NCBI GenBank assembly: GCA_018304545.1
Contig: JAGVVZ010000003.1
Coordinates: 32,987 to 96,986, forward strand
Source: Candidatus Aenigmatarchaeota archaeon
GTDB lineage: Archaea; Aenigmatarchaeota; Aenigmatarchaeia; CG10238-14
Direction of reading: 5' to 3'
DNA length: 64,000 bases
Numbering within the stretch: position 1 is the first letter of the stretch; each line of letters opens with the position of its first letter. The position numbers and the translations under genes were made by a program. The notes under the pieces are model-generated. The model was given only the letters and a program-made list of their open reading frames with translations. It searched no databases and had not been told where the DNA came from. Positions 1 through 64,000 of this stretch are shown one piece after another.

Positions 1-179
1 TATGTCTAATATCTCTACATGATGACCGTCTTTTCTAAGAATGGAAGCTGCTATAGCCAAGTCCAACGGAGGCCATACTCTATCATGTCTCCAGATTTGT
101 ATCTTTTTGTATTCATACTTAGGATTTATCAGTAGTATTTTACCCATAGCTCATTTTTCCAAAAACAAATTTTTATACT

Positions 180-698
180 TTATTCAAAAACAAGTTCAGC
201 GGAAGTATTGAATAGCGTGTTGGCAATACTAGCAAATGCCTCGGGAGACAGCGGCATAATAACTCTCTCATTTCCGGGTATTCTTATTCTATATTTTATT
301 CCTTCTTGTGTATACATAATATTGATACCAAGAACAGTAGAAGAAAACAAAATCTCTTTGATGAATTCATTAAACGTGAGAGAATCTGAGATGACTCTTA
401 TCTGTTTTCCTAAAATTTTTTCTATTTTCTTGATTATTATACCGTTCTTGCCTATCAGTCCTGGAACACTATTTTTGTCGCATACTATGAGCGCAAAGTT
501 TTTATCCAGATAAATTCTGCTTATCTTGCCGTCCTTCAAATGCTTCTCGCCCTTGATAGTTTTATTCAGGTTTCTATACAATCTGATTTCTTCGTCTCTT
601 ATACCATTGCTTTCCAATTTTTTGGAGCATCCGCTGCATAAAATTTCATTTTTTAAACAAACATTACAAATAGGAAACTCCATTGACATTATCTTCAT
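180..698 (-). CDS. KH-domain RNA-binding protein with N-terminal Cys4 zinc ribbon
   Basis: 172-aa ORF. N-terminal CNVC...CSGC four-Cys ribbon. Central GLIGKNGIIIKKIEKILG matches the KH-domain GXXG loop region. Confidence 0.45.
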   Translation of the reverse strand: MKIMSMEFPICNVCLKNEILCSGCSKKLESNGIRDEEIRLYRNLNKTIKGEKHLKDGKISRIYLDKNFALIVCDKNSVPGLIGKNGIIIKKIEKILGKQIRVISDSLTFNEFIKEILFSSTVLGINIMYTQEGIKYRIRIPGNERVIMPLSPEAFASIANTLFNTSAELVFE

Positions 699-736
699 TT
701 TTTAAAGTTAAAAGAATTTACATTTATTGTATAATC

Positions 737-1888
737 ATGTCTCTAGAAATTGCTATCACCGGAAAGCCGAGTTCGGGAAAATCCAGCTTCTTCAAAGCCG
801 CCACTATGATTGATGTCGAGATTTCTTCCAGACCGTTTACTACCATTAAACCAAATCAGGGAGTAGCCTATGTTGTAACAAACTGTATTGAAAAGGAATT
901 TAATGTTAAATGCAAACCAAACAAAGGAAGATGTGTTGACGGCAAAAGATATGTGCCGATAAAGCTTTGGGACATAGCTGGAATAGTACCAGAAGCACAC
1001 ACAGGAAAAGGACTGGGATTGAAATTTTTGGATGATGTGAGACAGGCATCTGCGTTGATTCAAGTTGTTGATATATCAGGGACAACTAATGAAGAGGGGA
1101 ATGTCACAACAAATTATGATCCTGTGAAAGAAGTGGAATTTGTAAGAGATGAAATAAACTCATGGTTTGAAGAAATCATAAGAAGAGGCATCGAGAAATA
1201 TGATAGAATTAAAAGAACTACAAAAATAGATATAACAGACGTGTTAACCGAACAATTGACAGGATTGCAGACATCAAAAGAACAAATAAAAAAAGTCTAT
1301 GATAGAACTGGCATTGATGATATAAAACAATTTGCCCGTGATTTAAGAGAATTAAGCAAACCGATCTTAGTTGCAGCGAATAAGATAGACTTGGAAAGGG
1401 GATTGGAAAACATTAGCAGAATTCAAAGTACAACAATACCAACATCAGCTGCAGCAGAGATAGCTCTAAAGACTGCCGAACAAAAAGACATTATTGAATA
1501 TCATGAAAATAAGATAATTATAAAAGATGAATCCAAGCTAGATAAAAAACAAATTGAGGGGTTGGGTTTAATCAAGAAGAATGTTTTAGAAAAATTCGGA
1601 TCTACAGGCATACAGAAATGTTTGAATACTACCGTTTTTGATGTATTGAACCAGATAGTTGTGTATCCTGTTGCAGATGCCAACAAGCTGACAGACAGCA
1701 AAAATAATGTCTTGCCAGATGCCTATCTTGTAAAGAATAGCACGAGACTGAAAGATTTTGCTTTTATGATACATACAGATATAGGGAACAAATTTATTGG
1801 CGGAATAGATGCTAAGACAAAGAAAAAACTTGGAGCAGATTATGAACTGAAAAACAATGATGTTGTGGAAATATTAACTTCCAAATAA
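737..1888 (+). CDS. Obg-family GTPase with C-terminal TGS-like domain (DRG/Rbg1-like)
   Basis: G1 motif GKPSSGKSS, G3 WDIAG and G4 NKID are present. The C-terminal about 80 aa (HTDIGNKFIGGIDA...VVEIL) is TGS-like. The ORF-track start at 683 is probably too far upstream; the ATG at 737 gives the N-terminus MSLEIAITG. Confidence 0.7.
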   Translation: MSLEIAITGKPSSGKSSFFKAATMIDVEISSRPFTTIKPNQGVAYVVTNCIEKEFNVKCKPNKGRCVDGKRYVPIKLWDIAGIVPEAHTGKGLGLKFLDDVRQASALIQVVDISGTTNEEGNVTTNYDPVKEVEFVRDEINSWFEEIIRRGIEKYDRIKRTTKIDITDVLTEQLTGLQTSKEQIKKVYDRTGIDDIKQFARDLRELSKPILVAANKIDLERGLENISRIQSTTIPTSAAAEIALKTAEQKDIIEYHENKIIIKDESKLDKKQIEGLGLIKKNVLEKFGSTGIQKCLNTTVFDVLNQIVVYPVADANKLTDSKNNVLPDAYLVKNSTRLKDFAFMIHTDIGNKFIGGIDAKTKKKLGADYELKNNDVVEILTSK

Positions 1889-1929
1889 AAATTAAAGGTT
1901 TTCTACCTCATATTAAAACAGGTGCTATA

Positions 1930-3069
1930 ATGAAAATAGGTTTATTATTAGATGATACGTTAGACTCGAATGATGGCGTCCAACAATATGTAAAGTCGCT
2001 GGCTAGATGGTTATTGAAAGAAGGACATGACGTAAAGTTTTTAGTCGGTCAAAGTTCGGATAAAAGTGAATTTGGAAATAGAGTGATTAGCCTAAGTACT
2101 AACATAATAGTCAGCGGCAACTCTAACATTTTATCGATGCCTATCTGGCCCAACATAGAAAAAATGAAGAAAAGTTTAGATGAAGAAAAGTTTGATGTTC
2201 TTCACGTTCAAGCGCCTTACTCTCCACTGATGTCGGAGATAATATTAAATTTAGCGAACACTCCAAAAGTTGCTACATTTCATATATTCTCTACTAATCC
2301 TGTCTACTGTTACGGTTCCAAAATTTTGGCTTTTTTTCAAAAAAAATCATTATCTTCCATTAGATTTATCTCAATTTCCGTTGCCTCCAAAAAATTTGCC
2401 AAAAATTTTTTTGGAGTGGATTCAATAGTCATACCCCCCGCTATCAATTTGAAAAAAAATGATGGAAAAATGATTAAAAAATATCTGGATGGAAAAATCA
2501 ATATTTTATTTTTTGGCAGATTAGTAAAGAGAAAGGGTGTGATATATCTTCTTCGTGCATACAAAAAACTCATCACCCGCATAGGTAAAAATTCTCTGCG
2601 TATAATCATTGCTGGAGAAGGTAAAGAGAAAACATGGTTAAAGATTTATGCCAAAATGTTTAACTTGCCTAATGTTGAGTTTACAGGTTACATAGAAGAG
2701 AATGACAAAGCAGCATACTACAACACCTCCGACATATGCGTGTTTACGGCAACACACGGAGAAAGCTTTGGCATTGTGCTTCTGGAGGCGATGGCTTGCG
2801 GCAAGCCTGTCGTTGCTTTTGCCAATGCAGGTTATAAGGAAGTGCTTGCCAATGCAGGTTATAAGGAAGTGCTTACCGGCGAAGGTGCGAGGTTTCTGGT
2901 AGAACCAAAAAATGTTGACGAGCTTGCGGAGAAGTTAGAAATATTAATAAAAGATAAGAAATTAAGAGATAGGATGGGGAAGTGGGGATTGGAAGAAGTG
3001 AAGAAATATGATTTATCTATTATGGGTAAACAAATACTAAATTTTTATAAAGAGGTTTTGAGGGATTAA
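1930..3069 (+). CDS. family-4 (GT-B) glycosyltransferase
   Basis: The N-terminal donor-less acceptor domain and the C-terminal motif GESFGIVLLEAMACGKPVV ... EP are typical of GT4. A GGTG motif lies 6 nt upstream of the ATG. Confidence 0.8.
   Translation: MKIGLLLDDTLDSNDGVQQYVKSLARWLLKEGHDVKFLVGQSSDKSEFGNRVISLSTNIIVSGNSNILSMPIWPNIEKMKKSLDEEKFDVLHVQAPYSPLMSEIILNLANTPKVATFHIFSTNPVYCYGSKILAFFQKKSLSSIRFISISVASKKFAKNFFGVDSIVIPPAINLKKNDGKMIKKYLDGKINILFFGRLVKRKGVIYLLRAYKKLITRIGKNSLRIIIAGEGKEKTWLKIYAKMFNLPNVEFTGYIEENDKAAYYNTSDICVFTATHGESFGIVLLEAMACGKPVVAFANAGYKEVLANAGYKEVLTGEGARFLVEPKNVDELAEKLEILIKDKKLRDRMGKWGLEEVKKYDLSIMGKQILNFYKEVLRD
2747..3013 (+). repeat. segmental duplicate shared with the downstream GT4 gene (partner 3891..4094)
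   Basis: 2747-2846 is identical over 100 bp to 3891-3990. 2911-3013 is about 93% identical to 3991-4094. This block is more GC-rich than the flanking sequence. Confidence 0.85.
2821..2874 (+). repeat. perfect 27-bp tandem duplication inside the GT4 gene (encodes ANAGYKEVL twice)
   Basis: gccaatgcaggttataaggaagtgctt occurs at 2821-2847 and again at 2848-2874. The duplication is in frame. Confidence 0.85.
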
Positions 3070-3073
3070 TCAA

Positions 3074-4153
3074 ATGAGAATAGCATTAGTGACCGCTCAT
3101 CCCATAACTTTACCAGGTGGCGTACAGGAACATGTCAGGGGTTTGTATAATTATTTGAAAAAAAACGGGCATTATGTAAAAATAATTTCACCTAATCCGG
3201 GCAAAGAAAGGAGTCACGAAGACATGATATATCTTGGCTATTCCATACCTGTTTCGTCTAATGATAGTAGCGCTAACATGAGTTACTGCTTTGATCAAAG
3301 AAATATCAAGAAATTATTAGAAAAAGAAAAATTCGAAATTATACATGTGCATAACCCTGCGTTGTTTGTCGGCTTGCAAATGTTGGACATGTCCACTTCA
3401 AAAAATATAATTACAATCCACACTCTCCCGGAAGGGAGCTATTTGTTCAAATCTTTCTCCAATTTCTTCGATATTCTATTCAAAGACAAAATACTAAAAA
3501 TGGATGGCGTCATTGCAGTATCAAAACCTATCTTAAATTATTTGCCTAAAAAATTAAATTGTCGAATTGAAGTTATACCAAATGGTATCAATACTGAAAG
3601 ATTTAATCCTAATGTTAAAAGAATAGAAAAATTCGATAATAAAAAAATAAACATACTCTTTTTAGGGAGATTAGATAAAAGAAAGGGGACAATATATTTA
3701 ATCAAAGCCTTTGAAAAAATAAGGAGGGGATATGACAATATCAGACTAATAATCGCTGGTGATGGTCAACAAATGAAAGAATGTAAATCTTATGTTAAAA
3801 AAAATAAAATTCATGATGTGAATTTTGAAGGTAATATTTCAAATGAGAATTTGCCTTCGTATTATTGCACTGCCGATATCTTCTGTTCACCGGCAACACA
3901 CGGAGAAAGCTTTGGCATTGTGCTTCTGGAGGCGATGGCTTGCGGCAAGCCTGTCGTTGCTTTTGCCAATGCAGGTTATAAGGAAGTGCAGAATGTTGAC
4001 GAGCTTGCGGAAAGACTAGAAATATTAATAAAAGATAAAAAATTAAGAGAGAGAATGGGGAAGTGGGGATTGGAAGAAGTGAAGAAATATGATTGGAATG
4101 TTGTTGGGAAAAAGATATTGGAGTTTTATGAAAAGGTTTTGAAGGGGGAATAA
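3074..4153 (+). CDS. family-4 glycosyltransferase, paralog of the upstream gene
   Basis: It has the same GESFGIVLLEAMACGKPVVAFANAGYKEV block as the upstream gene. It lacks the ~13 residues (LTGEGARFLVEPK) that follow the motif in the upstream paralog. Its start lies 5 nt after the upstream gene's stop. Confidence 0.8.
   Translation: MRIALVTAHPITLPGGVQEHVRGLYNYLKKNGHYVKIISPNPGKERSHEDMIYLGYSIPVSSNDSSANMSYCFDQRNIKKLLEKEKFEIIHVHNPALFVGLQMLDMSTSKNIITIHTLPEGSYLFKSFSNFFDILFKDKILKMDGVIAVSKPILNYLPKKLNCRIEVIPNGINTERFNPNVKRIEKFDNKKINILFLGRLDKRKGTIYLIKAFEKIRRGYDNIRLIIAGDGQQMKECKSYVKKNKIHDVNFEGNISNENLPSYYCTADIFCSPATHGESFGIVLLEAMACGKPVVAFANAGYKEVQNVDELAERLEILIKDKKLRERMGKWGLEEVKKYDWNVVGKKILEFYEKVLKGE
3891..4094 (+). 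repeat. segmental duplicate (partner 2747..3013)
   Basis: See partner feature. Shadow ORFs 2702..2902 and 3825..4019 share a peptide because of this duplication. Confidence 0.85.
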
Positions 4154-4507
4154 ATGAACGGATTTCTAATAAAACTTGCAAAAATAATATTTATCATACA
4201 CATCTCATGGGTACTGTTCATAATATACGGAATTTTTTTCAGACTTCCTTCTCTGCTATTAAATCCTCATCTTATTATGTCTGCGCTCGCGATGATAGCA
4301 CCCATTATAAACGAGTGTCCATTAACAACTCTAGAAAGGTTTATTAGAAAAAAGGCGGGACAAAAACTAGTGAGAGACAGAGGCTCGCTGTTCTTGGGAA
4401 TATTGGAAGACAAGACAAACATCAAACTGCCTCAGATTTCAATAAGAATTTTCGGCTTCTTTTTAGCATTATTCGGTATGTTTGTACACTACAAGAGATT
4501 TTTCTGA
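4154..4507 (+). CDS. small integral membrane protein, unknown function
   Basis: 117 aa with 3-4 hydrophobic helices. The ATG overlaps the GT4 stop (TAAATG). Confidence 0.4.
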   Translation: MNGFLIKLAKIIFIIHISWVLFIIYGIFFRLPSLLLNPHLIMSALAMIAPIINECPLTTLERFIRKKAGQKLVRDRGSLFLGILEDKTNIKLPQISIRIFGFFLALFGMFVHYKRFF

Positions 4508-4543
4508 GCAAATTTAAAAACATTGAAACCGAATTATCTTGAC

Positions 4544-4819
4544 ATGAATAAATTTAATGTGATTTATTTTTTCAGCAACAATTCTGGAGCCTGTAAAATA
4601 CAGAATGAATTGATGTCCAATTTAGAAAAAAATTTCAAAGAAGTAAATTTCAAAAGGATTGATGTGGATGCCGATAATGCCACAAAAATCAAGTATCAGA
4701 TCAGTGAAACACCTAGCATAGTTCTTGAAAATGACGGCAAGGTAAAAGAAAAATTCTCTGGATTGACACAGGAACTGTTTTTAAGAAGAGCAATCGAAAA
4801 AAATTTGAATGGAAAATAA
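4544..4819 (+). CDS. thioredoxin-fold protein (single-Cys SGAC variant)
   Basis: The beta-alpha-beta N-terminus VIYFFSNNSGAC, the cis-Pro-like TPSIVL stretch and the length fit a thioredoxin-like fold. The ORF track starts at a TTG at 4523; the ATG at 4544 is more likely. Confidence 0.4.
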   Translation: MNKFNVIYFFSNNSGACKIQNELMSNLEKNFKEVNFKRIDVDADNATKIKYQISETPSIVLENDGKVKEKFSGLTQELFLRRAIEKNLNGK

Positions 4820-4913
4820 TTACTGTCTTACATTCGATTCTCTAAAAGCTCATCTGTGAAATAAACAAAACATTAATACAAACCTAAATTTGTAAACATG
4901 TATTTCTTTAATA

Positions 4914-6455
4914 ATGGAAAAAATGCAATTCCTCAATTATGAAAAGTTTACTCCTAGATTATACCAAGAGCTCATAGCCGCTACAGCTGTAAAAAAGAAT
5001 ACGCTTTGCATACTTCCAACCGGATTGGGAAAAACTTTTATAGCCATTCTAGTATCTGCTTACAAATTGGAAGAATCAATTGACAGTAAGATCCTAATGA
5101 TCGCACCAACACGTCCACTGGTCAATCAGCATCTAGAAACGTTCAAAAAGAGCATGTATGTAGACGAGTCGAAGCTTATCGGACTGACAGGTAAAATTCA
5201 TAGAGATGACAGAAAGGTTCTTTATGAGAAAGGTCAAGTGTTTTTTACGACTCCGCAAATAGTTAGGAACGACGTGGATAACAAAATTCTAAATTTGGAA
5301 AAGTTTTCATTGCTCATCATAGATGAATGTCATAGATCTGTGAAGCAGTATGCATATACCGAAGTAACTGAGAGATATTTCAAATCTGCTTTGAAACCGT
5401 TGGTTTTGGGATTAACTGCATCACCTGGTGGAATCAAAGATAAAATAGATGAAGTGAAGAAGAATCTAAGGATAGAAGCGGTTGAAATCAGAACGGAAAA
5501 GGACGAGGATGTAAAACCGTATGTCAAAGAAACAGAAGTTCACCGTGTCTATGTAGAATTTCCTGAAGAATTTCAAAAAATCAGTAGACTACTTAAAGAC
5601 GTGTACGAAGAAAAAATATCCGCACTAATACGAGCCAGATTGCTTCAATCCTCGAGAGTATCAAAAAGAGAGATCCTTGACTTACAGATGGAACTCGGAA
5701 AAATGTATAGTGAGACAAAGGACTATGCTGTTGCACGCATGCTCGTAGTATGCGCCCAGACCATAAAAATAGAGCATGCTATCGGCCTACTAGAAACCCA
5801 AGGCATCGTACAATTAAACAAATACTTTCTGGAAATGGAGAAAAATAAAAGTTCTGCTAATAAGCATTTATTGAATGATGTCAAAGTACTGCAAGCAATA
5901 AAATTAACCAAAGAATTGTATCTGAACGGCACGGAACATCCGAAGCTGGGAAAATTATTGGAAATAATCAAAAAAGATGTCTCTGAGAAGAAGAATACTA
6001 AGATCATTGTTTTCGCAAACTATAGAGATACTGTAGAGAGGATTGTTAAGCTTCTGAATAAAAGTGGGATAGAAGCGAGGGAGTTTATAGGACAGGCCAA
6101 GAAAAGCGGTAAAGGATTATCACAGAAAGAGCAGATACAATTGTTGAATGAATTTGGTTATGAAATTTTTAACGTATTAGTCTGCACAAGCATCGGAGAA
6201 GAAGGACTATCTATCCCTGCTGTGGATATTGTAATGTTTTATGAGCCGGTGCCAAGCGAGATTAGGACAATTCAGAGAAGGGGGAGGACAGGAAGGACAG
6301 AAACAGGGAAGGTTATATTCCTCATAACTAAAGGCACGAGAGACGAAAGCTATTACTGGACAGCTTACCACAAAGAGAAAAGGATGAGAAGTATAATTGA
6401 CACGATGAAAGAGAACAACTCTGAGAAAAGAAAGGTTTCAGACTGGTTAGAGTAG
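4914..6455 (+). CDS. hef: Hef-type SF2 helicase (ERCC4-type helicase domain only, no nuclease domain)
   Basis: Motif I PTGLGKT, motif II DECH, motif III TASPG and motif VI QRRGRTGR are present. The 513-aa product ends where fused Hef proteins begin their nuclease domain. Confidence 0.8.
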   Translation: MEKMQFLNYEKFTPRLYQELIAATAVKKNTLCILPTGLGKTFIAILVSAYKLEESIDSKILMIAPTRPLVNQHLETFKKSMYVDESKLIGLTGKIHRDDRKVLYEKGQVFFTTPQIVRNDVDNKILNLEKFSLLIIDECHRSVKQYAYTEVTERYFKSALKPLVLGLTASPGGIKDKIDEVKKNLRIEAVEIRTEKDEDVKPYVKETEVHRVYVEFPEEFQKISRLLKDVYEEKISALIRARLLQSSRVSKREILDLQMELGKMYSETKDYAVARMLVVCAQTIKIEHAIGLLETQGIVQLNKYFLEMEKNKSSANKHLLNDVKVLQAIKLTKELYLNGTEHPKLGKLLEIIKKDVSEKKNTKIIVFANYRDTVERIVKLLNKSGIEAREFIGQAKKSGKGLSQKEQIQLLNEFGYEIFNVLVCTSIGEEGLSIPAVDIVMFYEPVPSEIRTIQRRGRTGRTETGKVIFLITKGTRDESYYWTAYHKEKRMRSIIDTMKENNSEKRKVSDWLE

Positions 6456-6525
6456 TACTATTGTTATCACTACTATATAGTGAATTATAGAAATATTCTT
6501 AAATGAAAAGTTGCTATATAGTGGT

Positions 6526-7215
6526 ATGTCTGTAATGGGTTACGTAAGACGAATACCGGCACATGTTGCAAATATTCCTAATTATATAGCTAGGATACCT
6601 GGTTATGCTCAAGCTGCAAATAGACATCCAAATTTAACCGCAGCTGCAGTAGGTCTAGCACCTGCAGCAGGATTAGGAGCAATAGGATTATATCATATAA
6701 ATAGTGCTGAAGGTTTAGCGGCTTTAGGCCTCATGCTTGTTTATACTGCTGCTGGATCAGCCATTTTAAATGTTGGAACTAGAATCGGAAGACGTGCTGT
6801 AATAGCAGCTACAGGTGGTGCTCAAAATGCAGATAGAGCTGTCAGATTTGCCGATGTTTATGCTGTAGCCAACTTAATTGGTGGCGCTCTTAATATCTGT
6901 CCTTATTTAGGTGCTGCTGTTAGTGATGGCGTGGGTGATGCGTTCAGATGGAGAACTGCTAGAGAAGCTGCTGATGCAATAAGACTTACCGGAAATTTAG
7001 TATGTCAGCCCGCAACTACAATTGCTTCTGCTGCCGGTGCATATGTATTATCAAGAGGTGCTAGATTAGCTGAAGCAGGTGCAAGAAGAGCATATAATGC
7101 TGCTAGTCCTGCAGTGCAAGACGCATTAGCAAATCCTGCGGTGCAAGCACAGATAGGAAGAACTGCATTTGATTTGGCGGTTGCATACGTCAAGAGAATG
7201 TTGGGTTTACCATAA
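6526..7215 (+). CDS. Ala/Gly-rich hypothetical protein with several hydrophobic glycine-zipper-like segments
   Basis: About 25% Ala and 12% Gly in an otherwise Lys/Ile/Asn-rich proteome. Segments such as LTAAAVGLAPAAGLGAIGLY and LAALGLMLVYTAAGSAIL are hydrophobic. Codon third positions are still A/T-rich. The ORF track uses a TTG at 6511. Confidence 0.4.
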   Translation: MSVMGYVRRIPAHVANIPNYIARIPGYAQAANRHPNLTAAAVGLAPAAGLGAIGLYHINSAEGLAALGLMLVYTAAGSAILNVGTRIGRRAVIAATGGAQNADRAVRFADVYAVANLIGGALNICPYLGAAVSDGVGDAFRWRTAREAADAIRLTGNLVCQPATTIASAAGAYVLSRGARLAEAGARRAYNAASPAVQDALANPAVQAQIGRTAFDLAVAYVKRMLGLP

Positions 7216-7320
7216 ATTACTCAAATAAAGCAATCTTCTCATTTTTTGATTCAATATTGATAAAATTATACCACTAAAGAGTAAGTAATATTAAGTATTT
7301 GTATAAACAAATTAATCGTT

Positions 7321-7758
7321 ATGGCACTGCAACCACAAGGAGAGGATTGGTTAGGAAGATTATTACCTAATCCTGGCACTCTAGTAACTATAGGCGGATC
7401 TTTATTAGCAGGTGCTACGGTTTACGTATTAGCAGAAATCGTAGAACAAATGATAGGTGCAAGAGGGGCAGTAAAATATGCACTTGACACAACACAGTAC
7501 ATTCTCGGGCCTGTTGCTACCATAATAGCAACCAATTTATTAATGAGGATGCCTGATGTGAGTCCATGGTCTGCAGTGGTGACATATCCGGTTGCTGTTG
7601 GAGTAGCGATAGTTGGTTTTTACGGAATAGGAGCAGAAGTAACTGAATTATACAGAGAAACCTTTAATGGTGACTTCATTGCCTTTTGTATTGGTTGTTG
7701 TCCGGCCGGATTAATAGCAGGTGCCGCTGCTGGTTTGAGTGCTTATAGAGGAAGATAA
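7321..7758 (+). CDS. small Ala/Gly-rich integral membrane protein (4 predicted TM helices)
   Basis: Four hydrophobic helices (LVTIGGSLLAGATVYVLAEIV, ILGPVATIIATNLLM, VVTYPVAVGVAIVGFYGIG, IAFCIGCCPAGLIAGAAAGL). A CIGCC motif is present. Confidence 0.4.
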   Translation: MALQPQGEDWLGRLLPNPGTLVTIGGSLLAGATVYVLAEIVEQMIGARGAVKYALDTTQYILGPVATIIATNLLMRMPDVSPWSAVVTYPVAVGVAIVGFYGIGAEVTELYRETFNGDFIAFCIGCCPAGLIAGAAAGLSAYRGR

Positions 7759-7788
7759 ATTTATTTTTAGAAATTCAATTTGTTAATA

Positions 7789-8457
7789 ATGCAAGGTATT
7801 CTCAAACCCGATGACAGGACTGCTGTAATAATAGACGATAGAGAAAGAGCTAGTCTCATATCAGAACGGCTAAAAAAATTAAATGTCATTCTCAACTGGC
7901 AGAGGCTGGAAGTAGGCGATTTCATACTCTCTGACAGATGCTGCATTGAAAGAAAGACGTTTGATGATTTCGCAAGTTCGATTGCCGATGGTAGATTATT
8001 TCAGCAATTAGAAGAATTGAAAAGAAATTTTGAAAGGCCTATGCTTATATTAGAGGGACGTGCGCTAAAAAGGAACGTGAGTGAAAATGCTGTAAAGGCC
8101 GCTATGGCCGCTACTATGCTACAGTACGATATACCCATTTTGATGACGAAAGATGTTGATGAAACTGCTAAAATTATTTATTGGCTTGCGAAGAAAGAAC
8201 AAACTGATAATAAAAGAGTTATTGGAATAAAAGGTAAAAAGAAACCGAAAGAAGCAAGTCTGTTGCAAGAACATTTTATTGCCAGCCTGCCTGGAATATC
8301 TACAGTGCTGTCGAAAAAAATATTGAACGAGTTTAAAACTGTTAAAAACTTTGTTAATTCTAAAGAAGAGGATATTGCTAAGATAAAAGGCTTTGGGAAA
8401 AAACAGGCAAAAAAATTGTGGAAAATAATAAACGGCAAATATGAGGTTGATAAATGA
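7789..8457 (+). CDS. XPF/Hef-type ERCC4 nuclease with C-terminal HhH2 domain
   Basis: ERK active-site signature VGDFILSDRCCIERKTFDDF. The C-terminus LPGIS...GFGKKQAKKL forms tandem helix-hairpin-helix repeats. The ORF track uses a TTG at 7780. Confidence 0.8.
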   Translation: MQGILKPDDRTAVIIDDRERASLISERLKKLNVILNWQRLEVGDFILSDRCCIERKTFDDFASSIADGRLFQQLEELKRNFERPMLILEGRALKRNVSENAVKAAMAATMLQYDIPILMTKDVDETAKIIYWLAKKEQTDNKRVIGIKGKKKPKEASLLQEHFIASLPGISTVLSKKILNEFKTVKNFVNSKEEDIAKIKGFGKKQAKKLWKIINGKYEVDK

Positions 8458-9554
8458 AAAGACCCGTCATAGTTGGATTTGATCCCGGCACTACAGCTGG
8501 CCTGGCAATCATTGACACCAACGGCCAACTGCTCTTTCTATCCAGCAAAAAAGAAATGAAGAGAAATGAAATATTACGAAACATCATGGCACGCGGAAAA
8601 CCTATCATTATTTCTGCTGACAGAAATCCGTTGCCGCACAACGTTGAGAAACTAGCAAGCACACTGGGTTGCAGGCCATTCTATCCTATCAGATCGTTAT
8701 CGAGTTTAGAGAAAATAAAACTAGTTGGAGGCTTTTCAGACAAAATAAAAAATGATCACGAGAGGGATGCATTAGCTGCTGCCTTAGGAGTTTACAAACA
8801 TTACGCATCATTATTTTTAAAGACCAAGAGAGAACTTGAAAGGATAGGCTTGATCAAACTACACTCATCTGTTCTGGAAAAATTAATAACAAACGAAGCA
8901 GAAAACATAGAAGAAGCTATAGAGATGTCGCAAGAAAAAATACCAAAGATGGAAAAAGAAAAAATTACGCCAAAAATAGAAGTTGCTGTTCCTAAGAATG
9001 TTGCTCTTTTGGAAGAAGAACTTAAAAGAAAGAAGATGGATATTGAAATATTGAAAAAATATAATGAAGACTTGAAAAAAAGAATTGAGCATAATGATAA
9101 AGAACTAAAAATATCTTTGGAAAAAAAATCCGATGGCAATGTCGAGAGACTGAAAGGTGAGATAAGAAAAAAGAACGAGACAATAAAATTACTCAGGGAT
9201 TATAGGCAACATGAAATAAAAGATCTCATGCCTGTGATTGAAATCAAAAACATTAAAAAGGATGAGACGGATGTGTTGCATAATGCTATTGATTTAACAA
9301 ACAGAATCGTATATGCGAAAAATTCTGAGAATGCGCAAATCCTGAATGACTATAATATAAGAGCGCTCATCACTAATACAGAAAACATGTCAAAAAAAAT
9401 TAATTTTCCTGCGATCGATATTAAAGATATTTCCATTCAGCAGTCAAATGAATATAAGGTAGTTGCTGAGAAAGAACTGGAAGAAAATGTTACCAGATCT
9501 AAAAAGACAGGGATAGTTGAATGGCTGGAAACTTACAAGAAAAGGAAAATTTAA
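8454..9554 (+). CDS. DUF460-like archaeal protein: RNase H-fold N-domain plus long coiled-coil tail
   Basis: The N-terminus VIVGFDPGTTAGLAIID resembles the first strand and Asp of RuvC/YqgF-type folds. Residues 130-330 are heptad-rich (K/E). The ATG overlaps the XPF stop (ATGA). Confidence 0.5.
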   Translation: MKRPVIVGFDPGTTAGLAIIDTNGQLLFLSSKKEMKRNEILRNIMARGKPIIISADRNPLPHNVEKLASTLGCRPFYPIRSLSSLEKIKLVGGFSDKIKNDHERDALAAALGVYKHYASLFLKTKRELERIGLIKLHSSVLEKLITNEAENIEEAIEMSQEKIPKMEKEKITPKIEVAVPKNVALLEEELKRKKMDIEILKKYNEDLKKRIEHNDKELKISLEKKSDGNVERLKGEIRKKNETIKLLRDYRQHEIKDLMPVIEIKNIKKDETDVLHNAIDLTNRIVYAKNSENAQILNDYNIRALITNTENMSKKINFPAIDIKDISIQQSNEYKVVAEKELEENVTRSKKTGIVEWLETYKKRKI

Positions 9555-10021
9555 TTCAAGCTGGTTTATTTCTTTTGAAGGTTAACGTCCTGTTAATACC
9601 GTTCTATGTCATAAGCTATATCAAGTTCACTGTTTTGCCGTTGCAAACTGGTTTTGCTGCATTGATTGCTTTTATGCTGAAGGCTTTTAATTTGCAGGTT
9701 TTACAAGCCGATCAATTTCTCTATCTCGGTGCAGACAAATATCCGATAGACATTTCATTCGATTGCTTGGGTTGGAAATCCGTGTATTCACTCTCTGTCC
9801 TAGTAATTGCGACACCCGGCAATATCAAAGAGAAGCTGCATTTTCTAAAGATATGGTTACCTGTCCTGATTGCTATAAACATATTTCGTATAATATCAAT
9901 TATTTTATTAGGCAACGCATTGGGTTACCAGTATATAGAAGCTATCCATAATAATATTTGGCAGATAGGAATAATTGGATTGGTTGTAGGTGTGTGGTAT
10001 CTATGGTTGAAGAAAATGTAA
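9521..10021 (+). CDS. short exosortase/archaeosortase-family membrane protein (ArtE-like)
   Basis: 166 aa with 5 predicted TM helices. A DCLGWKS motif resembles the catalytic Cys region of exosortases. A downstream Arg (NIFRI) and Asn (LGNAL) are conserved. It overlaps the upstream gene by 34 nt. Confidence 0.45.
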   Translation: MAGNLQEKENLIQAGLFLLKVNVLLIPFYVISYIKFTVLPLQTGFAALIAFMLKAFNLQVLQADQFLYLGADKYPIDISFDCLGWKSVYSLSVLVIATPGNIKEKLHFLKIWLPVLIAINIFRIISIILLGNALGYQYIEAIHNNIWQIGIIGLVVGVWYLWLKKM

Positions 10022-10063
10022 AGAAATATCTTGTAGATTTTTCAAATTATTAAAAGGTGCAAA

Positions 10064-11539
10064 ATGCCAAACCCCGTCATTCGTGTAGAAAAGAACGTTG
10101 AGAAAATCAAGGACAAAGTAAAGATAGTAGAGCTCCAGTTAAGCAAAAGAATTTCCGATCTTGAATTAAGTGTTGGCAGACTTGAGGAAAGATTCAAAGA
10201 AATATGGGAGCTGATACCTAGTCTTAAAGATCGTGCGGAAGAGATAGAAGATCTTCTTAATGTAGTCAATCTCGGCATAGTTGATTTCAAAAAAAGTATG
10301 GAAGAGTTGCATTTGCGTGTTGGCAGCATAGAAGAATTACCTGGCAAGGTCGACAAAAGCATCGTTGAGCATAATGAGAAAATCAAGGCATTCGAAGCAA
10401 CTGTCAATAAATTGGACGACGACTTGAAAGCGTTGAACACAGCAAAAGAAGGGATAGTGATGAAGATTGACAACGCGATAATGCCTAATATTGATATAGT
10501 AAAAGAGTCCGGTGAAAAAAATAGAATCACTATAGAAGAAATGAAAAAGGATTTGGAAAACTTTTCTTATCTTGTCAAATCATTCCAACGGACTATAGAG
10601 CTGTCTGATATTGACAGCGTCATCAAGCGGTTTGACTTAGTCAATTCTAAGATACTGAATATTGAAGTGCAAATAGAATCTCTTAGAGGACGCGTGCCTG
10701 ACATGTCCACTCTTGATAAAGAAATGGAGATGATGAAAGCCAGAGTTCAGGAGATGATGAATGCTGTAGTTGACAGAGATACCAGAGTCAAAGAATCGGA
10801 AGCCACTATAAACATAATCAAGAACAAAATACAGGAACTGAAATTTGTTGAAACCGTTGAAAGTTTGAGATCAGATATTAAGGAAAAGGAAAAGATGATA
10901 CTGATAAATCAGATGAAGTTCGACGATCTCGCCCGCAAGTTTGAGAAGAGTTCTGACGAACTGAGCACGAAGATAGGCCTGTTGGAAAATACGATGAGGA
11001 AGGCAAAGCACATAGATCTGATTGAAGCTATTAGCAAAGACGTGCATGATCAAGTGTCTTATTTGGATGACACGAGATCAAATGTTGAAAAGCTGTCGAG
11101 CAAGGTAGAGAAGATATACTTCGATATGACAAGGAAAATGAATAACATGGAGATGCTCGAATCTGATCTGAAGAAAGTAAAGCTTGCGATATTTGAAATG
11201 CAAAAAAACATGGATGAAAGCAGGTTAGCTACGGAAGTGAGCGGTGTGAAACGTATAGCCAGCATAAGAGATTCCGAGGATTTGAGAAGCACTGTCAAAG
11301 AGATAAAAGAAAAAATTGACAAAATGCCTGAAGTGGATCAAGGCAAGATATCTACACTGGAGAACGAGCTTTCGTCACTGAAAAAGATGATGATCCCAAC
11401 CGTTTATGATACTCCCGTTGTCAATAAGGATTCTTCATTAATTGCGATGAAGGAAGTAATAAGCAGATTAGACTCAATAGATAGAAGACTGAACCAGCTT
11501 GAGATGAAGAATAAGGGACGACCTATCATTCTGGAGTAG
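10064..11539 (+). CDS. long coiled-coil protein (structural/cytoskeletal-like), unknown function
   Basis: 491 aa that is almost entirely heptad-repeat K/E/L/I-rich sequence. An AGGTG motif lies 6 nt upstream of the ATG. Confidence 0.5.
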   Translation: MPNPVIRVEKNVEKIKDKVKIVELQLSKRISDLELSVGRLEERFKEIWELIPSLKDRAEEIEDLLNVVNLGIVDFKKSMEELHLRVGSIEELPGKVDKSIVEHNEKIKAFEATVNKLDDDLKALNTAKEGIVMKIDNAIMPNIDIVKESGEKNRITIEEMKKDLENFSYLVKSFQRTIELSDIDSVIKRFDLVNSKILNIEVQIESLRGRVPDMSTLDKEMEMMKARVQEMMNAVVDRDTRVKESEATINIIKNKIQELKFVETVESLRSDIKEKEKMILINQMKFDDLARKFEKSSDELSTKIGLLENTMRKAKHIDLIEAISKDVHDQVSYLDDTRSNVEKLSSKVEKIYFDMTRKMNNMEMLESDLKKVKLAIFEMQKNMDESRLATEVSGVKRIASIRDSEDLRSTVKEIKEKIDKMPEVDQGKISTLENELSSLKKMMIPTVYDTPVVNKDSSLIAMKEVISRLDSIDRRLNQLEMKNKGRPIILE

Positions 11540-11585
11540 TTACATTTATTAAACGTATTTAAACCTAATTTTTTAGTAATGAATC

Positions 11586-12395
11586 ATGAGCGACCCAGAT
11601 GTTCAATTAAAGTTATCTAAAACTCAATACTTAGGACCTCCCAAGGATTCATTATTATTAAGAATAGCTACTGTGCCTGCTCTTGGCAGAGATTTTTCGT
11701 TATATACTAAGTCACTTTTTATATTTGATGGTCCATCCTTGGGAAGACTGAACATTGTAGATGATGTCAGATACAGAGCTACATGGCACCAATATGGGAA
11801 AATTTCACTGAGAGGCAGAAAACAAAAAATAGGTGCAGAACGAGTCAAACACCTTACATATGCGGTGTTATCTGCAATGGGTTTATCATTTATAGGTAAT
11901 TTATTTGATCTTGTTTACACCTTTAAAACAAGTCAAAGGTTTGATTTTGAATCTGATTTAGTTTTGAATCTTTATGACGAACAGGAAGGACAAAAAAGAA
12001 ATACTGCTGTTGGAACGCTCTCAGCGAGTGCTAAAAAACACTATGCCCGTACAAAAGAACAAAGAGATGCAATAAAAAAATTCACAGGAAATTTAAGTGA
12101 TACGACTGCGCTACCAAAAAGGATGTTGGAAAATTTAGAAAATTATCCTGTATTATCTGTATCAACCAAATATGCAATGCCTCGAAAAAGTGTTGATTAT
12201 GTTCTTTCTCTACAGAGAAGACAATTAAGCAATGAATATAAAGATCCCTTGTTGGTCATGAGAACAGGTGTTGATATTTCCGGCCTGAGTTCTGATCATT
12301 CTCATGATGTGCACAGAATTTGTTCCATTACACAAATACATGGATATCCGGTATTTGTAAATAGTGTGGATTTTCCCGGACCTAAATATGAATAA
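11586..12395 (+). CDS. hypothetical protein
   Basis: 269-aa ORF with coding-like composition and no motif I recognise. Confidence 0.4.
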   Translation: MSDPDVQLKLSKTQYLGPPKDSLLLRIATVPALGRDFSLYTKSLFIFDGPSLGRLNIVDDVRYRATWHQYGKISLRGRKQKIGAERVKHLTYAVLSAMGLSFIGNLFDLVYTFKTSQRFDFESDLVLNLYDEQEGQKRNTAVGTLSASAKKHYARTKEQRDAIKKFTGNLSDTTALPKRMLENLENYPVLSVSTKYAMPRKSVDYVLSLQRRQLSNEYKDPLLVMRTGVDISGLSSDHSHDVHRICSITQIHGYPVFVNSVDFPGPKYE

Positions 12396-12471
12396 TAGCA
12401 TGAGATGTTTTTCTCAAGAACAAATCTTATTAATAAATAGCTATTGATAATTCTTTGTTATAGGTTTTGAA

Positions 12472-14583
12472 ATGGGATACACACTAATAATCACAGAAAA
12501 GCCCCAAGCAGCAAAGCAGATAGCCAATGCGTTATCAGACGGCTCGGCAAAGATGATCAAGAGAGGAGGTGCATATTATTTTGAATTTACTAGAAACGGC
12601 AGAAAACATTTTTGTGTGCCTGCTGTTGGTCATCTATTCATACTTGACACGATAAACACCAATGGTTGGAATTATCCGGTTTTCGATTTAGAGTGGGTTC
12701 CCACGCATACGAAAAAGGATTTGAAATGGACTGAAAAGTATTATCAAAATATTCAAGAATTAGCTAAGAAAGCGGATGACTTCATAGACGCGGCAGACTA
12801 TGATACAGAGGGTGAAGTCCTTCTATTCAACATCCTGAAATTTATCTGCAATAAAAATGATGCAAAGAGAATGAAATTCAGCACTCTGACCAAATCGGAT
12901 ATCGTCGATGCTTATGAAAACGTGTTTGATCATATTGATTTTGGTCAGGCTGAGGCTGGACTAACCCGGCATTATCTCGATGCTTTCTGGGGATTCAATA
13001 CAACCCGTGCTCTGACCAAGTCGCTGAACGATTTTTTGCATAAGGGTTTCACCGTAGTCTCAACTGGTCGCGTGCAGGGACCCACACTAGCAATATTAAC
13101 CAAGAGAGAAATAGATATCAGAAACTTCAAGCCTACTCCCTTTTGGGTTTTAGAACTGAAGGCTTTGAAGGAAGATCACATCATACCAGCAACCTACGAA
13201 AAGGAGAGAATACTAGATAAGAATGAAGCGAAAAGAATTTTTGAAGCATGTAAAAATAAAGATGCAAAGGTCAAAGATATACAAACAAAGAAATATAATC
13301 AATTGCCACCAACGCCTTTCGATACAACTACACTGCAGACAGAATCTTACAGATGCTTTGGCTTCTCTCCGACACAAACTCTCAGCATAGCCGAAAGCCT
13401 GTACACTCATGGTTATATTTCATATCCGCGAACCAGCAGCCAGAAATTGCCTCCTAAGATCGGATACAAACTGATATTATCAAGTCTGGGAAGGATGAAA
13501 TTTTTTGAAAAAGAGGCTGCCTTGTTGTTAAAGAAGAATGTATTAAGACCGAAAGAAGGTATTAAAGAAGATCCTGCTCATCCGGCAATATTCCCCACGG
13601 CTCAAACGCCTAACTTTGATAAATTGAGCCAACAGGAAAAGAAGGTATATGAGCTCGTCGTTAGAAGATTTTTAGCCACATTTGGCGATGCTGCTGTCAG
13701 AGAATCAATGAAGGTCGTGCTGGATGTCAACAACCATAATTTCATCGCCAATGGCGTGCAGACGCTATCACCTGGATGGACAGAATTATATGGAAGATTT
13801 GTTGAGTTGAAAGAAGAGACTCTTCCGGAACTGAAGATGGAAGAAATATTGAAAGTGAAAGAGTTGAAAATGTCCGAGAAGAAGACTCAGCCTCCTGCTC
13901 GCTACTCACAAGCATCCGTATTGAAAGAGATGGAGAAGAAGGAATTGGGAACGAAAGCAACTCGCGCATCCATACTGCAAACGCTATACGATCGTGGCTA
14001 CATCAAAGGCAAGAGCATCGAAGTCACTAAGTTCGGTGAACAGGTGATAAAGGTTCTAGAAGAGTATAGCCCGAAAGTAATTTCTGAAGAGTTAACAAGA
14101 AAATTTGAAGAAGAAATGGAAATGGTGAATAAACTCGAGAAGAAAAGAGAAGAGGTTGTAGAAGATGCGAAAAATCTGCTTACTGATGTAATGAAAGACT
14201 TCAAAGATAATGAGAAAAGAATTGGTGAAGAGTTATCGAAGGCTTACATAACATTCAAACAAGATCAGAAAAGAATTGGCGTTTGTCCTAAATGTGAAAA
14301 AGATCTCACGATTATTGTGTCAAGAAAAAGCGGGAAAAGATTTGTCGGCTGCTCTGGCTATAAAGACGGCTGTGATTTTTCGACGCCTTTGCCTCAAACG
14401 GGAAGTATAACAACGACTGATAAAAAATGTCAGACATGCGGTTATCCTATCATACACTTAAGGTTCAAGGGGAGGAGAATGATCGTTACATGCATCAATA
14501 TGAAATGTCCTACTAAAGAGAATTTGAATAATGAAAAAACCAAAGAGAATTCAAATAACAATTCAAAAGAAAATAGCAGTTAA
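12472..14583 (+). CDS. topA: DNA topoisomerase I (type IA) with C-terminal zinc ribbons
   Basis: TOPRIM N-terminus LIITEKPQAAK...DYDTEGE. The active-site Tyr lies in GYISYPRTSS. Two C-terminal C4 ribbons are present (CPKCEKD..CSGYKDGC and CQTCGYP..CINMKC). Confidence 0.9.
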   Translation: MGYTLIITEKPQAAKQIANALSDGSAKMIKRGGAYYFEFTRNGRKHFCVPAVGHLFILDTINTNGWNYPVFDLEWVPTHTKKDLKWTEKYYQNIQELAKKADDFIDAADYDTEGEVLLFNILKFICNKNDAKRMKFSTLTKSDIVDAYENVFDHIDFGQAEAGLTRHYLDAFWGFNTTRALTKSLNDFLHKGFTVVSTGRVQGPTLAILTKREIDIRNFKPTPFWVLELKALKEDHIIPATYEKERILDKNEAKRIFEACKNKDAKVKDIQTKKYNQLPPTPFDTTTLQTESYRCFGFSPTQTLSIAESLYTHGYISYPRTSSQKLPPKIGYKLILSSLGRMKFFEKEAALLLKKNVLRPKEGIKEDPAHPAIFPTAQTPNFDKLSQQEKKVYELVVRRFLATFGDAAVRESMKVVLDVNNHNFIANGVQTLSPGWTELYGRFVELKEETLPELKMEEILKVKELKMSEKKTQPPARYSQASVLKEMEKKELGTKATRASILQTLYDRGYIKGKSIEVTKFGEQVIKVLEEYSPKVISEELTRKFEEEMEMVNKLEKKREEVVEDAKNLLTDVMKDFKDNEKRIGEELSKAYITFKQDQKRIGVCPKCEKDLTIIVSRKSGKRFVGCSGYKDGCDFSTPLPQTGSITTTDKKCQTCGYPIIHLRFKGRRMIVTCINMKCPTKENLNNEKTKENSNNNSKENSS

Positions 14584-14616
14584 TTATTTTTATTGAAAAT
14601 TTAATATGGAAATATC

Positions 14617-15099
14617 TTATGTTGTAACTGGTCTTAAAACAGGATCAAATCTAACTCTTTGACGAGTTGGTCTATACAAATTTTTTGTCATATCAGATAA
14701 CACGAGTAAAACGGATGCTGAATAATACACCATAGACGCTCTTTGAATCTTATCTCCTTCAGCTATTCCCTCTCTTAGCATACATCTTCTATGATCCTTC
14801 AAATCATATACTTTAACTGATACTCTCTGAATGTTGTCATCCAGATAAACGTGAGAATCATCACCGCCTTTATAATATCTGACATTATGCAAATTAATCC
14901 AAGCTCCACCAAGAACAATAGGCTTTCCCAAAATTAACGGAAGTAAAAATCCGCCTATCATTCTGTCGTAACCTGTTATTTTAACTCCCTCTCTTTCTCT
15001 TAAAAAATCGCTTATCGAAGTTGCATCATATATATGAGGTAAAAAAAGATCTAAGAAATGATTGCCCTCTCCTTTAATTTGTGAATTAAAATGAAACAT
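14617..15099 (-). CDS. hypothetical protein
   Basis: 160-aa ORF convergent with topA. No recognisable motif. Confidence 0.35.
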   Translation of the reverse strand: MFHFNSQIKGEGNHFLDLFLPHIYDATSISDFLREREGVKITGYDRMIGGFLLPLILGKPIVLGGAWINLHNVRYYKGGDDSHVYLDDNIQRVSVKVYDLKDHRRCMLREGIAEGDKIQRASMVYYSASVLLVLSDMTKNLYRPTRQRVRFDPVLRPVTT

Positions 15100-15164
15100 A
15101 GCAAATCGCCAAATATTTCTAAGAATTAAATGAATAGAAATAGATTAAAAGTATTAGTCAGCAA

Positions 15165-17438
15165 CTAACATCCGTGTTTTCCGAAACATCCTACTGGCGT
15201 ATGCCTGCAACATCTCTTCCATCTTTTTGGGAAACAGCACGGCAAAAGCAAAAAGAACAACACTAATAAGAACAATAATAAGAATAGCAATAACCATGGC
15301 AACAAAGCACCTAAATCCATAGTTGGGAATTTGAATGGTTTTGTTGCTTTCAAACTAGATTCGAAATAATACACGGGAGATCCGGACGCTGCTAATGTAA
15401 AACCGTATTTTCCTGATTTGACATCGCATGGCACATCAACAACTGCTTCTACCGTCTTTCTCTGATTCATTTTCAATTGGACCTGTCCCGGCAATACGCT
15501 GAACCAGTCTGCCGATTCGCCAGATACGCTTAATGTGAATATGTCATCTGCCGTTCCTTTATTCAAAACATCGAATTTTATCGTGTTTGTTTCACAAATA
15601 TTTACCGGATATTCTTTCTTGCCGAATATTATTGGCACACCATCATTGATTACAAAATCTTCTGTCAATGAATCGCTTGAAAATGAATTGTAAACAGATG
15701 CTTTCATCTGAATAGTTCCTTCAGTGTCTTTAGGCACATTGAATGCAAACAGTATATCTCTGGATTGGGATGGGTACAATGTGTATGTGGCTGCAGAATA
15801 TGATCTCTTAAATGCCAGCATATCTGTATTTATGTTGTTTTCAACACTGCTGCCACAATTGAAAATTCTGGCTCTCATATTGGCTTGCTGCCCCGGTATC
15901 AGTTTATCATCTGTCCACAAATCTTCAACACTCAAGCAATGAGATGATCTAAACAAAGAGAACTGATCTATAACAACTCTCCTGTCAATCACAAAATCCC
16001 TTCTTACTACTCCGCAATCTTCAACTCTGAAAGATGAAAATTCTGTTTCTGTATCATCATTATCTACTATGACTTTCACTTCATGCGTTCCAAGATCCAA
16101 ATCAAACGCATCAAAATTAAATGTCGTTGAGAATTCTCTCCTATCATCCACATCCATTTCATGATCATCATCACCAACAAAGAAAAAATGTCCGTTATCG
16201 TCTTCCACATAAAACTTTGCTTCAACTCTTTCGTTGTCATTCCCTTCTTCTAATTCCACATCAACGGATAATTCTACAAGCTCGTCTTGATCTATGCAAA
16301 CGCTCGCAGGAGATGCCTCGAAATCATCCACTCTCAATTCATCATCACGATCATCATGATCTTCATCTACTGAAAATGTGTCCTGATCCTGAGCTGACAC
16401 TCCATCAACAGACGCTGTTATTTTTGCTGTATGTGTGCCATCGTTTAATCCGCTCGTATCTTCAATAAAGAATACATATTCCGACTGGCCCTCGCTCAAA
16501 TAAAATGTTATGCTATTCCTAAAATCATCATCAATATGCAATTTGGCAGTCACTGGATGCATGCCATTTGGAGCTTCAACTAAAGTGACTGTGCCTGTCA
16601 CTGTGACATCTTCTCCTTCGTCTAATGAAGATGGAGAGGCATCTACGCTATGAACGTCAATTGCAAAATCATCATCACAATCTACTGTTATCACAACCGT
16701 GTCTATTCCTTCTGCGCCTTGATTATCCCTTACTTTCAATGTGACTACATGAACCCCTTCTGGAAATGTATAAGTGAACACAACATCATTATCAATGAAG
16801 CTCCCGTCATCCCACCATTCATATGAAACAATATAGCCATCTAGATCGTAAGAATCTGATCCGTCTAAGATCGTCGTCTCGCCTGCGCACAAAGTTCTGT
16901 CTGTTCCTGCTATTGCCTGAGGCCTGACATTTAATATAGTTGTTGTAACAGGCGGGATTGTAGTTGTTGTACTGGTTGTAGTTGGGGGAATTGTAGTTGT
17001 TGGAGGAGGCAAAGTAGTTGTTGGAGGTATGGTTGTTGTAGGTGATCCGCAATTATCTGAAGACCATATCATGAAATCTCTCAAATAAGTCAGTTCTGAA
17101 CTGCTAGGATGATTATATACATCAAGTTGCTGTCTCTGGCAAGATCCTCCATTAAAACCCAAAGTTACAGGACCGGAAAAAATTTCTCTGTTACTTAAAC
17201 ACTCAGCACTGCCTTGGCCGTTGCAGGTGTATCTTTCTATTCTTCCACCCGTTCCAATTGTACATGTACCCGAATAAGGATCGCATCCGTTGCAATTAGG
17301 GTCTCCTGGATAAGCGCCGCATCTAGCAACTACACGACCACCATTTACTGGCGTGTTAGGATTATAAGCTAACACTAAACCCAGAGAAATAAGGATTATG
17401 ATGAATGTTGCCGTAATCTGAACGTTCATTTTATTCAT
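15165..17438 (-). CDS. secreted cell-surface protein with Ig/PKD-like domains, Asp-rich region and PT linker
   Basis: N-terminal signal/TM (ITATFIIILISLGLVLA). Linker TTTIPPTTTLPPPTTTIPPTTTSTTTTIPP. PKD-like block YEWWDDGSF...FTYTFPEGVHVVTLKV. C-terminal TM plus Cys-rich basic tail. Confidence 0.6.
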   Translation of the reverse strand: MNKMNVQITATFIIILISLGLVLAYNPNTPVNGGRVVARCGAYPGDPNCNGCDPYSGTCTIGTGGRIERYTCNGQGSAECLSNREIFSGPVTLGFNGGSCQRQQLDVYNHPSSSELTYLRDFMIWSSDNCGSPTTTIPPTTTLPPPTTTIPPTTTSTTTTIPPVTTTILNVRPQAIAGTDRTLCAGETTILDGSDSYDLDGYIVSYEWWDDGSFIDNDVVFTYTFPEGVHVVTLKVRDNQGAEGIDTVVITVDCDDDFAIDVHSVDASPSSLDEGEDVTVTGTVTLVEAPNGMHPVTAKLHIDDDFRNSITFYLSEGQSEYVFFIEDTSGLNDGTHTAKITASVDGVSAQDQDTFSVDEDHDDRDDELRVDDFEASPASVCIDQDELVELSVDVELEEGNDNERVEAKFYVEDDNGHFFFVGDDDHEMDVDDRREFSTTFNFDAFDLDLGTHEVKVIVDNDDTETEFSSFRVEDCGVVRRDFVIDRRVVIDQFSLFRSSHCLSVEDLWTDDKLIPGQQANMRARIFNCGSSVENNINTDMLAFKRSYSAATYTLYPSQSRDILFAFNVPKDTEGTIQMKASVYNSFSSDSLTEDFVINDGVPIIFGKKEYPVNICETNTIKFDVLNKGTADDIFTLSVSGESADWFSVLPGQVQLKMNQRKTVEAVVDVPCDVKSGKYGFTLAASGSPVYYFESSLKATKPFKFPTMDLGALLPWLLLFLLLFLLVLFFLLLPCCFPKRWKRCCRHTPVGCFGKHGC

Positions 17439-17547
17439 GATTATCTTTTACTATTGAGTAGTAATAGACTTAAATGCTTTTCTGTAATATTAAATTCACT
17501 ACAATATTATTTGAAAAAATAATAAACATATTTCGAAGTGATAATAT

Positions 17548-17769
17548 ATGGTTGGACAAGACGATGTAGAAGATGGATATCAATCATGGTATAAAGTTTT
17601 TCTAAAACCTGGAGATGATAGTGTTAATGATGTAATCAGTAGATTCATGAGGGGAAGGAATCCTTATGGGGTCGGGTCTAGAACTCTGAAACTGACTTGT
17701 GCTGTAGAAGGCAATTATGCTTATTTTAAATTTAAATATGTAGGAGAAATTTACGAGAAATCACTATAA
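17548..17769 (+). CDS. small hypothetical protein
   Basis: 73-aa ORF in an intergenic gap. Coding status uncertain. Confidence 0.25.
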   Translation: MVGQDDVEDGYQSWYKVFLKPGDDSVNDVISRFMRGRNPYGVGSRTLKLTCAVEGNYAYFKFKYVGEIYEKSL

Positions 17770-17808
17770 AATCTTAAATTTTTATTGATCGATATATTAT
17801 GGTGAATT

Positions 17809-18030
17809 ATGCCTACTTACGATTATCCATCAAATAGATTAGAAACGCTAGAACAAGTGTTAAGACAATACGGTCTGAATCTGGCAAGTTCACAACGCGG
17901 ACAAGATATAAAAAGAAACGGAAAACCTGCCTTAGGATATTACTCCTTGGGAAAATTAACTGTTTTTGGAGAATATATGGAAGATCCGGCTATAGTAAAT
18001 TCTTTAAGAGATTTAAGTATTGTTCAATAA
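17809..18030 (+). CDS. small hypothetical protein
   Basis: 73-aa ORF. Coding status uncertain. Confidence 0.25.
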   Translation: MPTYDYPSNRLETLEQVLRQYGLNLASSQRGQDIKRNGKPALGYYSLGKLTVFGEYMEDPAIVNSLRDLSIVQ

Positions 18031-18050
18031 TTATTCCACAAAGATAAGGT

Positions 18051-18704
18051 CTAACAAGTTATAGCAGTCCCACCGCTTGTAGAATCTGTATAGCAGTTGA
18101 CTCTATTGCCGTCTGCCTTATAATAAGTTGTAGCTCCTGATGCTACATTATTTTTCAAGCAGCAATAGTCTTTGGCATAATTTCTTTTAACATCATTCAA
18201 ATCATTTCTGGCTGAATTATATTTATTCTCAAACTCTATTTTCTCTGATGACAAATTGTCAACGCTTGCATCGCATCTATTCAGATCTTCTTCAGTGTCT
18301 TCAAACTGTTTTCTTAAAAGTTCGTAATCAGCATCACATTTGTTTAGATCTGTTGAACAAGAAGATAGAGAATCTGCCGCTTCAGCCTTTTGTTGTTGAC
18401 AACTATCTAATTGGTCTAGTTTGCCTGCATAGTTTTCATTGCATGAACTCAACTGGAATGAGGTATTGCCCAAGTTCTTGTTGCACACTGTTAAGTTGCT
18501 CTGAAGGTTTGTATTGTTAAACTCTAAAACTTCAACATGTTTTCCCGTTTTATAATTCCAATATGATAAGCCGATAATAGCAACGATAAGCAGGAAGACA
18601 GCAACTAATTTCAAATTGAATTTTGGCATATCAAATGCCGGTAAAGAAAATTTCCTATTCCCATACTTTCCCCAGTAATTGGGTAATTGTAACTTCATCA
18701 TCAT
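18051..18704 (-). CDS. membrane-anchored Cys-rich coiled-coil protein
   Basis: N-terminal TM (LVAVFLLIVAIIGLSYW) followed by a coiled coil with regularly spaced Cys (SSCNEN..DSCQQQ..SSCSTDLNKCDADYELL). Immediately downstream of a wHTH regulator gene. Confidence 0.45.
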   Translation of the reverse strand: MMMKLQLPNYWGKYGNRKFSLPAFDMPKFNLKLVAVFLLIVAIIGLSYWNYKTGKHVEVLEFNNTNLQSNLTVCNKNLGNTSFQLSSCNENYAGKLDQLDSCQQQKAEAADSLSSCSTDLNKCDADYELLRKQFEDTEEDLNRCDASVDNLSSEKIEFENKYNSARNDLNDVKRNYAKDYCCLKNNVASGATTYYKADGNRVNCYTDSTSGGTAITC

Positions 18705-18725
18705 TAATCACCAGACATTAGATGA

Positions 18726-19061
18726 CTACTTTTCATCTTCTTTGAAAGATAACTTCAACTCTGGTATTTTTGGTGCTGTATTTATTATTTCAACTGTACT
18801 TTCAACTGCCTTCAATCCTTTCAATGTTAGAACATAAGAGTTTCCTTTCTTTGAAATAAAGCCGTGTTCTAATAGACAGTTCAAGTGTTTGTATACTTCG
18901 CTGGAGCCTATTGGTATTCCCATCCTGTCGAACCATTTCGTAATGATAGTATATCCCATCGGTTCGTTCTGCAGGATGAATAACAACATAAGTCTTTTAC
19001 CAGAAGCAAATGTGGCACTGATATCAAAAATGTCTTGAATCGTTTTTTCGTTCATAATCAT
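18726..19061 (-). CDS. winged-helix transcriptional regulator
   Basis: 111 aa with a helix-turn-helix plus wing (LMLLFILQNEPMGYTIITKWF...GFISKKGNSYVLTLKG). Confidence 0.5.
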   Translation of the reverse strand: MIMNEKTIQDIFDISATFASGKRLMLLFILQNEPMGYTIITKWFDRMGIPIGSSEVYKHLNCLLEHGFISKKGNSYVLTLKGLKAVESTVEIINTAPKIPELKLSFKEDEK

Positions 19062-19422
19062 ACCTTCATTAGTAATTACTTCTTAGTAAGTAATCTTTAT
19101 ATGCTTTAAATAGAAAGGGATTTAAACTTTACCGAGAGATTTTTTATTTCTTGTGCGAAAAAAATTTTCATGGAAATTATTTTTTTACATGATAGAAATT
19201 TAAATATTAATTTTAATGTGACAAAGAAATGTTGCTGCTACTGACTATGCTTTCATTCCAATTATGAAATTTCTAATAAGAGTCTGGATATTAAAAATTT
19301 AAGATTTTGGTGGGTTCCTAACGGTGTTATACCATTGATTTATTCTATAAAATCTCAGAAGAATTGAATTTAGTGCGGCAATATAAAAGTTTATAAAAAT
19401 CATTTTATGTAATAAAATTAGG

Positions 19423-21471
19423 ATGAAAAGAGACTTGATGACTATTTCTTGCATACTTTTTATTAGCTTGATTTCTGTCGGCGTTGTATTTGCACAAAAC
19501 TATAACCAATCTATTGCTGATTTGGACAGTGCATGCGGTGATTTTGATTGTGAAGAATTGGAAATAACTTCTTCCGGCATAACTCCGGACAACATTTTTT
19601 ATTTTTTAGATGAATTATTTGACGGTTTTGGCAATTCTATTAATGTAAAAGAAGAAAAAATTGCTGAAATCAAGACCATGATTGAGAAGGAGGATTATGA
19701 GTCGGCAAGAAAAGCACTTAAATTATATTCAAAATATGCGGAGTCTGTCGAGAATGAAGCCGACCCGGAGGAAAAAGAAGCGACACAGAGAAGCGCAGAA
19801 ACGATAAAAAAGGCATTGAGAGAATTGAAAAATGAAATTTCTGAAGAAAATAAAGAAGATTTTTATTATGATATTGTAGACAAAGAAAACAATATCCTGA
19901 CTGCTGTTGAGATTTCTGACAAGATTAAGGAACTTTGCAAACAATTGGCCGAGTTGGATCCCGTCCAGTATGGAAAGCTGTGTGTTGCCGAAGACGACTC
20001 TCCAAGATGGCAGAAAAGATTGGACAGGGAATTGACAGAAGAAGATAAAAAGGAAGTTTTGGAATTTGGAGAAATCATGTCCGAATGTTTTGAAACATCA
20101 GGGCAGACATGTAGGTGCGATGACATTCCATTCCCAGATTTTGCCAACGTCTGTAAAAAAGCGGCTCCTTTAGCTGTCGAATGCAGAGTCTATCAAGACC
20201 AGACAGCATGCAATAAACTGGATGAGTTAGAACTCCCTGAACTTCCCGAACATTTGCAGGATGTTATGGATGAGTTGGAAGGAGTAACAGAATCTAAGTT
20301 TGATATTCATATGCCAAAGGAGTGTATTGCAGCAAGAGCAACGACAGGAAAAGAATGCAATAAGATAATGATAAGAGAGAATGCCCCGGAGGAATGCAAG
20401 AAAGCCTTGCTGGAGTCTGGCTGTGGTAGTGAAAGAGAATGCCAGGAGATTTGCGATGGGATTATGATGGAAATCCATTCTCCTGAGTGTGTTGAGCAAG
20501 GAATAAAAGATCCCAATGATTGCCAGGATTATTTATTTAATATTAATCGCAGGCCAGAAGAATGTATAAAAAATAAGATTCATGATGCAAGAGATTGCAA
20601 GGATTTTCTTGAAAGTACGGGAAAATATATTGGAAAGGGATTAAAGGAAAGTTTAAAATCTGAAATAAAAATTGATTTTGATTGCAAATCAATAGTGGAT
20701 CCGACAAAAAGATTGGAATGTTATGATAATGCGGCAAACCAGGCTGAAGCATACAAGGGATTTGATGACCCAGGTTACAACGGACCTTGCATGACTGAAG
20801 AAGATTGGAAAAGGAAAAAAGAGGAATGCCATGCATTATACGGTCCGCAAGCAGGCGATGAGCCGATAAGAGGAGACTCTGGACAAGGATACGAGTGCGT
20901 TATTGATGCTAAGTGTATTGATTTTTCATATAAGGACGATTATGACGCCCCTGAAGAATGCATACAAGTGGGTGCTCTTTCAAAAGAAGCTTGCAAACAG
21001 TATATGGACGACATTTCAAAATCAGGAGTAAAGTGCGATGATTGTGTTAGCAAATGTCCCGATGAATCTGGAAAGAGATTGAGAGGAACGGGTTGCAGCG
21101 AAAATGGTTGCGAATGTTATTATGAAGACATTCCGCATGAAGAAAGTATTGATTCAACCTCAGGGGAAATAAGTTCAGGGGGAAGTACTGAAAGTACAAG
21201 TAATGAAGAAGTAAGCACTGGTGAAAGTGGGACTGGTGAGGCAGGTAGCGGAGAAGTGGACAATAGTATGGTCAGTGAAAGTGAATCAACTGAAAGTTCA
21301 AGTAGTGAGGTAGGGAGCAGTAGTTCAGAATCCAGTAGTGGTGTAACCAGTGAAGAGCCTGCAGTAAGCAGTGATTCTAGCGGGAGTAGCGGTGGAGAGA
21401 CTAGTGGAGGATTGGCAATAACAGGAGAAGTAATTAGAAGTAGGTTTCTAGATTATTGGTTTAGTAGATAA
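19423..21471 (+). CDS. secreted Cys-rich protein with coiled-coil N-region and Ser/Gly/Glu-rich low-complexity C-region
   Basis: Signal peptide MTISCILFISLISVGVVFA. More than 40 Cys residues. C-terminal SGESGTGEAGSGEV... low-complexity stretch. Confidence 0.55.
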   Translation: MKRDLMTISCILFISLISVGVVFAQNYNQSIADLDSACGDFDCEELEITSSGITPDNIFYFLDELFDGFGNSINVKEEKIAEIKTMIEKEDYESARKALKLYSKYAESVENEADPEEKEATQRSAETIKKALRELKNEISEENKEDFYYDIVDKENNILTAVEISDKIKELCKQLAELDPVQYGKLCVAEDDSPRWQKRLDRELTEEDKKEVLEFGEIMSECFETSGQTCRCDDIPFPDFANVCKKAAPLAVECRVYQDQTACNKLDELELPELPEHLQDVMDELEGVTESKFDIHMPKECIAARATTGKECNKIMIRENAPEECKKALLESGCGSERECQEICDGIMMEIHSPECVEQGIKDPNDCQDYLFNINRRPEECIKNKIHDARDCKDFLESTGKYIGKGLKESLKSEIKIDFDCKSIVDPTKRLECYDNAANQAEAYKGFDDPGYNGPCMTEEDWKRKKEECHALYGPQAGDEPIRGDSGQGYECVIDAKCIDFSYKDDYDAPEECIQVGALSKEACKQYMDDISKSGVKCDDCVSKCPDESGKRLRGTGCSENGCECYYEDIPHEESIDSTSGEISSGGSTESTSNEEVSTGESGTGEAGSGEVDNSMVSESESTESSSSEVGSSSSESSSGVTSEEPAVSSDSSGSSGGETSGGLAITGEVIRSRFLDYWFSR

Positions 21472-21579
21472 GCAGTACGAATAGAATTATTTTTCATCAA
21501 GTTGAAGATTAGCATTTCTTACACAAAGCTTCCCTCATCAGAAAGGTCATATATAGTACTTTGGTTAAAAATTTAAGAT

Positions 21580-21966
21580 TTGAAATTCATCTGTCTGCCC
21601 ATGGATAACGGTGTTTATCTTTTAGGAGCAGCATTAAATGCCCTCATCCCAGCAGGAACTGCTTATGGACTCACAGTAAATAAGCCTGGTTGCTTAGCAA
21701 AAATATATTCTGTGTTTCCTGTAGGGATTTATAGCGTTACCATTGCGAAAACGTTATATAATAATTGGCAAGAATTCATGCAAGCGGATCCTTATGTTTT
21801 GATATTTACCTTAGCAAACATGGGAATAAACTTTGTGGGAGGAGCTCTACTTTTTTCTAGAGAAGAGAATCCTGCTGAAATAGACAGAATTTTTGCTTTC
21901 ATAAACGGCGTGTGGATAGTAGTTTCTACTGGAGTAATACTGGCCGAATATCTTGGATATCTGTAA
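21580..21966 (+). CDS. small membrane protein
   Basis: 128 aa with 3-4 hydrophobic segments. Upstream of ftsZ. Confidence 0.35.
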   Translation: MKFICLPMDNGVYLLGAALNALIPAGTAYGLTVNKPGCLAKIYSVFPVGIYSVTIAKTLYNNWQEFMQADPYVLIFTLANMGINFVGGALLFSREENPAEIDRIFAFINGVWIVVSTGVILAEYLGYL

Positions 21967-22129
21967 TTTATTTACCTACAGGAAAATATCTTATTAAAAA
22001 ACAGAAAATCATTTCTCTTCTCAGATTATATTATTTATACCATGATGAAAAGTTTTGTATCATTTGGTAGTGATAACTATTTAAGATTAACCTTGCAAAA
22101 TACACTTAACTAAAACATAGGAGATATCA

Positions 22130-23221
22130 ATGGCTATAAGACCACTTTTAAAAAATAATGGCGGAAGATTAAGAAAAGTTGATGAAGAACTCAAAGAATT
22201 TCTAGAATCAAAGAAAAGCAAGATAAAAGTCATTGGTTGCGGTGGAGCTGGCAATAATACGATAACTAGGATGAATTATGAAGGCATAGAGGGCGCAGAA
22301 ACGATTGCAGTGAATACCGATGCACAAGATCTCTTGTACTCTCAAGCAGATAAAAAGGTTTTGATCGGTAGAGATCTAACAAAAGGTTTGGGTGCAGGCG
22401 GCGATCCAAATATTGGAATGGAATCTGCCAAAGAGACGAGAGAAGAGTTGAAAACAACTATACAAAATGCTGATATGGTCTTTGTTACATGCGGATTAGG
22501 TGGCGGAACCGGAACAGGCTCTGCACCTGTCGTAGCAGGTATTGCAAAGCAATTAGGCATATTGACAGTTGGTGTCGTTACTTTGCCGTTCAGCATGGAA
22601 GGTAAACAAAGAATGGAAAATGCATTGACAGGACTGGCAAGAATGAGACAATCTGTAGATACGCTATTGATCATACCAAACGACAAGCTTTTGGAAGTTG
22701 TTCCAGATATTTCAATCAACACGGCATTCAAGATGGTTGACGACATATTGGTCAATTCAGTCAGGGGTATTGTAGAGTTGATCACTAAAGCAGGTTTGGT
22801 CAATCTGGATTTTGCTGATGTTAAAGCAGTAATGGGTAACGGCGGAATGGCTATGATCGGTGTTGGTGAAAGCAACGTCAATGGAAGAGCATTAGAATCT
22901 GTTATGAAAGCATTAAACGATCCTTTCTTAGCAGTGGATATCGAAGGCGCTAGAGGAGCTCTGATTAATGTCAGCGGTGGAGCAGACATGTCCTTAAACG
23001 AGGCTAAAGAGATTGTTGAAGTCGTCTCAAGCAAACTCTCTGACAACGCACAGATAATCTGGGGTGCCAGAGTGGAAGAAAACTTGAAGGATACGATAAA
23101 AACAATGGTTGTCGTAACAGGAGTGAAGGAAAAGGAGTTTTACAAAGGAGTTTTCACTAACGGAACCACAGATAAAAAGACTCTAGAAAAAGTTCTTGGC
23201 ATTGATTTTATTAAAAACTAA
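22130..23221 (+). CDS. ftsZ: cell division GTPase FtsZ
   Basis: Tubulin signature GGGTGTGSAPVVA. N-terminal GCGGAGNN. T7 loop region NVDFADV. AGGAG Shine-Dalgarno motif 8 nt upstream of the ATG. Confidence 0.92.
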   Translation: MAIRPLLKNNGGRLRKVDEELKEFLESKKSKIKVIGCGGAGNNTITRMNYEGIEGAETIAVNTDAQDLLYSQADKKVLIGRDLTKGLGAGGDPNIGMESAKETREELKTTIQNADMVFVTCGLGGGTGTGSAPVVAGIAKQLGILTVGVVTLPFSMEGKQRMENALTGLARMRQSVDTLLIIPNDKLLEVVPDISINTAFKMVDDILVNSVRGIVELITKAGLVNLDFADVKAVMGNGGMAMIGVGESNVNGRALESVMKALNDPFLAVDIEGARGALINVSGGADMSLNEAKEIVEVVSSKLSDNAQIIWGARVEENLKDTIKTMVVVTGVKEKEFYKGVFTNGTTDKKTLEKVLGIDFIKN

Positions 23222-23282
23222 TTTTCTTTTTATTAATTTTTGTGAAATACTTGTATAACTTATAAAATAGATTTGTGATTGC

Positions 23283-23630
23283 ATGGGAAATTTTGTTGAG
23301 GATTTAAAAGAAGTGCTCGATGAGATGGGATATGAGTTATTGTTAGAGTATACACATGAAGGAAAACCTCATTATTTAACCTCAATTCCGGATAGTGTTG
23401 ATTATGGCACAGTATATGAAGTGTTAGTGCCCACTCTTACTGATCTGGGATACAATGTTTCAAGTTATCCGACACAACTATACACTGTAGCAGGAATTCT
23501 AACTCTGCCTTTCATAAAAGAAGAGGTAATAGATAAATATCCTGGATATGGGTTTAGTCTTGCATCCAAACTCTTTACAGTTAAATATAAAGGTGAAACA
23601 GAAAACAAAGAACAACAAGATCCAGCTTAA
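23283..23630 (+). CDS. hypothetical protein downstream of ftsZ
   Basis: 115-aa ORF with no known motif. Confidence 0.35.
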   Translation: MGNFVEDLKEVLDEMGYELLLEYTHEGKPHYLTSIPDSVDYGTVYEVLVPTLTDLGYNVSSYPTQLYTVAGILTLPFIKEEVIDKYPGYGFSLASKLFTVKYKGETENKEQQDPA

Positions 23631-23659
23631 GTATTCCTAGTTACGATAACTCATAAAAA

Positions 23660-24238
23660 TTATTTGCGGTATTTTATTTTCGCTATAATTATCAACACGA
23701 TCATGAGACCTATAATGATCTGGAAAACAACGTTCTTCATAAATATTTTGCCTATGTTGAATGAATGTATCACGATCAGAACTAAGACAACATAAATCAG
23801 ATAGTGCAGTCTCTTCCAGTTTTTTCCTAAAATTCTGACTGATTTATCATTGGAGGTCGCAGACATCACGGCTAAAATAAGAAAAGATATTGTTCCAAGA
23901 CCAAAAAACAGCCTGTTCGGATTCTGGATGATTTTATTTATATCCCAATTGAACAAGAAATTGAAAACAAGAAATACATGGATTAAAGCAAAAACAAACG
24001 TATAAATTCCGATCCATCTTCTGCTGACAAGCAAACTCACTGTGAAATTATTTTTCTTGAGTTTCACTAATACGGGTATGGATAATACAAACATGATTGA
24101 CAGAAGAGCCAAAAATCCAAAACTGCTGACGTAAATCAATATCAGTTGTTTGGATGAACTCGATACAAATCTTCCTATGAGCAGAATTAATAATATAATA
24201 GATATTCCGGCTAGGTGAATCTTCAGAATGTTTTTCAT
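23660..24238 (-). CDS. ferric-reductase-like transmembrane protein (MsrQ/YedZ-like heme-binding membrane subunit)
   Basis: 192 aa with 5-6 TM helices. Conserved His residues in TM segments (RRWIGIYTFVFALIHVF, WKRLHYLIYVVLVLIVIHSF). Confidence 0.45.
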   Translation of the reverse strand: MKNILKIHLAGISIILLILLIGRFVSSSSKQLILIYVSSFGFLALLSIMFVLSIPVLVKLKKNNFTVSLLVSRRWIGIYTFVFALIHVFLVFNFLFNWDINKIIQNPNRLFFGLGTISFLILAVMSATSNDKSVRILGKNWKRLHYLIYVVLVLIVIHSFNIGKIFMKNVVFQIIIGLMIVLIIIAKIKYRK

Positions 24239-24520
24239 TTAATTATTTTTAGAATTTCGTTTTAATATGTTCTTGTATTTACACACTTTTTATGTTACAT
24301 CGGATATAATAACCGTCATTAACTGTTTACTTTGAATACTTCTTTACTCTTTGATAATATTCTACGCCCGTTTCTTCTCTTATTTGAAAATTAATACTAG
24401 ATCCTCCTAGTGTTTCATAAAATATTATAAACCCGTGAGACAAACCAATTCTAGCAATTTCTTCTGGAGTTAGCAATTAATGCTCTTCCGATAAGTTCTT
24501 TCTTACAATTAAAAAGAAAA

Positions 24521-24778
24521 TTAACCGATAACTCTTCTTCTATAAATTGATTGGTCTAGAGTGAATTCAACACAGGTACCAACGCCTATTTTTGTTTCAT
24601 AAAACAACGCACTTTGATAACTAAAGCCAACTTCATCGGCTTCATTTTTTGTTAATCCTTTGGTTGCCCAAGCAGAGCCAGGTCTTTCAGCTGTATATTG
24701 TCCCAATAATTTTCCCAGTTTTTCACCTCTCAAAGTTGCATATTCCTGATCATTTGCTATTCTACCAAAATCAATCAT
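24521..24778 (-). CDS. small ORF, possibly a gene fragment
   Basis: 85 aa. Sits in a gene-poor AT-rich 0.7-kb gap. Confidence 0.2.
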   Translation of the reverse strand: MIDFGRIANDQEYATLRGEKLGKLLGQYTAERPGSAWATKGLTKNEADEVGFSYQSALFYETKIGVGTCVEFTLDQSIYRRRVIG

Positions 24779-24966
24779 ATTTATTTCACCTATTACTACT
24801 ATATAGAAACAAAAACTATTTAAGCTTGTTGATAGTGGATAATGAAATGTTAAGTTCCGAAAGTAACAAATTTATTGAATCGAACTAAAAGTTCCTATTA
24901 TGTAACAGAATCCGTTTTAGAAAGATTTAAGAAGCTTTCTTTCTATTAAAATAGAAAAGTGATAAT

Positions 24967-25284
24967 ATGCCTGACGTGTTAATAGATCCCCAAATGAGAG
25001 CTTATATAGCATTAACGGCTCCTGGAATTTTGGGTGTGGGTGGTCATACAATAACAGAACCGCAAAGCTACAGCGTTGTCGAAAAGGGGTTAGGAAGTGT
25101 TAGTGTATATATATGCAAAGTAGTATCGAGCTCTGGAAAAATTGCCTATGCTGTCGAAGGTTCTATTCCAGGGTATCCGGTAATCAGGGGTTTGTATGTT
25201 GTAGATGATCCAACAGAAGCAGTAACAAAAAATATAGCTGAAATAATGAACGCTAGACCTATACAAGACGATAAAATTTTATAG
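24967..25284 (+). CDS. hypothetical protein
   Basis: 105-aa ORF. Confidence 0.3.
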   Translation: MPDVLIDPQMRAYIALTAPGILGVGGHTITEPQSYSVVEKGLGSVSVYICKVVSSSGKIAYAVEGSIPGYPVIRGLYVVDDPTEAVTKNIAEIMNARPIQDDKIL

Positions 25285-25286
25285 AT

Positions 25287-27545
25287 TCAATATTTCCATC
25301 CTCTGCCCCAAACATATCCTTTCTTTCCTAGTATTGGGTGAGGATAAAATTTCCAAACTAATAAAATCAAAGCAGCCATTGCAACTGCTAAACCTAAGAC
25401 AATAGGACTGGTTATGACTTGAACAAACCTGCCTGTGGGCTGAGACCTTTCTTCAACTGTAGTAATTGTTTCTGTAGGCTCAATAGGTGGCTCAACTGTC
25501 TTCGCGACTGTAGGTGTAGTGGTTGGCATAGCTTCACCTGTTACTTGCAATTTAAATTCATGAGGTATTGTGACAGTGCCATAGTTGGATACTGCAGCTC
25601 CTTTCAATATCAGTGAGTAAGTATAAATTTTGCTACCTGTTGGCATGTTGAATGTCAATTCAAAATTCTTCGTCTCGCCTTTTTTGACTTCATCGAACTT
25701 GTCCGGCTGTAATGTATACCATCTCGTATCCAATCCTTCTCCTCTTAAAAATAATTTCAAATCCCTCAGATCGTAGTTGTAGTTATTGACAAATGATCCG
25801 GATAATTTTAAAGAATTGCCTGTAGTAATCTCAACTTTCGGAGATATCCCGTTTATTGTTGCATTACCTGACGGCACGAATCTCGAACCTCCGCTCCCGC
25901 CTCCACCGCCACCGGATGAAGAAACTGGAAACGGCACGAATACATCTGTTGTCGCATTGTTATTCTGTTCGTTGCTCTCAATAATTTTATTTGTCGAATC
26001 TGCTGCTGCTTTTAATCTGTGATTGCCGCTAGCAAGATTTGTTACATTGAATGTGATGGATGTCGTCTTATTAGGAGGCAGTGTAATCGTTTTATTCAAG
26101 CCCAATATATCATTGTGATAAAATGACACGACAAAATTACTTGCGTTGTATTGACCGCTGTTGACAATTGATACATTGTACGCAACATCTCCACCTATTC
26201 CAGGAGATTCTGGCAATACAGCAACGGATTCTATCAATAGATCAGATAAATCATAAAATATTCCATCAAAAACTTTCTCGTATCCGCTACTGTTATCTAC
26301 ATTAATCAATGATTCAAAATCACCATCATTATCAGTATCTCCTTGAGCTACATCTGTTATCAGTTCATTATCAGGATCCCAATATTTGTCATAAACATCA
26401 TTTCTTTTTATATCTATCAAGAAATCTGTCATTCCATCTTTATCCCCGTCCATCACTAATGCTCTCGTATTGCTGTTAGGATCTTCATACAATTCATAAC
26501 CGTCTGTCACTATTCCATTTTTGTTTGTCGCTGTTTCATTATTGCCATCACTATCTACATCCAATTCAACAGATTCGCCAGGAAGTATATCGCATTTGTC
26601 TCCTCTCCCATTCTTATTTCTGTCTGACTGGTCAACGTTAGAAACAAAAGGACAATTATCAGCATCGTTCTTTATCCCGTCCTTATCACTGTCATCTATG
26701 CATCCATCATTATTTGCGTCATAATTTCTGGAATTTTCATTAGGACATGCATCGCATAAATCACCTAAAAAATCATTATCTGAATTCAGTTGATCTGCAT
26801 TAGATGCGTTAGCACAGTTATCATTATAATCCAAAACACCATCCGCATCCAAATCACTTGAAACCCATTTGACTGATTCTTTGAACATTATCTCTGCCTG
26901 CTCTGTCCAATATATGGAATAACTCACACCGAAGAAGACGATTCTGGCCTTAGGTGTCACGCCATATAATTCCTGGCCTGCTTCTGCTATTGCTATTATA
27001 GCATAATTTCCGTTATCATCAGAACTTGCTATTACGTTCATCTGCGTATTTACTGATCTTATGTTTATGACCGGACCATCGCCAGCTACGTGGACGAACG
27101 GCCTGTCTCCCAAAGAATAATCTTTCAATATTGACACTGAGTTGTTTTGAATTACTATCTTCTGTCTTCCGAATGATGATGTAGTGCCTGCTGATAATGC
27201 TCTAGTCCATCCCCACTCATCCAAAAACTTGCCGTCGATAACAACTGACGGGAAACTGTTCACAGGTATATTGACAATGGAATCGTCCAGTTCCTTTGAT
27301 GCGCCGACATTAGTTGGTCTTCCGGCAACAACAATAACGTCATAATCTGGATATGCAATTGGTACGTCTCTATCTATTATGGTGACATCATAACCCATAC
27401 CGTTCAATAATGACAAAACTTTCTTTTCATATAATTCAGATAAATCTGTCGCGTTCTTTACAACCAGAATTGCTGATTTTGCTTCAACTGCTGCCAATAC
27501 TAATAAGAAACTTATGAAGACGCTTATGAATGTTTTCCCATTCAA
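25287..27545 (-). CDS. cell-surface protein with thrombospondin type-3 Ca-binding repeats, CARDB-like domain and PTGRF+TM C-terminal anchor
   Basis: Signal peptide. TSP3-type repeats (DADGVLDYNDNCANASNADQ...DNCPFVSNVDQSDRNKNGRGDKCD). Gly linker SSSGGGGGGSGGS. C-terminus PTGRF-VQVITSPIVLGLAVAMAALILLVW-KFYPH. Confidence 0.65.
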   Translation of the reverse strand: MNGKTFISVFISFLLVLAAVEAKSAILVVKNATDLSELYEKKVLSLLNGMGYDVTIIDRDVPIAYPDYDVIVVAGRPTNVGASKELDDSIVNIPVNSFPSVVIDGKFLDEWGWTRALSAGTTSSFGRQKIVIQNNSVSILKDYSLGDRPFVHVAGDGPVINIRSVNTQMNVIASSDDNGNYAIIAIAEAGQELYGVTPKARIVFFGVSYSIYWTEQAEIMFKESVKWVSSDLDADGVLDYNDNCANASNADQLNSDNDFLGDLCDACPNENSRNYDANNDGCIDDSDKDGIKNDADNCPFVSNVDQSDRNKNGRGDKCDILPGESVELDVDSDGNNETATNKNGIVTDGYELYEDPNSNTRALVMDGDKDGMTDFLIDIKRNDVYDKYWDPDNELITDVAQGDTDNDGDFESLINVDNSSGYEKVFDGIFYDLSDLLIESVAVLPESPGIGGDVAYNVSIVNSGQYNASNFVVSFYHNDILGLNKTITLPPNKTTSITFNVTNLASGNHRLKAAADSTNKIIESNEQNNNATTDVFVPFPVSSSGGGGGGSGGSRFVPSGNATINGISPKVEITTGNSLKLSGSFVNNYNYDLRDLKLFLRGEGLDTRWYTLQPDKFDEVKKGETKNFELTFNMPTGSKIYTYSLILKGAAVSNYGTVTIPHEFKLQVTGEAMPTTTPTVAKTVEPPIEPTETITTVEERSQPTGRFVQVITSPIVLGLAVAMAALILLVWKFYPHPILGKKGYVWGRGWKY

Positions 27546-28102
27546 TTTGATTCACTTTTCTTTGGTTTTTTAAATAAATGTTTTTTTGGTTTTTTAGACA
27601 AGAAGATCAGTGCGGCCAGTAATGCCAATAATACCAATACCAAGCCTATCATTTGATAGTTAGACAAAGGCCATTTTTTTTCTACATACTCTTCTCCTGC
27701 TGCAACCACAATGATTTGCGCTTCTAAAACAACTGGAACGTGATTTTCTGCTGAGTATGTCGCAAGAATTACTCCCTGATATCTTCCCGGCTTCAGAACT
27801 TTTCCGGTGAAATTGGCAAACGTACTCTGGTTTGGCTCGATAAGCAATTGAGGCGTACCTATATTGATAACGTTCTTCAAATTCTCATCCGGTGCTAACG
27901 TAACGTTCAATGTGATGTTATTCTTGTTTTTAATTTCAAAGAATCCTTTAGTCATGCCGGGAGAGTCCTTTGTGACGTTGGCGTATAAGATCATTTTAGG
28001 GGGCCTTAAATGGTAGTATAAGGCTGATGCTTCTCCAACTAAAATTATCGTTAATGCCAAAAATACGAATAAAGCTAATTGTTTTTTCATAGAGTTTCGC
28101 AC
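27542..28102 (-). CDS. small secreted protein with C-terminal TM anchor and basic tail
   Basis: Signal peptide LALFVFLALTIILVGEASA. C-terminus GLVLVLLALLAALIFLSKKPKK. Its stop overlaps the start of the 752-aa protein gene (ATGA). Confidence 0.45.
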   Translation of the reverse strand: MRNSMKKQLALFVFLALTIILVGEASALYYHLRPPKMILYANVTKDSPGMTKGFFEIKNKNNITLNVTLAPDENLKNVINIGTPQLLIEPNQSTFANFTGKVLKPGRYQGVILATYSAENHVPVVLEAQIIVVAAGEEYVEKKWPLSNYQMIGLVLVLLALLAALIFLSKKPKKHLFKKPKKSESN

Positions 28103-28190
28103 CTTAACTTATAGACTACTATTAAGAAGTAAAAGATTTAAATCTAAGGCATAGAAATTCTTATTTTCGCTAAAAGAGAGAGAAAATTCC

Positions 28191-28226
28191 TTTCTAGATA
28201 AAATAAAGATTTTTCCTATTTGATAG
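28191..28226 (-). promoter_or_regulatory. conserved upstream element of surface-protein genes (CTAT-N2-3-ATAG inverted repeat)
   Basis: tttttcctatttgatag lies 108-125 nt upstream of the 28102 start. Related copies occur upstream of the 32537 and 40999 starts. Confidence 0.25.
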
Positions 28227-28230
28227 AGTA

Positions 28231-28644
28231 TTATATTATTGTTTGTCCTATCCTATACTGATCTAAATATTGCCGTATTTTTTGAGGATCAATCTCCTTA
28301 CTCTCAAAATATTTTATTACAACTGCTATAAGCCATGCATGCATGCATGCACCTATTTCAGGCGATTTTTCCTGAACTTTCAAATCCATTCCTCTGTAAT
28401 CGATTCTTGTTTCTACACGACACCTTTCTACATATTTTTCGTCTCTAGATAAATCATAACCCACAGATATTCTAACTGGTAATGTATAATCTTTCTGATC
28501 ATAAGAAAAACCATAATTTAAATTTAAATTGACTACGCGCTGGAAATCTAATATGAGCTGGAAATCTGACATAAGAAGGAGAAGAATCACTAATAATTTA
28601 TATCTATCGGATAGGAACTTCCAGTAGAATATCGACACGAACAT
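28231..28644 (-). CDS. hypothetical protein
   Basis: 137-aa ORF. Contains the (catg)4 microsatellite. Confidence 0.25.
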   Translation of the reverse strand: MFVSIFYWKFLSDRYKLLVILLLLMSDFQLILDFQRVVNLNLNYGFSYDQKDYTLPVRISVGYDLSRDEKYVERCRVETRIDYRGMDLKVQEKSPEIGACMHAWLIAVVIKYFESKEIDPQKIRQYLDQYRIGQTII

Positions 28645-28686
28645 GTACAGAATAATTATAAATTCTTTTTATTGAAACCAAATTAA

Positions 28687-29886
28687 ATGAACTTGCGATT
28701 GCCCGTTTATGATGTAGGAAAAGGAAATATTCTTTTTGCTTTAGCATTCATTGATGCAGAAAACAGAATGAGACGGTTAGGCCAAACATTTCCTTGGGAA
28801 AAATCTGAAATTTTCAGTTTGCCTTCAAAATCCGCGGCAGAGTTTCATAAGAGAATATCAGTCGATCCTGCAGCAGCAAGAGTATATTCGAACGGTGTTG
28901 CTTATAATCTTCTCAGAACAGTCGGCAGAAGACTTATCACTGATGAAGATACAAAACGATTTTGTGAAGAAGCCGCTGAAACGGGAGACGGCGTATTTGC
29001 ATTTCAAAACATGGTTCTAGAGTATATGATGAAAGTTAGAAAAGGCAATAAAGTCGGTGTCTACTCACCCGATTCTATTCACAAACCTGGAATTCCACAA
29101 GATATTGATTTTGCTGTTTTAAGAGATGAAAGGTATGTAGATGATTTTTCGAAAGATTTTCCTGATTTATCTAGAAACCATATATTGGCATCGCCTCTGA
29201 TCCCAGAGCTCATTGCAAGAGGAAGAGAAGAACATTATGCCAGAAGGAAAGAGTCTAGAAGAAGAGGAGATAAACTCCATATCGTATTGAATCCATCTAG
29301 AAGTGGTGTACCTTATTACGGCCATCCACTCATGCTCTCACTGACAACCTTATTGGGAGAAGGCCATTCACTGACTGTTATTGGTTCAGAACCCAAATCG
29401 GATGAAACGATGATTCTATGCGCAGAAGCATATTGTGAGAAACATGGATTAAGGGATGATATTGTTGACGGAGTTTATACCAGACCTGAAGAGGGACGAG
29501 TTAGATATGTCAAAAACTATGATGTGATGAAATTAATACATGAAGCTACGAAAGCCATATGTGATGCCGATCTAGTAGTATGTCCATCAAATGAAGCGGC
29601 AGTTATATTAAAAATGGGCTTCTGTCCGGGCGTAATTTATAGATCAGATAGAGGAATACATGAGATAAGAAATAGAGAAGAGGCTGAGGGAGATGGGACT
29701 GTTTATGTTTTAAAAGGTGATAATGAGAGACAATATCTGACTTGCGCCGATCAGATAAGAGGTGTTGAAAGACAACTAGATGCTATGATGGAACGATGCC
29801 ACACTTATGCCGGACCGTATGAGGGAAATGAAAAGGTTGTACAATTTGTGGCACGGATGATCCTGCTATATGACAGAAACCTTTAA
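28687..29886 (+). CDS. hypothetical protein (Arg-rich, higher GC than neighbours)
   Basis: 399-aa ORF with clean coding composition and no recognised motif. Confidence 0.4.
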   Translation: MNLRLPVYDVGKGNILFALAFIDAENRMRRLGQTFPWEKSEIFSLPSKSAAEFHKRISVDPAAARVYSNGVAYNLLRTVGRRLITDEDTKRFCEEAAETGDGVFAFQNMVLEYMMKVRKGNKVGVYSPDSIHKPGIPQDIDFAVLRDERYVDDFSKDFPDLSRNHILASPLIPELIARGREEHYARRKESRRRGDKLHIVLNPSRSGVPYYGHPLMLSLTTLLGEGHSLTVIGSEPKSDETMILCAEAYCEKHGLRDDIVDGVYTRPEEGRVRYVKNYDVMKLIHEATKAICDADLVVCPSNEAAVILKMGFCPGVIYRSDRGIHEIRNREEAEGDGTVYVLKGDNERQYLTCADQIRGVERQLDAMMERCHTYAGPYEGNEKVVQFVARMILLYDRNL

Positions 29887-29919
29887 AAATAATATTTAAC
29901 TATTAATAAGTGATAAAAA

Positions 29920-30408
29920 ATGCAAAGGTTGAAATTAACTGAAGATTTTGAAGAAGGGCTAAGATCAAAAGCTCAACAAAGTCAACCTTATCACACTCAA
30001 AATTACCTGAGTTTATATGAAATTATATTAGAAGAAGCTCTCAAATGTCAACTTTACGAAATGGGAGTTAACCTTCTGGAAGCTGCTTATCTCCGCATAT
30101 CTGGTCATGATAAGCCTAAAATACCTGAAGCAGTAGATGCGTTAATTAAAGCCGCTAATCTTCCTTTAAAAGGATATGGTTTAGTTACAGAAACTGTTGG
30201 AAATTTGAGAAAAAGAGATGATATCGGGAATTTATTGACTGAAGAGCCTTATGGTTCAGAATGGATAACGGCGCAAAAATTATATGATGAGGTTTTGACC
30301 CAAGAAGGTTTTGGGAAGTTTGTAGGAGATATAATCACAGAACTAACAAGGACTTATCTAATACAATTATTCACTGAGTCGTTGTCAGAAGAAAAACATG
30401 AAAATTGA
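29920..30408 (+). CDS. hypothetical protein
   Basis: 162-aa ORF. Confidence 0.35.
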   Translation: MQRLKLTEDFEEGLRSKAQQSQPYHTQNYLSLYEIILEEALKCQLYEMGVNLLEAAYLRISGHDKPKIPEAVDALIKAANLPLKGYGLVTETVGNLRKRDDIGNLLTEEPYGSEWITAQKLYDEVLTQEGFGKFVGDIITELTRTYLIQLFTESLSEEKHEN

Positions 30409-30449
30409 TTTCTAAATCATTCTATTATTTACAATGATTATTCAGAATT

Positions 30450-32537
30450 TTATCTCTTCTTTTGCTCTCTCATTGCCTTTTGTCTGATCTCTTCGATCAT
30501 TTTCTTTCTTGCTTCTTCCATCTTCGGATCTGCTACTTTCTTCTGAACCTTTCTTTCTGCCTTAACTTCTTTCTGAACTGGCTCAGCCTTCACTTCTACG
30601 TAATCTTCATGAGCCGGCAAATAATCATCGACTTTATGTGCGCTGCCCTTTATTCTTGTTCCCCTTGGATAGAACTTGATTACCAATGCCAATCCTACCA
30701 AAGCAACAATTACATACCATCCTTTGGCCAATAATGTCGATGCAAACAAGAATGCACCTGTTGGCAGGCTTGATTTCTCTTCAGGGACTGTTGTTGCATT
30801 TACTGTAACTTGTTCGACTGTAGTTGTTGTTGCTACCGGTTTAGCTTTGACTATCAAATCAATGCTCTTCTCATATGTTGTTGTGCTTGAACCTGAAGAT
30901 GCCTGTAATGTGACAGCATATGTTTTTGCAATTGCCGTCTCTGGAACGTTAATCGTTAATGCGACTGGCTCACTTCCGCCATAAGCCAAACTATCAATCT
31001 TTGATGGTTCGAATGAATACCAAGTTGTCAATATGCCTTTAGCAGCAAACACTACATTATCCAAAGATGGTCTATGTTTCGTAGTGAATTTGCCGGAAAC
31101 TGTGACAGATGATCCTGCTTCAACTTCAGTTGATTTTGGAAAGTCGGTAAAGCCTGTTGTATCTGTTTCAGATCCCTTTGTAACTGTTAATCCACCACCA
31201 GATGAAGATCTGCTTGAGCTGCTGGATGAAGAGCTACTTGAACTTGATCCTCCTGAACTGCCGCCAGATGAGCCTCCACTGCTTCCGCCAGAGCTACCTC
31301 CTGATGACTGAGTTGTTGTGGTTGTCGTTGGCTCGCCTACCAGATATGCTGAGAAGCTCGTAACATTAGCTGTTATATAATCTCCGTCCAGAGTTGACGT
31401 GATCTTTGACCACTCTGAAGTGCAAACATTGGTATCTGGGTTGTAATTAGAACATTTGTACAAAGATATCTGGTTCTCGCTTCTGAATGAAAGATCCTTG
31501 TATTTCATTCTTAGATGAATGTTTGAAAATTCCACGCCGTTTGGCAGTTCAACATAAAATGCCCTGTAAACAGATAATGTGCTCAATGACGGCGAGACTG
31601 CATCTATTTTCAAATTGGCTTTTGTACCCAATGAGGATACGGTTGTATTTTTCAGCATGAAAATGAATTTGTCGTTGTCAAATCTGGCCTTGAAATCAAC
31701 CTTCGGGCTTGACGTGCTCATCGAACCCGTGCCGTTTATTGTCAGCGAAGACAAAACATTTGTTGTACCTGGAGACAATAAGTCAATATTCAAAGATCTT
31801 GAAACCTTCCCGTTTGTGACGTTCAAAGAAACGGATTGTGATGGGCCTGAGCATTGTCTCACCCCTCCAATAGACTTGCATACTCCTTTCGGACCGTATA
31901 CTTCCCTGCAGCAGAAATCACTGCATGATTCTGCAAATGTTGGATTGTTGCTGGTGCATGAATATTTTCTATAAACACCATTGTAGCAGCCATTCAACGT
32001 TCTCAAATCCTGACAATTGTCTGCATCTAACCCGCATGACATTATCGTGTTCTTGCACTCTCGAACAGGTTGATTGACTTCTGTTTCTATGAAGAAGTTG
32101 ATTGCACCGTCAGGGAGAGGCAGTCCGTTTTCACATGAACCGCTTAACAACAAAGTTCCTGCTTTTTCTCTTCTTATGTCGACATTCAAATTGAAAGGTG
32201 TTTTATCCTGGTTTGCTGCCATATTGATTTCTAATGGAAAAACGATATTCTTTAATGATGATGTCACATTTATTCTCAAGGTAATAGCCTGAGTATTGGA
32301 ATTTTTAATCTTCAAAGGATATTGGATTATGCCAGAGGCCTCGTCCGGAAAGTCGTTTGAATTGACTTTTATTATGCCTCCATAGTAGTTGACAGGCACT
32401 CCAAACTCATTGTATATTGTTGGATTGCCGCATGCTACTGACTCAGCGCTCTTAGTTACAAGGGAGAGTGAGACTATTAATGTTAAGAACGCCAATGCAA
32501 AAGTCGATATTAATAGTCTCTTCATGTTTTCTATCAC
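30450..32537 (-). CDS. Cys-rich cell-surface protein with (SSGG)n linker, LPTGAF+TM anchor and Lys-rich cytoplasmic tail
   Basis: Signal peptide. N-terminal module is paralogous to the 34398..36818 protein. SSGGSSGGSSGGSSGGSSGGSSSSSSSSSSSS linker. C-terminus LPTGAF-LFASTLLAKGWYVIVALVGLALVI-KFYPRG followed by a K/E-rich tail. Confidence 0.6.
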   Translation of the reverse strand: MIENMKRLLISTFALAFLTLIVSLSLVTKSAESVACGNPTIYNEFGVPVNYYGGIIKVNSNDFPDEASGIIQYPLKIKNSNTQAITLRINVTSSLKNIVFPLEINMAANQDKTPFNLNVDIRREKAGTLLLSGSCENGLPLPDGAINFFIETEVNQPVRECKNTIMSCGLDADNCQDLRTLNGCYNGVYRKYSCTSNNPTFAESCSDFCCREVYGPKGVCKSIGGVRQCSGPSQSVSLNVTNGKVSRSLNIDLLSPGTTNVLSSLTINGTGSMSTSSPKVDFKARFDNDKFIFMLKNTTVSSLGTKANLKIDAVSPSLSTLSVYRAFYVELPNGVEFSNIHLRMKYKDLSFRSENQISLYKCSNYNPDTNVCTSEWSKITSTLDGDYITANVTSFSAYLVGEPTTTTTTQSSGGSSGGSSGGSSGGSSGGSSSSSSSSSSSSRSSSGGGLTVTKGSETDTTGFTDFPKSTEVEAGSSVTVSGKFTTKHRPSLDNVVFAAKGILTTWYSFEPSKIDSLAYGGSEPVALTINVPETAIAKTYAVTLQASSGSSTTTYEKSIDLIVKAKPVATTTTVEQVTVNATTVPEEKSSLPTGAFLFASTLLAKGWYVIVALVGLALVIKFYPRGTRIKGSAHKVDDYLPAHEDYVEVKAEPVQKEVKAERKVQKKVADPKMEEARKKMIEEIRQKAMREQKKR

Positions 32538-32650
32538 TTAGATATTTTACTATTATCACTATTTGATAGTTAAATATTTAAATCTTATATAATATGTTTG
32601 GTTTTGGCAAGAAAAGACATATTATAACTTTCTAAACAAAATAAAAGAAT

Positions 32651-32685
32651 TTTCTACCTTATTTAAATTTTTTTCCTATTGATAG
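32651..32685 (-). promoter_or_regulatory. conserved upstream element (tttctaccttatttaa ... ttttcctattgatag)
   Basis: Lies 114-148 nt upstream of the 32537 start. The first half recurs at 41127-41144 and the second half at 28210-28226. Confidence 0.25.
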
Positions 32686-32814
32686 AAAAATCTGTATCTA
32701 TCCAACAGTAATGACTTAATTCCCAATAGAAATGAATCTGATCATATATCATAACAAAGTTTATATATTAATTTTTACTATTTAGTAGTAAATTATATTA
32801 TTACTGGTAATTAT

Positions 32815-33987
32815 ATGATTTATTGGATCGAAGAATTAATTGAACTTCTTTTACCACGAGTTGTTGGAATAAAAAAGACTAGTGAGTTGTATTCTCGGGC
32901 AGTAAAGTATTCGAATAGAGGATCACCTGAAATGGTTTCTGGTTTGATGCATCTGATCGATCAAAAAGGCAGAAGATATAATGTAGATATCAGAAAATAC
33001 ACACAACATGAAAAAGTGCTTTTAGCTAGGGCTCATCTAGAAGCTGCTAGAATATATGCGGATGTGGCGTTTGGTAAATGCATTGAAATGTACGGGAGAG
33101 AAGGATCGGCTGTATTTGCAAGAATTGGTGTGGGCGATGGCTTCTGGGCCGGAGCTGATGGGCATGTTTATGTCAGAAATTATAAAGGCAATCTCCAAAG
33201 TAGTGGACGACGTGCAAGTAATGATCTAGAACTTAGAGCCCAAAAAGCAGCTGAAACAGGATACGATCCTGTCACATTAGGTATAGCAAGAGAACATGCT
33301 GAGAAAGCAAGGATATGCATAAAAGATGCTGCAGTGCCTGAAGAATACAGAAGAGGCTTTCTAATAGAACTTGCCAGAGTCACTACTCAGAATTTTGCCA
33401 CACAACTCGACGTGATTGTTTATGTAGAAGGAAGAGAAATAAAACATGCTATTGTTCCATCTCTTTTAAGGCAATATGCCGATAAAGGATCTCCTTATGA
33501 AGGTAGAATTGCTGAAGAAGTTAGAGGAATAAGAAGAGGACTGAGATACGCTGAAAGAGTAGCTGAAGAAAGAAAGAAATTTTTGGCTCGGGCTATTTTA
33601 GCGTCTATTGAAGCAATGAAAAAAATGGCCAGCACAACAACAGATGGATCAACAGTTGATAAATCGAATGTAGATTCTCCTACAAGCAGTACTAAACCTT
33701 CTTCTAGTATTTCTTATCATGAAGTTTATCTTCCATTATATAGACCGCCTCTTGATTTAAACCACAGACCCGAATATGAACCACGTGTTACAAAACCACG
33801 TAACCAATACAGTCCAAAACCGCCACACCATCTTCAGATGAGTCCTTCTGCTTCTCGTGTACAAACAAGAAGAGAAAAGGGACATATAGGACACGGCCAA
33901 CGACGTAATGTAAGAAGAGGTAATTTCGAACAACACAAAAACAGAAGTGTAAAATTAGAAGGTAAAGAAAAAAGATTCAGAATATAG
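32815..33987 (+). CDS. hypothetical protein (Arg-rich, basic C-terminal tail)
   Basis: 390-aa ORF. The C-terminal 100 aa are Pro/Arg/Lys-rich. Confidence 0.4.
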   Translation: MIYWIEELIELLLPRVVGIKKTSELYSRAVKYSNRGSPEMVSGLMHLIDQKGRRYNVDIRKYTQHEKVLLARAHLEAARIYADVAFGKCIEMYGREGSAVFARIGVGDGFWAGADGHVYVRNYKGNLQSSGRRASNDLELRAQKAAETGYDPVTLGIAREHAEKARICIKDAAVPEEYRRGFLIELARVTTQNFATQLDVIVYVEGREIKHAIVPSLLRQYADKGSPYEGRIAEEVRGIRRGLRYAERVAEERKKFLARAILASIEAMKKMASTTTDGSTVDKSNVDSPTSSTKPSSSISYHEVYLPLYRPPLDLNHRPEYEPRVTKPRNQYSPKPPHHLQMSPSASRVQTRREKGHIGHGQRRNVRRGNFEQHKNRSVKLEGKEKRFRI

Positions 33988-34369
33988 CTAAACTGGATTT
34001 GAACAATGTGGTAATCCTTGGATCCAATGAAACAGCTATAACAAAATAAACCAATAGATAAATGACCAGCGTCATTGTCATCATTTCCAATTTGCTAAAA
34101 TTTTTTCTTCTCATAACGATTGGTATAGAAACTAATAAGAAAATTTCTGCGAAAAAACTACTTACCGAAAACCAAAAATAAATTTTTTTCAATGTTTCTG
34201 GAAAATATGAAATGTCTTCTTTCACATTCCCAAAAACATCTAATACAGAACTAACTCTTAATATATCCTGAGTAACATCCTTAACAAAATGAATTAAAAC
34301 TAAAATAAAAATAAATGGCAAGAGCATTCTCCAGATTTTATAAATTGCTTGCTGCTTTTTCATATACAA
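33977..34369 (-). CDS. small membrane protein
   Basis: 130 aa with 3 TM helices. Immediately upstream of the 34398..36818 gene on the same strand. Confidence 0.35.
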   Translation of the reverse strand: MYMKKQQAIYKIWRMLLPFIFILVLIHFVKDVTQDILRVSSVLDVFGNVKEDISYFPETLKKIYFWFSVSSFFAEIFLLVSIPIVMRRKNFSKLEMMTMTLVIYLLVYFVIAVSLDPRITTLFKSSLAIF

Positions 34370-34397
34370 GAATTATTATTCTATACTATTCAAAGCA

Positions 34398-36818
34398 CTA
34401 ACATCCATCAGCATTTCCGCATTGCACCCATCTGACTGTCCTTAAAAGCAAGGCGTCTCCATCTGATGTGAAACTGGTGAAAGGGTTGGATTTGTAAACC
34501 CATCCCACATAAGCATACCTGCCTCTCGTTCCTGATGCATCCACTTTAAACATCGTTGACGCTGTATTTGTCAGCAGGTTTGCTAAATTGGTTGATCCTG
34601 AATTAAGACGTGTTGATATCACTCCTGCTGTAATCGTATTAGAGTTAGTTACTTGAATTGTGCTGTTAAATGGTGATGTGATCGGATCTGCAACCATCTT
34701 CTTAATATTTTTCCCCGTCTCCTTGAATCCTGAATAAGATGATACGTATCCAAACGTCTTTCCCGCTCTGACATATTGATAATCAGGAACTTCCAAAAAT
34801 CCCAATCTTCCTGTTTTATGCTTCATGAAAGGTGCTGTGTACGACCTCAATGCGCAACCTTTGCCTGCGGATGAGCAGACCATGAAATCATAATTATCCA
34901 ATGCGGATAGAGTCCATTTAGTTTGTGACTTGCCGACAACTGTGTATCCTTCACTCCTCAGCCACTCCATCAATCTTAGCTCGCTTATTTCGCTGCATGA
35001 ATTATCACCGCAAATAAAAGCAACTTTCTGTTGTATCAAAGGCAGGATCGTGATCGTGGTGGAATATGGATCTGATTCCAGTTCTCCATCGTTCACTTTC
35101 AATATGACAGTATAATCTCCCTGATTTGCATAAACATGAGTGATGATCGGTGTGGTTGTCCATCCTGATGTGGAGCCGTCGCCGAAATCCCAGAAATATT
35201 GCAATGATGCATTCTCAGGATCTTCGGATGAACTCGCGTCAAACGTGATGCTTTGACCGACATATGCAATAGACGATGGAATGGTTGTATAAGAAGCTTG
35301 AGGTGGATCATTGCCTTGTGAGTTGCTAAGACATGAATCGCCACAAGATGCCCACGTAAATATTCTATCCAGCAGATCGTTTCCTTCTTGAGTCATAGCT
35401 CGCATCGAAGATTTGTAGAACCAGCCGACATAAACAAATCTTCCCCTAGACACAGATTCTGGAACTTTGAATAAAGTTGATTTGCCTGCACTCTCTTCAA
35501 CGTCTGCCAAATCTTTAACAGACGATTTCAAAAAGTAATCGGCTAAAACGACAAACACTGTATCGCTATTAAAGATCGGCACGCGAGATCCGAAAGGTTT
35601 TGTAACAACATCTTTCGTATCTGTTACGATCAGATCGGATCCTGTAGTCAGGACCGTATAGAAGTTAGAAGTATAATCAAACTTGAATGCCTGGCCAGCA
35701 TATCTGTAATCCGCCACTTCCACAAACGGCATGCCTTGGAATTTGTGCTTATTATAGATTACAGATCCCGGCTCTGCCTTGCATGCCGTGTTCTCATCCG
35801 TACATACCATCACATCATAACCGTCTAGCTCGGATCCCAACCAAGCATTATATGCCTTGCCTGTCACAAACCATCCTTTTGATGTGAGCCAATTCTTCAA
35901 ATCCCCTTCTATGCCTTCCGTGCATGTGTTATCCTTGCATATCAACGCGATCTTTCCTTTGAACGATGATGGATCCAAACAGCTACCATCAGAACAAATG
36001 TTTGTTCCACAGCTCTCCTGAAGAACTAAATGCTTGCATCCGTCATTGCCCACAGTACATGAATAGACGTTATTGCCGTCGCACTGATTTGATGTGAACG
36101 AGCACTCGTCTACACAACCGGCTGGACCTACGCAAGTGCTGATGCCATTGATGCTTTGGCACGAAGCCTGGCTACCATAATACTGTTGGCAACAGAAATT
36201 ACTGCAAGACTGGGAATATTTCGGCTTGTTCTGCGAGCATGAATAGACTCTGTTGTAGCCCTGGTTACAGCCGTCATACTGCGTCAGATCTTGACAATCC
36301 GGATATACCCCGCAAGAGAAGCGATTGTTGGAGCAGGTTTGCGGTGCTGCGTTGCCCCGGCCTTGCAAATTGAATGATATGAAACCTTCAGGTACTGGCA
36401 CGCCGTTTTGGCAAGTGCCTGCTATTGCTAATGAACCTTGTTTGCTTCCGTCATCTACGTAGACATTCAGCGTAAAATTCCTTCTCTCTTTCGAAGCTAA
36501 CGTAACTGTAGTACCGTAAACATAATTGAACAGGCTGGACGATGGATCTATTTCGAATGTCATACTTTGCAAGCTTGGATTATACGCGGTCAGGTTGAAT
36601 GGAACCAGTTTGTAAATGGAAGGGAATTTCGTGCCATTGACAAAAATCACTCCCCCATAGTAATTGACCGGTGCACCAAACTCATTGTATATCAGCGGAT
36701 TGGAGCATGCCACTGCCTTCGCTGAGTTCATAGATAGCAGTGCTATAATAGAAAACACTGCGAATAGCAGAACGATATTTTTAATGTTCGTAAACCTAAC
36801 AAGATCTAGATTTTTCAT
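34398..36818 (-). CDS. Cys-rich secreted surface protein with PKD domain
   Basis: Signal peptide. N-terminal VACSNPLIYNEFGAPVNYYGG module. More than 50 Cys residues. PKD signature YFWDFGDGSTSG...HVYANQGDYTVILKVND. Confidence 0.6.
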   Translation of the reverse strand: MKNLDLVRFTNIKNIVLLFAVFSIIALLSMNSAKAVACSNPLIYNEFGAPVNYYGGVIFVNGTKFPSIYKLVPFNLTAYNPSLQSMTFEIDPSSSLFNYVYGTTVTLASKERRNFTLNVYVDDGSKQGSLAIAGTCQNGVPVPEGFISFNLQGRGNAAPQTCSNNRFSCGVYPDCQDLTQYDGCNQGYNRVYSCSQNKPKYSQSCSNFCCQQYYGSQASCQSINGISTCVGPAGCVDECSFTSNQCDGNNVYSCTVGNDGCKHLVLQESCGTNICSDGSCLDPSSFKGKIALICKDNTCTEGIEGDLKNWLTSKGWFVTGKAYNAWLGSELDGYDVMVCTDENTACKAEPGSVIYNKHKFQGMPFVEVADYRYAGQAFKFDYTSNFYTVLTTGSDLIVTDTKDVVTKPFGSRVPIFNSDTVFVVLADYFLKSSVKDLADVEESAGKSTLFKVPESVSRGRFVYVGWFYKSSMRAMTQEGNDLLDRIFTWASCGDSCLSNSQGNDPPQASYTTIPSSIAYVGQSITFDASSSEDPENASLQYFWDFGDGSTSGWTTTPIITHVYANQGDYTVILKVNDGELESDPYSTTITILPLIQQKVAFICGDNSCSEISELRLMEWLRSEGYTVVGKSQTKWTLSALDNYDFMVCSSAGKGCALRSYTAPFMKHKTGRLGFLEVPDYQYVRAGKTFGYVSSYSGFKETGKNIKKMVADPITSPFNSTIQVTNSNTITAGVISTRLNSGSTNLANLLTNTASTMFKVDASGTRGRYAYVGWVYKSNPFTSFTSDGDALLLRTVRWVQCGNADGC

Positions 36819-36964
36819 GTTTTATTAATAGGAGAAACAATATAACTCCTTATTCTGAATGGAGATAGAAAAAGGTTTTATACAAAATGAAAATTATCAA
36901 AAGACATTAGTTCATATTTTAATGTTAATTACATTTTGAAAGAATCAGAAAAATCCTCATTCAT

Positions 36965-37013
36965 AAAAAAATAAAAGATTAGCGCTAACCTTCCCGCGGT
37001 TATATTGCTCTTG
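36965..37013 (+). repeat. cassette-boundary repeat copy 1 (A-rich tract + ctaaccttcccgcggttatattgctctt)
   Basis: One of four copies of an A-rich tract followed by the 28-nt core TAACCTTCTCGCAGTTATATTGCTCTTA. This copy has 3 mismatches to the core. Confidence 0.7.
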
Positions 37014-37065
37014 TTATTGTATAGGTATAGAAAACTTTATATATTAGATATCATGATTTTAAATT

Positions 37066-37575
37066 ATGTTAGAAAGGAATGTTGCATTGAAGACGAGGGG
37101 ATGGAATACTATTAGTGATATCTCCGATAAACTGCATGTCAAGATAAGCACTGCTTATGTTTATGTTCATAGACTGGATAAGATGGGTTTTGTGATTCAG
37201 AGGATAAAGAAGCCAAGAGGCACCATGTATTTGATTGATTCAATTCCTGGCCTATCCAAAAATCGCGGCATGTTAGAAGATACCGATATTGTTGTATCTG
37301 AAATGGAGTTTGCAAAAAACAAAATTTCAAATGAACATAAAATAGCTTATTTTCTCTCACAATACAAGAAGGAAGAAAACAAGAGATTTTACGATTCTGC
37401 AAGGACAATTATCAGATCGATTAAAAACTGGAAGAAGCTGTACAGATATCTCAAAGCTTACGAGGTTTTGGGTGAGTTCAAGATGCTCTATCAGGAAGCA
37501 AGGAGAGAAATGAAAAAAATCCCCAGGATGCCGGACAGATATAAAAAATTGTTGAGTGTTGACCATGCTGGCTGA
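37066..37575 (+). CDS. putative HTH DNA-binding protein (first gene of a two-gene module)
   Basis: 169 aa. N-terminal ISDISDKLHVKISTAYVYVHRLDKMGFV resembles a wHTH. Overlaps the downstream nucleotidyltransferase gene. Confidence 0.4.
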   Translation: MLERNVALKTRGWNTISDISDKLHVKISTAYVYVHRLDKMGFVIQRIKKPRGTMYLIDSIPGLSKNRGMLEDTDIVVSEMEFAKNKISNEHKIAYFLSQYKKEENKRFYDSARTIIRSIKNWKKLYRYLKAYEVLGEFKMLYQEARREMKKIPRMPDRYKKLLSVDHAG

Positions 37576-38218
37576 TAAAGAATTTCTAGAAAAACTGTTA
37601 GACTACATAGGCAAGAAATTAAAACATGAGGTGAGAGGATTGCTCATAGGCGGAAATGCAATGATGTTTTATGATTTGAGAGGTCAAACCAAAGATTTGG
37701 ACATCGTTCTTTATGATAAAAATGACGTGACCGGTATAATCCAAATAATCAAAAATCATCCTTTGTTCAGAAAAACTGAGATTACAAAAAAACTTCCGTA
37801 TAAAATAAAGCCTGAATTGAAAGAGGGAAACCCAACTGTATTTTCAAATGGCGATATGCCGAGGTTTGATTTGTTTTACAAAAATGTCTTTTCCATTGAC
37901 ACAGAGCAAATGCATCAACTTGCAAAAAGAAGCATCAGGTTTGATTTGCTTACTCTAAAACTAGTTGAACCAGAACACCTGATATTTTTGAAAGCTGTTA
38001 CTGGAAGATCCGTAGATAGAGAAGATATAGTCAGATTGACGAAAAATCTGGACATAAATTGGAATCTGTTCTTGCAGTTTGCTCTGGATTATTATGAAAA
38101 GGACGAAAAAGCGGTTTGGTTTGTACTAGATACACTTTATGACATATATGAAAAGGAGAACTTGATACCTGAGTTTGTAATAAAAAAAATAGGAAGCAAA
38201 TTCGACCTAAAGAAATAA
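37565..38218 (+). CDS. minimal nucleotidyltransferase-fold protein
   Basis: GGNAMMFYDLRGQTKDLDIV matches the GS-X9-DXD nucleotidyltransferase signature. The ORF track uses a GTG at 37556. Confidence 0.5.
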   Translation: MLADKEFLEKLLDYIGKKLKHEVRGLLIGGNAMMFYDLRGQTKDLDIVLYDKNDVTGIIQIIKNHPLFRKTEITKKLPYKIKPELKEGNPTVFSNGDMPRFDLFYKNVFSIDTEQMHQLAKRSIRFDLLTLKLVEPEHLIFLKAVTGRSVDREDIVRLTKNLDINWNLFLQFALDYYEKDEKAVWFVLDTLYDIYEKENLIPEFVIKKIGSKFDLKK

Positions 38219-38302
38219 TACCGCTTGTGGTTGGTAAGTTTATTGTTCACAGTTTATAAACATTTTGTTCATAAAATGAAAACACTTTAGAATTACATAA
38301 TT

Positions 38303-38350
38303 AAAAAAGAAAAAATCAAACTTAACCTTCTCGCAGTTATATTGCTCTTA
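38303..38350 (+). repeat. cassette-boundary repeat copy 2
   Basis: aaaaaagaaaaaatcaaacttaaccttctcgcagttatattgctctta. Confidence 0.75.
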
Positions 38351-38427
38351 GCACCTCGTAAAATTTATTCCTACAGTCCGATTGAAAAGAGACTTCATGA
38401 GTAAAATTTAGAAATAATGTCCCGTCC

Positions 38428-38706
38428 TTATATTTTTGCAAAAGACTCTGCTCTTTTTATAATTTCCTCTCTTTTATTCGGGTTCAAAGAAATTTGCAAC
38501 CCATAAGAAGTTGGTTTGGACAATATTAATCCATCTTTTATTAATTCTCTAGTCATATCTACATATCTTCCACTCAAGTGTGCTGGTATTCCTTTTTTCA
38601 CTGATTCTATTGCCGTGTGCTTCCCTCCCCAGAATTTTTTCCAATGTAGTTTGAACAGAATGTGATTCTTGATTTGCTCAACTGTCGGAGAACCTTCTGC
38701 TGACAT
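38428..38706 (-). CDS. small putative winged-helix protein
   Basis: 92 aa with a wing-like stretch (AHLSGRYVDMTRELIKDGLILSKPTSYG). Confidence 0.35.
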   Translation of the reverse strand: MSAEGSPTVEQIKNHILFKLHWKKFWGGKHTAIESVKKGIPAHLSGRYVDMTRELIKDGLILSKPTSYGLQISLNPNKREEIIKRAESFAKI

Positions 38707-38796
38707 CTAAATATATTTAGCATTACCATATTAAAAGTTTATTTAAACATACTTTCAAAGATTAATTTTAAATACATATAAAATATAAGATAATTC

Positions 38797-39123
38797 ATGA
38801 AAGAAGAATCTGTATTAATAGAGTATTTTGGGGACAATCCGGTAATAAGAATAACCGATTTTTTGATAGAAAATAAAATATTCGACTATTCCAAGAAACA
38901 AATTATGGAAGAAACTGGTTTATCCAAAGCCACATTGTTCAAATACTTCCCCAAAATTGAAAAGGCTGGCATAACAAAAGCATCGAGGAAGTTTGGAAAA
39001 ACAACTCTATACAAGATTAATGATGAAAACCCTGTTGTCAAAAAAATAATAGAACTTGGGCTAGAATTAGCAAACCAGGGAGTTCTGAGTTCTCAAAGAA
39101 GACACACACCTATCAGAACTTAG
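38797..39123 (+). CDS. winged-helix transcriptional regulator
   Basis: 108 aa. HTH EETGLSKATLFKYFPKIEKAGI plus a wing KFGKTTLYKIN. Confidence 0.5.
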   Translation: MKEESVLIEYFGDNPVIRITDFLIENKIFDYSKKQIMEETGLSKATLFKYFPKIEKAGITKASRKFGKTTLYKINDENPVVKKIIELGLELANQGVLSSQRRHTPIRT

Positions 39124-39165
39124 AAACAAAACGAACTAAGAAAGGAAATTTTTCATAATCTTAAT

Positions 39166-39204
39166 CAAAAAAAAGAAAAAGTCAAACTTAACCTTCTCGC
39201 TGTT
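39166..39204 (+). repeat. cassette-boundary repeat copy 3 (3' half degenerate)
   Basis: aaaaaaaagaaaaagtcaaacttaaccttctcgctgtt, then diverges from the core. Confidence 0.6.
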
Positions 39205-39298
39205 TTCTGACAAAATTTCCCCTTAAATCTAAAGCTATGAAAAGTTTATATATACATAATATATATATGGTATACATAAACAATATGAGGCAGTAATA

Positions 39299-39535
39299 AT
39301 GGTTCAGGCTGTTGTAAAAATAAATGAAAGAGCAAACAGGGTTCTGAATATCGTAAAAGCTAAATATGGTTTAAGAACCAAGTCCGAAGCAATAAACATA
39401 GTGACTGAAAGGTATGAAAGCCAGCTTCTAGAACCAGAATTAAGACCCGAATACATAAAAAAATTGAGAAGAATAGAGAAAGAGAGCACTCTATCTGAAG
39501 AAGAGTTTAAAAAAAGACTGAAAGCTGAATTTTGA
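39299..39535 (+). CDS. ribbon-helix-helix-type antitoxin
   Basis: 78 aa. Overlaps the downstream RelE-like gene by 1 nt (tgATG). The N-terminal beta strand followed by helices fits a CopG/RHH fold. Confidence 0.45.
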   Translation: MVQAVVKINERANRVLNIVKAKYGLRTKSEAINIVTERYESQLLEPELRPEYIKKLRRIEKESTLSEEEFKKRLKAEF

Positions 39536-39798
39536 TGCTTGTTGTTGAATATTCCAAAGAACTGACTAGAAAATTGGAAAAATTACAAAAGAAGGATAAA
39601 ACTGCCTTTGAATTTATTATCAGAAAAATAAAAGAAATCCGTGAACAACCTGAACATTATAAAACATTAAGCCACGATATGAAAGGTTACAGAAGAGTTC
39701 ATGTAATGAAATCCTTTGTTTTGGTTTTTAGAATCGATTACGACCAAAATAAACTGATCTTTATTGATTTTGATCATCATGATAAGATATACAAATAG
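39535..39798 (+). CDS. RelE/ParE-family toxin
   Basis: The C-terminal YRRVHVMKSFVLVFRIDYDQNKLIFIDFDHHDKIY is a RelE/StbE hallmark. 88 aa. The ORF track uses a TTG at 39532. Confidence 0.6.
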   Translation: MLVVEYSKELTRKLEKLQKKDKTAFEFIIRKIKEIREQPEHYKTLSHDMKGYRRVHVMKSFVLVFRIDYDQNKLIFIDFDHHDKIYK

Positions 39799-39827
39799 AA
39801 AACAATCTGGAATTCCGTGTCTCAGTC

Positions 39828-39888
39828 AAAAAAAGAAAAGAAAAAAGAAAAAACCAAATTTAACCTTCTCGCAGTTATATTGCTCTTA
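39828..39888 (+). repeat. cassette-boundary repeat copy 4 (overlaps the stop codon of the 39875 minus-strand gene)
   Basis: aaaaaaagaaaagaaaaaagaaaaaaccaaatttaaccttctcgcagttatattgctctta. The last 5 codons plus the TAA stop of the minus-strand gene lie inside the core. Confidence 0.75.
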
Positions 39889-40999
39889 CTAAGATGTAGA
39901 CGCTACCTTCTGTAAAGCTACCGACACATGGAACTGGGTATGTCAATCTGAATTGACATTCAGCTGTGTGTTGGTTCAACAATCTTGTTGGTGCTGCTGT
40001 TTCTCTTATTAATGGCATAGCACCTGCACAACTTGCTGATGTACAACCTGCCGCGTTGTTTTTGTTTGTTATATCATTGAAGTTATTGTCTGCATCTGTA
40101 CCAACTTTACATCTGTAGTCCATTCCTTGTGGCGCTACTAATGTACCTGCTGTTTCAACGTCCAATACATTGCTGACTGGACATTTTGCTGCAAAGTGTG
40201 TTGGGTCTGTTAGATCACTGGCTGCTATGTAAGCTGCTAGGTCTACACCACCTTCTGCTAGGTTTGTGACCAACAATTTATTCGTAGAATAAACTGTTTG
40301 TCCTGGTACACCAGATTCATATTGAATTGCTGGAGCACCGTTGTTTGTGTCTAAGAACAACAGAACTTCTGGGTTGAAAAACCAAAGTTGTGAGATACCG
40401 TCTGTTGAGACAGATCCACTTTGATCGAAGGCTTCGATGTTAACTGTCATCTCACCTACCCAAGATGGTTCTACTGTCCATATACACTCAAAGATTTTAT
40501 CAAATCTATCGTCCAAACCTGCTAGATCTGTTGGACCTACTGGTTGTAATTGTCCGAAATCAACGTTGTGATTTACATTGAACATATTCCAGACTCCTAT
40601 TCCAGTTCCCACACCAACATAGCTTGCTGTAACATCGTTACATTTTACTTCTGCTTCGTCGTCGACTGTTACGTGTGCTGTCAAAATATCAACAGCGCCG
40701 TTCAAGTCTCTAACTCCGATCAATTCTGCGACTTGTTCACCAGTGAATGCATATTCATTGGCTCTGAGTTCAGAGCTTAAATCTACACATCCATTTGTCT
40801 GAAGATCAAATCCGTTTGGTCTTGATCCACCTTGGCCGTTGTCTGCACAAATATCAAAGACTTTCTTCAAAAGATAAACCTTTGGCTCAACGTTACCAGG
40901 TGTTGCTTCGTTAGGGAAGCTGTCTGCTAGTGCTACTGGTGTAGCTGCTAATACTAATACTGCGAGGGCTAAAACTAATGCTTTATTATAAGCTTTCAT
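39875..40999 (-). CDS. secreted Thr/Val/Asn/Ala-rich protein, probably an abundant envelope protein
   Basis: Signal peptide MKAYNKALVLALAVLVLAATPVALA. Codon usage is strongly biased (gct/ggt/act/gtt), unlike neighbouring genes, which suggests high expression. No TM anchor. Confidence 0.5.
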   Translation of the reverse strand: MKAYNKALVLALAVLVLAATPVALADSFPNEATPGNVEPKVYLLKKVFDICADNGQGGSRPNGFDLQTNGCVDLSSELRANEYAFTGEQVAELIGVRDLNGAVDILTAHVTVDDEAEVKCNDVTASYVGVGTGIGVWNMFNVNHNVDFGQLQPVGPTDLAGLDDRFDKIFECIWTVEPSWVGEMTVNIEAFDQSGSVSTDGISQLWFFNPEVLLFLDTNNGAPAIQYESGVPGQTVYSTNKLLVTNLAEGGVDLAAYIAASDLTDPTHFAAKCPVSNVLDVETAGTLVAPQGMDYRCKVGTDADNNFNDITNKNNAAGCTSASCAGAMPLIRETAAPTRLLNQHTAECQFRLTYPVPCVGSFTEGSVYILVRAI

Positions 41000-41126
41000 G
41001 TGTATTTAGCACCTCCATTTAATGTTAAAAAGATGGCTGATTAAAGATTTAAAGCTTTTTAGGTTTCTTTAGGCTTCTTTTAGCTTATATCATACTGAAA
41101 ATTCTTTATCTAATCATATAAAGCAT

Positions 41127-41144
41127 TTTTCTACCTTATTTAAG
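41127..41144 (-). promoter_or_regulatory. conserved upstream element copy (ttttctaccttatttaag)
   Basis: Lies about 130 nt upstream of the 40999 start. Matches 32651-32666 at 16 of 16 positions. Confidence 0.25.
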
Positions 41145-41387
41145 ATAAATTGCTATTAGATAAGCTTTAATTTTATACAGTATAGAAACTTCTATTACTA
41201 AGAAAAAGTGATACTTATAGGTAATAGCAACGAATTGTATACGAGATTTTTCGAGAAATTCACCAAGGACTAGTAGCAATAGAATATATTATATAAGAGA
41301 AAGGACTAAAATCAAAACTATCCTTTAAGCCCAAATCCAGTAAAATGACAAACTTAAATGTATAATAACTTTAATTTAATTGACTAA

Positions 41388-41834
41388 ATGATACATGAAG
41401 AAATACGAAGAAGGATGATTAGAAGTTTTGGTGACCCCGAATTAGCATTCAAAATATATGACCTTCTCGGCGGTGATGCTAACATAGAAGCGTTACTGGC
41501 AATAGCACGAGAAAGAGGAATGAATGAAACGGGGTTTGCAGGCGTTGTATTTGTTTATGATTTTCCCGATCCATCATATGCGGGACCGACAGCGGATATC
41601 CAATTATATGGAAGACAAGCGAGTGCTTTGACATCTGACGGACATCCGAAAAATCCAGATGTTTTTCCTTACTGCCTCAGATTATCTGATGGACGAAGTT
41701 TGCCTTATAAATATGGACGTGCCTGTTTAGAAGAAACGGAAATTTTTGGCTTGGAAGCAAGAAAATGGCGTGGACTGAGAGAAGGTCCGGATACATATCA
41801 GAGATGGCTGGAAGATACAACAATCAATATCTAA
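41388..41834 (+). CDS. hypothetical protein
   Basis: 148-aa ORF. Confidence 0.35.
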   Translation: MIHEEIRRRMIRSFGDPELAFKIYDLLGGDANIEALLAIARERGMNETGFAGVVFVYDFPDPSYAGPTADIQLYGRQASALTSDGHPKNPDVFPYCLRLSDGRSLPYKYGRACLEETEIFGLEARKWRGLREGPDTYQRWLEDTTINI

Positions 41835-41913
41835 AGGACTTGTATAAAACCTATATAAGGAGTAAGAAAGTTATTTCTAAATTATTCGAATAAAGGATAG
41901 TGAAAATAAGGAA

Positions 41914-42243
41914 TTATCTAGTTAAATTCTCCAATCTCTTAACTAACTCTTCAAAAACTAATTTTTTCTTTTCTGGCGTAAGACTGAATAAAATTTTTGA
42001 AATCATATGTTTTGAAATCGTAAAAATATAATTTAGTTTTATAACACTATCTTTGGCTGCTCCGTCTTTTTTAGTCAATGGTATGCCTTTCATTTCAATA
42101 TTGCTTGTTACACCGGCAACAACGATATTATCAAATTCTTCAAAAAGAACAATAACTGGTCTTATCTTAATTTCAAAGGTATCAGTAAATTGGACTTTAG
42201 CTAGGACAACATCTCCGGATTTATACACTTTCCCATGCCTCAT
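41914..42243 (-). CDS. MazF/PemK-family toxin
   Basis: GDVVLAKVQF...IRPVIVL...NIVVAGVTSN follows the PemK/MazF SH3-like barrel pattern. 109 aa. Confidence 0.55.
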   Translation of the reverse strand: MRHGKVYKSGDVVLAKVQFTDTFEIKIRPVIVLFEEFDNIVVAGVTSNIEMKGIPLTKKDGAAKDSVIKLNYIFTISKHMISKILFSLTPEKKKLVFEELVKRLENLTR

Positions 42244-42448
42244 CTTCCTTATTATCCCACAATTCTTTCATTTTATGTTGTTGTATTTTATGTAAAAATT
42301 CATCATACTGATTCATTGATTTTAATTTCTTCAAGACGGTTATAACCTTCATTATAATTTCATTATACGTTTCCCTAGGATATTCCTTCATTTCTTTCAA
42401 AGATTTGACTACATTTTTGTCTAACTGTATCGTTGTAACGTTAGCCAT
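42221..42448 (-). CDS. putative cognate antitoxin
   Basis: 75 aa. Upstream of the toxin and overlapping it by 23 nt. N-terminus MANVTTIQLDKNVVKSLK. Confidence 0.4.
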   Translation of the reverse strand: MANVTTIQLDKNVVKSLKEMKEYPRETYNEIIMKVITVLKKLKSMNQYDEFLHKIQQHKMKELWDNKEDEAWESV

Positions 42449-42578
42449 TATATATCACCTATAGTATATATATAGAAAGTATATAAGTACTTTACTATAA
42501 ATCAATACTAGAAGAAACAGGATATCTGCTTGAAAATTATTAAGTTACAGTAAGTTTTAATTTCCTTCGTATTATAAA

Positions 42579-42938
42579 TTGGTTATGTCTCACACATATA
42601 AGAGATCGGATCTACCTCAAGGTGTAGATTTAGATTTGGTAACTACAGAAGAGCATAGAATACGAGGCCTATATTATCGCGCATTAAGAGAATTGGTAGA
42701 TGGGAGAGCGCACATTCCTAATAATTGGATCAGGTGGATAAGACCAAGTGCTCAAACTTTATATCAGGCCGGCCTAATAGATATCAAGGAAGAAGACGAT
42801 CCAGATATATTACGCCAAATTAAAAAAAGAGGATCTCACCGCAAACCTGGCTATGTTTACTGCAGACTACTTCATTACGCGTTAGCTTTATATTTGTTGG
42901 GGAAATATGAACACCGAAAACCTGTGATAGAAGACTGA
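42579..42938 (+). CDS. hypothetical protein
   Basis: 119-aa ORF. Confidence 0.3.
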   Translation: MVMSHTYKRSDLPQGVDLDLVTTEEHRIRGLYYRALRELVDGRAHIPNNWIRWIRPSAQTLYQAGLIDIKEEDDPDILRQIKKRGSHRKPGYVYCRLLHYALALYLLGKYEHRKPVIED

Positions 42939-42985
42939 ACAATTGGTCTAAGTTAAATTTATAAAATTCAACTTTTGATCAACTT

Positions 42986-43936
42986 ATGATTAGTATGAGA
43001 GTTGTAAATGAGGGCGGATTCAGCCAGCAGCATGTAAGCATGATCTATGGAATGGCCAACAATGCCGCTAGTACACTGGGATTGTATGTTGACAGACTGC
43101 ATCTGACTTTACCCAAAGATGTCAGAATAATTATGGATTCAACCGGCGAGCAGTTATCATCCTATCAAAGAACAGGAATCGGACAGCTGCAAGTTGACTA
43201 TGATTCTGGAATAGTATACATGTCTACGACACATGATTTTCTGCGCAGGACATCAAAAAACACAATGAGAAGGCTTGTTGAGCATGAAATGTGCCACTGC
43301 AAAGATTATGCAGATGGCCTGTATGGAAGAGACATGAAAGTGTATACAAACAGGCAAGCTATGAAAGAGTTTCCCATGCATCTTGCATATTTCTTTGAAA
43401 TTTTTATGGCTTACACGGATTACAGAGTTTCGCAAAGACAGATCAAAGTCTTCGGAGGAGAGGGATATCGGGTTTATCATCTTTATGGGCTAAACGAATT
43501 TCTGCAGGAAATGGAAAAAGAAGCTGCTCGAGGAATAATGAATAGAGATGAATCCCAAATAAGACAGGTATTTTTCACTTGCTTGAAAGAATATATCAAA
43601 AGCAGACTATGCGGTTATAGGATTAAAGGAATGAGAAACGCTGTGTTTCAAGTCGCCGATTTAACCAAAGGATGCTTTGACGACATATCAGCAGCTCCGA
43701 TCATCTGGGATGAGGCAGGCAAGCTTCTGAATTTTGTTGTCTTTGATTTGATATTGAAGATTGATTTGCCTGCTACATACTTAAGCGATGTCGTGCAACC
43801 TAATAATGAGCATGGAAGCGTCGGCATAGACAATAAAAAACGATTTTTAGGTATCAGAGATAGAGAATCAGTGAGAGTGGCAGAGGGAATAGAAAGGAGA
43901 TTTGATGATTTTCTAAATTCATATGCTAACCCGTAA
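42986..43936 (+). CDS. hypothetical protein with HExxH motif (possible Zn-metallopeptidase-like)
   Basis: A single HEMCH motif lies in VEHEMCHCKDY. No other family features recognised. Confidence 0.3.
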   Translation: MISMRVVNEGGFSQQHVSMIYGMANNAASTLGLYVDRLHLTLPKDVRIIMDSTGEQLSSYQRTGIGQLQVDYDSGIVYMSTTHDFLRRTSKNTMRRLVEHEMCHCKDYADGLYGRDMKVYTNRQAMKEFPMHLAYFFEIFMAYTDYRVSQRQIKVFGGEGYRVYHLYGLNEFLQEMEKEAARGIMNRDESQIRQVFFTCLKEYIKSRLCGYRIKGMRNAVFQVADLTKGCFDDISAAPIIWDEAGKLLNFVVFDLILKIDLPATYLSDVVQPNNEHGSVGIDNKKRFLGIRDRESVRVAEGIERRFDDFLNSYANP

Positions 43937-44047
43937 AGTTTTCCTAGATCAGACAGAAATATGTTTGCTTGACACTCCAACATATTGATTTTATGATCTC
44001 CTTGGAATGTTTATAAAGACTATTTACAAAGAATTTACCCGATAAGA

Positions 44048-44386
44048 ATGGGGGAAGTTCAATATTTAGATTTACATAAAGTAGAATTATATGGTTGGCA
44101 TAGATCAAGGAGTGGAAACGACATTCGTAGATATCAGGAATTAATTAGGAGTGGAAGTGAAGCTCCTCCTATTCATGTTTGCGAGATTGGACCTGATGAG
44201 TACACACTAGATATGTATTACACAGTGAATAGAGGTCTTGATAATGCTCTTCTAGATGGCGGACACAGGAGAGCTAAAGCTTATTATGAAGAAAGAGTGC
44301 CTCTTCCAGTTATTCTTAGCAATAAGGCATTTGCTGTACCTCCAGAAAGAAGAGTTCCTATTTCAAAGATGGAGCTTGTAGACTAA
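44048..44386 (+). CDS. ParB/Srx-like nuclease-domain protein
   Basis: LLDGGHRRAKAY matches the ParB N-terminal-domain DGHHR/GxxR motif. 112 aa with no HTH. Confidence 0.45.
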   Translation: MGEVQYLDLHKVELYGWHRSRSGNDIRRYQELIRSGSEAPPIHVCEIGPDEYTLDMYYTVNRGLDNALLDGGHRRAKAYYEERVPLPVILSNKAFAVPPERRVPISKMELVD

Positions 44387-44512
44387 CGCAGATTACGTGT
44401 ACATTATTTCGAATTGGAATATGGGTTGAATGATCATCTTTGTGTTTAATCTGCCACTACAATCATGGCAACAATCAGGAAATAATTAATTCTAATAATT
44501 AATATATTCTAT

Positions 44513-45274
44513 ATGAAAGAAGAATCAAAAAGCGTTTATGACTTTCCTGAGATTTATGACATTGTGATGAAGGGCAATAAGGAAACGGCCTTCTACTCAT
44601 CTTTTGTTTCAAAGGCAAAAAACATATTGTATTGCGGTTCGGGCAGCGGGAGACTGTTAATAGAATTCTTGAAAAAACATCCCGACAAAAATATCACCGG
44701 CATCGATGAAAACCCAAGCATGATTGCTGAATGCAACAGAAGATTGAAAGATGCCGGCTTAAAGGCAGAGATCATCCTAGGCGATATATTGTCCTACGAT
44801 TTCAGGAAAAAGTTTGATCTGATACTCATGCCTTATGCATTTCTGAATCATATAAAAGATGAAGGACATTTGCTGCTGTTCAAAAGATTGAAGGGTTTCA
44901 TGGTCAAAGATGCGAAAATAGTCTTTGACATATTCAGCCCCTTTTTCAATCCAAGATCAACTGATAGTAACTTGCAGGTAGATGACAAGAAATTAGTGAA
45001 GAATGAGGAGGGAGAATTTTTTGTTGAATACACCTACAAATATGATTTTCTGGATCAAGTGATGGATCAAATAACAAAAGTAGATAAATTAGAAGGCTGT
45101 GCTGTAAAAAATACGATGGTATTTACTGTCAGATTCAGATACTTCTTTCCAAAAGAGTTGGAAGGCGTATTTGCTCTTCTTGACTACAAAACAATAGATA
45201 AGTTCGGCGATTTCCAGAAAAATCCCATAACGGATCTTTCGGAGAGTTTAATTTATGTGATTTCCAACAGATAA
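44513..45274 (+). CDS. class I SAM-dependent methyltransferase
   Basis: Motif I ILYCGSGSGRLL. An acidic residue follows a beta strand (ITGIDEN). Post-I and motif IV region (DLILMPYAF). Confidence 0.7.
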   Translation: MKEESKSVYDFPEIYDIVMKGNKETAFYSSFVSKAKNILYCGSGSGRLLIEFLKKHPDKNITGIDENPSMIAECNRRLKDAGLKAEIILGDILSYDFRKKFDLILMPYAFLNHIKDEGHLLLFKRLKGFMVKDAKIVFDIFSPFFNPRSTDSNLQVDDKKLVKNEEGEFFVEYTYKYDFLDQVMDQITKVDKLEGCAVKNTMVFTVRFRYFFPKELEGVFALLDYKTIDKFGDFQKNPITDLSESLIYVISNR

Positions 45275-45309
45275 TTTAAATTTCACATCCAAATAATATT
45301 AGTGATATA

Positions 45310-45879
45310 ATGGGCTGCACAAATTTTTTCAAGTATCATCCCGATGCGACACTGTCGGATTATGCCAAAAGATTTGGATATGATGCAAACGCTCTTGAAA
45401 GAGCTGTGAGAAAGACTGAAGAATACAGAGAGATGAGATCGTTCTCTAACGAGCAGATAGTGCTGAAAGAGGTTTTGCTGTCTTTGGATGCCAGAGGTCT
45501 TACTGACACATTATATGAAAGACAAAGACTCGAGCAGGTTTTGCCTTACGTGACTACCCAAAGTGCTGTGCATAGTGGATTCTCATTTACACCTATAACA
45601 ACTCAAACGGATTCTATGAGCAACGTATACGTACAGACAACTGATACCCAGCAATATGCAATGGACGCAACAGCATATAGGACAACGGAAGAGCAGAGAG
45701 TGAGGATGTATGAAGCTCTATATGAATCTGGAGAAGATGATGTAGAAGAAACACCGGAAGAAACGAAAGATGTTATGACATTACTATTGGCTTTACAGCT
45801 TATTGACGATGAGGAAAAGATGGCGAGTATAGAATTTGAAGAATCGGATGAGTTAATCGTTGAAATGGTTACTTCTTAA
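45310..45879 (+). CDS. hypothetical acidic protein
   Basis: 189-aa ORF with a D/E-rich C-terminus. Confidence 0.35.
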   Translation: MGCTNFFKYHPDATLSDYAKRFGYDANALERAVRKTEEYREMRSFSNEQIVLKEVLLSLDARGLTDTLYERQRLEQVLPYVTTQSAVHSGFSFTPITTQTDSMSNVYVQTTDTQQYAMDATAYRTTEEQRVRMYEALYESGEDDVEETPEETKDVMTLLLALQLIDDEEKMASIEFEESDELIVEMVTS

Positions 45880-46175
45880 CTTTGTTCATCATCTGCACAA
45901 GAACTTCTAGATCAACTCTCTTTTTGCAATGGGGACATTTTATTTCCCAAAATTGATCAAATTGTTTTGATTCCATTAATTTTTTCACATCTTTGATGAG
46001 TATGATGCTATATCAGACCTAATATTACTTATTTAGTCGAACCATAAGAAATACTTTTCTATTTTCCAGTTTATAATCACCAAATAATTGTATTTTTGTT
46101 TTCTAGTTAGGAGAAAAGAGTTTTCTATCTAATATTAAAGTACATTTTAAATCTGTTACGGAACATTTTATCATT

Positions 46176-47225
46176 ATGACAATGTATCTGGGTGCGGATA
46201 TAGGCGGCACAAAAGTTGGAGTGTCTGCGGTTCGAGTTTTAGAATCACAACTAGAAATTGTAAAGACTTTATCTGAACTGACAACAATATCACCAGATCC
46301 TAACGCATTAAGCCTACAACTGATCGAATTGACAGAAAGACTTATGGGAGATGTTGGGGAAACGGATTTCAGTGGTTACGGAATAAGCACTTTCGGTCCG
46401 CTCATAGATGGCAGATCAATAGATAACCCTTCCAATTTAACAGCAAGAGGAATAATTCCAGTTGTTGATCCTCTTTATAACAGATTCCAAATTAGAACTG
46501 TGATGGCTAATGATGCAAATTGCGGTGCGTTAGCTGAATACAGATTCAGGACAGATCAGAATGCAGATATTCAAAATCTGGTTTATATTACGTTAAGCAC
46601 GGGTATAGGCGGAGGATTTGTAAACAAAGGTGTATTGATTGAAGGCAAAAACGGAAATGCTGGAGAAATAGGTCATATGACCGTTCCTGTTCCTCCATAT
46701 TTTAGCAAATATGAATTGGACCCCAGACAGTGTGGATGTAGGAGAATCAGTTGTCTTGAAACTTATGCGTCTGGGAGAGCAATTCAAGAAATAGCAGCGG
46801 ACTTATTAGAAAGACGTATTGCAAAATCTGGTTCGCTTCCTAAACATTGGAATGATGGCCGGTTCAGAACTGATAGCAGATTTGATAGAACCAAGATAAC
46901 TACCAAGGACGTATTCGAAGCTGGCAGAAATGGAGATTGGCTATCCCAAGAAGTGGTTGACGGTGCTATAGATTATGTTGCTGCGGCAATAAGCAATTTA
47001 ATTAATCTGTTTGATCCTGAAGCGGTTTTTATTGGCGGTGGTGTGGCAAGACAAGACGACTATTTATTTGGACCTTTAGGAAATAAACTATATCCACTTC
47101 CGACTTTAAGAAAAGGCGTGTATGTAGGACCAAGCCAGTTAGGATATGACTTAGGTTTAGTGGCTCCATTCGCTCTTCTGCTTCCTGATGAAAGATATTC
47201 ATTTTCTAAAGCCACCCAAAATTAA
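46176..47225 (+). CDS. ROK-family sugar kinase / transcriptional-repressor-like protein (glucokinase-type)
   Basis: N-terminal LGADIGGTKVGVSAV. Zn motif CGCRRISCLETYASG. Gly-rich ITLSTGIGGGFV. Confidence 0.8.
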   Translation: MTMYLGADIGGTKVGVSAVRVLESQLEIVKTLSELTTISPDPNALSLQLIELTERLMGDVGETDFSGYGISTFGPLIDGRSIDNPSNLTARGIIPVVDPLYNRFQIRTVMANDANCGALAEYRFRTDQNADIQNLVYITLSTGIGGGFVNKGVLIEGKNGNAGEIGHMTVPVPPYFSKYELDPRQCGCRRISCLETYASGRAIQEIAADLLERRIAKSGSLPKHWNDGRFRTDSRFDRTKITTKDVFEAGRNGDWLSQEVVDGAIDYVAAAISNLINLFDPEAVFIGGGVARQDDYLFGPLGNKLYPLPTLRKGVYVGPSQLGYDLGLVAPFALLLPDERYSFSKATQN

Positions 47226-47494
47226 TTAAACGTAACGGGACATCCTGATATTTTTTGTTCAACTTCTCTCATTGTAAGATGAACGTAATCCGAGCCTGCC
47301 AATTTATATGCATTTATAATCTCGGGAAATGTTCTTTGATCTCCGTTTATTTGATCGGCTGACAATACATCAACTATTCTATATGCTCTTCCAGGATAAA
47401 ATAGAGGTAAAATCATATGCCTCTCTAGGAAACAATAAGCTAAACCATAACAGGATTCGTATATAACCAGACATACGCTTGGCGCAACTCTCAT
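47222..47494 (-). CDS. small hypothetical protein
   Basis: The track's longer version (to 47632) overlaps the opposite-strand membrane protein gene. An internal Met at 47494 avoids the overlap. Confidence 0.25.
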   Translation of the reverse strand: MRVAPSVCLVIYESCYGLAYCFLERHMILPLFYPGRAYRIVDVLSADQINGDQRTFPEIINAYKLAGSDYVHLTMREVEQKISGCPVTFN

Positions 47495-47558
47495 ATTAAT
47501 TTTTTGGACTAAAAGGAATTTAAAATGAATATTTAAACTATCTCTCAAAAAATTAATT

Positions 47559-48398
47559 ATGAAAAAAGGACTTGAAAAGATTTTATGGGTATTGTTCTTA
47601 TTATCGATAGCTGTCTTGACTGTCGATGCCATCGGTATTCATTTCATGGCAGACTTCATACGAAGCCAAGGCTTCTTCTATTTCATGGTTTCTTTCCCTG
47701 TGCTGTTATTGATACTGCATTCCATATGGGCGATGGGATATTACAGAACATTTCTTTTCATCCTAATTGCTTCAGCGACAGGGCTTATTTTTGAAGTGAT
47801 TGGAGTCAATCATACGAGTGTTTTTGGCGGCTCATATATCTACAAAAATATCGGATTTATGATTTTCAATGTGCCTTTATTAGTTCCTATATATTGGTCC
47901 GTGTTCATCTATGTCGGCTATACCCTGACATCATCTTTTCTTTTCTGGATAAATCGCGATAAACCAAACAAGTTCAAAAAAGATATCATCCTGATGATAT
48001 TAATGATTTTATTGGATGGCCTGCTTGTCACAGGCATTGATGTTTTCATGGATCCTTTGCAGGTCAAAGAAGGCACATGGACATGGATAGAAAAGGGGCC
48101 GTATTATGGGATTCCCATAGGCAATTTCATAGGATGGTTTGCTGTTACAATTATATCTGTGAGTTTATTCAGAACCTTTGAGTATTATTACCCGCAAAAA
48201 TCAGCGAATGCAGATAGATCCATATTCATAATGCCTGTAGCTTCTTATGGAATGTTTTGCATACATTTCATATCTTATGCTCTAGCATACAAAATGCCTG
48301 AATTGGTCTTGATAGGAACTTTCGTTATGATGCCTGTGGTTATTGCTAATTTGATATTGTTCGCAAATTGGAAATTATACCATAGGAAAAATGAATAG
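47559..48398 (+). CDS. polytopic membrane protein (DUF422/carotenoid-biosynthesis-associated-like?)
   Basis: 279 aa with 7-8 TM helices. The family assignment is a guess. Confidence 0.4.
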   Translation: MKKGLEKILWVLFLLSIAVLTVDAIGIHFMADFIRSQGFFYFMVSFPVLLLILHSIWAMGYYRTFLFILIASATGLIFEVIGVNHTSVFGGSYIYKNIGFMIFNVPLLVPIYWSVFIYVGYTLTSSFLFWINRDKPNKFKKDIILMILMILLDGLLVTGIDVFMDPLQVKEGTWTWIEKGPYYGIPIGNFIGWFAVTIISVSLFRTFEYYYPQKSANADRSIFIMPVASYGMFCIHFISYALAYKMPELVLIGTFVMMPVVIANLILFANWKLYHRKNE

Positions 48399-48508
48399 CT
48401 TATAATGCGGACTCTAGATAAACACTTCTGCAAATAAGGTCTATGTTCTGGAAAATGATACAAAAGTAAATACCATTGAATTTATAGATAAAAGATGTAA
48501 TTCATTTT

Positions 48509-48727
48509 ATGAAAATCGTTTATACTAATCATGCTGAAATCAGATCTCTTCAGAGAGGCATCAAAAAAGAATTGATTGAAGAAGTGATAAAGAACCCAGA
48601 TATGATATTAGATCTAGATTATGAAAGAAAGCAAGCTATTAAAAAGATAAATAAAGATAAAATCAGTGTAATATATGTTAAGGAAGGTAACAACATCACT
48701 GTTATAACCGTACATTGGGGTGAATAG
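48509..48727 (+). CDS. DUF4258-like small protein (putative toxin component)
   Basis: 72 aa. N-terminal YTNHAEIRSLQRGI pattern. Overlaps the next gene by 8 nt. Confidence 0.45.
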   Translation: MKIVYTNHAEIRSLQRGIKKELIEEVIKNPDMILDLDYERKQAIKKINKDKISVIYVKEGNNITVITVHWGE

Positions 48728-48944
48728 AATGGAGATAAGTTTGGATTTGAAGGCTGATGCTTTATATATTAAATTCCAGGATGGGAAATTCGCCAAAAAT
48801 GTAAAAATTGATAGAGATACTATTATGGATTTAGATTCTAAAGGAAGGATACTTGGCATAGAAATGCTTAATGTAACTAAAAAGATTCCAGCTGAAAATT
48901 TAGCCGATGTAAGTGTGAAATTACCGTTAAAGATTAGTTCTTAA
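48720..48944 (+). CDS. DUF2283-like small protein (putative antitoxin partner)
   Basis: 74 aa. ADALYIKF...GRILGIEM matches the DUF2283 core. Confidence 0.45.
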   Translation: MNRMEISLDLKADALYIKFQDGKFAKNVKIDRDTIMDLDSKGRILGIEMLNVTKKIPAENLADVSVKLPLKISS

Positions 48945-49578
48945 ATTTAAAATAAAGATCTGGTCAATTGCTAATTTGATACTATTTATTAACTAGAAAA
49001 TTTCTAAGAAAACCGATCGGATTTAGCAGAGAATCATAATAATGTAATCATCATATAGTAGCTACAAAATAGAAATGTTTAAATATTGAAATCAATAATT
49101 AAGTAAAAGGTTTTATCATGGCGTTTGTGGCAAGAGTTTCATTATCCGATCTGTATTTGCCTACAAGAGGATATATACACGAAGCCGGACTTAAAGATAC
49201 TTTTGGTACAGCAGAAGCTGCTGGAAATTATTTAAGACGAACGATTTTAGACAATAGTGATGTTCTTTCGCCGGAAGGTGAATCTTATACTTTCCTTATT
49301 GCAGCACTTTGAGGATATAACGGAAAACAAATTGCTGAAATAAACCGTTATATGGGATCTGAATGGCCAGGAAATCCGGATAGAAGATGCTTTGTTTTCG
49401 AAAACGGTATATGGTAGCCAAAACCTGATAGTGATAGTTGCAGCGAAACTGATATAGTCCTCGGAAGAGAACAAGAATATAGACTCGATACTCCTAATTT
49501 AGTAACTTATATGAAAGTACCACCTAATTTAGGAAAATGGGAACCTGCTGTTAGCCTATAGTTCTTTTATTTAAATAT

Positions 49579-50520
49579 CTAAACAATGCCCCATCCTCTA
49601 AATGTTAATGCACCTTGTGTGAACGCAGAAGTAAATGTCATTCTTGCATTCGTAAATTCAAGCCATTTGCTCTGGGTCAAACTAAAACCTACAGTCAGAT
49701 TGACAGCACCATCGAAAGGCAAAGCTCCGTTACATGTAGGCAAGTTTATGAAATCCGTCATATAGGTGCCTCTGTGGACTTTAAATCTCACGGTACCTGG
49801 AAAATTTGTGCCGCAAACATAAACGCTGGCATTTTTGACTCCTATATTTTTCACAATAATTGTGTTGTTAGCCAGACTAACATTGTTGAGTGGCAGTGGT
49901 GGAAAATTCAATTGGCCCGATCCGTCTGAATACTGAACCTGCAATACGGCATCGTTATCAAAAACAACTAGATTCTGAGAGAACTTGCTCAATTGAATGT
50001 TGCTTATATTGAACAGGGAATGAGTAGCATTGCTGCCTGCTATATTTGCGATAGACCGGTTTATTATATCAACCCTGAATAAAGTCAGATCCTGGAATTG
50101 CGTCTTAAAGGTTTTTTTGTTCTTGACTTTCATCAGCCCTGACCCTTCACACAATATTCTGTTGGTCTGGAAACTGGAGCAAGAAGATGCATTAAGCATC
50201 ACCAGCCCTATCTCTACTGGCTCTTTGATCAGCTGCGTCACATTAGCAACCTTGTACCTGAAAACCTTTGGAGTTAATTGCGTACCGGTGCTGATATAGG
50301 TGGCGTTAGCCGCGAATGAGGACGAGGTGATGTTATAGAAAAACCCGCTGAATGTGCTTTTCTTAGGTGTATAAGCAGTTATGTTGGCGTTGGATGAATT
50401 AAGGGAGTTTATTGTCCCGTCCGTACCGAATACATCAAAAGACACTGATGCTGCGTTGGCAGACGCAGCTAAAAAAAGAAAGAAAAAGCTAAAAATTAAA
50501 ATGGAGGTGCTTGTCCGCAT
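49579..50520 (-). CDS. secreted Asn/Thr/Ser-rich beta-rich protein
   Basis: Signal peptide ILIFSFFFLFLAASANA. Many N-x-S/T sequons. No anchor. Confidence 0.5.
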   Translation of the reverse strand: MRTSTSILIFSFFFLFLAASANAASVSFDVFGTDGTINSLNSSNANITAYTPKKSTFSGFFYNITSSSFAANATYISTGTQLTPKVFRYKVANVTQLIKEPVEIGLVMLNASSCSSFQTNRILCEGSGLMKVKNKKTFKTQFQDLTLFRVDIINRSIANIAGSNATHSLFNISNIQLSKFSQNLVVFDNDAVLQVQYSDGSGQLNFPPLPLNNVSLANNTIIVKNIGVKNASVYVCGTNFPGTVRFKVHRGTYMTDFINLPTCNGALPFDGAVNLTVGFSLTQSKWLEFTNARMTFTSAFTQGALTFRGWGIV

Positions 50521-51122
50521 AACATCATTCTATTTTGCATTAATTTTATTTCTGGTTCAGATAAATCAAATAATTACCAAATAAGAATAATTTTATCTTA
50601 TTATAAGAAAAGAATTTCTATTATAGAGTAAATAAGTTTATATCTACTATATAATGATTCTGATAGGAAAAAGAAAGAATATTTCTATTTTATAGGAAAA
50701 AATATTCGTTTTAAGAGGAAATTTATTACAGAATAATCGCAAAATATATACACGTATCCTCGACACTTTGAGGAAAATTTTTAGGTTCAGATAAAGTTAA
50801 ATATAATTTCTGAACAATAAAGATATGCAAAAACTCATCTTAACGCCGGAAGAATGTGGCGAACTGGGTCATATGTCGCCAGAAAACACGGATATGATCT
50901 CGAAGCGTATGAAGTGACAGATCCTCGAGATATCATCCATCACACGCCTCACAAAAGTTATGGCGAGACTGGACTTGGGGGCGTGCTGGAAGCATATGAT
51001 AGACAGCACTTACTGATTGATATATGCAGATCTCGAGGAGTTACATGCATTGACGATCTGATAAGAATTTATTCTGAATAATATGTTGCATAAAAACAAT
51101 AAACAATACTATAAAATTTGAT

Positions 51123-53060
51123 TTATCTTCTACAAATTTTGGGTGTAAATGATCCTATATGATATCCTGGCATCAAATATGGTGAAGGCGCCGTACAATT
51201 AGTTGCACCGCACTGGCCAACCGTGCATGTTCTATCACACGTCTCCCATGGATTCAAGCACCTGTCTGCCTCAAACTGATTGACATTGCTATTGCAAAAT
51301 CCTCCACATTTGGCGCAGAAATTGCATCCTGCCACCCTGCATCTCGAGTTCGACGGGCATTCGTTGCAATCAATATTCAAAGATTTGAAATCCTGTTCAC
51401 CTTCGTCCAAGAAATCTGAATCCATATTTTTGTCTATGCATGCGTATATCTCTGTCGGGCCTATTGTCTTTGGTGATAATATTCTCCTCTCGCATCCACC
51501 ATTTCTTAATATACATCTCGTCAGTTCTTGTCCATCGCAACTTTCCAATCTGAACGAAACAAGTTTTCTATCGCAATTGATCATACCGTGAGCCCTCAAA
51601 GCAATCCTATCTCTCGGGCATACTCTGTCATCATCTATCTCTAAATTAATGAATCCGTCGCAAGCAAGAACACACTCGCCATCCTCGCATTGAGTTCCCG
51701 GCAGACAATTTTCAGTTTGAGAATGAGATTGACTGACGCATATACATGAAGTAGAATTGACATAATAATCCGTGCCTGATCTCATTCTTGTATCAGAATC
51801 TACGCATTCCCATGTCCCTTTTCTGTCTTTATAGTCGCACTTAAATTCCGTCTGTACAGGTCGATTGCCTATGCACAATGTTCGTAAAGCATCTGGATCA
51901 TCCCAACACATTACATCCCCACCGCCTTGACAAGATGGAACACAAGGAATTGTAGTGGTTGTTGTACTGGTTGTAGTGGTACTGGTAGATGTGGTGGTTG
52001 GTGGTAGAGTTGTTGTCGTGCTAGTGCTGGTTGTGGTTGTTGGTGGTAGAGTTGTTGTGGTAGATGTGGTTGTAGTTGAAGTTGTTGTAGTGCTTGTAGT
52101 TGTTGTCGGGGGTGGCGAAGCACATCCGGTTGTCAATGCATAGATTTTTTTTTCGGGTGTGTCTGTTGACAGAGTCCATGAAGAACCGTCGAATACATAT
52201 ATTCTGCCGTTAATTGAAGTGCCTGCATATAATTTGCCCTGGAATGTCTTTAATACGGCAATATTGTCTTCAGCCGTATCTGTTGACAGAGTCCATGAAG
52301 AACCGTCGAATACTCTTACAGTTCCGCCTGGGAATCCGCCCACATATAATTTGCCACTATAAACTTCAGATGAATATAATCTCTGCTCAGGAAAATCTGC
52401 TTCTAAAACCCATGAAGAGCCGTCAGATGACGAGTAAACTCTTCCGTCATCACCCGTAGTTGCATATAATTTGCCGTTGTAAACTTCCAATGAGAATATC
52501 CATGATTCAGCCAAATCTGCGGCTAAAGTCCAGGAAGAGCCGTCAAATACGAAAATCATTCCGTTGTAACCAGTACCGGCATATAACTTCCCGTTGAATA
52601 CAGCCATGGAAAGTATGTAAGCTTCAGACAAAGACTGGCTTAACGACCAAGAAGAACCGTCAGTAGAGGAATATATGGTAGCAGTTGGATCGATACCAGC
52701 ATAAACTTTGCTGTTGAACGGGCATAACGTTTCTGTATATGTTTGTGCACTGTCAAAAACAGTAGACCATGAAGAACCGTCGAACTTTAAGACTCTACCT
52801 TCTAGTGCCGTGCCTGCGTATATGTTATTATTGAAAGTTGTTAATGCCCATATTTTTGTTTCGTCACTGTCATGAGAAACGGACCATGAAGAACCGTCGA
52901 ACACATATATTCTGCCGTTATCACCTGTAGCCGCATATAGCTTATTTTCAACTAGAGGTGACGGACAGAAAGAACATGTATCATCTGCTAATGCAATGTT
53001 CACACTAATTAAAATTGTTAACAATACCATGCTTAACTGAATAATTTTTTTATTAATCAT
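51123..53060 (-). CDS. secreted protein: 7-blade DGSSW-repeat beta-propeller + PT linker + Cys-rich C-domain
   Basis: Seven ~45-aa repeats (GKLYAGT..G.IYVFDGSSWTLS.D). Linker TTTTSTTTTSTTTTSTTTTLPPTTTT. More than 40 Cys in the C-terminal 270 aa. Confidence 0.6.
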   Translation of the reverse strand: MINKKIIQLSMVLLTILISVNIALADDTCSFCPSPLVENKLYAATGDNGRIYVFDGSSWSVSHDSDETKIWALTTFNNNIYAGTALEGRVLKFDGSSWSTVFDSAQTYTETLCPFNSKVYAGIDPTATIYSSTDGSSWSLSQSLSEAYILSMAVFNGKLYAGTGYNGMIFVFDGSSWTLAADLAESWIFSLEVYNGKLYATTGDDGRVYSSSDGSSWVLEADFPEQRLYSSEVYSGKLYVGGFPGGTVRVFDGSSWTLSTDTAEDNIAVLKTFQGKLYAGTSINGRIYVFDGSSWTLSTDTPEKKIYALTTGCASPPPTTTTSTTTTSTTTTSTTTTLPPTTTTSTSTTTTLPPTTTSTSTTTTSTTTTTIPCVPSCQGGGDVMCWDDPDALRTLCIGNRPVQTEFKCDYKDRKGTWECVDSDTRMRSGTDYYVNSTSCICVSQSHSQTENCLPGTQCEDGECVLACDGFINLEIDDDRVCPRDRIALRAHGMINCDRKLVSFRLESCDGQELTRCILRNGGCERRILSPKTIGPTEIYACIDKNMDSDFLDEGEQDFKSLNIDCNECPSNSRCRVAGCNFCAKCGGFCNSNVNQFEADRCLNPWETCDRTCTVGQCGATNCTAPSPYLMPGYHIGSFTPKICRR

Positions 53061-53822
53061 CTAATCATCTGGTTTTGATGGTGTTGATGCTGGTGGCGGG
53101 TTCGTTGCGGGTGGTGGCGGTTGATCTGTTTTTTTTGGTGGTGGTTGATCACAGTTTTGAGTACATGGTGGTTCTGGCGGTGGAGCTGGCGTGTCTGTTA
53201 TAGGACATGCCTCTTGAGGTAGCCAAAACTTTTCAACAACTTCTCCATTCGGACCACGTTTCTCGTACCAACTACCCAAAGGATCGCATCCTACTCTTAC
53301 TGTCGTTGTGACTACTACTGTGGAGGTTGGAGTTGGCGTCCTAGTATAGAACGCTCTGGTAACTGTTGGACGAACTTGTTGATTATAAAATGTTATTATT
53401 GCCTGATATAATTTTCCGATATCTGCAGCTCCAATCGTTACATCATAACAAGTTTTACCAATAGATCTCCAGTTAGGGCCTCCTTGAACTTCACAAATTC
53501 TATGATCACCTTGAGCTAAAGGAATAAACGCTACGCCATCACTACCTGTACTATATCTACTACCTCCGTCAACTTCAATTTCCCATCCGGGAACAAGTTG
53601 TTCTCCCTCGTCCCATCTACCATTTCCATTGGAATCATGAACTTTTTGAACCTTAACATATGCCTGAGCAGGTGTTGCAGAAGCGGATGGTGATGATGTA
53701 TAAGTTGGAGGAGGTGTATTTGAAGGGTTTGGTGTGTTAGTTCTTGTAGAAGTGGGAGAAGATGTAGGACTGCCCACAGAATAAGATGTCGGTCTAGCAC
53801 TTGCAGATCCGCCAAAATACAC
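53061..53822 (-). CDS. Pro/Thr-rich secreted protein (start uncertain)
   Basis: The called start is a GTG. The in-frame upstream 25 codons encode a signal-peptide-like LLIVSNALSWLVTAALAFQV but contain no ATG/GTG/TTG. Its stop abuts the 51123..53060 gene. Confidence 0.45.
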   Translation of the reverse strand: MYFGGSASARPTSYSVGSPTSSPTSTRTNTPNPSNTPPPTYTSSPSASATPAQAYVKVQKVHDSNGNGRWDEGEQLVPGWEIEVDGGSRYSTGSDGVAFIPLAQGDHRICEVQGGPNWRSIGKTCYDVTIGAADIGKLYQAIITFYNQQVRPTVTRAFYTRTPTPTSTVVVTTTVRVGCDPLGSWYEKRGPNGEVVEKFWLPQEACPITDTPAPPPEPPCTQNCDQPPPKKTDQPPPPATNPPPASTPSKPDD

Positions 53823-54007
53823 TTGAAAAGCTAAAGCAGCTGTTACAAGCCAGCTAAGAGCATTAGAGACTATGAGTAATGGATGATAATGTCTTTGTTG
53901 TATTTCAATCTACCTAAGATGTGTATATGTTATAACTTACTGGGAAATACTATTTATACCGAATTCAAACGAAAATGAAAAAATATGTCACGACTATAAA
54001 GAAACGA

Positions 54008-55489
54008 CTAAACGATCTTTTTGTTCTTAATTGGGATGTCTGTTACGCTAAACACATCGTTCCAAAAGTCCCCACCTTGGACGCTTGCCTTCTTGCCGTT
54101 TACAGCAACAACCATCTTGTCTAAGTTATGCTTCATGGGAGCTTCTCCCGTCTTCTTGTTCGATATCATGACCCATCCGCTTCCTTCGCAATATATCTTG
54201 TTGTTTCTGGCAGAGCAATCGTCATAATTGTTCATTACAGCTGTTACGACAACAGGCTGTTTCTTCATTAATACTATTTCTTCTCCGCCTTTCATTACAA
54301 TTTTCTCCACATCCATTTGCCCCGTTATCACAACTCTGGTCATGCCAGCATATTTCGGATCTCCTAAGCTGAAGAAATAACCATCTAGTCCTGTTTTTTT
54401 ATGATTAAAATCGTTTAAATCCAAATGAGGTATTTTATGGATCACGCCTTTAGATGATGAAGTGCTGTTGATCATATATTTCCCAAACAATTTTTCAGGT
54501 GGCTTGATTACAGTGAAGTTTGTTATGCCGTCAAACAATAGGCTTGGGGAAATGCCACCGGACACATTTAATAAGAATGTGAATGTCTCTTCACCCATAA
54601 TATCTGTGAAATATTTTTCATCCATTTCTCCTCTGTTGAATCTGATCTGCAAATCCTCTATGCTGTCTAAATCATAATCGCCTATATGAGAGAATGACAG
54701 ATCGGGATATGACACATCTGACTTGTCAACAACTGCCAATGAAATTGTTGACATGTTGATATCATTTACGCTACCCTCGTTCATCTCAATAAAACAATTT
54801 ATCCATTCTATTTGACTGCCAACACTCAAAGGATTTGGCCTGCAATCAACCATGGCAGGTAAAACCACTGTCTTGTTTACATATGCGACAACCAGTTTAG
54901 GAGTCAACGACATATTAGATGCTTCCCTGGAATTGAATATTGCCTCTCTGCCAACAGTTGAATTTTCATCCATATCTTTGACTCTCCATCCGTAATTAGC
55001 ACTGCCGTTGTGCATTATCATTACATGATCTGTTACGTTCCACGACAACCAGACATTGTTCGTGGTCCCTGTATTATTTGTCACCACGCTACCCATAACA
55101 CCTGGCTGGTTATTCCAAGTCATTTCACCTGCAGGATTATTGTCTGATCCTCCATTACCTTCCACCCATGCTGCATTAACTTGCTGAACTTCGTATGTTC
55201 TCGAAACGCCTGGAGCATCTTTCATAAATAACATGAGCCAAGCCCCTTTGATTTCAGCGTTCAACTGCAAGGACGAGATATTGAAATATAAGAATGATCT
55301 CATATCATTATCCACATCAGATCTCACATTCAAATTAACACTGTCTCCAAAATTTTTGTTTTGATCTGCCAACTCAACTCTCGCATCCATAGATGATGAC
55401 AAGGAAACTGTCTCTAAAGCAAAGGAAACTGGAACAAGAATAGGAACTAATATCAGTGCCAATATAAAAGCATCAAAAATCTTTTTCAT
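54008..55489 (-). CDS. secreted beta-rich hypothetical protein
   Basis: Signal peptide MKKIFDAFILALILVPILVPVSFA. 493 aa. Confidence 0.5.
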   Translation of the reverse strand: MKKIFDAFILALILVPILVPVSFALETVSLSSSMDARVELADQNKNFGDSVNLNVRSDVDNDMRSFLYFNISSLQLNAEIKGAWLMLFMKDAPGVSRTYEVQQVNAAWVEGNGGSDNNPAGEMTWNNQPGVMGSVVTNNTGTTNNVWLSWNVTDHVMIMHNGSANYGWRVKDMDENSTVGREAIFNSREASNMSLTPKLVVAYVNKTVVLPAMVDCRPNPLSVGSQIEWINCFIEMNEGSVNDINMSTISLAVVDKSDVSYPDLSFSHIGDYDLDSIEDLQIRFNRGEMDEKYFTDIMGEETFTFLLNVSGGISPSLLFDGITNFTVIKPPEKLFGKYMINSTSSSKGVIHKIPHLDLNDFNHKKTGLDGYFFSLGDPKYAGMTRVVITGQMDVEKIVMKGGEEIVLMKKQPVVVTAVMNNYDDCSARNNKIYCEGSGWVMISNKKTGEAPMKHNLDKMVVAVNGKKASVQGGDFWNDVFSVTDIPIKNKKIV

Positions 55490-55983
55490 GGTAATTATAT
55501 AGAAAGAAAATCATTTATAATTCACTGCAAATTTGTAACTCTTTAGTTGTAATTGCAATGATTTCTTTCAAATAGAAAGTAGCATTTTTAGTGTCAGAAA
55601 TTTAAAGTTTGCTTCACAAAAATATTATAAAATATGGTTTATTAGAGTGATGAAGATGGGTTATGGAAAAAGGAGTGGACTAAGTTTGGCAGAAAGAATA
55701 CTAAGAGATCCGGAATATAAACCAGAAGACGGACATTATGAAACTTTAGCAGGACAGTTGAAATCTTGTCAACCAGATACAGATGTCTATAGAACTATTC
55801 AATCCGCAATGGAAAGGGCAAAAATATTTAGATCTAAACGAGGTTCTCTCCCAGATTCTTCTTTTTTATACAGGCTAAAATGATAGATCTTATTACTAAG
55901 TCATAATTTTTAGTATAACTTATCGTAAACATTCTTTGACTTTCTTTTCAATTCTACTATAACATTTCAAACAAACAGAAAAC

Positions 55984-58900
55984 TCATTTCTTCTTTTTTG
56001 GGACTTCGGCGGTATTCATTGCAACAAGTCTCCATATAATAAGACCTACTATAATTAGAACAGCGCCTATGGCAATCATCCATTTCATCTGGGATACTGT
56101 AAGCTGAGGCTTTGGCAATGATTCTGGCAATTTAATCTCTGGCAATGTGGGGATCGTTCTTCTCACAGTAGTTGATGTCGTGACAACTGGCATAACAGTT
56201 GTTGTGGGCAATGACATCAATGTCGTAGTTGTCGCTGCAGTTTCGTCTGACGTTATGACAAACGTAGATAACCCAGGAGACTCTGCCTCATATTCATATG
56301 TATCGTTAACAGCCGACAGTATTGTTGTCTTCAATTTCTGCCATTCACCGTCAGCATATCTATTCAGCACAACCTTCATCGGATCAACATTATTAGCTGT
56401 CAGCCATGATTTGTTAACAGCAAATTTTAATTTGGCCATGTTTAAATTATCATCAGTCAGCCCTGTCTTCGTAATTTCCATATATTGGTACACTTTACCA
56501 GTAGTCTCTCTTGTTATAGAAACTGGTTTGTTATCCAACCTCTCAACAGTCATTCTAACTGTGTTAGCTTTATTCTTGACTTCAAGATGCATCTCCACAA
56601 GACCAACACCTTTTGTAGTGACAGTCCATTTATTTACTTTATCCGGAGAAACTTCAGAGAATACTGTACTAACCTTTCTCACCGCGACTGCTTTTGCTGT
56701 AGCACCTCCACCGCCCCCTCCACCGCCACTACTGCTTGTGCTAGCAACTGTGGTGGTAGTGGCTGAAGTAGAACTCACTTTATACGTAGAGAAGCCTAGT
56801 GATATTGGAATCGTGCATGTTGTTGATGACGCGCCAAAAACGCACGTAGCATATGATGAAACATCTACGCAATTGCTGCCTTGATCATCGCATTTCTCTA
56901 TCTTGCTTGCTGTTGTTCCGAACGTAAGCACTACGGAATCTACACCTAAATCATAGAGCATTTTCTGCCATTTGGTTGAATTAACACCGAGAAGCTTGTT
57001 GGTTGAATCGCAAGTGAATGCATTCTCTAGTTCTAATGTTTTTGCTTTCATCAAATCTGCACCAACGAAGGTGATATTATATCCTGTTGCAGGACAGTTG
57101 ACTGTAATATTAATACTCTTTCCTGTCGTGGCATTGGTTTTCGTAGCTGTGGAAAAGTCAGAATTATCCATCCCTAGATCCGGTATGTCTACACTGAATC
57201 CTTCATCTACTTCCATCTTGAACAAGAAGTCGTTCTCAAAATCATCTGTCGTGAAGTTCGAACATGCACTGACAGCACAATTATTTGAAGGATCGCAAAC
57301 TCTCAGCTTATAGAAGTAAGATGTTGCATTAGCTAAATTATATCCTAACGCGTTCGGGTTGCCCTCGAAATTATCCGCAGCAGCTGCATGGAATGGTTTG
57401 TAATCATCAAAGGTGTAACCCGGCATACCCAAGTCATTAAGCGCTCTGTAGCCATTGGCAGATGTAGTATTGCTGCATGTACTATCTGACTTGAAGAATT
57501 GGACAGTACCGTTGGCAGGTTCATCTGTATTGAATACGAGGAAAGCGCCGTCAGTATAGACATCAATCTGAGTATAAGTCATCTTTGGAGATGTATTGTC
57601 ATCTGCGTCTGCAAGAAAGTTCATCGTGCCTCCGCATTCTGGTTTAGGATCACATTGGACATCGTCACAATCTACAGCACCATCTCCGTCATCATCTTTA
57701 TCATTAATGCAGTCTTCTGTCGGCACATAACCGAACTGCTTAACGAACTTGCAATCTGGATCTTTATCTGATGTGATACCATCATCATCCAAATCAGCAC
57801 CTGGACACGTACAGCATTCAAATTTGAAGTCTACGGAACCTGGTGTGTAGAAAGACGGGCCCACAGCATCAGAAGGAACTGTTAAATTATGAACAGCATC
57901 TGCCATTGTTCCAAATACTCTCATTGTTTTGGTCTTATTATATAATGTAGAGAATTTTCCGAGATCTTCCTTATCAACTGCTATCATCGGTCCATTGATC
58001 TCGCCACACATTAATTGTCTGAAACCTGTTGCAGCAATATTTGTCTGAACCCATGTTTGATTAGAGCATAAACTGAATGATCTTGTCTCTTTCAATTCAC
58101 TATCGGCCCATTCACCCACGTATCTTAACCTAAACTCAAATCCAAGATGAGTATTGCCTAAATCATCAGTGACATTACAACCATTTGTATTAACTCCATC
58201 TGTATCCAAGAATACATTCATTTTTGTTGTGTTCCTCCCGGTACCCGTAACACCAGACTGAGTAAACATACCATTGCAGATAGCAGAATCTCTGAAGCTA
58301 ACCACTCCAAGACCGAATCCGTATGCATCGCCCATATCTTTCATTCCATATCCACAAATATCAACTTCCTCTTCTTTACCGCTCTCAGGACATTGATCAT
58401 CTCCCAACATGGCAGGCGGACTTGGATCTATTTTTTCAAACATTTTCATCGTTCCTTTGTCATTGCACCATCCCTGATTGATGCCTACGCCAGGACCGTT
58501 TGGATCTGGGAACCATTGACATGTGAAAGCGGCATCACAAGCTGTCTTGTTGCCGTCACGATTAGGACAATCACCCATAATAATTGTTGGTTCACAGTGA
58601 GTTTCTTGTAATGTACAATTAGCATTTGCAGAACATTCTGCATTTGTTATGTCACGACTAAAGCAAATAGGATCACACCATCCGCCATCTGGTGAAAATT
58701 CATCTTCTATCCAAACACATGTTGGGTTCTCCCCACAAGCTGTTTCGTTGTCATCATGTACAACACAATTGCCGAATATCTTGGATTCACAGAATTGTTG
58801 AATAAAGCCACCAAATCCTTGCTCAACAGTCCATGTACAGAGAGGATTTGCGGCACATGAAGTTTGATTAAATAGCGAGAAACAAGGTTCTTCCCTTGTC

Positions 58901-60936
58901 TTGTTAATTTCACAAAATGGCTGACCACCTAGTTGAGTAACGTTCTTCCAAGCACAACCAGTGGCTCCTTGACAACCTACTTGAGCATCAAATGTCCAGC
59001 AATTCTCTCCAGGCATACCACAAAATTCTTCACCCCATTCTGTTTCAACCCAAATACAATTGCCTAATGGTGTTGACGTAGCAGTGCAAAGTGTCTGATT
59101 ATTTGAATATTGCTGACAACTTCCAAATGATGCACCACCACAAAATTGATCGAAAGTACAGTCACCATCTGAGCAGTCTGTATTACCATCATTATCATTA
59201 TCTGTTCCATCAAAGCATATCTCTCCAGTGAATCCTTCTGGCTTGCAGAAGAAATTAGAATTGTCCCATTGGCATGTTGAATCGCTGGCTGCACAAGATG
59301 ACGGATCATAGCAGTTAAAGCAACTGTCCGAACATGTCTTTTTGTTAATATCATCACACCATCCAATCTCAGGATTCAAAACGTCTGTAACCCATTTACA
59401 GTTTGCGTTTTCACCGCATTTTGTTTCAGGATCATTCATGAAACTGCAACTTTTACAATCATTATCGCAGCTGCCTCCACCGTAATAAAAGTCTTGAGCA
59501 TAATTACACCAACCATAGCCGTTAAATGAAAACGGATCAGATTGGAAATTGCAGTAACCCAATTCAGAATTCTCGCAAGCTTGCTGTGCTGCTGTTCCGT
59601 TGGGCCATTGGTTGCCATTCTCATCATGTTCGCACGCCCAACATGCATCATCACAATCTTCATAGCCTACACCAAAACCAAACTCGCACCATCCCTCGTT
59701 TTGTGTGATTCCGTTTTCAATATAAGTTTCTTCTTTCCAAGTACCACCGCCTGCAATACATGAATCTGAATCTTTTATATCAAAGAAGTTTCCTGTCGTG
59801 CCCGACTCGAATACAGATCCCATATCAAATTGACATTCATTCTCGTTTGAATTCCAATTGCATGGCATGAAATACAAATCTTTCAATTGAGAACATGCTG
59901 TTTGATTTTGAGCGTCATCGCAAAATGAGACTGGTGGTTGGCAAGTTGTTTTTTCTGATTGTGTCAATACACCAGTGGTACAGGCAGTGCCGTTCCATTT
60001 GCAATTTTGAAGAGGACCACAGTTGCATGTTCTTTCTAGTCTTATATCAGTACATTCCATTGTATCATTAGCAAAGCCTTGCGCTTCAAAGCCGGCTGCT
60101 GATGGATCATGCCCTTCGCACCAACCAATCTGTTTGTTTTCGCAGAAATGACCATCTTGAGCAACAAATGTAGAATTACAATAAACGCAACCTGTTACAT
60201 TTCCACAAATTGTAGGTGAATTATCGGCAAACCAACACGCTTGGAAGAATCCGGCATTAAAACCACCTGTAAAGAATCCTCCACCTCCGCCACCAGAATC
60301 AGAACCAGTAAACGAGCACATTTGAGAAGTTGAATTCCACTGTCCGCCCACTTCTAGACATGAGTCATCATCATTAAATGCAGTAAAACCTTGATCTTGA
60401 CACGTTGATCCGGACCATTCGCATGGCATACCAAAACTACTTTGGGCTAAATCACATCCTGCCTCTGTTGTAATTTGGGTGCAATACTTCTGAGAGCAAC
60501 ATCCTAGAGGATTGGGACAGAAAAATCCTGTTTGCCAATCGCAAAGACCGCTCAACTGTGACTCGCAATTTGTTTCATTAGTACCATCAAAATTCCAGCA
60601 TCCCTTCTTCTCGCAACAACCAGCGTTATTCCAACACCACGGGTTTTGATTTTTATCGTTTGGTTTCCATTGGCAACTCGCATCTGCTTCGCATCCTACT
60701 TGGTTTCCATCCAAACTCCAGCATCCACCTGTAAAACCACCATTGATGCAACATCCAACAGGATCGTCACAGAAAGGATCCGTATCTGCTGGTGACCAAA
60801 CACAACCTGCGGCAGATCCACAATTAGCCTGATTTCCGTTGTGATCAAAGCATGTCGGCGCAGCAACGTAATTAAAGGATAAGAGAATTCCAAACAATGT
60901 TGTTAGTAAAAACAATGCACTAATTTTTTTATCCAT
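55984..60936 (-). CDS. giant (1650 aa) Cys-rich cell-surface protein with C-terminal TM anchor
   Basis: Signal peptide. Over 120 Cys in repeated C..W/C modules. GGGGGGFF and GGGGGGGGATAKA tracts. Asp-rich putative Ca sites. C-terminus WMIAIGAVLIIVGLIIWRL + KKKK. Confidence 0.65.
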   Translation of the reverse strand: MDKKISALFLLTTLFGILLSFNYVAAPTCFDHNGNQANCGSAAGCVWSPADTDPFCDDPVGCCINGGFTGGCWSLDGNQVGCEADASCQWKPNDKNQNPWCWNNAGCCEKKGCWNFDGTNETNCESQLSGLCDWQTGFFCPNPLGCCSQKYCTQITTEAGCDLAQSSFGMPCEWSGSTCQDQGFTAFNDDDSCLEVGGQWNSTSQMCSFTGSDSGGGGGGFFTGGFNAGFFQACWFADNSPTICGNVTGCVYCNSTFVAQDGHFCENKQIGWCEGHDPSAAGFEAQGFANDTMECTDIRLERTCNCGPLQNCKWNGTACTTGVLTQSEKTTCQPPVSFCDDAQNQTACSQLKDLYFMPCNWNSNENECQFDMGSVFESGTTGNFFDIKDSDSCIAGGGTWKEETYIENGITQNEGWCEFGFGVGYEDCDDACWACEHDENGNQWPNGTAAQQACENSELGYCNFQSDPFSFNGYGWCNYAQDFYYGGGSCDNDCKSCSFMNDPETKCGENANCKWVTDVLNPEIGWCDDINKKTCSDSCFNCYDPSSCAASDSTCQWDNSNFFCKPEGFTGEICFDGTDNDNDGNTDCSDGDCTFDQFCGGASFGSCQQYSNNQTLCTATSTPLGNCIWVETEWGEEFCGMPGENCWTFDAQVGCQGATGCAWKNVTQLGGQPFCEINKTREEPCFSLFNQTSCAANPLCTWTVEQGFGGFIQQFCESKIFGNCVVHDDNETACGENPTCVWIEDEFSPDGGWCDPICFSRDITNAECSANANCTLQETHCEPTIIMGDCPNRDGNKTACDAAFTCQWFPDPNGPGVGINQGWCNDKGTMKMFEKIDPSPPAMLGDDQCPESGKEEEVDICGYGMKDMGDAYGFGLGVVSFRDSAICNGMFTQSGVTGTGRNTTKMNVFLDTDGVNTNGCNVTDDLGNTHLGFEFRLRYVGEWADSELKETRSFSLCSNQTWVQTNIAATGFRQLMCGEINGPMIAVDKEDLGKFSTLYNKTKTMRVFGTMADAVHNLTVPSDAVGPSFYTPGSVDFKFECCTCPGADLDDDGITSDKDPDCKFVKQFGYVPTEDCINDKDDDGDGAVDCDDVQCDPKPECGGTMNFLADADDNTSPKMTYTQIDVYTDGAFLVFNTDEPANGTVQFFKSDSTCSNTTSANGYRALNDLGMPGYTFDDYKPFHAAAADNFEGNPNALGYNLANATSYFYKLRVCDPSNNCAVSACSNFTTDDFENDFLFKMEVDEGFSVDIPDLGMDNSDFSTATKTNATTGKSINITVNCPATGYNITFVGADLMKAKTLELENAFTCDSTNKLLGVNSTKWQKMLYDLGVDSVVLTFGTTASKIEKCDDQGSNCVDVSSYATCVFGASSTTCTIPISLGFSTYKVSSTSATTTTVASTSSSGGGGGGGGATAKAVAVRKVSTVFSEVSPDKVNKWTVTTKGVGLVEMHLEVKNKANTVRMTVERLDNKPVSITRETTGKVYQYMEITKTGLTDDNLNMAKLKFAVNKSWLTANNVDPMKVVLNRYADGEWQKLKTTILSAVNDTYEYEAESPGLSTFVITSDETAATTTTLMSLPTTTVMPVVTTSTTVRRTIPTLPEIKLPESLPKPQLTVSQMKWMIAIGAVLIIVGLIIWRLVAMNTAEVPKKKK

Positions 60937-61006
60937 TATTACGAACCTAAATGAGAGTAATACATTAATTTTGTATTCCTAGAATAAAAATGTTTTCTAT
61001 AAAAAA

Positions 61007-61273
61007 TCAGTGAAATTGCAATGTGCGTTCTTCTTTCGTTCTCACTTTCAAGTAATCAATAATGTTAACATAAACAAAATGCAGAAGCATAACCCAAATT
61101 ATTATTAGTATTAGCAATTCGATGTGCGCTTCCCCTATGCTGTTTATTTCAACAACTACTCTCTTCTCTTCGCTGAAATATGCTGTAAGAAAAGTTATTG
61201 TGAAAACGATGAACACGCCGACTAAACATTGAAACAATAATGATAGCTCTTTGCTTGCTTTAACATATGTCAT
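61007..61273 (-). CDS. small membrane protein
   Basis: 88 aa with 2 TM helices. Confidence 0.3.
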   Translation of the reverse strand: MTYVKASKELSLLFQCLVGVFIVFTITFLTAYFSEEKRVVVEINSIGEAHIELLILIIIWVMLLHFVYVNIIDYLKVRTKEERTLQFH

Positions 61274-61297
61274 GAAGAAAAAAAGAAATTGAATGAT

Positions 61298-62962
61298 TTA
61301 AAGTGTGGTGTTGTAAACCATCGGTTTTTGCTGTTTTGTATGAAATGTTTTTGCAATCAATACTAATAAAACTACTAGCAAGATTCCTAAGAGCAGCGTG
61401 GCCCATGTCTTGCCTGACTTCCTTATGATTGGCGGCAATTCTAATGATTTCTTAACTGTTGTTGTTGGAACTGGTTGAGTTGGTGCGGTTGGAACTGTTG
61501 TTGTTGGAACTGGTTGAGTTGGTATTGTCACAGCAGCTTTAGTTGTAACTGCAAATACGGATAGACCCGGCGACTCACTTTCAAAGTAAACATATTCATT
61601 ATCTTCGCTCAATTTTGATGTTGATAATTCGTTCCATACATTGTCTGCATATCTGCTCAATGCTACTTGATCTGCTGATACTCCATTTTCTGCAAGCCAT
61701 GTTCTTGGAACTTGGAATTTAATTTTCACTTTGCTTAGAGAAGAATCATCTATACCACTCGATTTAATCTCCAAATATCCGAATACTTTTCCGCCAACTT
61801 TAATAGATATTCCTGTTGGTTCGCTGACTTTTGTTACTTTAATTTGAACTGTTTGCGCATCTTTCGTCGTTAATATTTCAATCTCACTGACACCAGTATC
61901 TTTTGTTGCTTGATCACTGAATGAGATTGTTGTTGCTTTACCTGATTTGACATTAGATACTAATGAAACATAAGATGCGCTAACAGCTGTCGTGCCTAAG
62001 CCCGTCGCGCCTGCTGATGCGCTTCCGCCACCTGTCGTTCCTGTTGATGTACCTGTATCAACGCTAAACGCATTTGTAGTTGTTAAATTAGCTTCATTAC
62101 CTGCAACATCGATTGCCAATATTTCAACGTGATAATTACCTGTCACTGACGTGCCTGTATATGTATAAGGACTTGAGAAGCTTGCTGATGTTGAGCTACC
62201 ACTAGGTTTAGTGACTTTAACTGTTTTTGTATTCACTCCTGATAATGAATCTGAAACACTTGCAGATATAGAAACGCTCTGCAACAATAATGGACTGCTC
62301 GGTGAGACAGAGAAACTTAAAATTGATGGAGCGGTCTGGTCAATTACAAATGAAGCCGGAGACTGATCCATATATATTCTGAATGTTGAAAGACTTTCGG
62401 CAAGCGCATTCAACTCTGCTGTATAATTACCTTCGACGGCATTATCTGCAGTTATGTTCCATGTCACATTAAATCTCAGTTCGCCTCCGTCACCCGACGA
62501 ATCATATCCTGACGTATAGCCGTATCCGAAATCATATCCGAATGTTTGGTTAACAGTTCCATAACCTGCAGTACCATAGCCGTATCCATAACCAAAGTTA
62601 GAATAGCCGTATCCATAACCGACAGTGTTTATAGGAGTAATAGTTATATTTGCACAGCCATCTAGCACAGCACCTGCTGGTGTAAATGTACATGTTTTAT
62701 TGCTTGGACCCGTAATCGCGACCGTGAAATTTTTCACAGGTACTCTTTCATCAGTTTCCAAATCGACATCCGCAGTAAACGTAACTGTTTGAATACCATT
62801 CCTATAATACGAAGAATCTGTACTTACATTCACAATAACGCTCATTACGGGCCCGGCAATCATTAAGAGAATGATTATCGCAAGTGTGACAGAAACAGAA
62901 GTTAATCTGTTCTTCATGCTATCTTTATTCCTTTTAGGACTGAAATAAGTCATTGATCTCAC
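61298..62962 (-). CDS. cell-surface protein with Gly-Tyr dipeptide repeat region, Ig-like domains, PT linker and C-terminal TM anchor
   Basis: GYGYGYSNFGYGYGYGTAGYGT...FGYDFGYGYTSGYDSS. Duplicated PTQPVPTTTV. C-terminus WATLLLGILLVVLLVLIA + KTFHTKQQK. Confidence 0.6.
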   Translation of the reverse strand: MRSMTYFSPKRNKDSMKNRLTSVSVTLAIIILLMIAGPVMSVIVNVSTDSSYYRNGIQTVTFTADVDLETDERVPVKNFTVAITGPSNKTCTFTPAGAVLDGCANITITPINTVGYGYGYSNFGYGYGYGTAGYGTVNQTFGYDFGYGYTSGYDSSGDGGELRFNVTWNITADNAVEGNYTAELNALAESLSTFRIYMDQSPASFVIDQTAPSILSFSVSPSSPLLLQSVSISASVSDSLSGVNTKTVKVTKPSGSSTSASFSSPYTYTGTSVTGNYHVEILAIDVAGNEANLTTTNAFSVDTGTSTGTTGGGSASAGATGLGTTAVSASYVSLVSNVKSGKATTISFSDQATKDTGVSEIEILTTKDAQTVQIKVTKVSEPTGISIKVGGKVFGYLEIKSSGIDDSSLSKVKIKFQVPRTWLAENGVSADQVALSRYADNVWNELSTSKLSEDNEYVYFESESPGLSVFAVTTKAAVTIPTQPVPTTTVPTAPTQPVPTTTVKKSLELPPIIRKSGKTWATLLLGILLVVLLVLIAKTFHTKQQKPMVYNTTL

Positions 62963-63089
62963 TCAACATATTACGGATGTCAATAATATAGAATAGGACC
63001 CGTACTATAAAAATATTTGCATGTAAATTTTCTTTCTATAATATAGGAACTGCCTTGACAATCTTTAATTGCAAATTATCATAATATCA

Positions 63090-64000
63090 ATGATGGTAAA
63101 GGAGCTAATAAAAAACATCATGAAAGACAAAACGTTTCTCAAAAACAGCATGTTCGTTCTGATTGCAAACACCATATCCAACGGCGTTCTTTTCCTGAAC
63201 AATATCATAATTTCCGGGATGCTCGAACCAAGTTTATTCGGGAGCTACAAGACCACCCTCTATCTATTTACTTTGCTGCCTGGGCTATTGGATCTCGGAA
63301 TGATGCACACTTTTCCCAAATTTATAGCGGAGTACAAAAAAAATAAAAAATCAAGAATAGGGTCTCTGGTACTTTGGTTTATTAATCTTCGATTAATATC
63401 ATTTGTTATTCTGATTTTGACGTTGTTTGTTTTCAAAAACCAGATTGCCGATGTTTTTTATCATAATAATACGCTAGAACCACTAATCCAAGTCGGCATA
63501 TTTGTTGTTTTTTGCTCATTCTTCCTGTTCCTGAGATCGATTGCCATCGGTTATGAGAATTTTTCTTTGTTTTCGATATCTACCATTATATCCTCACTGA
63601 CGTTTGGTGTTTTTGGAGTCGTTGCTGCATATAAAACCGGACCTGTTGGTGTTGTTTTTATATACGGGCTATCAAGCTTGCTTGGCAGTCTTATCTATCT
63701 GCCATTCATATTAAAACAAAAATTGTTTGAAAGAAAAGCAAAATATGACGTAAAGAAAATATTCATCGGATACTCTCTGCCCATATATATAATATATATT
63801 CCATATAGTTTGGGCTTGAGCATAACCCCAGTTCTGAGCATATTCTTTCCTCAAGAACTAATAGGTTATTTCTCTTTTGCGTTCATGTTCTATTTCGCCG
63901 GTTCTATAATACCATCAACTATCAGCGCTGTACTATTCCCTCAAATCTCTAGATTAAAGGGTGAAAATAAAAATTCAGAAATAAAAAAAGGCTTGAAGAG
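63090..64000 (+). CDS. Wzx-like polysaccharide flippase / MOP-superfamily transporter (N-terminal part, runs off the window)
   Basis: At least 8 TM helices. The N-terminus has typical flippase composition. No stop before the window end. Confidence 0.55.
   Translation, partial: MMVKELIKNIMKDKTFLKNSMFVLIANTISNGVLFLNNIIISGMLEPSLFGSYKTTLYLFTLLPGLLDLGMMHTFPKFIAEYKKNKKSRIGSLVLWFINLRLISFVILILTLFVFKNQIADVFYHNNTLEPLIQVGIFVVFCSFFLFLRSIAIGYENFSLFSISTIISSLTFGVFGVVAAYKTGPVGVVFIYGLSSLLGSLIYLPFILKQKLFERKAKYDVKKIFIGYSLPIYIIYIPYSLGLSITPVLSIFFPQELIGYFSFAFMFYFAGSIIPSTISAVLFPQISRLKGENKNSEIKKGLK

Follow-up and report, generated by a model that had tools for sequence, protein, structure and literature searches.

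Hef is a fork-processing enzyme of the archaeal XPF/MUS81/FANCM family. In its fused euryarchaeal form, represented by the P. furiosus protein (structures 1wp9 for the helicase, 1j22-1j25 for the nuclease and 1x2i for HhH2; model NF010337), Hef is one polypeptide. Crenarchaeal short XPF (A. pernix structures 2bgw/2bhn; model NF040956, Arch_Xpf_endonucase) is a stand-alone protein of about 220 aa composed of ERCC4 and HhH2, and Sulfolobus XPF depends on PCNA via a C-terminal PCNA-interaction motif. PMC2836553 describes a cofactor role of PCNA for archaeal XPF. The Hef of Thermococcales contains a long disordered linker (PMC6158738). The Hef of T. acidophilum (taHef) is without a nuclease domain, no partner nuclease gene was shown for it, and it ends in a validated, PCNA-binding PIP box at residues 502-508 (PMC4838364). 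Split informational genes are known from DPANN lineages; those of Nanoarchaeum equitans include reverse gyrase, AlaRS, DNA polymerase, and topoisomerase I, and Dph1/2 is a further case (PMC6349945). Hef is absent from the split-gene examples of DPANN in the literature searched, including PMC6349945, and no explicit description of a split Hef was found there either, the helicase-only taHef (PMC4838364) being the sole relevant item.

Here, we describe a locus from a Candidatus Aenigmarchaeota (DPANN) genome in which Hef is encoded by two genes. The reading we favor, at a probability of roughly 85%, is that an ancient, clade-wide fission in the linker separated the helicase from the nuclease, and that orphan genes were gained later in the spacer of one sub-lineage.

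Two complete genes for the two parts of Hef

The window, i.e. the whole stretch of 64,000 nucleotides that was analyzed, contains a Hef-type helicase gene, two Ala/Gly-rich ORFs, and an ERCC4+HhH2 nuclease gene, all on the + strand. The four ORFs appear in the ORF list of the window at the coordinates given in the original prediction. The features of the locus, with the evidence for each, are as follows:

4914..6455, + strand: helicase gene, stand-alone Hef-type SF2 helicase of 513 aa (Pfam, PDB 1wp9, NCBIfam NF010337)
6426..6452, + strand: PIP-box-like motif at the extreme C-terminus of the helicase, KRKVSDWLE (comparison of helicase-only homologues)
6456..6534, + strand: stretch from the helicase stop to ORF A, in which a TATA-like element is duplicated (sequence; direct repeat)
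6535..7215, + strand: ORF A, apparently an orphan Ala/Gly-rich hydrophobic protein of 226 aa (one homologue, dN/dS, codon GC)
7216..7320, + strand: spacer between ORFs A and B (sequence)
7321..7758, + strand: ORF B, apparently an orphan small hydrophobic protein of 145 aa and the core of the insertion (three relatives, dN/dS)
7757..7788, + strand: AT-rich short spacer 5' of the nuclease gene (alignment with loci L001 and L005)
7789..8457, + strand: nuclease gene, stand-alone Hef-type ERCC4 nuclease with HhH2, most likely 222 aa (Pfam, PDB, NF010337)
8454..9554, + strand: DUF460 gene (PF04312, 1.7e-34), sharing 4 nt with the end of the nuclease gene

The locus is not an assembly chimera, since an independent public contig (ENA ERZ4903137) is 100% identical to it over 8,466 nt and related arrangements are present in four other assemblies. 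Related loci, numbered with the prefix L, were collected by a metagenome search with an alignment query; a single-protein query of genome contigs returned five loci only. The DUF460 gene also lies downstream of the nuclease in L001, L002, L005, L013, L016, L017, L053, L063, L073, and L092.

The helicase product, 513 aa long or 510 aa if it begins at M4 as in the ENA gene call, matches the Pfam families DEAD, ResIII, the RNA_helicase_helical insertion domain, and Helicase_C, with a match of E=2e-11 to the insertion domain PF21210. Motifs I (GxGKT), II (DExH), III (TAS), and VI (QRxGR) are invariant in the family alignment, in agreement with the original prediction of a 513-aa helicase with its motifs intact. 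Residues 10-492 align with 1wp9, the structure of the P. furiosus Hef helicase (494 residues), over its residues 6-493 (E=2e-125), and the protein scores 618.7 bits on the Hef equivalog NF010337 (781 positions; cut-off 610 bits), covering profile positions 7-513. Since the alignment with 1wp9 reaches residue 493 of 494 and the profile is matched to position 513, the helicase is not truncated at its C-terminus, and the alternative that had been offered of a shortened helicase is thus dismissed. Current annotation labels for the two halves are "Fanconi anemia group M protein" or "DEAD/DEAH box helicase".

The nuclease most likely starts at ATG 7789, which is kept in relatives and is also the start in the ENA gene call; an alternative start, TTG 7780, would give 225 aa. 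The product matches ERCC4 (E=5e-33) and HHH_5 (E=8e-9), contains the GDx(n)ERKx3D motif as GDFILSDRCCIERKTFDD, and can be aligned over its whole length with 2bgw, the XPF of A. pernix (9e-32), and with 1j22, the Hef nuclease of P. furiosus (3e-28). An ERCC4 nuclease of about 225 aa with HhH2 and an intact ERK motif had been expected, and this is what is found. On NF010337, the nuclease scores 220 bits over profile positions 569-780 of 781, compared with 135.4 bits on the Xpf equivalog NF040956, whose curated cut-off is 300. Because it fits the Hef model better than the Xpf model, the nuclease is considered to be derived from Hef and not from a crenarchaeal short XPF. Its C-terminus, ending in KKLWKIINGKYEVDK, contains no obvious PIP box on inspection. 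The nuclease product would probably dimerize through its HhH2 and nuclease domains, like Hef and XPF.

At its C-terminal end, the helicase carries a motif with the family consensus KxxLxDWxK-COOH, the window version of which is KRKVSDWLE. The pattern [LIVM]xx[FWY] occurs within the last 16 aa in 114 of 120 helicase-only homologues versus 29% of control windows, and the aromatic residue is usually located 2 residues from the C-terminal end. Fused relatives have xTLxxFI at the aligned position of their linker. The helicase tail resembles the taHef PIP box and is a candidate PCNA-binding motif; by analogy with the helicase-only taHef, it would probably dock on PCNA.

Probable order of fission and insertion

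The two products together amount to 735 aa (513+222), close to the 718-775 aa of fused relatives, and the domains follow in the same order, as had been predicted from the ORFs. The break falls inside the short interdomain linker, directly behind the conserved PIP-like motif of the helicase; this position, which had been named as a point to check, follows from the boundaries in 1wp9, 2bgw/1j22, and NF010337 and from alignment with fused relatives. Both halves are complete and conserved, and the view that this is a real fission and not a pseudogene stands.

What caused the fission is a separate matter. The original prediction held that a lineage-specific 1.3-kb insertion into a fused hef created the two genes, and the layout lends itself to this idea in that the halves flank the insert on one strand and their lengths add up to that of fused Hef. 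The relatives speak decisively against it. The best 120 helicase homologues, many of which carry Aenigmarchaeota names, are helicase-only without exception (500-527 aa, without ERCC4, down to 48% identity). In L002, L012, L013, L016, and L017, with helicase identities of 49-69%, the helicase and nuclease genes are separate, with 0-9 bp between them and unchanged synteny, and L003 shows the same arrangement. In L002, for example, the two ORFs are in different frames with TGAgcaaATG between them. Moreover, the helicase tail motif and the nuclease start are conserved in genomes with and without the insert. The five uninserted loci L002, L012, L013, L016, and L017 already refute insertion as the origin of the two genes, and we give that explanation next to no credence. 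Thus, an attractive causal story is corrected: the insertion did not break hef.

Because the best 120 homologues are helicase-only and uninserted relatives have separate genes 0-9 bp apart, the fission is judged, from sequence comparison, to be old, fixed in the clade, and earlier than the insert. The insertion, in turn, is lineage-specific and entered a spacer that existed beforehand. Natively separate genes in close relatives had been named as the finding that would count against a lineage-specific event; such relatives exist as regards the fission, while the lineage specificity of the insertion is left standing.

In other uncultured archaea, Hef occurs as a fused protein of about 730 aa. 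There are also other, separate clades with split or helicase-only forms, in some of which unrelated genes intervene. In a neighbor-joining tree of the Hef forms, midpoint-rooted and without support values, the polarity of the event in the clade of the window may also be read the other way, with a split ancestor and a later fusion as the alternative to fission. Under fission, the ancestral order would have been helicase-nuclease-DUF460-archaeosortase, the first two genes lying 0-9 bp apart, and the cut, made in the short linker immediately after the PIP-box-like motif, would have yielded two complete products. The fission point exactly behind this motif marks a natural domain boundary, which is useful for dissecting the Hef/FANCM family and for the annotation of DPANN genomes.

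Probable genes in the spacer

The intervening ORFs are confined to the closest relatives: L001 and L092 have one each, the window has two, and L005 has three, the third being an ORF of 299 aa seen only in L005. The Ala+Gly fraction is 0.35 in ORF A and 0.27 in ORF B versus a median of 0.116 for the long ORFs of the window, which bears out the prediction that the intervening proteins are of very different composition. ORF A encodes 226 aa from ATG 6535, a start common to the window and L005; translation could instead begin at 6526 (229 aa, as in the ENA call) or at TTG 6511 (234 aa). A single homologue of ORF A was found, P0123, which is 83% identical and comes from the same locus of GCA_964373165.1. 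For ORF B, HMMER was run exhaustively against 1.84 billion representatives and recovered three real relatives only, in L005, L001, and L092, and all three sit between helicase and nuclease. A word-indexed homologue search for the two ORFs yielded nothing beyond the window's own protein and a single close relative; it missed the 35%-identical L001 relative of ORF B, which was recovered by direct comparison and by the exhaustive search. ORF A is not a paralogue of ORF B, and for neither was a paralogue found in the rest of the window or among 92 loci. The two ORFs have no match in Pfam, NCBIfam, PHROG, or phage genomes (tblastn), and the same scans were blank for the 299-aa ORF.

The lack of homologues beyond a tiny clade, the lack of domain matches, and low-confidence structure models would be expected if ORFs A and B were not genes and the 1.3 kb were a non-coding spacer or RNA element with chance open frames. 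This is very unlikely, however, for several reasons. The dN/dS ratio is 0.33 for ORF A and 0.20 for ORF B. Three-base periodicity is very strong in ORF A, with GC1/GC2/GC3 of 0.59/0.56/0.17. The frame of ORF B is intact in four lineages, although these are only 30-36% identical to each other. Finally, Rfam and tRNA searches, run to see whether the insert is a structured RNA or a tRNA-targeted element, gave no hit in the window. The ORFs look like real but orphan genes, a reading based on dN/dS of 0.2-0.33, codon periodicity, and the keeping of frame across diverged lineages. Weak purifying selection acts on them, and their evolution is several times faster than that of the neighbor genes; the flanking nucleases are 86-90% identical, compared with the 30-36% of ORF B.

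The presence of zero to three ORFs at one site among close relatives, all encoding orphan proteins, could also suggest that the insert is left over from a mobile element or virus, or is a small cargo cassette, targeted to the helicase/nuclease junction. Base composition points the same way, GC3 being 0.17 in ORF A and 0.25 in ORF B versus 0.33-0.45 in the flanks, with high GC1 and GC2. Yet no integrase or transposase is present among the window ORFs at the insert, and around it, in place of terminal inverted repeats or target duplications, a repeat search gave only short chance-level matches and a duplicated TATA-like 10-mer. The absence of any PHROG or phage-genome match, the confinement of the ORF B family to this one place among 1.84 billion representatives, and a divergence of ORF B that fits vertical descent at one locus further count against such an origin, which we regard as unlikely.

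AlphaFold2 models made without an alignment are of low confidence for both proteins: ORF A is all-alpha (pLDDT 49) and ORF B has four long helices (pLDDT 51). The products would be small hydrophobic helical proteins, probably of the membrane, and they probably have no relation to Hef biochemistry. It is conceivable that ORF B, possibly with ORF A, is an accessory of the split Hef, such as a membrane tether or regulator, kept between the halves for co-expression. Each known ORF B member lies exactly between helicase and nuclease and is under purifying selection, in keeping with this idea. On the other hand, most of the split clade is without ORF B, the Hef genes evolve far more slowly than ORF B does, and its hydrophobic character is unexpected in a DNA-repair cofactor. 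The fixed position of ORF B fits vertical inheritance and would equally fit a functional link to Hef, so that position does not favor an accessory role, which on balance seems quite improbable.

The favored reading, old fission followed by later gain, would involve the following steps. In one young sub-lineage, the helicase/nuclease spacer would have gained lineage-restricted orphan genes stepwise: first ORF B, present in four lineages, then ORF A, present in the window and one relative, and finally the 299-aa ORF, present in that relative only. Each of the four genes of the locus may have an AT-rich TATA-like element of its own from which it is transcribed. Upstream of ORF A, the duplicated TATA-like element CTATATAGTG at 6473-6482 and 6514-6523, kept in L005 and partly in L001, is a putative promoter. 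The spacer between ORFs A and B contains a T-run at 7243-7248, possibly an archaeal terminator, and a TATA-like TTTGTATAAA at 7298-7307. The spacer 7757..7788, which contains AAATTTATTTTTAG and is kept in L001 and L005, possibly holds a promoter and/or terminator.

The ladder of 0, 1, 2, and 3 ORFs offers a small, clean case for lineage-specific gene build-up in reduced archaeal genomes. A bolder and doubtful extension is that the spacer left by Hef fission acts as a nursery for de novo or captured fast-diverging orphan membrane-protein genes, or that ORF B is a lineage-specific membrane coupler of the Hef halves. If the nursery idea were true, the locus would provide a dated series of 0-3 orphan membrane-protein genes within a conserved DNA-repair operon.

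Comparison with known systems

The current view of the Hef mechanism is unaltered by this locus, which is a modest evolutionary curiosity. It adds to a picture of three natural Hef forms: fused, helicase-only, and syntenic two-gene.

With fused Hef, the window shares the same two domains in the same order, with the P. furiosus protein's thumb-like insertion domain, its GDxnERKx3D motif, and its HhH2 all present in the two halves too. The difference is that the one polypeptide is replaced by two genes with their own starts and stops (helicase stop codon 6453-6455, nuclease from 7789) and two ORFs between them. The long linker of Thermococcales Hef has no counterpart in the window, where few linker residues are left.

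The window helicase is like taHef (PMC4838364) in being stand-alone, about 510 aa long, and equipped with a C-terminal motif of the [K/Q]xx[L/I]xD[F/W] type. The first position of the motif is K or R in the window clade versus Q in taHef, and PCNA binding in the window clade is putative. Unlike taHef, the window clade keeps a Hef-type nuclease gene next to or near the helicase.

The window nuclease is a stand-alone ERCC4+HhH2 protein of the size of crenarchaeal short XPF, and A. pernix XPF 2bgw is its best PDB match (E=9e-32). Unlike short XPF, it fits the Hef model better, and no PIP-like tail is evident.

The split genes of the N. equitans type are likewise cases in which a multidomain information-processing gene was divided at a domain boundary in a DPANN lineage with a reduced genome. 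Unlike in those DPANN splits, the Hef halves are syntenic, and the split is fixed clade-wide rather than in one highly reduced species.

Two Hef halves encoded by separate genes

Four successive ORFs lie on the plus strand of the window between positions 4914 and 8457:

4914-6455, +, Hef-type SF2 helicase, 513 aa (Pfam, 1wp9 and NF010337 matches)
6535-7215 (most likely extent), +, ORF A, 226 aa; ATG shared with its sole homologue, alternative starts at 6526 and 6511
7321-7758, +, ORF B, 145 aa
7789-8457, +, ERCC4 + HhH2 nuclease, 222 aa from the most likely ATG start

The original prediction of separate helicase and nuclease genes with two Ala/Gly-rich ORFs between them is borne out in every particular by ORF, domain and composition checks. 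The Ala+Gly fraction is 0.35 in ORF A and 0.27 in ORF B, against a median of 0.116 among the long ORFs of the window.

The helicase is a complete Hef-type SF2 enzyme. Pfam places DEAD/ResIII, the helical insertion domain PF21210 and Helicase_C on it; residues 10-492 align by phmmer with residues 6-493 of the 494 in 1wp9, the Pyrococcus furiosus Hef helicase structure (E=2e-125); and it covers positions 7-513 of NF010337 "Hef nuclease", an NCBIfam equivalog model of 781 positions with a cut-off of 610 bits, at 618.7 bits. Alignment to residue 493 of 1wp9 and to position 513 of NF010337 rules out the C-terminal truncation that had been raised as an alternative. The nuclease, likewise complete, matches ERCC4 (5e-33) and HHH_5 (8e-9), carries the catalytic signature GDFILSDRCCIERKTFDD, and aligns over its full length with two structures, 2bgw (A. 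pernix XPF) and 1j22 (Hef nuclease of P. furiosus). Its start is most likely the ATG at 7789, which relatives retain and the public gene call also uses, and less likely the TTG at 7780. Because it scores 220 bits on the Hef model (positions 569-780) and 135 bits on the crenarchaeal Xpf model (cut-off 300), the nuclease is Hef-derived.

Alignment of the concatenated halves with fused relatives confirms that the break falls in the interdomain linker. The helicase stops inside this linker of only ~10 residues, immediately after a motif whose sequence is xTLxxFI in fused relatives and KVSDWLE in the window protein, and the nuclease starts a few residues ahead of its first strand (IIDDRE). The pattern [LIVM]xx[FWY] occurs in the last 16 residues of 114 of 120 helicase-only homologues, compared with 29% of control windows, and its aromatic residue is mostly two residues from the C-terminus. 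The same arrangement, a C-terminal PIP-like motif (PIP box, the PCNA-binding motif) on a helicase-only protein, is found in Thermoplasma acidophilum Hef (taHef), whose C-terminal PIP box (residues 502-508) binds PCNA by SEC and ITC (PMC4838364). On this precedent, we infer that PCNA may recruit the stand-alone window helicase through its C-terminal tail.

An assembly artefact does not account for the arrangement of the locus. Over 8,466 nt that include the whole locus, the window and a 187-kb ENA metagenome contig (L004) are 100% identical, and related arrangements recur among NCBI MAGs and Logan assemblies from other runs. This contig deviates from the window solely at a pair of tandem GT4 glycosyltransferase paralogues (1930-4153; L004 2999-5231). 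In the window, a 27-nt duplication (ANAGYKEVL twice) lies in GT1 and a 36-nt deletion in GT2, both within the segment common to the two paralogues; the difference reflects either recombination between paralogues or an assembly artefact in one record. The public record of the ORF B protein assigns it, as hypothetical, to a Candidatus Aenigmarchaeota MAG, and the Aenigmarchaeota name is also on many helicase homologues. Two close helicase homologues are deposited as "candidate division WOR-3 bacterium" (P0009) and "Micrarchaeota RBG_16_49_10" (P0077); these are probably binning or naming errors rather than true occurrences beyond the clade.

Order of fission and insertion

The 1.3-kb insert had been proposed to have split a fused Hef. 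This does not hold, as close relatives without the insert natively encode the two halves in separate genes, 0-9 bp apart. When related genomes were compared for fused or split Hef and for intervening genes, a ladder of 0, 1, 2 and 3 ORFs emerged.

ORFs between the Hef helicase and nuclease genes in the window and its relatives
L002 (GCA_017880035.1, 780-kb contig): helicase 67% identical to window; 0 ORFs; TGAgcaaATG, frame change
L012, L013, L016, L017: helicase 49-69% identical; 0 ORFs; genes 0-9 bp apart
L001 (GCA_964372465.1): helicase 83% identical; 1 ORF (135 aa)
L092: only the last 36 aa of the helicase on the contig, nuclease 90% identical; 1 ORF (138 aa)
Window: helicase 100% (reference); 2 ORFs
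L005 (GCA_964373165.1): helicase 93% identical; 3 ORFs

L002 shares the synteny of the window: glycosyltransferase, DUF2784, thioredoxin, helicase, nuclease, DUF460, archaeosortase. The lone ORF of L001, like that of L092, is an ORF B homologue (35% identical), and L005 has homologues of both ORF A and ORF B plus an unrelated ORF of 299 aa. Moreover, the best 120 helicase homologues (from 100% to 48% identity) are each 500-527 aa long and none carries an ERCC4 domain. Since the insert-free relatives are already two-gene, this state is ancestral for the window's clade, and the 1.3 kb entered a pre-existing intergenic gap. ORF B was gained first and ORF A later; for the third ORF, the alternatives are a gain in L005 and a loss from the window.

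A survey covering 91 genomic and metagenomic loci places this clade in a wider setting. Fused Hef is represented by 42 genes of 718-775 aa and 5 partial ones, with helicases 41-47% identical to that of the window; a Woesearchaeota MAG is the source of one of them. Split loci number 19, always with both halves on the same strand (8 adjacent, 11 with gaps), and 4 loci (L062, L090, L010, L020) have a helicase with no nuclease inside 2.7-6 kb downstream. The contig ends too soon for a further 15 to be classified. The ~510-aa Hef-like helicases of those 4 loci belong with a separate clade (L061, L066, L071, L072, L074, L082, L085), which may comprise taHef-like helicase-only lineages.

In a rough NJ tree (midpoint root, no support values), split and helicase-only states appear in at least two or three clades. 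One split clade holds the window and all its relatives; the second is nested among fused sequences, and here unrelated genes separate the halves:

L030, 2444-2692, +, 82-aa glutaredoxin-like ORF (CPWC motif)
L050, 6565-6813, -, 82-aa glutaredoxin-like ORF (CPWC motif)
L084, opposite strand, 233-aa ORF
L057, 3.7 kb between the halves

L063, near the window's clade, has a 206-aa ORF between its halves. Given several split clades and unrelated genes between the halves, Hef splitting followed by drift of the halves appears to be recurrent in uncultured archaea. Within the window's own clade, fission is likely, rather than an ancestral split. A thioredoxin gene (4523-4819) lies directly upstream of the helicase in the window's clade, and together with the glutaredoxin-like ORFs of L030 and L050 it may represent a recurring redox-protein neighbourhood around split Hef.

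Orphan ORFs of the spacer

ORFs A and B resemble genuine genes. In the comparison of the window with L005, ORF A has a dN/dS of 0.33 and ORF B one of 0.20 (flanking genes 0.04-0.18); codon periodicity is strong (GC1/GC2/GC3 0.59/0.56/0.17 and 0.54/0.49/0.25, respectively); and the ORF B frame is unbroken in four lineages. Regional GC climbs to 0.45 over the insert. GC-rich foreign DNA was rejected as the cause, because the rise comes from positions 1 and 2 of Ala/Gly codons and the GC3 of both ORFs is below that of their neighbours.

For each ORF, a word-indexed homologue search returned just one close relative besides the protein of the window itself. Exhaustive HMMER against 1.84 billion cluster representatives gave three real relatives of ORF B, all three situated between the helicase and nuclease genes of a Hef pair; a fourth match, a repetitive low-complexity protein, was rejected. 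ORF B evolves very fast: it is 30-36% identical among lineages, and the adjoining nucleases 86-90%.

The two proteins are hydrophobic and each contains several Kyte-Doolittle segments of membrane-spanning length, and AlphaFold2 models them as all-helical at low confidence (pLDDT 49 for ORF A, 51 for ORF B). They are best read as predicted lineage-restricted small membrane proteins that accumulated in the spacer. Descent of the insert from a mobile element has no positive support: it contains no integrase or transposase, no terminal repeats or target duplications flank it, and neither ORF matches Pfam, NCBIfam, PHROGs or phage genomes. Positive support is likewise lacking for an accessory role of the two proteins in Hef function.

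The third orphan ORF of L005 (1876-2775), absent from the window, is flanked by the homologues of ORFs A and B. Its N-terminal part is soluble and helical and its C-terminus hydrophobic, and it has no precomputed Pfam hit and no NCBIfam, PHROG or phage match. The ORF A N-terminus (6535-6625) carries a short imperfect peptide repeat (RRIPAHVAN / IPNYIAR / IPGYAQA), paralleled by direct DNA repeats D3 and D6 and kept in the L005 homologue.

Neighbouring genes and known forms of Hef

An AT-rich TATA-like element stands a few tens of bases before the ATG of each of the three downstream genes: CTATATAGTG in two copies (6473 and 6514) before ORF A, TTTGTATAAA at 7298 before ORF B, and AAATTTATTTTTAG at 7757 before the nuclease. 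A T6 run lies 3' of ORF A (7243-7248). The pattern would fit independent, nearly leaderless transcripts; such putative elements are also expected by chance in a genome of ~35% GC.

Downstream, a DUF460 gene (PF04312, no NCBIfam name) and then a short archaeosortase-like gene occupy 8454-10021, and the first 4 nt of DUF460 overlap the nuclease stop. Across the split clade, nuclease, DUF460 and archaeosortase keep this order. In 10 of 10 loci (L001, L002, L005, L013, L016, L017, L053, L063, L073, L092) DUF460 is the gene after the nuclease, and by tblastn the archaeosortase-like gene is next in about six of those ten (L001, L002, L005, L016, L017, L053, L073). Among fused loci, DUF460 occurs in L031 only, on the opposite strand. 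The overlap and the conserved gene order thus link the nuclease more closely with the gene downstream than with the helicase, and suggest a functional link between Hef nuclease and DUF460.

No description of a two-gene syntenic Hef was found in the literature searched; the state is plainly apparent in public annotations, and DPANN genomes are known for split informational genes (PMC6349945). The sole mildly unusual element is the orphan-gene ladder at the fission site. Each half has a known stand-alone form, taHef of Thermoplasma for the helicase and the short XPF of Crenarchaeota for the nuclease. Only one defining feature of classical Hef is missing from the window, the single polypeptide; helicase and nuclease are each of Hef type.

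Follow-up and report, generated by a model that had tools for sequence, protein, structure and literature searches.

A short archaeosortase-family protein and a clade-wide TG anchor module in Aenigmatarchaeota: a plausible enzyme-signal pair

In many archaea, archaeosortase-signal pairs serve to anchor the surface layer and adhesins; to our knowledge, the ArtA/PGF-CTERM pair is the only one examined by experiment. Cells of DPANN archaea are attached to a host, with their surface proteins as the interface, and the anchoring of these proteins is, as far as we know, essentially unstudied. The 64,000-nt stretch of a Candidatus Aenigmatarchaeota archaeon analysed here (contig JAGVVZ010000003.1, positions 32,987 to 96,986; hereafter the window) raises the question whether such a pair occurs in this lineage, since an initial annotation had proposed a short archaeosortase and a PTG[R/A]F C-terminal signal on two large surface proteins as cognate partners.

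The candidate enzyme is encoded on the forward strand (nt 9521–10021) by an ORF whose start shares 34 nt with the upstream DUF460 gene. The 166-aa product matched the family profiles TIGR04178 (47.6 bits, curated cutoff 23) and PF09721 (40.1 bits, curated cutoff 25.7), and a database protein 100% identical to it carries the name 'archaeosortase/exosortase family protein [Candidatus Aenigmarchaeota archaeon]'. The sequence D81-C82-L83-G84 (nt 9761–9772) and the catalytic-type residues Cys82 (nt 9764–9766), Asn120 (nt 9878–9880), Arg123 (nt 9887–9889) and His143 (nt 9947–9949) were invariant in seven close homologs (alignment A1). Among 136 diverse relatives, Asn120, Arg123 and His143 were kept in 134, 135 and 134 sequences, respectively, with position 82 occupied by Cys in 108 and by Ser in 27. 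Cys, Arg and His are the putative catalytic triad of the exosortase/archaeosortase family (Haft 2023). Five long helices (residues 2–33, 39–55, 85–97, 102–134 and 136–165) were present in the AlphaFold2 model (mean pLDDT 82, pTM 0.74), in accordance with the five transmembrane segments annotated initially; the positive-inside rule would place Cys82 and His143 in extracytoplasmic loops, with Arg123 in the outward-facing half of helix 4. PDB searches with the sequence and with the fold retrieved no solved relative. By its profile score, its Cys/Arg/His set and its nature of polytopic membrane protein, the 166-aa protein does belong to the exosortase/archaeosortase superfamily. The comparison with TIGRFAM/NCBIfam models, suggested as a check by the initial annotation, and the Cys and Arg conserved in the homolog alignments thus agreed with the earlier reading of DCLG, Arg and Asn as family residues. 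The best explanation of the ORF is a functional short-form archaeosortase, with a predicted activity of polytopic cysteine endopeptidase or transpeptidase.

The label 'ArtE-like', also given to the protein, had to be rejected. ArtE is likewise a short archaeosortase family protein, but its model, TIGR04124, did not match the window sortase at E ≤ 10 and was matched by only 14 of the 136 relatives at E ≤ 1e-10. The best named models were XrtH (exosortase H, TIGR04177; 42.1 bits over residues 17–164, cutoff 86), XrtX and, as third-best, the pacearchaeosortase NF033505 (36.1 bits over residues 23–162, cutoff 80), all scoring below cutoff; the archaeosortase A model TIGR04125 gave 20.9 bits (cutoff 75). 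The short-form enzymes XrtH, XrtX, XrtY and ArtB resemble the window sortase in length (≈155–170 aa) and align with it end to end, and many of the 136 relatives weakly match their models; the window sortase falls, however, below all their cutoffs (86, 170, 160 and 150, respectively), and their cognate signals (e.g., VPXXXP-CTERM, ArtB) are unlike the module described below. The sortase belongs to a clade without a name, composed mostly of Aenigmatarchaeota (DPANN).

On the substrate side, PTGRF and PTGAF were confirmed in the two surface proteins, and in both the motif directly abuts the hydrophobic segment. The carrier termed class II is a 752-aa secreted protein encoded on the reverse strand (nt 25287–27545) and named 'thrombospondin type 3 repeat-containing protein' at NCBI, with a signal peptide, TSP3 repeats, CARDB and a NEW3-like domain (Pfam matches CARDB and TSP_3). 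Its anchor module (nt 25290–25466, reverse strand) reads ...EERSQ-PTGRF-VQVITSPIVLGLAVAMAALILLVW-KFYPHPILGKKGYVWGRGWKY, with PTGRF at nt 25425–25439 (residues 703–707). The class III carrier, a 695-aa secreted protein (nt 30450–32537, reverse strand), has a signal peptide, a NEW3/NPCBM_assoc domain (Pfam match NPCBM_assoc) and a long, conserved, charged cytoplasmic tail; its module (nt 30615–30794, reverse strand) reads ...EEKSSL-PTGAF-LFASTLLAKGWYVIVALVGLALVI-KFYPRGTRIKG..., with PTGAF at nt 30750–30764 (residues 592–596). In both, the signal peptide is recognisable as an N-terminal hydrophobic leader.

Both proteins had been described as ending in motif, transmembrane segment and basic residues. 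The motif and the transmembrane segment are there, but the ending is not that simple: 21 residues (KFYPHPILGKKGYVWGRGWKY) lie beyond the helix in the 752-aa protein, placing its motif 50 residues from the C-terminus, and ≈67 charged residues ending in EEARKKMIEEIRQKAMREQKKR do so in the 695-aa protein, where the motif is 104 residues from the C-terminus. The last 54 of these residues extend past the module (nt 30453–30614, reverse strand), and their terminus is kept in orthologs (L004, EEARKKVLNDIRKKAIEEDRKR; L011, KAKRKVLEEMRKRAIDMDKKLK). Orthologs of the 752-aa protein in loci L004, L011, L014, L016, L020, L044 and L045 retain SPLTG-hydrophobic, the transmembrane segment and KYxFGKGW, and those of the 695-aa protein (L004_458, L011_334, L014_624 and L045_159) retain P(M)TG.F, WY, the transmembrane segment and the long tail.

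Conservation of the motif was surveyed in 68 related loci, all found through the sortase, with a filter requiring a signal peptide and a C-terminal helix that left 51 non-redundant proteins. [TS]G was located at the helix start in 23 of the 51; TG in the juxtamembrane window was found in 23/51, where the background rate for a 20-aa window is 8.1%, and P..TG-hydrophobic at the membrane boundary in 17/51, against 0.4%. When the 23 tails were aligned (alignment A2), Gly was invariant and Thr at least 90% conserved, with a Pro floating 1–4 residues upstream in most tails and a hydrophobic residue following at +1 or +2. A strict PTG.F motif was dropped in favour of P-x(0-3)-[TS]-G-hydrophobic, because the closest ortholog, P0159, has PTGRL instead of PTGRF, the Phe position being variable, and wider variants (SPLTGF, PLGITGF, PMTGF, LGLTGAF and others) occur across the clade. 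The proposed PTG[R/A]F signature was thus right as a conserved juxtamembrane motif above chance, but too narrow, being a local variant of this pattern. The whole module spans ≈55–60 aa and consists of a Thr-rich linker (S/T content in the 40 aa before the motif of 25% versus 17.5%), P-x(0-3)-T-G-hydrophobic, a helix and a basic tail with a conserved Tyr.

A profile HMM of the tail gave 17–80 bits for members, four of them outside the training set, versus at most 12 bits for generic helices; the modules of the 752-aa and 695-aa proteins, both part of the training alignment, scored 68.7 and 57.9 bits, respectively. Proteins queried with the alignment of 23 tails yielded one additional real member, P0172, among the 8000 helix-word candidates listed, whereas viral contigs searched with the tail alignments gave no match and no further carrier was found in the 7 kb of contig past the window end. 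Carriers belong to at least eight unrelated secreted-protein architectures across the clade: CARDB (≈315 aa), Cys-rich (480 aa), FN3 (249 aa), PHQFYG/Cys-rich (268–306 aa), FN3 with WxCxxWSxC, TSP3 (≈750–880 aa), NEW3 (458–695 aa) and small Ig-like (193 aa). Two to three carriers were found per visible genome stretch (two in the 64-kb window, two to three within the 10-kb flanks of relatives), and a signal peptide was present on all complete surveyed carriers, as the survey filter itself demanded. Between 1–6 aa (L022, L045_193) and ≈70 aa follow the hydrophobic segment in the relatives, some tails looking classical (L022, ...PLGITGML-TM-KVERKK; L045, ...PSTGKF-TM-ARR). On the cytoplasmic side, KK[GP]Y is a conserved motif that recurs across classes; class II tails also conserve GKGW and terminate in LLTKW, and the class III tail closes with a conserved EEARKK..IR.KA. 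PTGxF is, therefore, the local version of a C-terminal anchor module that is clade-wide and has been shuffled onto many unrelated secreted proteins.

Measured against published criteria for sorting domains (Haft 2023), the module gave a mixed picture. A hydrophobic transmembrane segment is present, and most tails have K/R residues beyond the helix, although they are extended and bear conserved motifs. Carriers are unlike one another outside the signal across the clade, but the two in the window share a domain. Only T and G are fixed, where at least three nearly invariant residues are asked for (Haft 2023), and the window motifs, at 50 and 104 aa from the end, are far from the extreme C-terminal placement expected. 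On the other hand, the TG motif abuts the helix with no spacer, the pattern described for substrates of membrane-embedded sortases (Haft 2023). NCBIfam CTERM domain models did not match any of eight tails at E ≤ 10, the sole lead being a 10.6-bit match to the full-length PACE-CTERM-PROT model; the TSP3 region of a carrier also matches a MYXO-CTERM protein model (MtsC). The PGF-CTERM-like tripartite layout suggested at first holds for the motif and the transmembrane segment, but was overstated, as the module does not sit at the extreme C-terminus and carries conserved cytoplasmic motifs absent from classical signals.

Other surface proteins of the window are anchored without the motif, as anchor translations and the tail HMM confirmed for the three annotated so, at nt 27542, 55984 and 61298. 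The first is a small secreted partner of 186 aa (nt 27542–28102, reverse strand), whose last 4 nt are shared with the start of the 752-aa gene, the gene pair being conserved in L004, L011, L014, L020 and L044. Its anchor is a plain helix followed by KRGRV, and it was absent from the tail-HMM matches at E ≤ 10; the TG module is thus not needed merely for anchoring. The proteins at 55984 and 61298 contain a PGF-pre-PGF domain (95 bits) and a helix with basic tail lacking a recognised motif, and no motif is common to the two tails.

As for the linkage between enzyme and module, a carrier lies 4–9 kb downstream of the sortase in 16 of the 23 loci with at least 9 kb of downstream flank, while an upstream carrier was found in none of 20 loci and seven loci with full flanks have no carrier. 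Since all loci were found through the sortase, this co-occurrence is ascertainment-biased; moreover, the synteny block also holds Hef, XPF, DUF460 and TopA, so the linkage may be mere conserved gene order. On analogy and synteny, we consider recognition of the TG module by the sortase a plausible pairing, towards which we lean, and sortase and module probably represent a novel variety of an established type of protein anchoring. In such a system, the carrier would be exported by Sec, and its C-terminal helix and basic tail, judging from their sequence, would halt transfer in a type-I orientation. By homology to ArtA, the sortase would then recognise the TG signature at the outer membrane boundary and cleave through a Cys82 acyl-enzyme. 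More speculatively, the ectodomain might be transferred to a lipid or other acceptor, or released, and the helix with its conserved cytoplasmic tail might remain as a separate fragment.

Sequence conservation, as seen in the cytoplasmic tails, would not be expected of a peptide that cleavage turns into waste; it argues for a permanent anchor and against the pairing with the sortase. TG-helix-KKxY would, in that event, be a lasting type-I membrane anchor with an intracellular role of its tail (adaptor binding, signalling or positioning), the archaeosortase would act on other substrates, such as the PGF-pre-PGF proteins at 55984 and 61298, and the nearness of the genes would be inherited gene order. 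We regard this as possible, if rather doubtful. It would fit the conserved cytoplasmic motifs and a 67-aa tail conserved to its last residues, the position of the module 50–104 aa from the C-terminus, the unrelated housekeeping genes in the syntenic block, and the PGF-pre-PGF domain, which marks archaeosortase substrates in other archaea. It leaves unexplained, however, why the extracytoplasmic T-G with its upstream Pro is the most conserved feature and is common to unrelated ectodomains, and why the operon partner of the 752-aa protein has a plain anchor; the PGF-pre-PGF tails, in turn, have no motif in common. Nor is a long remainder decisive, as ArtA, which also processes a non-C-terminal tripartite signal in HVO_0405, can leave a sizeable C-terminal fragment (PMC6098224, PMC9263693).

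The module could also be a processing signal cut by another enzyme, of rhomboid/rhombosortase, CPBP/Rce1 or signal-peptide peptidase type, or by a classical sortase acting on the LPXTG-like P-L-T-G. Indeed, P-L-T-G and L-P-T-G resemble LPXTG, and the sequence covered, 64 kb and short flanks on a contig of ≈187 kb, is a minor part of the genome. Yet LPXTG usually has a spacer before the helix, which the TG motif abuts (Haft 2023), a Pfam scan of 36 of the 53 window ORFs detected neither a classical sortase nor a rhomboid or CPBP protease, and the archaeosortase is the one candidate enzyme actually present and syntenic, making another enzyme very unlikely. Still harder to credit is that the PTGxF likeness reflects chance or the shared ancestry of two paralogs, with no function. 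The two carriers are paralogous over their last ≈170 aligned residues, across the motif region (29% identity, E 8e-12), so that their PTGxF copies are not independent occurrences, and a five-residue motif in two proteins is weak evidence alone. The initial annotation had itself allowed that such tails might be no more frequent than chance; on the contrary, the translated ORFs of the window, 17,816 aa in all, contain PTG.F exactly twice where 0.15 occurrences were expected, each copy at a helix start, and in dozens of loci motifs of this class are found on at least eight unrelated architectures, with helix-boundary enrichments of p ≈ 1e-12 to 1e-28 that are inflated by orthology but still reflect a large effect. 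Chance is thus largely refuted.

Among the known systems closest to the putative pairing of sortase and TG module is the PACE system of Pacearchaeota. The pacearchaeosortase NF033505 is a short (≈167 aa) archaeosortase also of DPANN, and NF033506 (PACE-CTERM-PROT) is, going by the model names, presumably its target. Class I TG carriers match the C-terminal part of NF033506 (26.7 bits, E 2.1e-6, model positions 472–616 of 627) over a domain and the start of the tail, and are distantly homologous to this putative S-layer protein. The scores of the window sortase and of class I are, however, far below the curated cutoffs (80 and 110, respectively), the lineage is Aenigmatarchaeota instead of Pacearchaeota, and the TG module occurs on many architectures rather than on one dedicated protein. 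With ArtA/PGF-CTERM of Haloferax volcanii it shares the enzyme superfamily, the types of catalytic residues, secreted surface proteins as carriers, a Thr-rich linker upstream, and a signature abutting the helix and followed by basic residues; differently from this system, ArtA is much larger, the signal there is PGF and here TG-hydrophobic with a floating Pro, TG-module tails are longer and have conserved motifs, and lipid attachment is hypothetical here. The likeness to sortase A/LPXTG (P-L-T-G or L-P-T-G, helix and basic residues, Cys/His/Arg chemistry) would be convergent, since the fold of that enzyme is unrelated to archaeosortases and its signal is separated from the helix by a spacer (Haft 2023).

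With a module defined by an alignment and an HMM of 23 tails, with a clean score gap, and with a candidate enzyme, putative substrates can be listed in Aenigmatarchaeota genomes. Should the pairing be wrong, the analysis would still have defined an orphan clade of sortases and a widespread anchor domain that has moved between unrelated ectodomains. The conserved cytoplasmic tails set the TG module apart from every described CTERM signal, and raise the question whether the fragment left after cleavage might itself be functional. In the boldest version, which we judge unlikely, this would be a new DPANN archaeosortase system with a T-G signal grown LPXTG-like by convergence and a two-sided module, in which cleavage at the outer face lipid-anchors or releases the ectodomain, and the helix and tail (KK[GP]Y, GKGW, LLTKW or EEARKK..IR.KA) stay as a second functional product. 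If so, a single precursor would be the source of a surface protein as well as of a cytoplasmic peptide tethered to the membrane, a two-product module possibly relevant to episymbionts that build or remodel a host-contact surface.

The ORF at 9521..10021 (+) is translated into a 166-aa product which is 100% identical to the NCBI entry 'archaeosortase/exosortase family protein [Candidatus Aenigmarchaeota archaeon]', encoded on a 187-kb contig; the window corresponds approximately to positions 32.6-96.6 kb of this 186,963-bp contig, with a G+C content of 31-42% throughout. The comparison with archaeosortase models proposed in the initial annotation confirmed the family, the NCBIfam exosortase/archaeosortase signature TIGR04178 (47.6 bits vs cutoff 23) and Pfam PF09721 (40.1 bits vs cutoff 25.7) both being exceeded. 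All named NCBIfam subfamilies scored under their own cutoff, namely XrtH (42.1 bits, cutoff 86), pacearchaeosortase (36.1, cutoff 80), XrtX (34.6, cutoff 170), XrtY (31.9, cutoff 160), ArtB (24.9, cutoff 150), ArtF (21.1, cutoff 150) and ArtA (20.9, cutoff 75). In particular, ArtE (TIGR04124) was absent among the NCBIfam matches at E<=10, so the former label 'ArtE-like' is unsupported; the model was in the searched library, since it matched 14 of 136 relatives of the sortase. We place it as a short-form archaeosortase in a clade without a name of its own, and regard the enzyme assignment as virtually certain. No solved structure of a relative was found, either by sequence or by fold. Among 185,579 species genomes, a pattern scan retrieved 17 sortase loci, the phylum-labelled ones being nearly all from Aenigmatarchaeota and one from Micrarchaeota, and a metagenome scan retrieved 51 further loci.

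The DCLG motif and the conserved Arg and Asn noticed earlier are indeed present, D81-C82-L83-G84, N120, R123 and H143 being invariant across seven homologs of 44-100% identity. Among the 136 relatives, which are cluster representatives drawn from the 1347 matches (E<=1e-3) obtained when 1.84 billion proteins were searched with a profile, N120 is found in 134, R123 in 135 and H143 in 134, and position 82 is Cys in 108. According to Haft, Cys, Arg and His form the inferred exosortase/archaeosortase catalytic triad (bioRxiv 10.1101/2023.06.07.544157), and Cys173, Arg214 and Arg253 were critical in mutagenesis of Haloferax ArtA (PMC9263693). AlphaFold2, run on the seven-sequence alignment (mean pLDDT 82, pTM 0.74), predicted five long helices (2-33, 39-55, 85-97, 102-134 and 136-165), in line with the 5-TM protein first described; the 56-84 loop holds a small beta element directly ahead of Cys82. 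By the positive-inside rule, the N-terminus and the loops of Cys82 and His143 would face outwards, with Arg123 in the outer half of helix 4. Ser replaces the nucleophilic Cys82 in 27/136 relatives, with Asn, Arg and His retained, and this pattern of residues suggests a Ser-nucleophile sublineage among short exo/archaeosortases.

Two large proteins of the window carry the proposed signal. The 752-aa one (25287..27545 (-); signal peptide, TSP3 repeats, CARDB domain) ends in ...EERSQ-PTGRF-VQVITSPIVLGLAVAMAALILLVW-KFYPHPILGKKGYVWGRGWKY; the 695-aa one (30450..32537 (-); signal peptide, NEW3 domain) reads ...EEKSSL-PTGAF-LFASTLLAKGWYVIVALVGLALVI-KFYPRGTRIKG..., followed by more charged residues and the terminus EEARKKMIEEIRQKAMREQKKR. 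Motif and helix are thus as initially described, but the extreme C-terminal place and the simple basic tail are not, the motif lying 50 and 104 residues, respectively, from the C-terminus and both post-helix regions being more than simple basic stubs. PTG.F was observed just twice in the window ORF products (17,816 aa in total) vs 0.15 expected, against the reservation that such tails might occur at chance level; the two proteins are paralogs over the final ~170 residues of their alignment (29% identity, E 8e-12) and therefore count, taken alone, as one observation. The motif is absent from the other C-terminally anchored secreted proteins of the window (186, 757, 1650 and 554 aa), as had been stated for the 186-, 1650- and 554-aa ones.

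When every ORF of the 68 sortase-containing loci that combines a signal peptide with just one C-terminal helix was surveyed, PTGxF turned out to be the local form of a much wider signature, P-x(0-3)-T-G-hydrophobic followed by a helix and a basic tail with Tyr (the TG module). A conserved signature is therefore real, but PTGxF itself is too narrow a definition: its Phe is not fixed, since the closest ortholog of the 752-aa protein (P0159) reads PTGRL. Orthologs of the 752-aa protein (class II carriers) have SPLTGF, SPLSGF, SPLTGL, SPLTGT or EITGL at the motif and KYxFGKGW past the helix, often with a terminal ...LLTKW; those of the 695-aa protein (class III) have SPMTGFF, KPTGLF, VPTGAF or IPLGSF and retain the long tail with its final ~20 residues. 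Proteins whose ectodomains are clearly dissimilar also have anchors that start with this signature: CARDB-type proteins of ~315 and 480 aa (P[LM]xITG[FMW]FL.AL.S.WYW...RKPSRKKPYEYKHKSKKK), a 249-aa FN3 protein (LGLTGAF), PHQFYG/Cys-rich proteins of 268 and 306 aa (GSLTGL and SLSITGLL), an FN3 + WxCxxWSxC protein with a classical short basic end (PLGITGML...KVERKK) and one small Ig-like protein (PSTGKF...ARR). At least eight mutually independent carrier architectures were counted. In an alignment of 23 tails the Gly is invariant, the Thr at least 90% conserved, and a Tyr within a cytoplasmic KK[GP]Y context recurs across carrier classes. TG fell in the 20-residue juxtamembrane window of 23/51 non-redundant candidates vs 8.1% of body windows (binomial p 1.8e-12), and P..TG-hydrophobic in 17/51 vs 0.4% (p 1.7e-28), p values that overstate the enrichment because orthologs are not independent. 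A local HMM of the tails gave 17-80 bits for true tails, including four outside the training set, vs at most 12 bits for generic helices, and found exactly the two carriers in the window. Ser and Thr are enriched in the 40 residues ahead of the motif (25% vs 17.5% overall), a feature of archaeosortase substrates according to Haft (bioRxiv 10.1101/2023.06.07.544157). We are highly confident that the TG module is real.

Other anchored proteins of the window end differently. The 757-aa PKD/CARDB surface protein (15165..17438 (-)) continues after its C-terminal helix with a cytoplasmic tail rich in Cys, PCCFPKRWKRCCRHTPVGCFGKHGC, with 7 Cys in 25 aa, which is kept in a 95%-related genome (L007) and possibly serves metal binding or acylation. 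The 1650-aa (55984..60936 (-)) and 554-aa (61298..62962 (-)) secreted proteins contain the PGF-pre-PGF domain (TIGR04213, ~95 bits), which normally precedes a PGF-CTERM signal in Euryarchaeota; here it is followed by a T/P-rich linker, a helix and a basic tail, with neither PGF nor TG module. With the tail HMM the 1650-aa protein reached 6.8 bits, the 554-aa one being absent from the reported matches; both may be alternative sortase substrates or simply TM-anchored. The stretch 49579..62962 (-) is a surface-protein island of seven consecutive minus-strand genes, at least five with signal-peptide-like N-terminal leaders, including a CBM96-domain protein, a Cys-rich 645-aa protein and a Pro/Thr-rich 253-aa protein.

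Measured against Haft's eight attributes of tripartite sorting domains, the TG module has the hydrophobic segment, the signal peptide and the unrelated carriers. For the strength of the signature, the basic cluster, the number of copies per genome and the presence of other anchors on homologs, the comparison points neither way. The layout was initially equated with that of PGF-CTERM, which holds for the hydrophobic segment but not for the extreme C-terminal position. This is not disqualifying, since ArtA processes a tripartite structure in HVO_0405 that likewise lies away from the C-terminus (PMC6098224; PMC9263693). In a scan of eight tails at E<=10, none of the NCBIfam CTERM domain models matched. 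A full-length class I carrier matches NF033506, 'PACE-CTERM-PROT, putative S-layer protein' (E 2.1e-6), the matched region comprising the carrier's last domain and the beginning of its tail, and the pacearchaeosortase NF033505 is the third-best named match of the sortase, under its cutoff; the closest known system is therefore this NCBI-curated Pacearchaeota pair, which the model names suggest to be enzyme and target. P-L-T-G and L-P-T-G resemble LPXTG but, unlike in sortase A signals, the motif abuts the helix, a pattern described for membrane-embedded enzymes (bioRxiv 10.1101/2023.06.07.544157).

Of the 23 loci whose downstream flank reaches at least 9 kb, 16 have between one and three carriers 4-9 kb downstream of the enzyme gene, invariably encoded on the other strand, and none lies upstream in the 20 loci with full upstream flank; in the window the distances are 15 and 20 kb. 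All loci were found via the sortase, so this co-occurrence is biased, and the regular proximity may reflect no more than the preserved gene order of small genomes, the block also containing Hef helicase, XPF, DUF460, a coiled-coil protein and topoisomerase I. The 70%-identity relative L001 keeps these genes in the order Hef helicase - XPF - DUF460 - sortase - 491-aa coiled-coil protein - topoisomerase I; in the more distant L004, Hef, sortase and TopA are retained and XPF and DUF460 are missing. A functional link of these neighbours to the sortase is not obvious. The end of the upstream DUF460 gene and the beginning of the sortase gene share 34 nt (8454..10021 (+); L001, L002 and L003). Between the Hef helicase and XPF genes, 6511..7758 (+) holds two Ala/Gly-rich ORFs (234 and 145 aa) with no Pfam match, at slightly raised G+C (0.40), whereas just one ORF, of 135 aa, stands there in L001. 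A patch of small ORFs without family matches at 41388..45879, one of them (44048..44386) with a ParB-like DGGHRR motif, is possibly a mobile-element remnant.

Cleavage of the TG module by the sortase would be the best available explanation of these data, and we consider it moderately probable that this enzyme cleaves this module; no classical sortase, rhomboid or CPBP protease was found among the 36/53 window ORFs scanned with Pfam. The main rival, which we hold possible but rather doubtful, is that the module anchors permanently and matters for its conserved cytoplasmic tail: KK[GP]Y, GKGW and LLTKW, as well as the conserved terminus of the 67-aa tail, are unexpected in a peptide to be discarded. 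Membrane retention by itself does not need the module, since a small secreted partner (27542..28102 (-)), whose stop overlaps the start of the class II carrier by 4 nt, has a plain helix with a KRGRV-type end and lacks it.

Such a partner (160-190 aa, Ig-like, secreted) lies directly upstream of each large class II carrier as a conserved two-gene unit, seen in the window and in L004, L011, L014, L020 and L044. In the cytoplasmic tails (window 25290..25352 and 30453..30614; L011, L014, L031/L055, L044 and L045), KK[GP]Y.[YFW] is conserved across carrier classes, class II adds GKGW and a final ...LLTKW, and class III proteins close with EEARKK..IR.KA; we know of no sorting signal with such motifs. 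What emerges is an unnamed clade of archaeosortases and an unusually built candidate for its cognate signal.

What the first reader, a model, noticed from the sequence alone, without database searches (positions are those of the whole stretch)
36965..39888. Repeat-delimited array of small gene cassettes (TA and regulator modules), integron-like but without an integrase
Four same-orientation copies of an A-rich tract plus the 28-nt core TAACCTTCTCGCAGTTATATTGCTCTTA sit exactly between three compact modules:
- HTH + nucleotidyltransferase (1.3 kb)
- two divergent wHTH genes (0.85 kb)
- RHH + RelE (0.68 kb)

Each module is bracketed by a copy of the repeat. The array lies between two surface-protein genes. 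Gene-repeat-gene-repeat organisation with TA cargo is what chromosomal integron cassette arrays look like. The layout is equally consistent with serial site-specific integration of tiny elements at one att site. Neither has been characterised for archaea in this form, and no recombinase is present within the window. The minus-strand reading of each repeat is followed by a T-tract (terminator-like). The third copy is half-degenerate, consistent with decay.
Basis: seen in the sequence. Interest (0 to 1): 0.7.

Follow-up and report, generated by a model that had tools for sequence, protein, structure and literature searches.

The report
Toxin-antitoxin cassette array at gene end
Just after the stop codon of a surface-protein gene in a DPANN archaeon (Aenigmarchaeota), three tiny toxin-antitoxin or regulator gene cassettes have piled up, each separated by a copy of that gene's end and terminator; related genomes carry different cassettes in a different order, so the cassettes move although no recombinase is in sight.

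Summary
Four same-orientation copies of a 48-nt repeat lie at 36966-37013, 38303-38350, 39169-39216 and 39841-39888. They bracket three compact modules, and none is expected by chance.

It holds the last codons, the stop codon, a 10-nt core AACNGCGRGA and the T-tract terminator. The other copies are duplicates of that gene end.

Comparison with relatives shows an insertion hotspot with mobile cassettes:
- One relative with 59% G identity has G directly next to the PKD gene (empty site).
- Two relatives with 80-81% G identity carry different arrays at the same site. The NTase and RelE cassettes are shared, and their order is swapped in one relative with orientation kept.
- Another Aenigmarchaeota contig has the same architecture at an unrelated gene.

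The repeats are not integron attC sites (no hairpin, no R boxes between cassettes) and not dif-like sites. No recombinase is encoded in the 64 kb.

Best reading: repeated insertion of integrase-less cassettes at one site formed by a gene's 3' end. The enzyme is unknown. I rate it a new variant of a known kind, of moderate to high interest.

The parts
39875..40999 (-). Gene G: 374-aa secreted or surface protein. Its stop codon and 3' UTR form the attachment site.
   Evidence: ORF. There are 109 homologues, all without Pfam domains, with a strongly conserved C-terminus. A source names one of them as Aenigmarchaeota.
39841..39888 (-). Repeat copy H4. It is the functional 3' end of G: two bases of the Val codon, then Arg-Ala-Ile, the TAA stop, the core AACTGCGAGA, AGGTTAAATTTGG and the start of a long T-tract that runs on to about 39828.
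   Evidence: The orthologous sequence follows G in L004 and L022.
39299..39798 (+). Cassette 1: DUF2683 antitoxin-like gene (39299-39535) plus YafQ/RelE/ParE-family toxin (39532-39798). The genes run antiparallel to G.
   Evidence: Pfam and NCBIfam hits. The same cassette in L004 is 87-88% identical.
39169..39216 (-). Repeat copy H3. Only the core, right half and T-tract (39169-39204) are shared with the other copies. The remainder (minus-strand GTCAGAA, 39205-39211) belongs to the RelE cassette.
   Evidence: L004 Hd carries GTTAGAAAACTGCGAGA at the same junction.
38428..39123 (.). Cassette 2: divergent pair of a 92-aa gene (38428-38706, minus strand) and a 108-aa HTH gene (38797-39123, plus strand). 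It is absent from the L004 array.
   Evidence: ORFs. Weak HTH_7 hit for the 108-aa protein, none for the 92-aa protein. L004 gene list.
38303..38350 (-). Repeat copy H2 (exact 28-nt core).
37066..38218 (+). Cassette 3: 169-aa HTH protein (37066-37575) plus 217-aa DUF2204/DUF6036 nucleotidyltransferase (37565-38218). The genes run antiparallel to G.
   Evidence: Pfam. The same cassette in L004 is 81-84% identical. The same two-gene module sits at unrelated sites in other Aenigmarchaeota.
36966..37013 (-). Repeat copy H1, the most distal and most divergent copy (3 mismatches in the 28-nt core). It is followed by the promoter region of the PKD gene.
   Evidence: By eye, its T-tract and ATGAATGAGGA flank resemble L004 Hd and its flank. 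PKD-upstream homology was aligned.
34398..36818 (-). 806-aa PKD-domain surface protein: the conserved distal boundary of the insertion site.
   Evidence: Pfam PKD. The orthologue follows the array in L004 and follows G directly in L025.

Best explanation
The region is a tandem array of three small cassettes that encode no integrase (RelE-type TA; a pair of small regulator-like genes; HTH plus nucleotidyltransferase). They have accumulated at one attachment site. That site is the sequence immediately 3' of the stop codon of surface-protein gene G: a 10-nt core AACNGCGRGA followed by the 3' UTR and T-tract terminator.

Each insertion leaves G with an intact stop codon and terminator, and places a further copy of the site on the far side of the cassette. 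This produces the pattern gene end - cassette - gene end - cassette.

Recombination between the directly repeated sites can excise a cassette as a circle carrying one site, and can reinsert it at any copy. That accounts for cassettes changing order while keeping orientation, and for related genomes holding different sets.

Shown here: the anatomy, the empty site, the polymorphism in content and order, a junction position at the core that is conserved across genomes, and a second example at another gene.

Inferred: that the crossover lies in or next to the core; that circular intermediates exist; and that the catalyst is a recombinase acting in trans and encoded outside this window. Host recombination on the 30-90 nt of identity is the main alternative and is listed as a rival.

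The TA cargo would then stabilise the array once it is inserted.
For: 1. The repeat is the gene's own end. Copy 4 contains the stop codon of G and its T-tract.

2. Empty site. In L025 (G 59% identical) the stop codon of G is followed by a single T-tract and, 185 nt later, the PKD gene. GTDB-representative relatives also show plain terminators and no repeated gene end next to G.

3. Polymorphism at the same site.
- L004 (G 81% identical): G - [DUF7557+ParE] - [NTase+HTH] - [RelE+DUF2683] - 175 aa - PKD, with the core AACTGCGAGA at each of the four junctions between G and the 175-aa gene.
- L022 (G 80% identical): the stop codon of G, the repeat, then the spacer that precedes the NTase cassette in the window.

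4. The NTase and RelE cassettes swap order between the window and L004 but keep their orientation relative to G. This fits excision and reinsertion, not inversion.

5. Nine repeat copies from three genomes share the invariant pattern AAC.GCG.GA.G.T. The sequence left of the core is specific to each cassette and conserved across genomes (RelE: GTYAGAA; NTase: CAATATAA), so the junction sits at a fixed position.

6. The cassettes are 81-88% identical between genomes, similar to the flanking genes at 73-85%. The repeats within the window are up to 96% identical to each other, which suggests ongoing recombination among them.

7. Generality. L013 has the 3' coding end of an unrelated gene repeated between HicAB, MNT-HepT and HTH-NTase(+UPF0175) cassettes. 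One copy is an intact 30-codon in-frame alternative gene end.

8. Precedent. Archaeal elements integrate into 3'-distal regions of protein genes and form tandem arrays by re-using a site (PMC6563490).
Against: - No recombinase gene was found in the 64-kb window, in 18 kb of L001, in 11 kb of L004 or in 9.6 kb of L013.
- The repeats show no inverted-repeat binding-site architecture.
- The part right of the core is specific to the genome, not to the cassette: AGGTTAAGTTTG in the window against TGATYGGATTTC inside L004. A simple fixed-crossover model does not predict this. It needs gene conversion or homologous exchange among copies.
- The extent of duplication varies, from about 32 to 48 nt here and from 46 to 93 nt in L013.
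- No circular or excised form has been observed.
- Solo HTH-NTase modules elsewhere mostly lack flanking repeats, so these modules can also move in other ways.
Confidence: 0.55

Rival explanations
1. Same architecture, but built by the host's homologous recombination and not by a site-specific enzyme. A circular or linear DNA carrying a cassette plus a 30-90 nt copy of the gene end recombines Campbell-style with the chromosomal gene end and duplicates the homology. Recombination between copies then excises, reorders and homogenises them.
For: - The length of the duplicated segment varies (32-48 nt here, 46-93 nt in L013).
- The repeats have no recombinase-type inverted arms and no recombinase is nearby.
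- The right halves of the repeats are homogenised within a genome, as expected for gene conversion.
- In L013, R0 and R1 are identical and R2 and R3 resemble each other.
Against: - Unrelated cassettes (RelE and ParE') join the repeat at exactly the same base, just before AAC of the core. This is more typical of a site-specific cut.
- Between L004 Ha and the internal L004 copies only about 18 nt are shared, which is very short for homologous recombination.
- This model does not explain how each cassette first acquired a copy of the gene end.
Confidence: 0.25
2. The repeats are functional terminator modules with no role in mobility. Cassettes entered the G-PKD intergenic region by unrelated illegitimate events, and the terminator was duplicated incidentally or selected to insulate G and each cassette.
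For: - On the G strand every copy ends in an oligo-T tract, the archaeal termination signal (the signal itself is established knowledge).
- Copy 4 must terminate G, and copy 2 lies 77 nt downstream of the minus-strand 92-aa gene.
Against: - Most cassette genes are on the opposite strand, where the repeat reads as an A-tract and cannot terminate them.
- The repeats include G's last codons and stop codon, which a terminator does not need.
- Order swaps with conserved junctions and the coding-sequence repeats in L013 are not explained.
- The core does not recur next to other genes in the 64 kb.
Confidence: 0.1
3. The units are decayed remnants of larger integrase-bearing viruses or plasmids that integrated one after another at the end of G. 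Only the addictive TA modules and the att scars survived deletion.
For: - Tandem integration at the 3' ends of protein genes is known for archaeal elements that carry an integrase (PMC6563490).
- TA modules resist loss (general knowledge).
Against: - The same compact cassettes with the same end sequences occur in two genomes about 15% diverged. Independent decay would not stop at identical points.
- No pseudogene debris lies between genes and repeats.
- The HTH-NTase module has the same tight boundaries, starting about 10 nt upstream of its TATA box, at six other loci.
Confidence: 0.07
4. It is an integron cassette array lacking its integrase (a CALIN), with unusually short attC sites.
For: - Gene-repeat-gene-repeat layout with TA cargo.
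- CALINs are reported in Aenigmatarchaeota MAGs (PMC9668308).
- The plus strand contains ACTTAAC (matching RYYYAAC) and GTTATAT (near GTTRRRY), 9 nt apart.
Against: - Neither strand folds better than shuffled sequence; window copies have z-scores of +0.2 to +1.4.
- The only R''...R' pair spaced 50-150 nt apart in the array lies inside the NTase coding sequence.
- The repeat is the end of the neighbouring gene, and the right halves differ between genomes.
- No IntI is present.
Confidence: 0.03

Closest known systems
Tandem (accreted) integrated elements at the 3' end of a gene. [quoted passage not shown]
   Same: - Direct repeats that copy the target gene's 3' end flank each unit.
- The site is re-used, giving arrays.
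- An empty site exists in relatives.
- Like CIMEs, the units carry att sites but no integrase.
   Different: - The units are 0.7-1.3 kb and hold a single TA or regulator module.
- None of the three or four units in either array has an integrase.
- Cassettes are reshuffled between genomes as in an integron.
- No helper element has been identified.
Sedentary chromosomal integron cassette arrays and CALINs, including the archaeal ones (PMC9668308).
   Same: - Arrays of promoter-bearing TA and other small cassettes separated by similar repeats.
- Order and content vary between relatives.
- An integrase may be absent locally.
   Different: - The repeats are not attC: no hairpin and no R/L boxes.
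- The repeats derive from a host gene's stop codon and terminator.
- No attI or IntI.
Acinetobacter pdif (dif) modules (PMC13141974, PMC6449649).
   Same: Small modules, often TA, bounded by short sites and shuffled between replicons by a recombinase that is not encoded in the module.
   Different: - Those sites are 11-6-11 XerC/XerD inverted-arm sites. From memory, they alternate in orientation and lie mostly on plasmids.
- Here there is no inverted-arm structure, all copies are direct, and the array is chromosomal.
e14 / phage 21 integration into icd, where the element supplies a substitute 3' end for the gene (cited from memory, not checked here).
   Same: The L013 array keeps an intact in-frame alternative 3' coding end (R3), as expected when incoming DNA supplies or displaces the gene's end.
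   Different: - Those are full prophages with an integrase.
- In the window only 11 coding nt plus the stop codon are duplicated, and the core lies after the stop codon.

Membership tests
Integron cassette array / CALIN | attC sites between cassettes: R'' (RYYYAAC) and R' (GTTRRRY) boxes 50-150 nt apart | tested here: not met
   only one such pair on each strand of 36819-39875, and it lies inside the NTase coding sequence (about 37830-37970), not between cassettes.
Integron cassette array / CALIN | attC folds as an imperfect hairpin when single-stranded | tested here: not met
   both strands of three window copies fold at -1.1 to -3.6 kcal/mol, with z-scores of +0.2 to +1.4 against shuffles. 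One L004 copy reaches z = -2.4 through a short local stem only.
Integron cassette array / CALIN | IntI tyrosine recombinase next to the array (absent by definition in CALINs) | tested here: not met
   No recombinase family was hit by any ORF of 250 aa or more, or by the cassette ORFs, except the 1650-aa ORF 55984-60936, which was not scanned. None appears in the gene lists of L001, L004 or L013.
Integron cassette array / CALIN | Scores above threshold with the IntegronFinder attC covariance model | not testable with these tools
   That model is not in Rfam. The Rfam gathering-threshold scan of the window gave no hit.
Xer/dif-type modules (pdif-like, IMEX-like) | Site made of two roughly 11-bp imperfect inverted arms around a 6-bp (4-10 bp) spacer (PMC2958812) | tested here: not met
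   the best arm complementarity is 6-9 of 11 in 12 copies. Eleven of the 12 are no better than shuffles. The exception, L004 Hb (9 of 11), was reached by 14 of 300 shuffles.
Xer/dif-type modules (pdif-like, IMEX-like) | Alternating orientation of the sites flanking modules | tested here: not met
   All four copies are direct repeats. The alternating-orientation criterion itself is recalled from memory.
Tandem site-specific integration at a gene's 3' end (iMGE / CIME-like accretion) | Each unit is flanked by direct repeats identical to the 3' end of the target gene | tested here: met
   Copy 4 is the real end of G; copies 1-3 repeat it. The same holds in L004 and, at another gene, in L013.
Tandem site-specific integration at a gene's 3' end (iMGE / CIME-like accretion) | Empty site in a related genome | tested here: met
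   L025: stop codon of G, one T-tract, then the PKD gene 185 nt later.
Tandem site-specific integration at a gene's 3' end (iMGE / CIME-like accretion) | Units present, absent or reordered between close relatives, with breakpoints at the repeats | tested here: met
   Window, L004 and L022 compared.
Tandem site-specific integration at a gene's 3' end (iMGE / CIME-like accretion) | A cognate integrase, in one of the units or elsewhere in the genome | tested here: inconclusive
   Absent from the window and from the fetched flanks. The rest of the genome could not be searched.
Tandem site-specific integration at a gene's 3' end (iMGE / CIME-like accretion) | Excised circular form and restored empty site detectable | not testable with these tools
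   This needs read-level metagenome data or experiments.
Type II toxin-antitoxin module (cargo of cassette 1) | Small antitoxin gene overlapping a RelE/ParE/YafQ-fold toxin gene | tested here: met
   ParE_toxin 34.9 bits (cut-off 23), YafQ TIGR00053 79.8 bits (below its 87.25 cut-off), DUF2683 27.9 bits (cut-off 27). The two genes overlap by 4 nt.
CRISPR array | Repeats of about 25-40 nt separated by non-coding spacers of similar size | tested here: not met
   Spacings are 672-1337 nt and are filled with genes.

The most novel reading that the evidence does not exclude
DPANN archaea of the Aenigmarchaeota have a cassette-capture system that works like an integron but is unrelated to integrons. 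Promoter-bearing TA and regulator cassettes of 0.7-1.3 kb are inserted, excised and reshuffled at a site made from the stop-codon-proximal 3' UTR or 3' coding end of a host surface-protein gene. The catalyst would be a dedicated recombinase that has not been identified and is encoded elsewhere, or the host recombination machinery working on very short homology.
Probability: 0.3. Interest if true: 0.8.

Novelty: new variant of a known kind. Interest (0 to 1): 0.62.

Why it matters
How toxin-antitoxin modules move between genomes is largely unknown outside integrons, plasmids and transposons. This locus offers several things that make the question testable:
- defined cassette ends;
- a defined 10-nt junction core;
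- an empty site in a relative;
- three allelic arrays at one site;
- a second example at an unrelated gene.

These are the materials needed to look for circular intermediates and for the enzyme. If a dedicated recombinase exists, this would be an integron-like gene-capture platform in genome-reduced DPANN archaea. If host recombination is enough, it shows that 30-90 nt of a gene's end can seed a self-perpetuating cassette array.

The locus also marks a variable spot next to a conserved cell-surface protein gene in these archaea.

Tried and rejected
- tRNA or tmRNA target: none in the window.
- Known RNA family: no Rfam hit at gathering thresholds.
- attC hairpin: rejected.
- dif-like inverted arms: rejected.
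- Bacterial-type promoter and terminator scan: counts no higher than in shuffles, and uninformative for an archaeon.
- The repeat in public collections:
  - The L+core pattern found nothing in GTDB representative genomes or IMG/VR, and only the same sequence in JGI metagenomes (L003).
  - The core plus right half, the L004 repeat and the L013 repeat found nothing in IMG/VR.
- NTase relatives on viral contigs: none.
- Defence-system models (PADLOC): only weak Csa3/CasR-type HTH similarity.
- The MazF/DUF7557 TA pair upstream of G has no flanking direct repeats above chance.
- The 92-aa and 78-aa genes next to the NTase module in L015 are unrelated to the window genes of the same length.
- L024, a relative of the L013 target gene, has no array. 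L023 is too short to tell.
- I tried to fit a single fixed-crossover model, with the right half travelling either with the following or with the preceding cassette. Neither version explains why the right halves are specific to the genome. This is left unresolved.


Full report
**1. The observation**

The 28-nt core TAACCTTCTCGCAGTTATATTGCTCTTA occurs at 38323-38350 and 39861-39888 (exact) and at 36986-37013 (3 mismatches). No match is expected in shuffled sequence. Its first 12 nt add a fourth site at 39189-39200.

The repeat finder groups four 48-nt direct copies at 36966-37013, 38303-38350, 39169-39216 and 39841-39888. Looser patterns find no further copy in the 64 kb.

The three intervals hold the following genes:
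- a 169-aa HTH protein plus a 217-aa DUF2204/DUF6036 nucleotidyltransferase;
- a divergent pair of 92 and 108 aa, of which only the 108-aa protein has a weak HTH hit;
- a DUF2683 gene overlapping a YafQ/RelE/ParE-type toxin gene.

Two independent assemblies, from ENA and Logan, show the same arrangement, so this is not an assembly artefact. NCBI names the nucleotidyltransferase as coming from a Candidatus Aenigmarchaeota MAG.

**2. What the repeat is**

The 374-aa ORF on the minus strand (39875-40999), called G here, ends inside copy 4. Read on the minus strand, the repeat is ...GTA AGA GCA ATA TAA CTGCGAGAAGGTTAAATTTGG followed by a long oligo-T run. That is the last codons of G, its stop codon, a short 3' UTR and an archaeal-type T-tract terminator. 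Copies 1-3 are therefore duplicates of a gene's end.

G has a signal-peptide-like N-terminus and 109 homologues with a strongly conserved C-terminus. None has a Pfam domain.

**3. Comparative evidence**

(a) Empty site. In L025, whose G is 59% identical, the stop codon is followed by one T-tract and the PKD-domain gene starts 185 nt later. In the five GTDB representative loci that include the end of G, the gene is followed by a T-rich stretch without a copy of the gene end nearby. In L007 a second copy 5 kb downstream looks like the end of a paralogous gene.

(b) A different array at the same site. L004 (NCBI GCA_964372465.1, G 81% identical) reads G - [DUF7557+ParE] - [NTase+HTH] - [RelE+DUF2683] - 175-aa gene - PKD gene. 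AACTGCGAGA is present at each of the four junctions between G and the 175-aa gene.

(c) A third arrangement. In L022 (G 80% identical) the stop codon of G and the repeat are followed by the spacer that precedes the NTase cassette in the window.

(d) The NTase and RelE cassettes are shared by the window and L004. They are in swapped order but in the same orientation relative to G. DNA identity of the cassettes is 81-88%, close to that of G (85%) and the PKD gene (73%). The cassettes are therefore about as old as the flanks and have been reordered, gained and lost since.

(e) The junction. An alignment of nine repeat copies from three genomes leaves AAC.GCG.GA.G.T invariant, and the core begins 0-3 nt after the stop codon of G.
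- Left of the core, the sequence belongs to the cassette on the G side and is conserved across genomes: GTYAGAA after the RelE cassette and CAATATAA after the NTase cassette. This is why copy 3 looks half-degenerate; it has not decayed.
- Right of the core, the sequence is specific to the genome. It is AGGTTAAGTTTG plus a T-tract in all internal window copies, and TGATYGGATTTC plus a T-tract plus ATGAGAAC in the internal L004 copies.
- The copy next to G has the same type and the same long T-tract in all three genomes.

**4. Generality**

The HTH-NTase pair is a compact module whose 47 detected homologues all come from metagenomic or MAG sources; the few that carry a name are labelled Aenigmarchaeota. 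It occurs alone at unrelated sites. One example sits between isoprenoid-pathway genes (polyprenyl synthetase, a hydrolase, then a mevalonate-decarboxylase-like gene and GHMP kinases) in L019.

Homology always begins about 10 nt upstream of the module's TATA box. In L021 the module is flanked by an imperfect direct repeat that includes the TATA box of the next gene. The aligner reported 19 nt; I extended it by eye to about 32 nt.

In L013, from another Aenigmarchaeota metagenome contig, the 3' coding end of an unrelated secreted protein is repeated three more times. The copies lie between the HicA-type, MNT-HepT and HTH-NTase(+UPF0175) cassettes and after the last of them. One copy (R3) is an intact 30-codon in-frame alternative C-terminus with its own stop codon. 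It matches an orthologue's end at 73 of 90 nt but the current end at only 66 of 90 nt. This is the signature of incoming DNA supplying or displacing a gene's end.

**5. What it is not**

- Integron attC. Neither strand of the repeats folds better than shuffles. The only RYYYAAC...GTTRRRY pair with attC-like spacing lies inside the NTase coding sequence.
- dif/Xer site. There are no 11-bp inverted arms beyond chance (criterion from PMC2958812), and all copies are direct.
- tRNA-linked element, known RNA family or CRISPR array.
- General promoter or terminator motif. The core does not recur elsewhere in the window.
- Recombinase nearby. None is detectable among the cassette ORFs or the scanned ORFs of 250 aa or more; one 1650-aa ORF (55984-60936) was not scanned. 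None appears in the gene lists of L001, L004 or L013.
- Viral copies. The repeat, its variants and the NTase are absent from IMG/VR contigs.

**6. Mechanism**

The simplest account is repeated insertion at one attachment site placed immediately after the stop codon of G. Each event keeps the stop codon and terminator of G intact and leaves another copy of the site beyond the cassette. Recombination between direct copies can then excise, reinsert and reorder cassettes.

Three things are established: the architecture, the empty and occupied alleles, and the fixed junction position. Three things are inferred: the crossover position, the circular intermediates and the catalyst.

Two catalysts remain possible:
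- A site-specific recombinase acting in trans. This is favoured by the identical junction base for unrelated cassettes.
- Host homologous recombination on 30-90 nt of identity. This is favoured by the variable repeat length, the lack of binding-site symmetry and the homogenised right halves within each genome.

A strict fixed-crossover model does not explain the genome-specific right halves, so some gene conversion among copies is needed in either case. The other readings (terminator duplication only, decayed large elements, CALIN) fit less well, for the reasons given under the rival explanations.

**7. Relation to known systems**

[quoted passage not shown] Archaeal integrons have been reported, including in Aenigmatarchaeota (PMC9668308). 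Modules without an integrase that a host recombinase shuffles are known as pdif modules in Acinetobacter (PMC13141974, PMC6449649). Integrase-less elements bounded by att sites are known as CIMEs (from memory; the review PMC5704250 was retrieved by search but not read).

This locus combines features of each:
- attachment at a gene end, as in integrated elements;
- tiny promoter-bearing TA cassettes and reshuffling, as in integrons and pdif modules;
- no integrase, as in CIMEs and CALINs.

It fails the site-defining tests for integrons and for dif modules. The literature searches did not turn up a description of such arrays.

**8. Verdict**

I rate the locus a new variant of a known kind. Interest is 0.62, because the locus provides defined substrates for finding out how small TA cassettes move in DPANN archaea.

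Noticed in passing
window 41914-42448 (minus strand): A second TA pair lies two genes upstream of G: a DUF7557 antitoxin-like gene (42221-42448) and a PemK/MazF toxin gene (41914-42243). It has no flanking direct repeats above chance. The first cassette of the L004 array also uses a DUF7557 antitoxin, there paired with ParE.
   Followed up: partly
L013 865-4075 (JGI 3300033148, Ga0366832_1018849): The same architecture occurs at an unrelated gene. The 3' coding end of a secreted protein is repeated between HicA-type, MNT-HepT and HTH-NTase(+UPF0175) cassettes. One copy is an intact in-frame alternative C-terminus of 30 codons.
   Followed up: partly
L021 2530-3850; L019 7462-8702: The HTH-NTase module also occurs alone. 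In L021 it is flanked by an imperfect direct repeat that contains the TATA box of the next gene (19 nt from the aligner, about 32 nt when extended by eye). In L019 it sits between a hydrolase gene and a mevalonate-decarboxylase-like gene in a cluster of isoprenoid-pathway genes, with no detectable repeat.
   Followed up: partly
window 30450-32537 and 34398-36818 (minus strand): The 695-aa and 806-aa surface proteins are paralogous over roughly their first 230 residues (for example VACGNPTIYNEFGVPVNYYGG against VACSNPLIYNEFGAPVNYYGG). In L004 the 5' ends of the two orthologues share an 86-nt stretch at 90% identity, which hints at gene conversion between them.
   Followed up: no
window 30450-32537 (minus strand): The 695-aa protein contains a long low-complexity run (TTTTTTQSSGGSSGGSSGGSSGGSSSSSSSSSSSSRSSSGGG) ahead of an NPCBM_assoc/NEW3-type domain and a C-terminal membrane anchor.
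   Followed up: no
L004 4304-4831 (minus strand): A 175-aa ORF with no family hit lies between the last repeat copy and the PKD promoter in L004 and is absent from the window. No repeat copy follows it, so it entered or left by a different route than the cassettes.
   Followed up: partly
L007 about 13980: In a more distant relative a second copy of the G-type gene end and terminator lies 5 kb downstream of the first. It looks like the end of a paralogous surface-protein gene and not a cassette junction.
   Followed up: no
window 8454-9554: A DUF460 protein (118.9 bits) lies directly after an ERCC4/HhH nuclease gene (7780-8457), with a Hef-like helicase gene further upstream (4914-6455). This is a DNA-repair gene neighbourhood unrelated to the array.
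   Followed up: no
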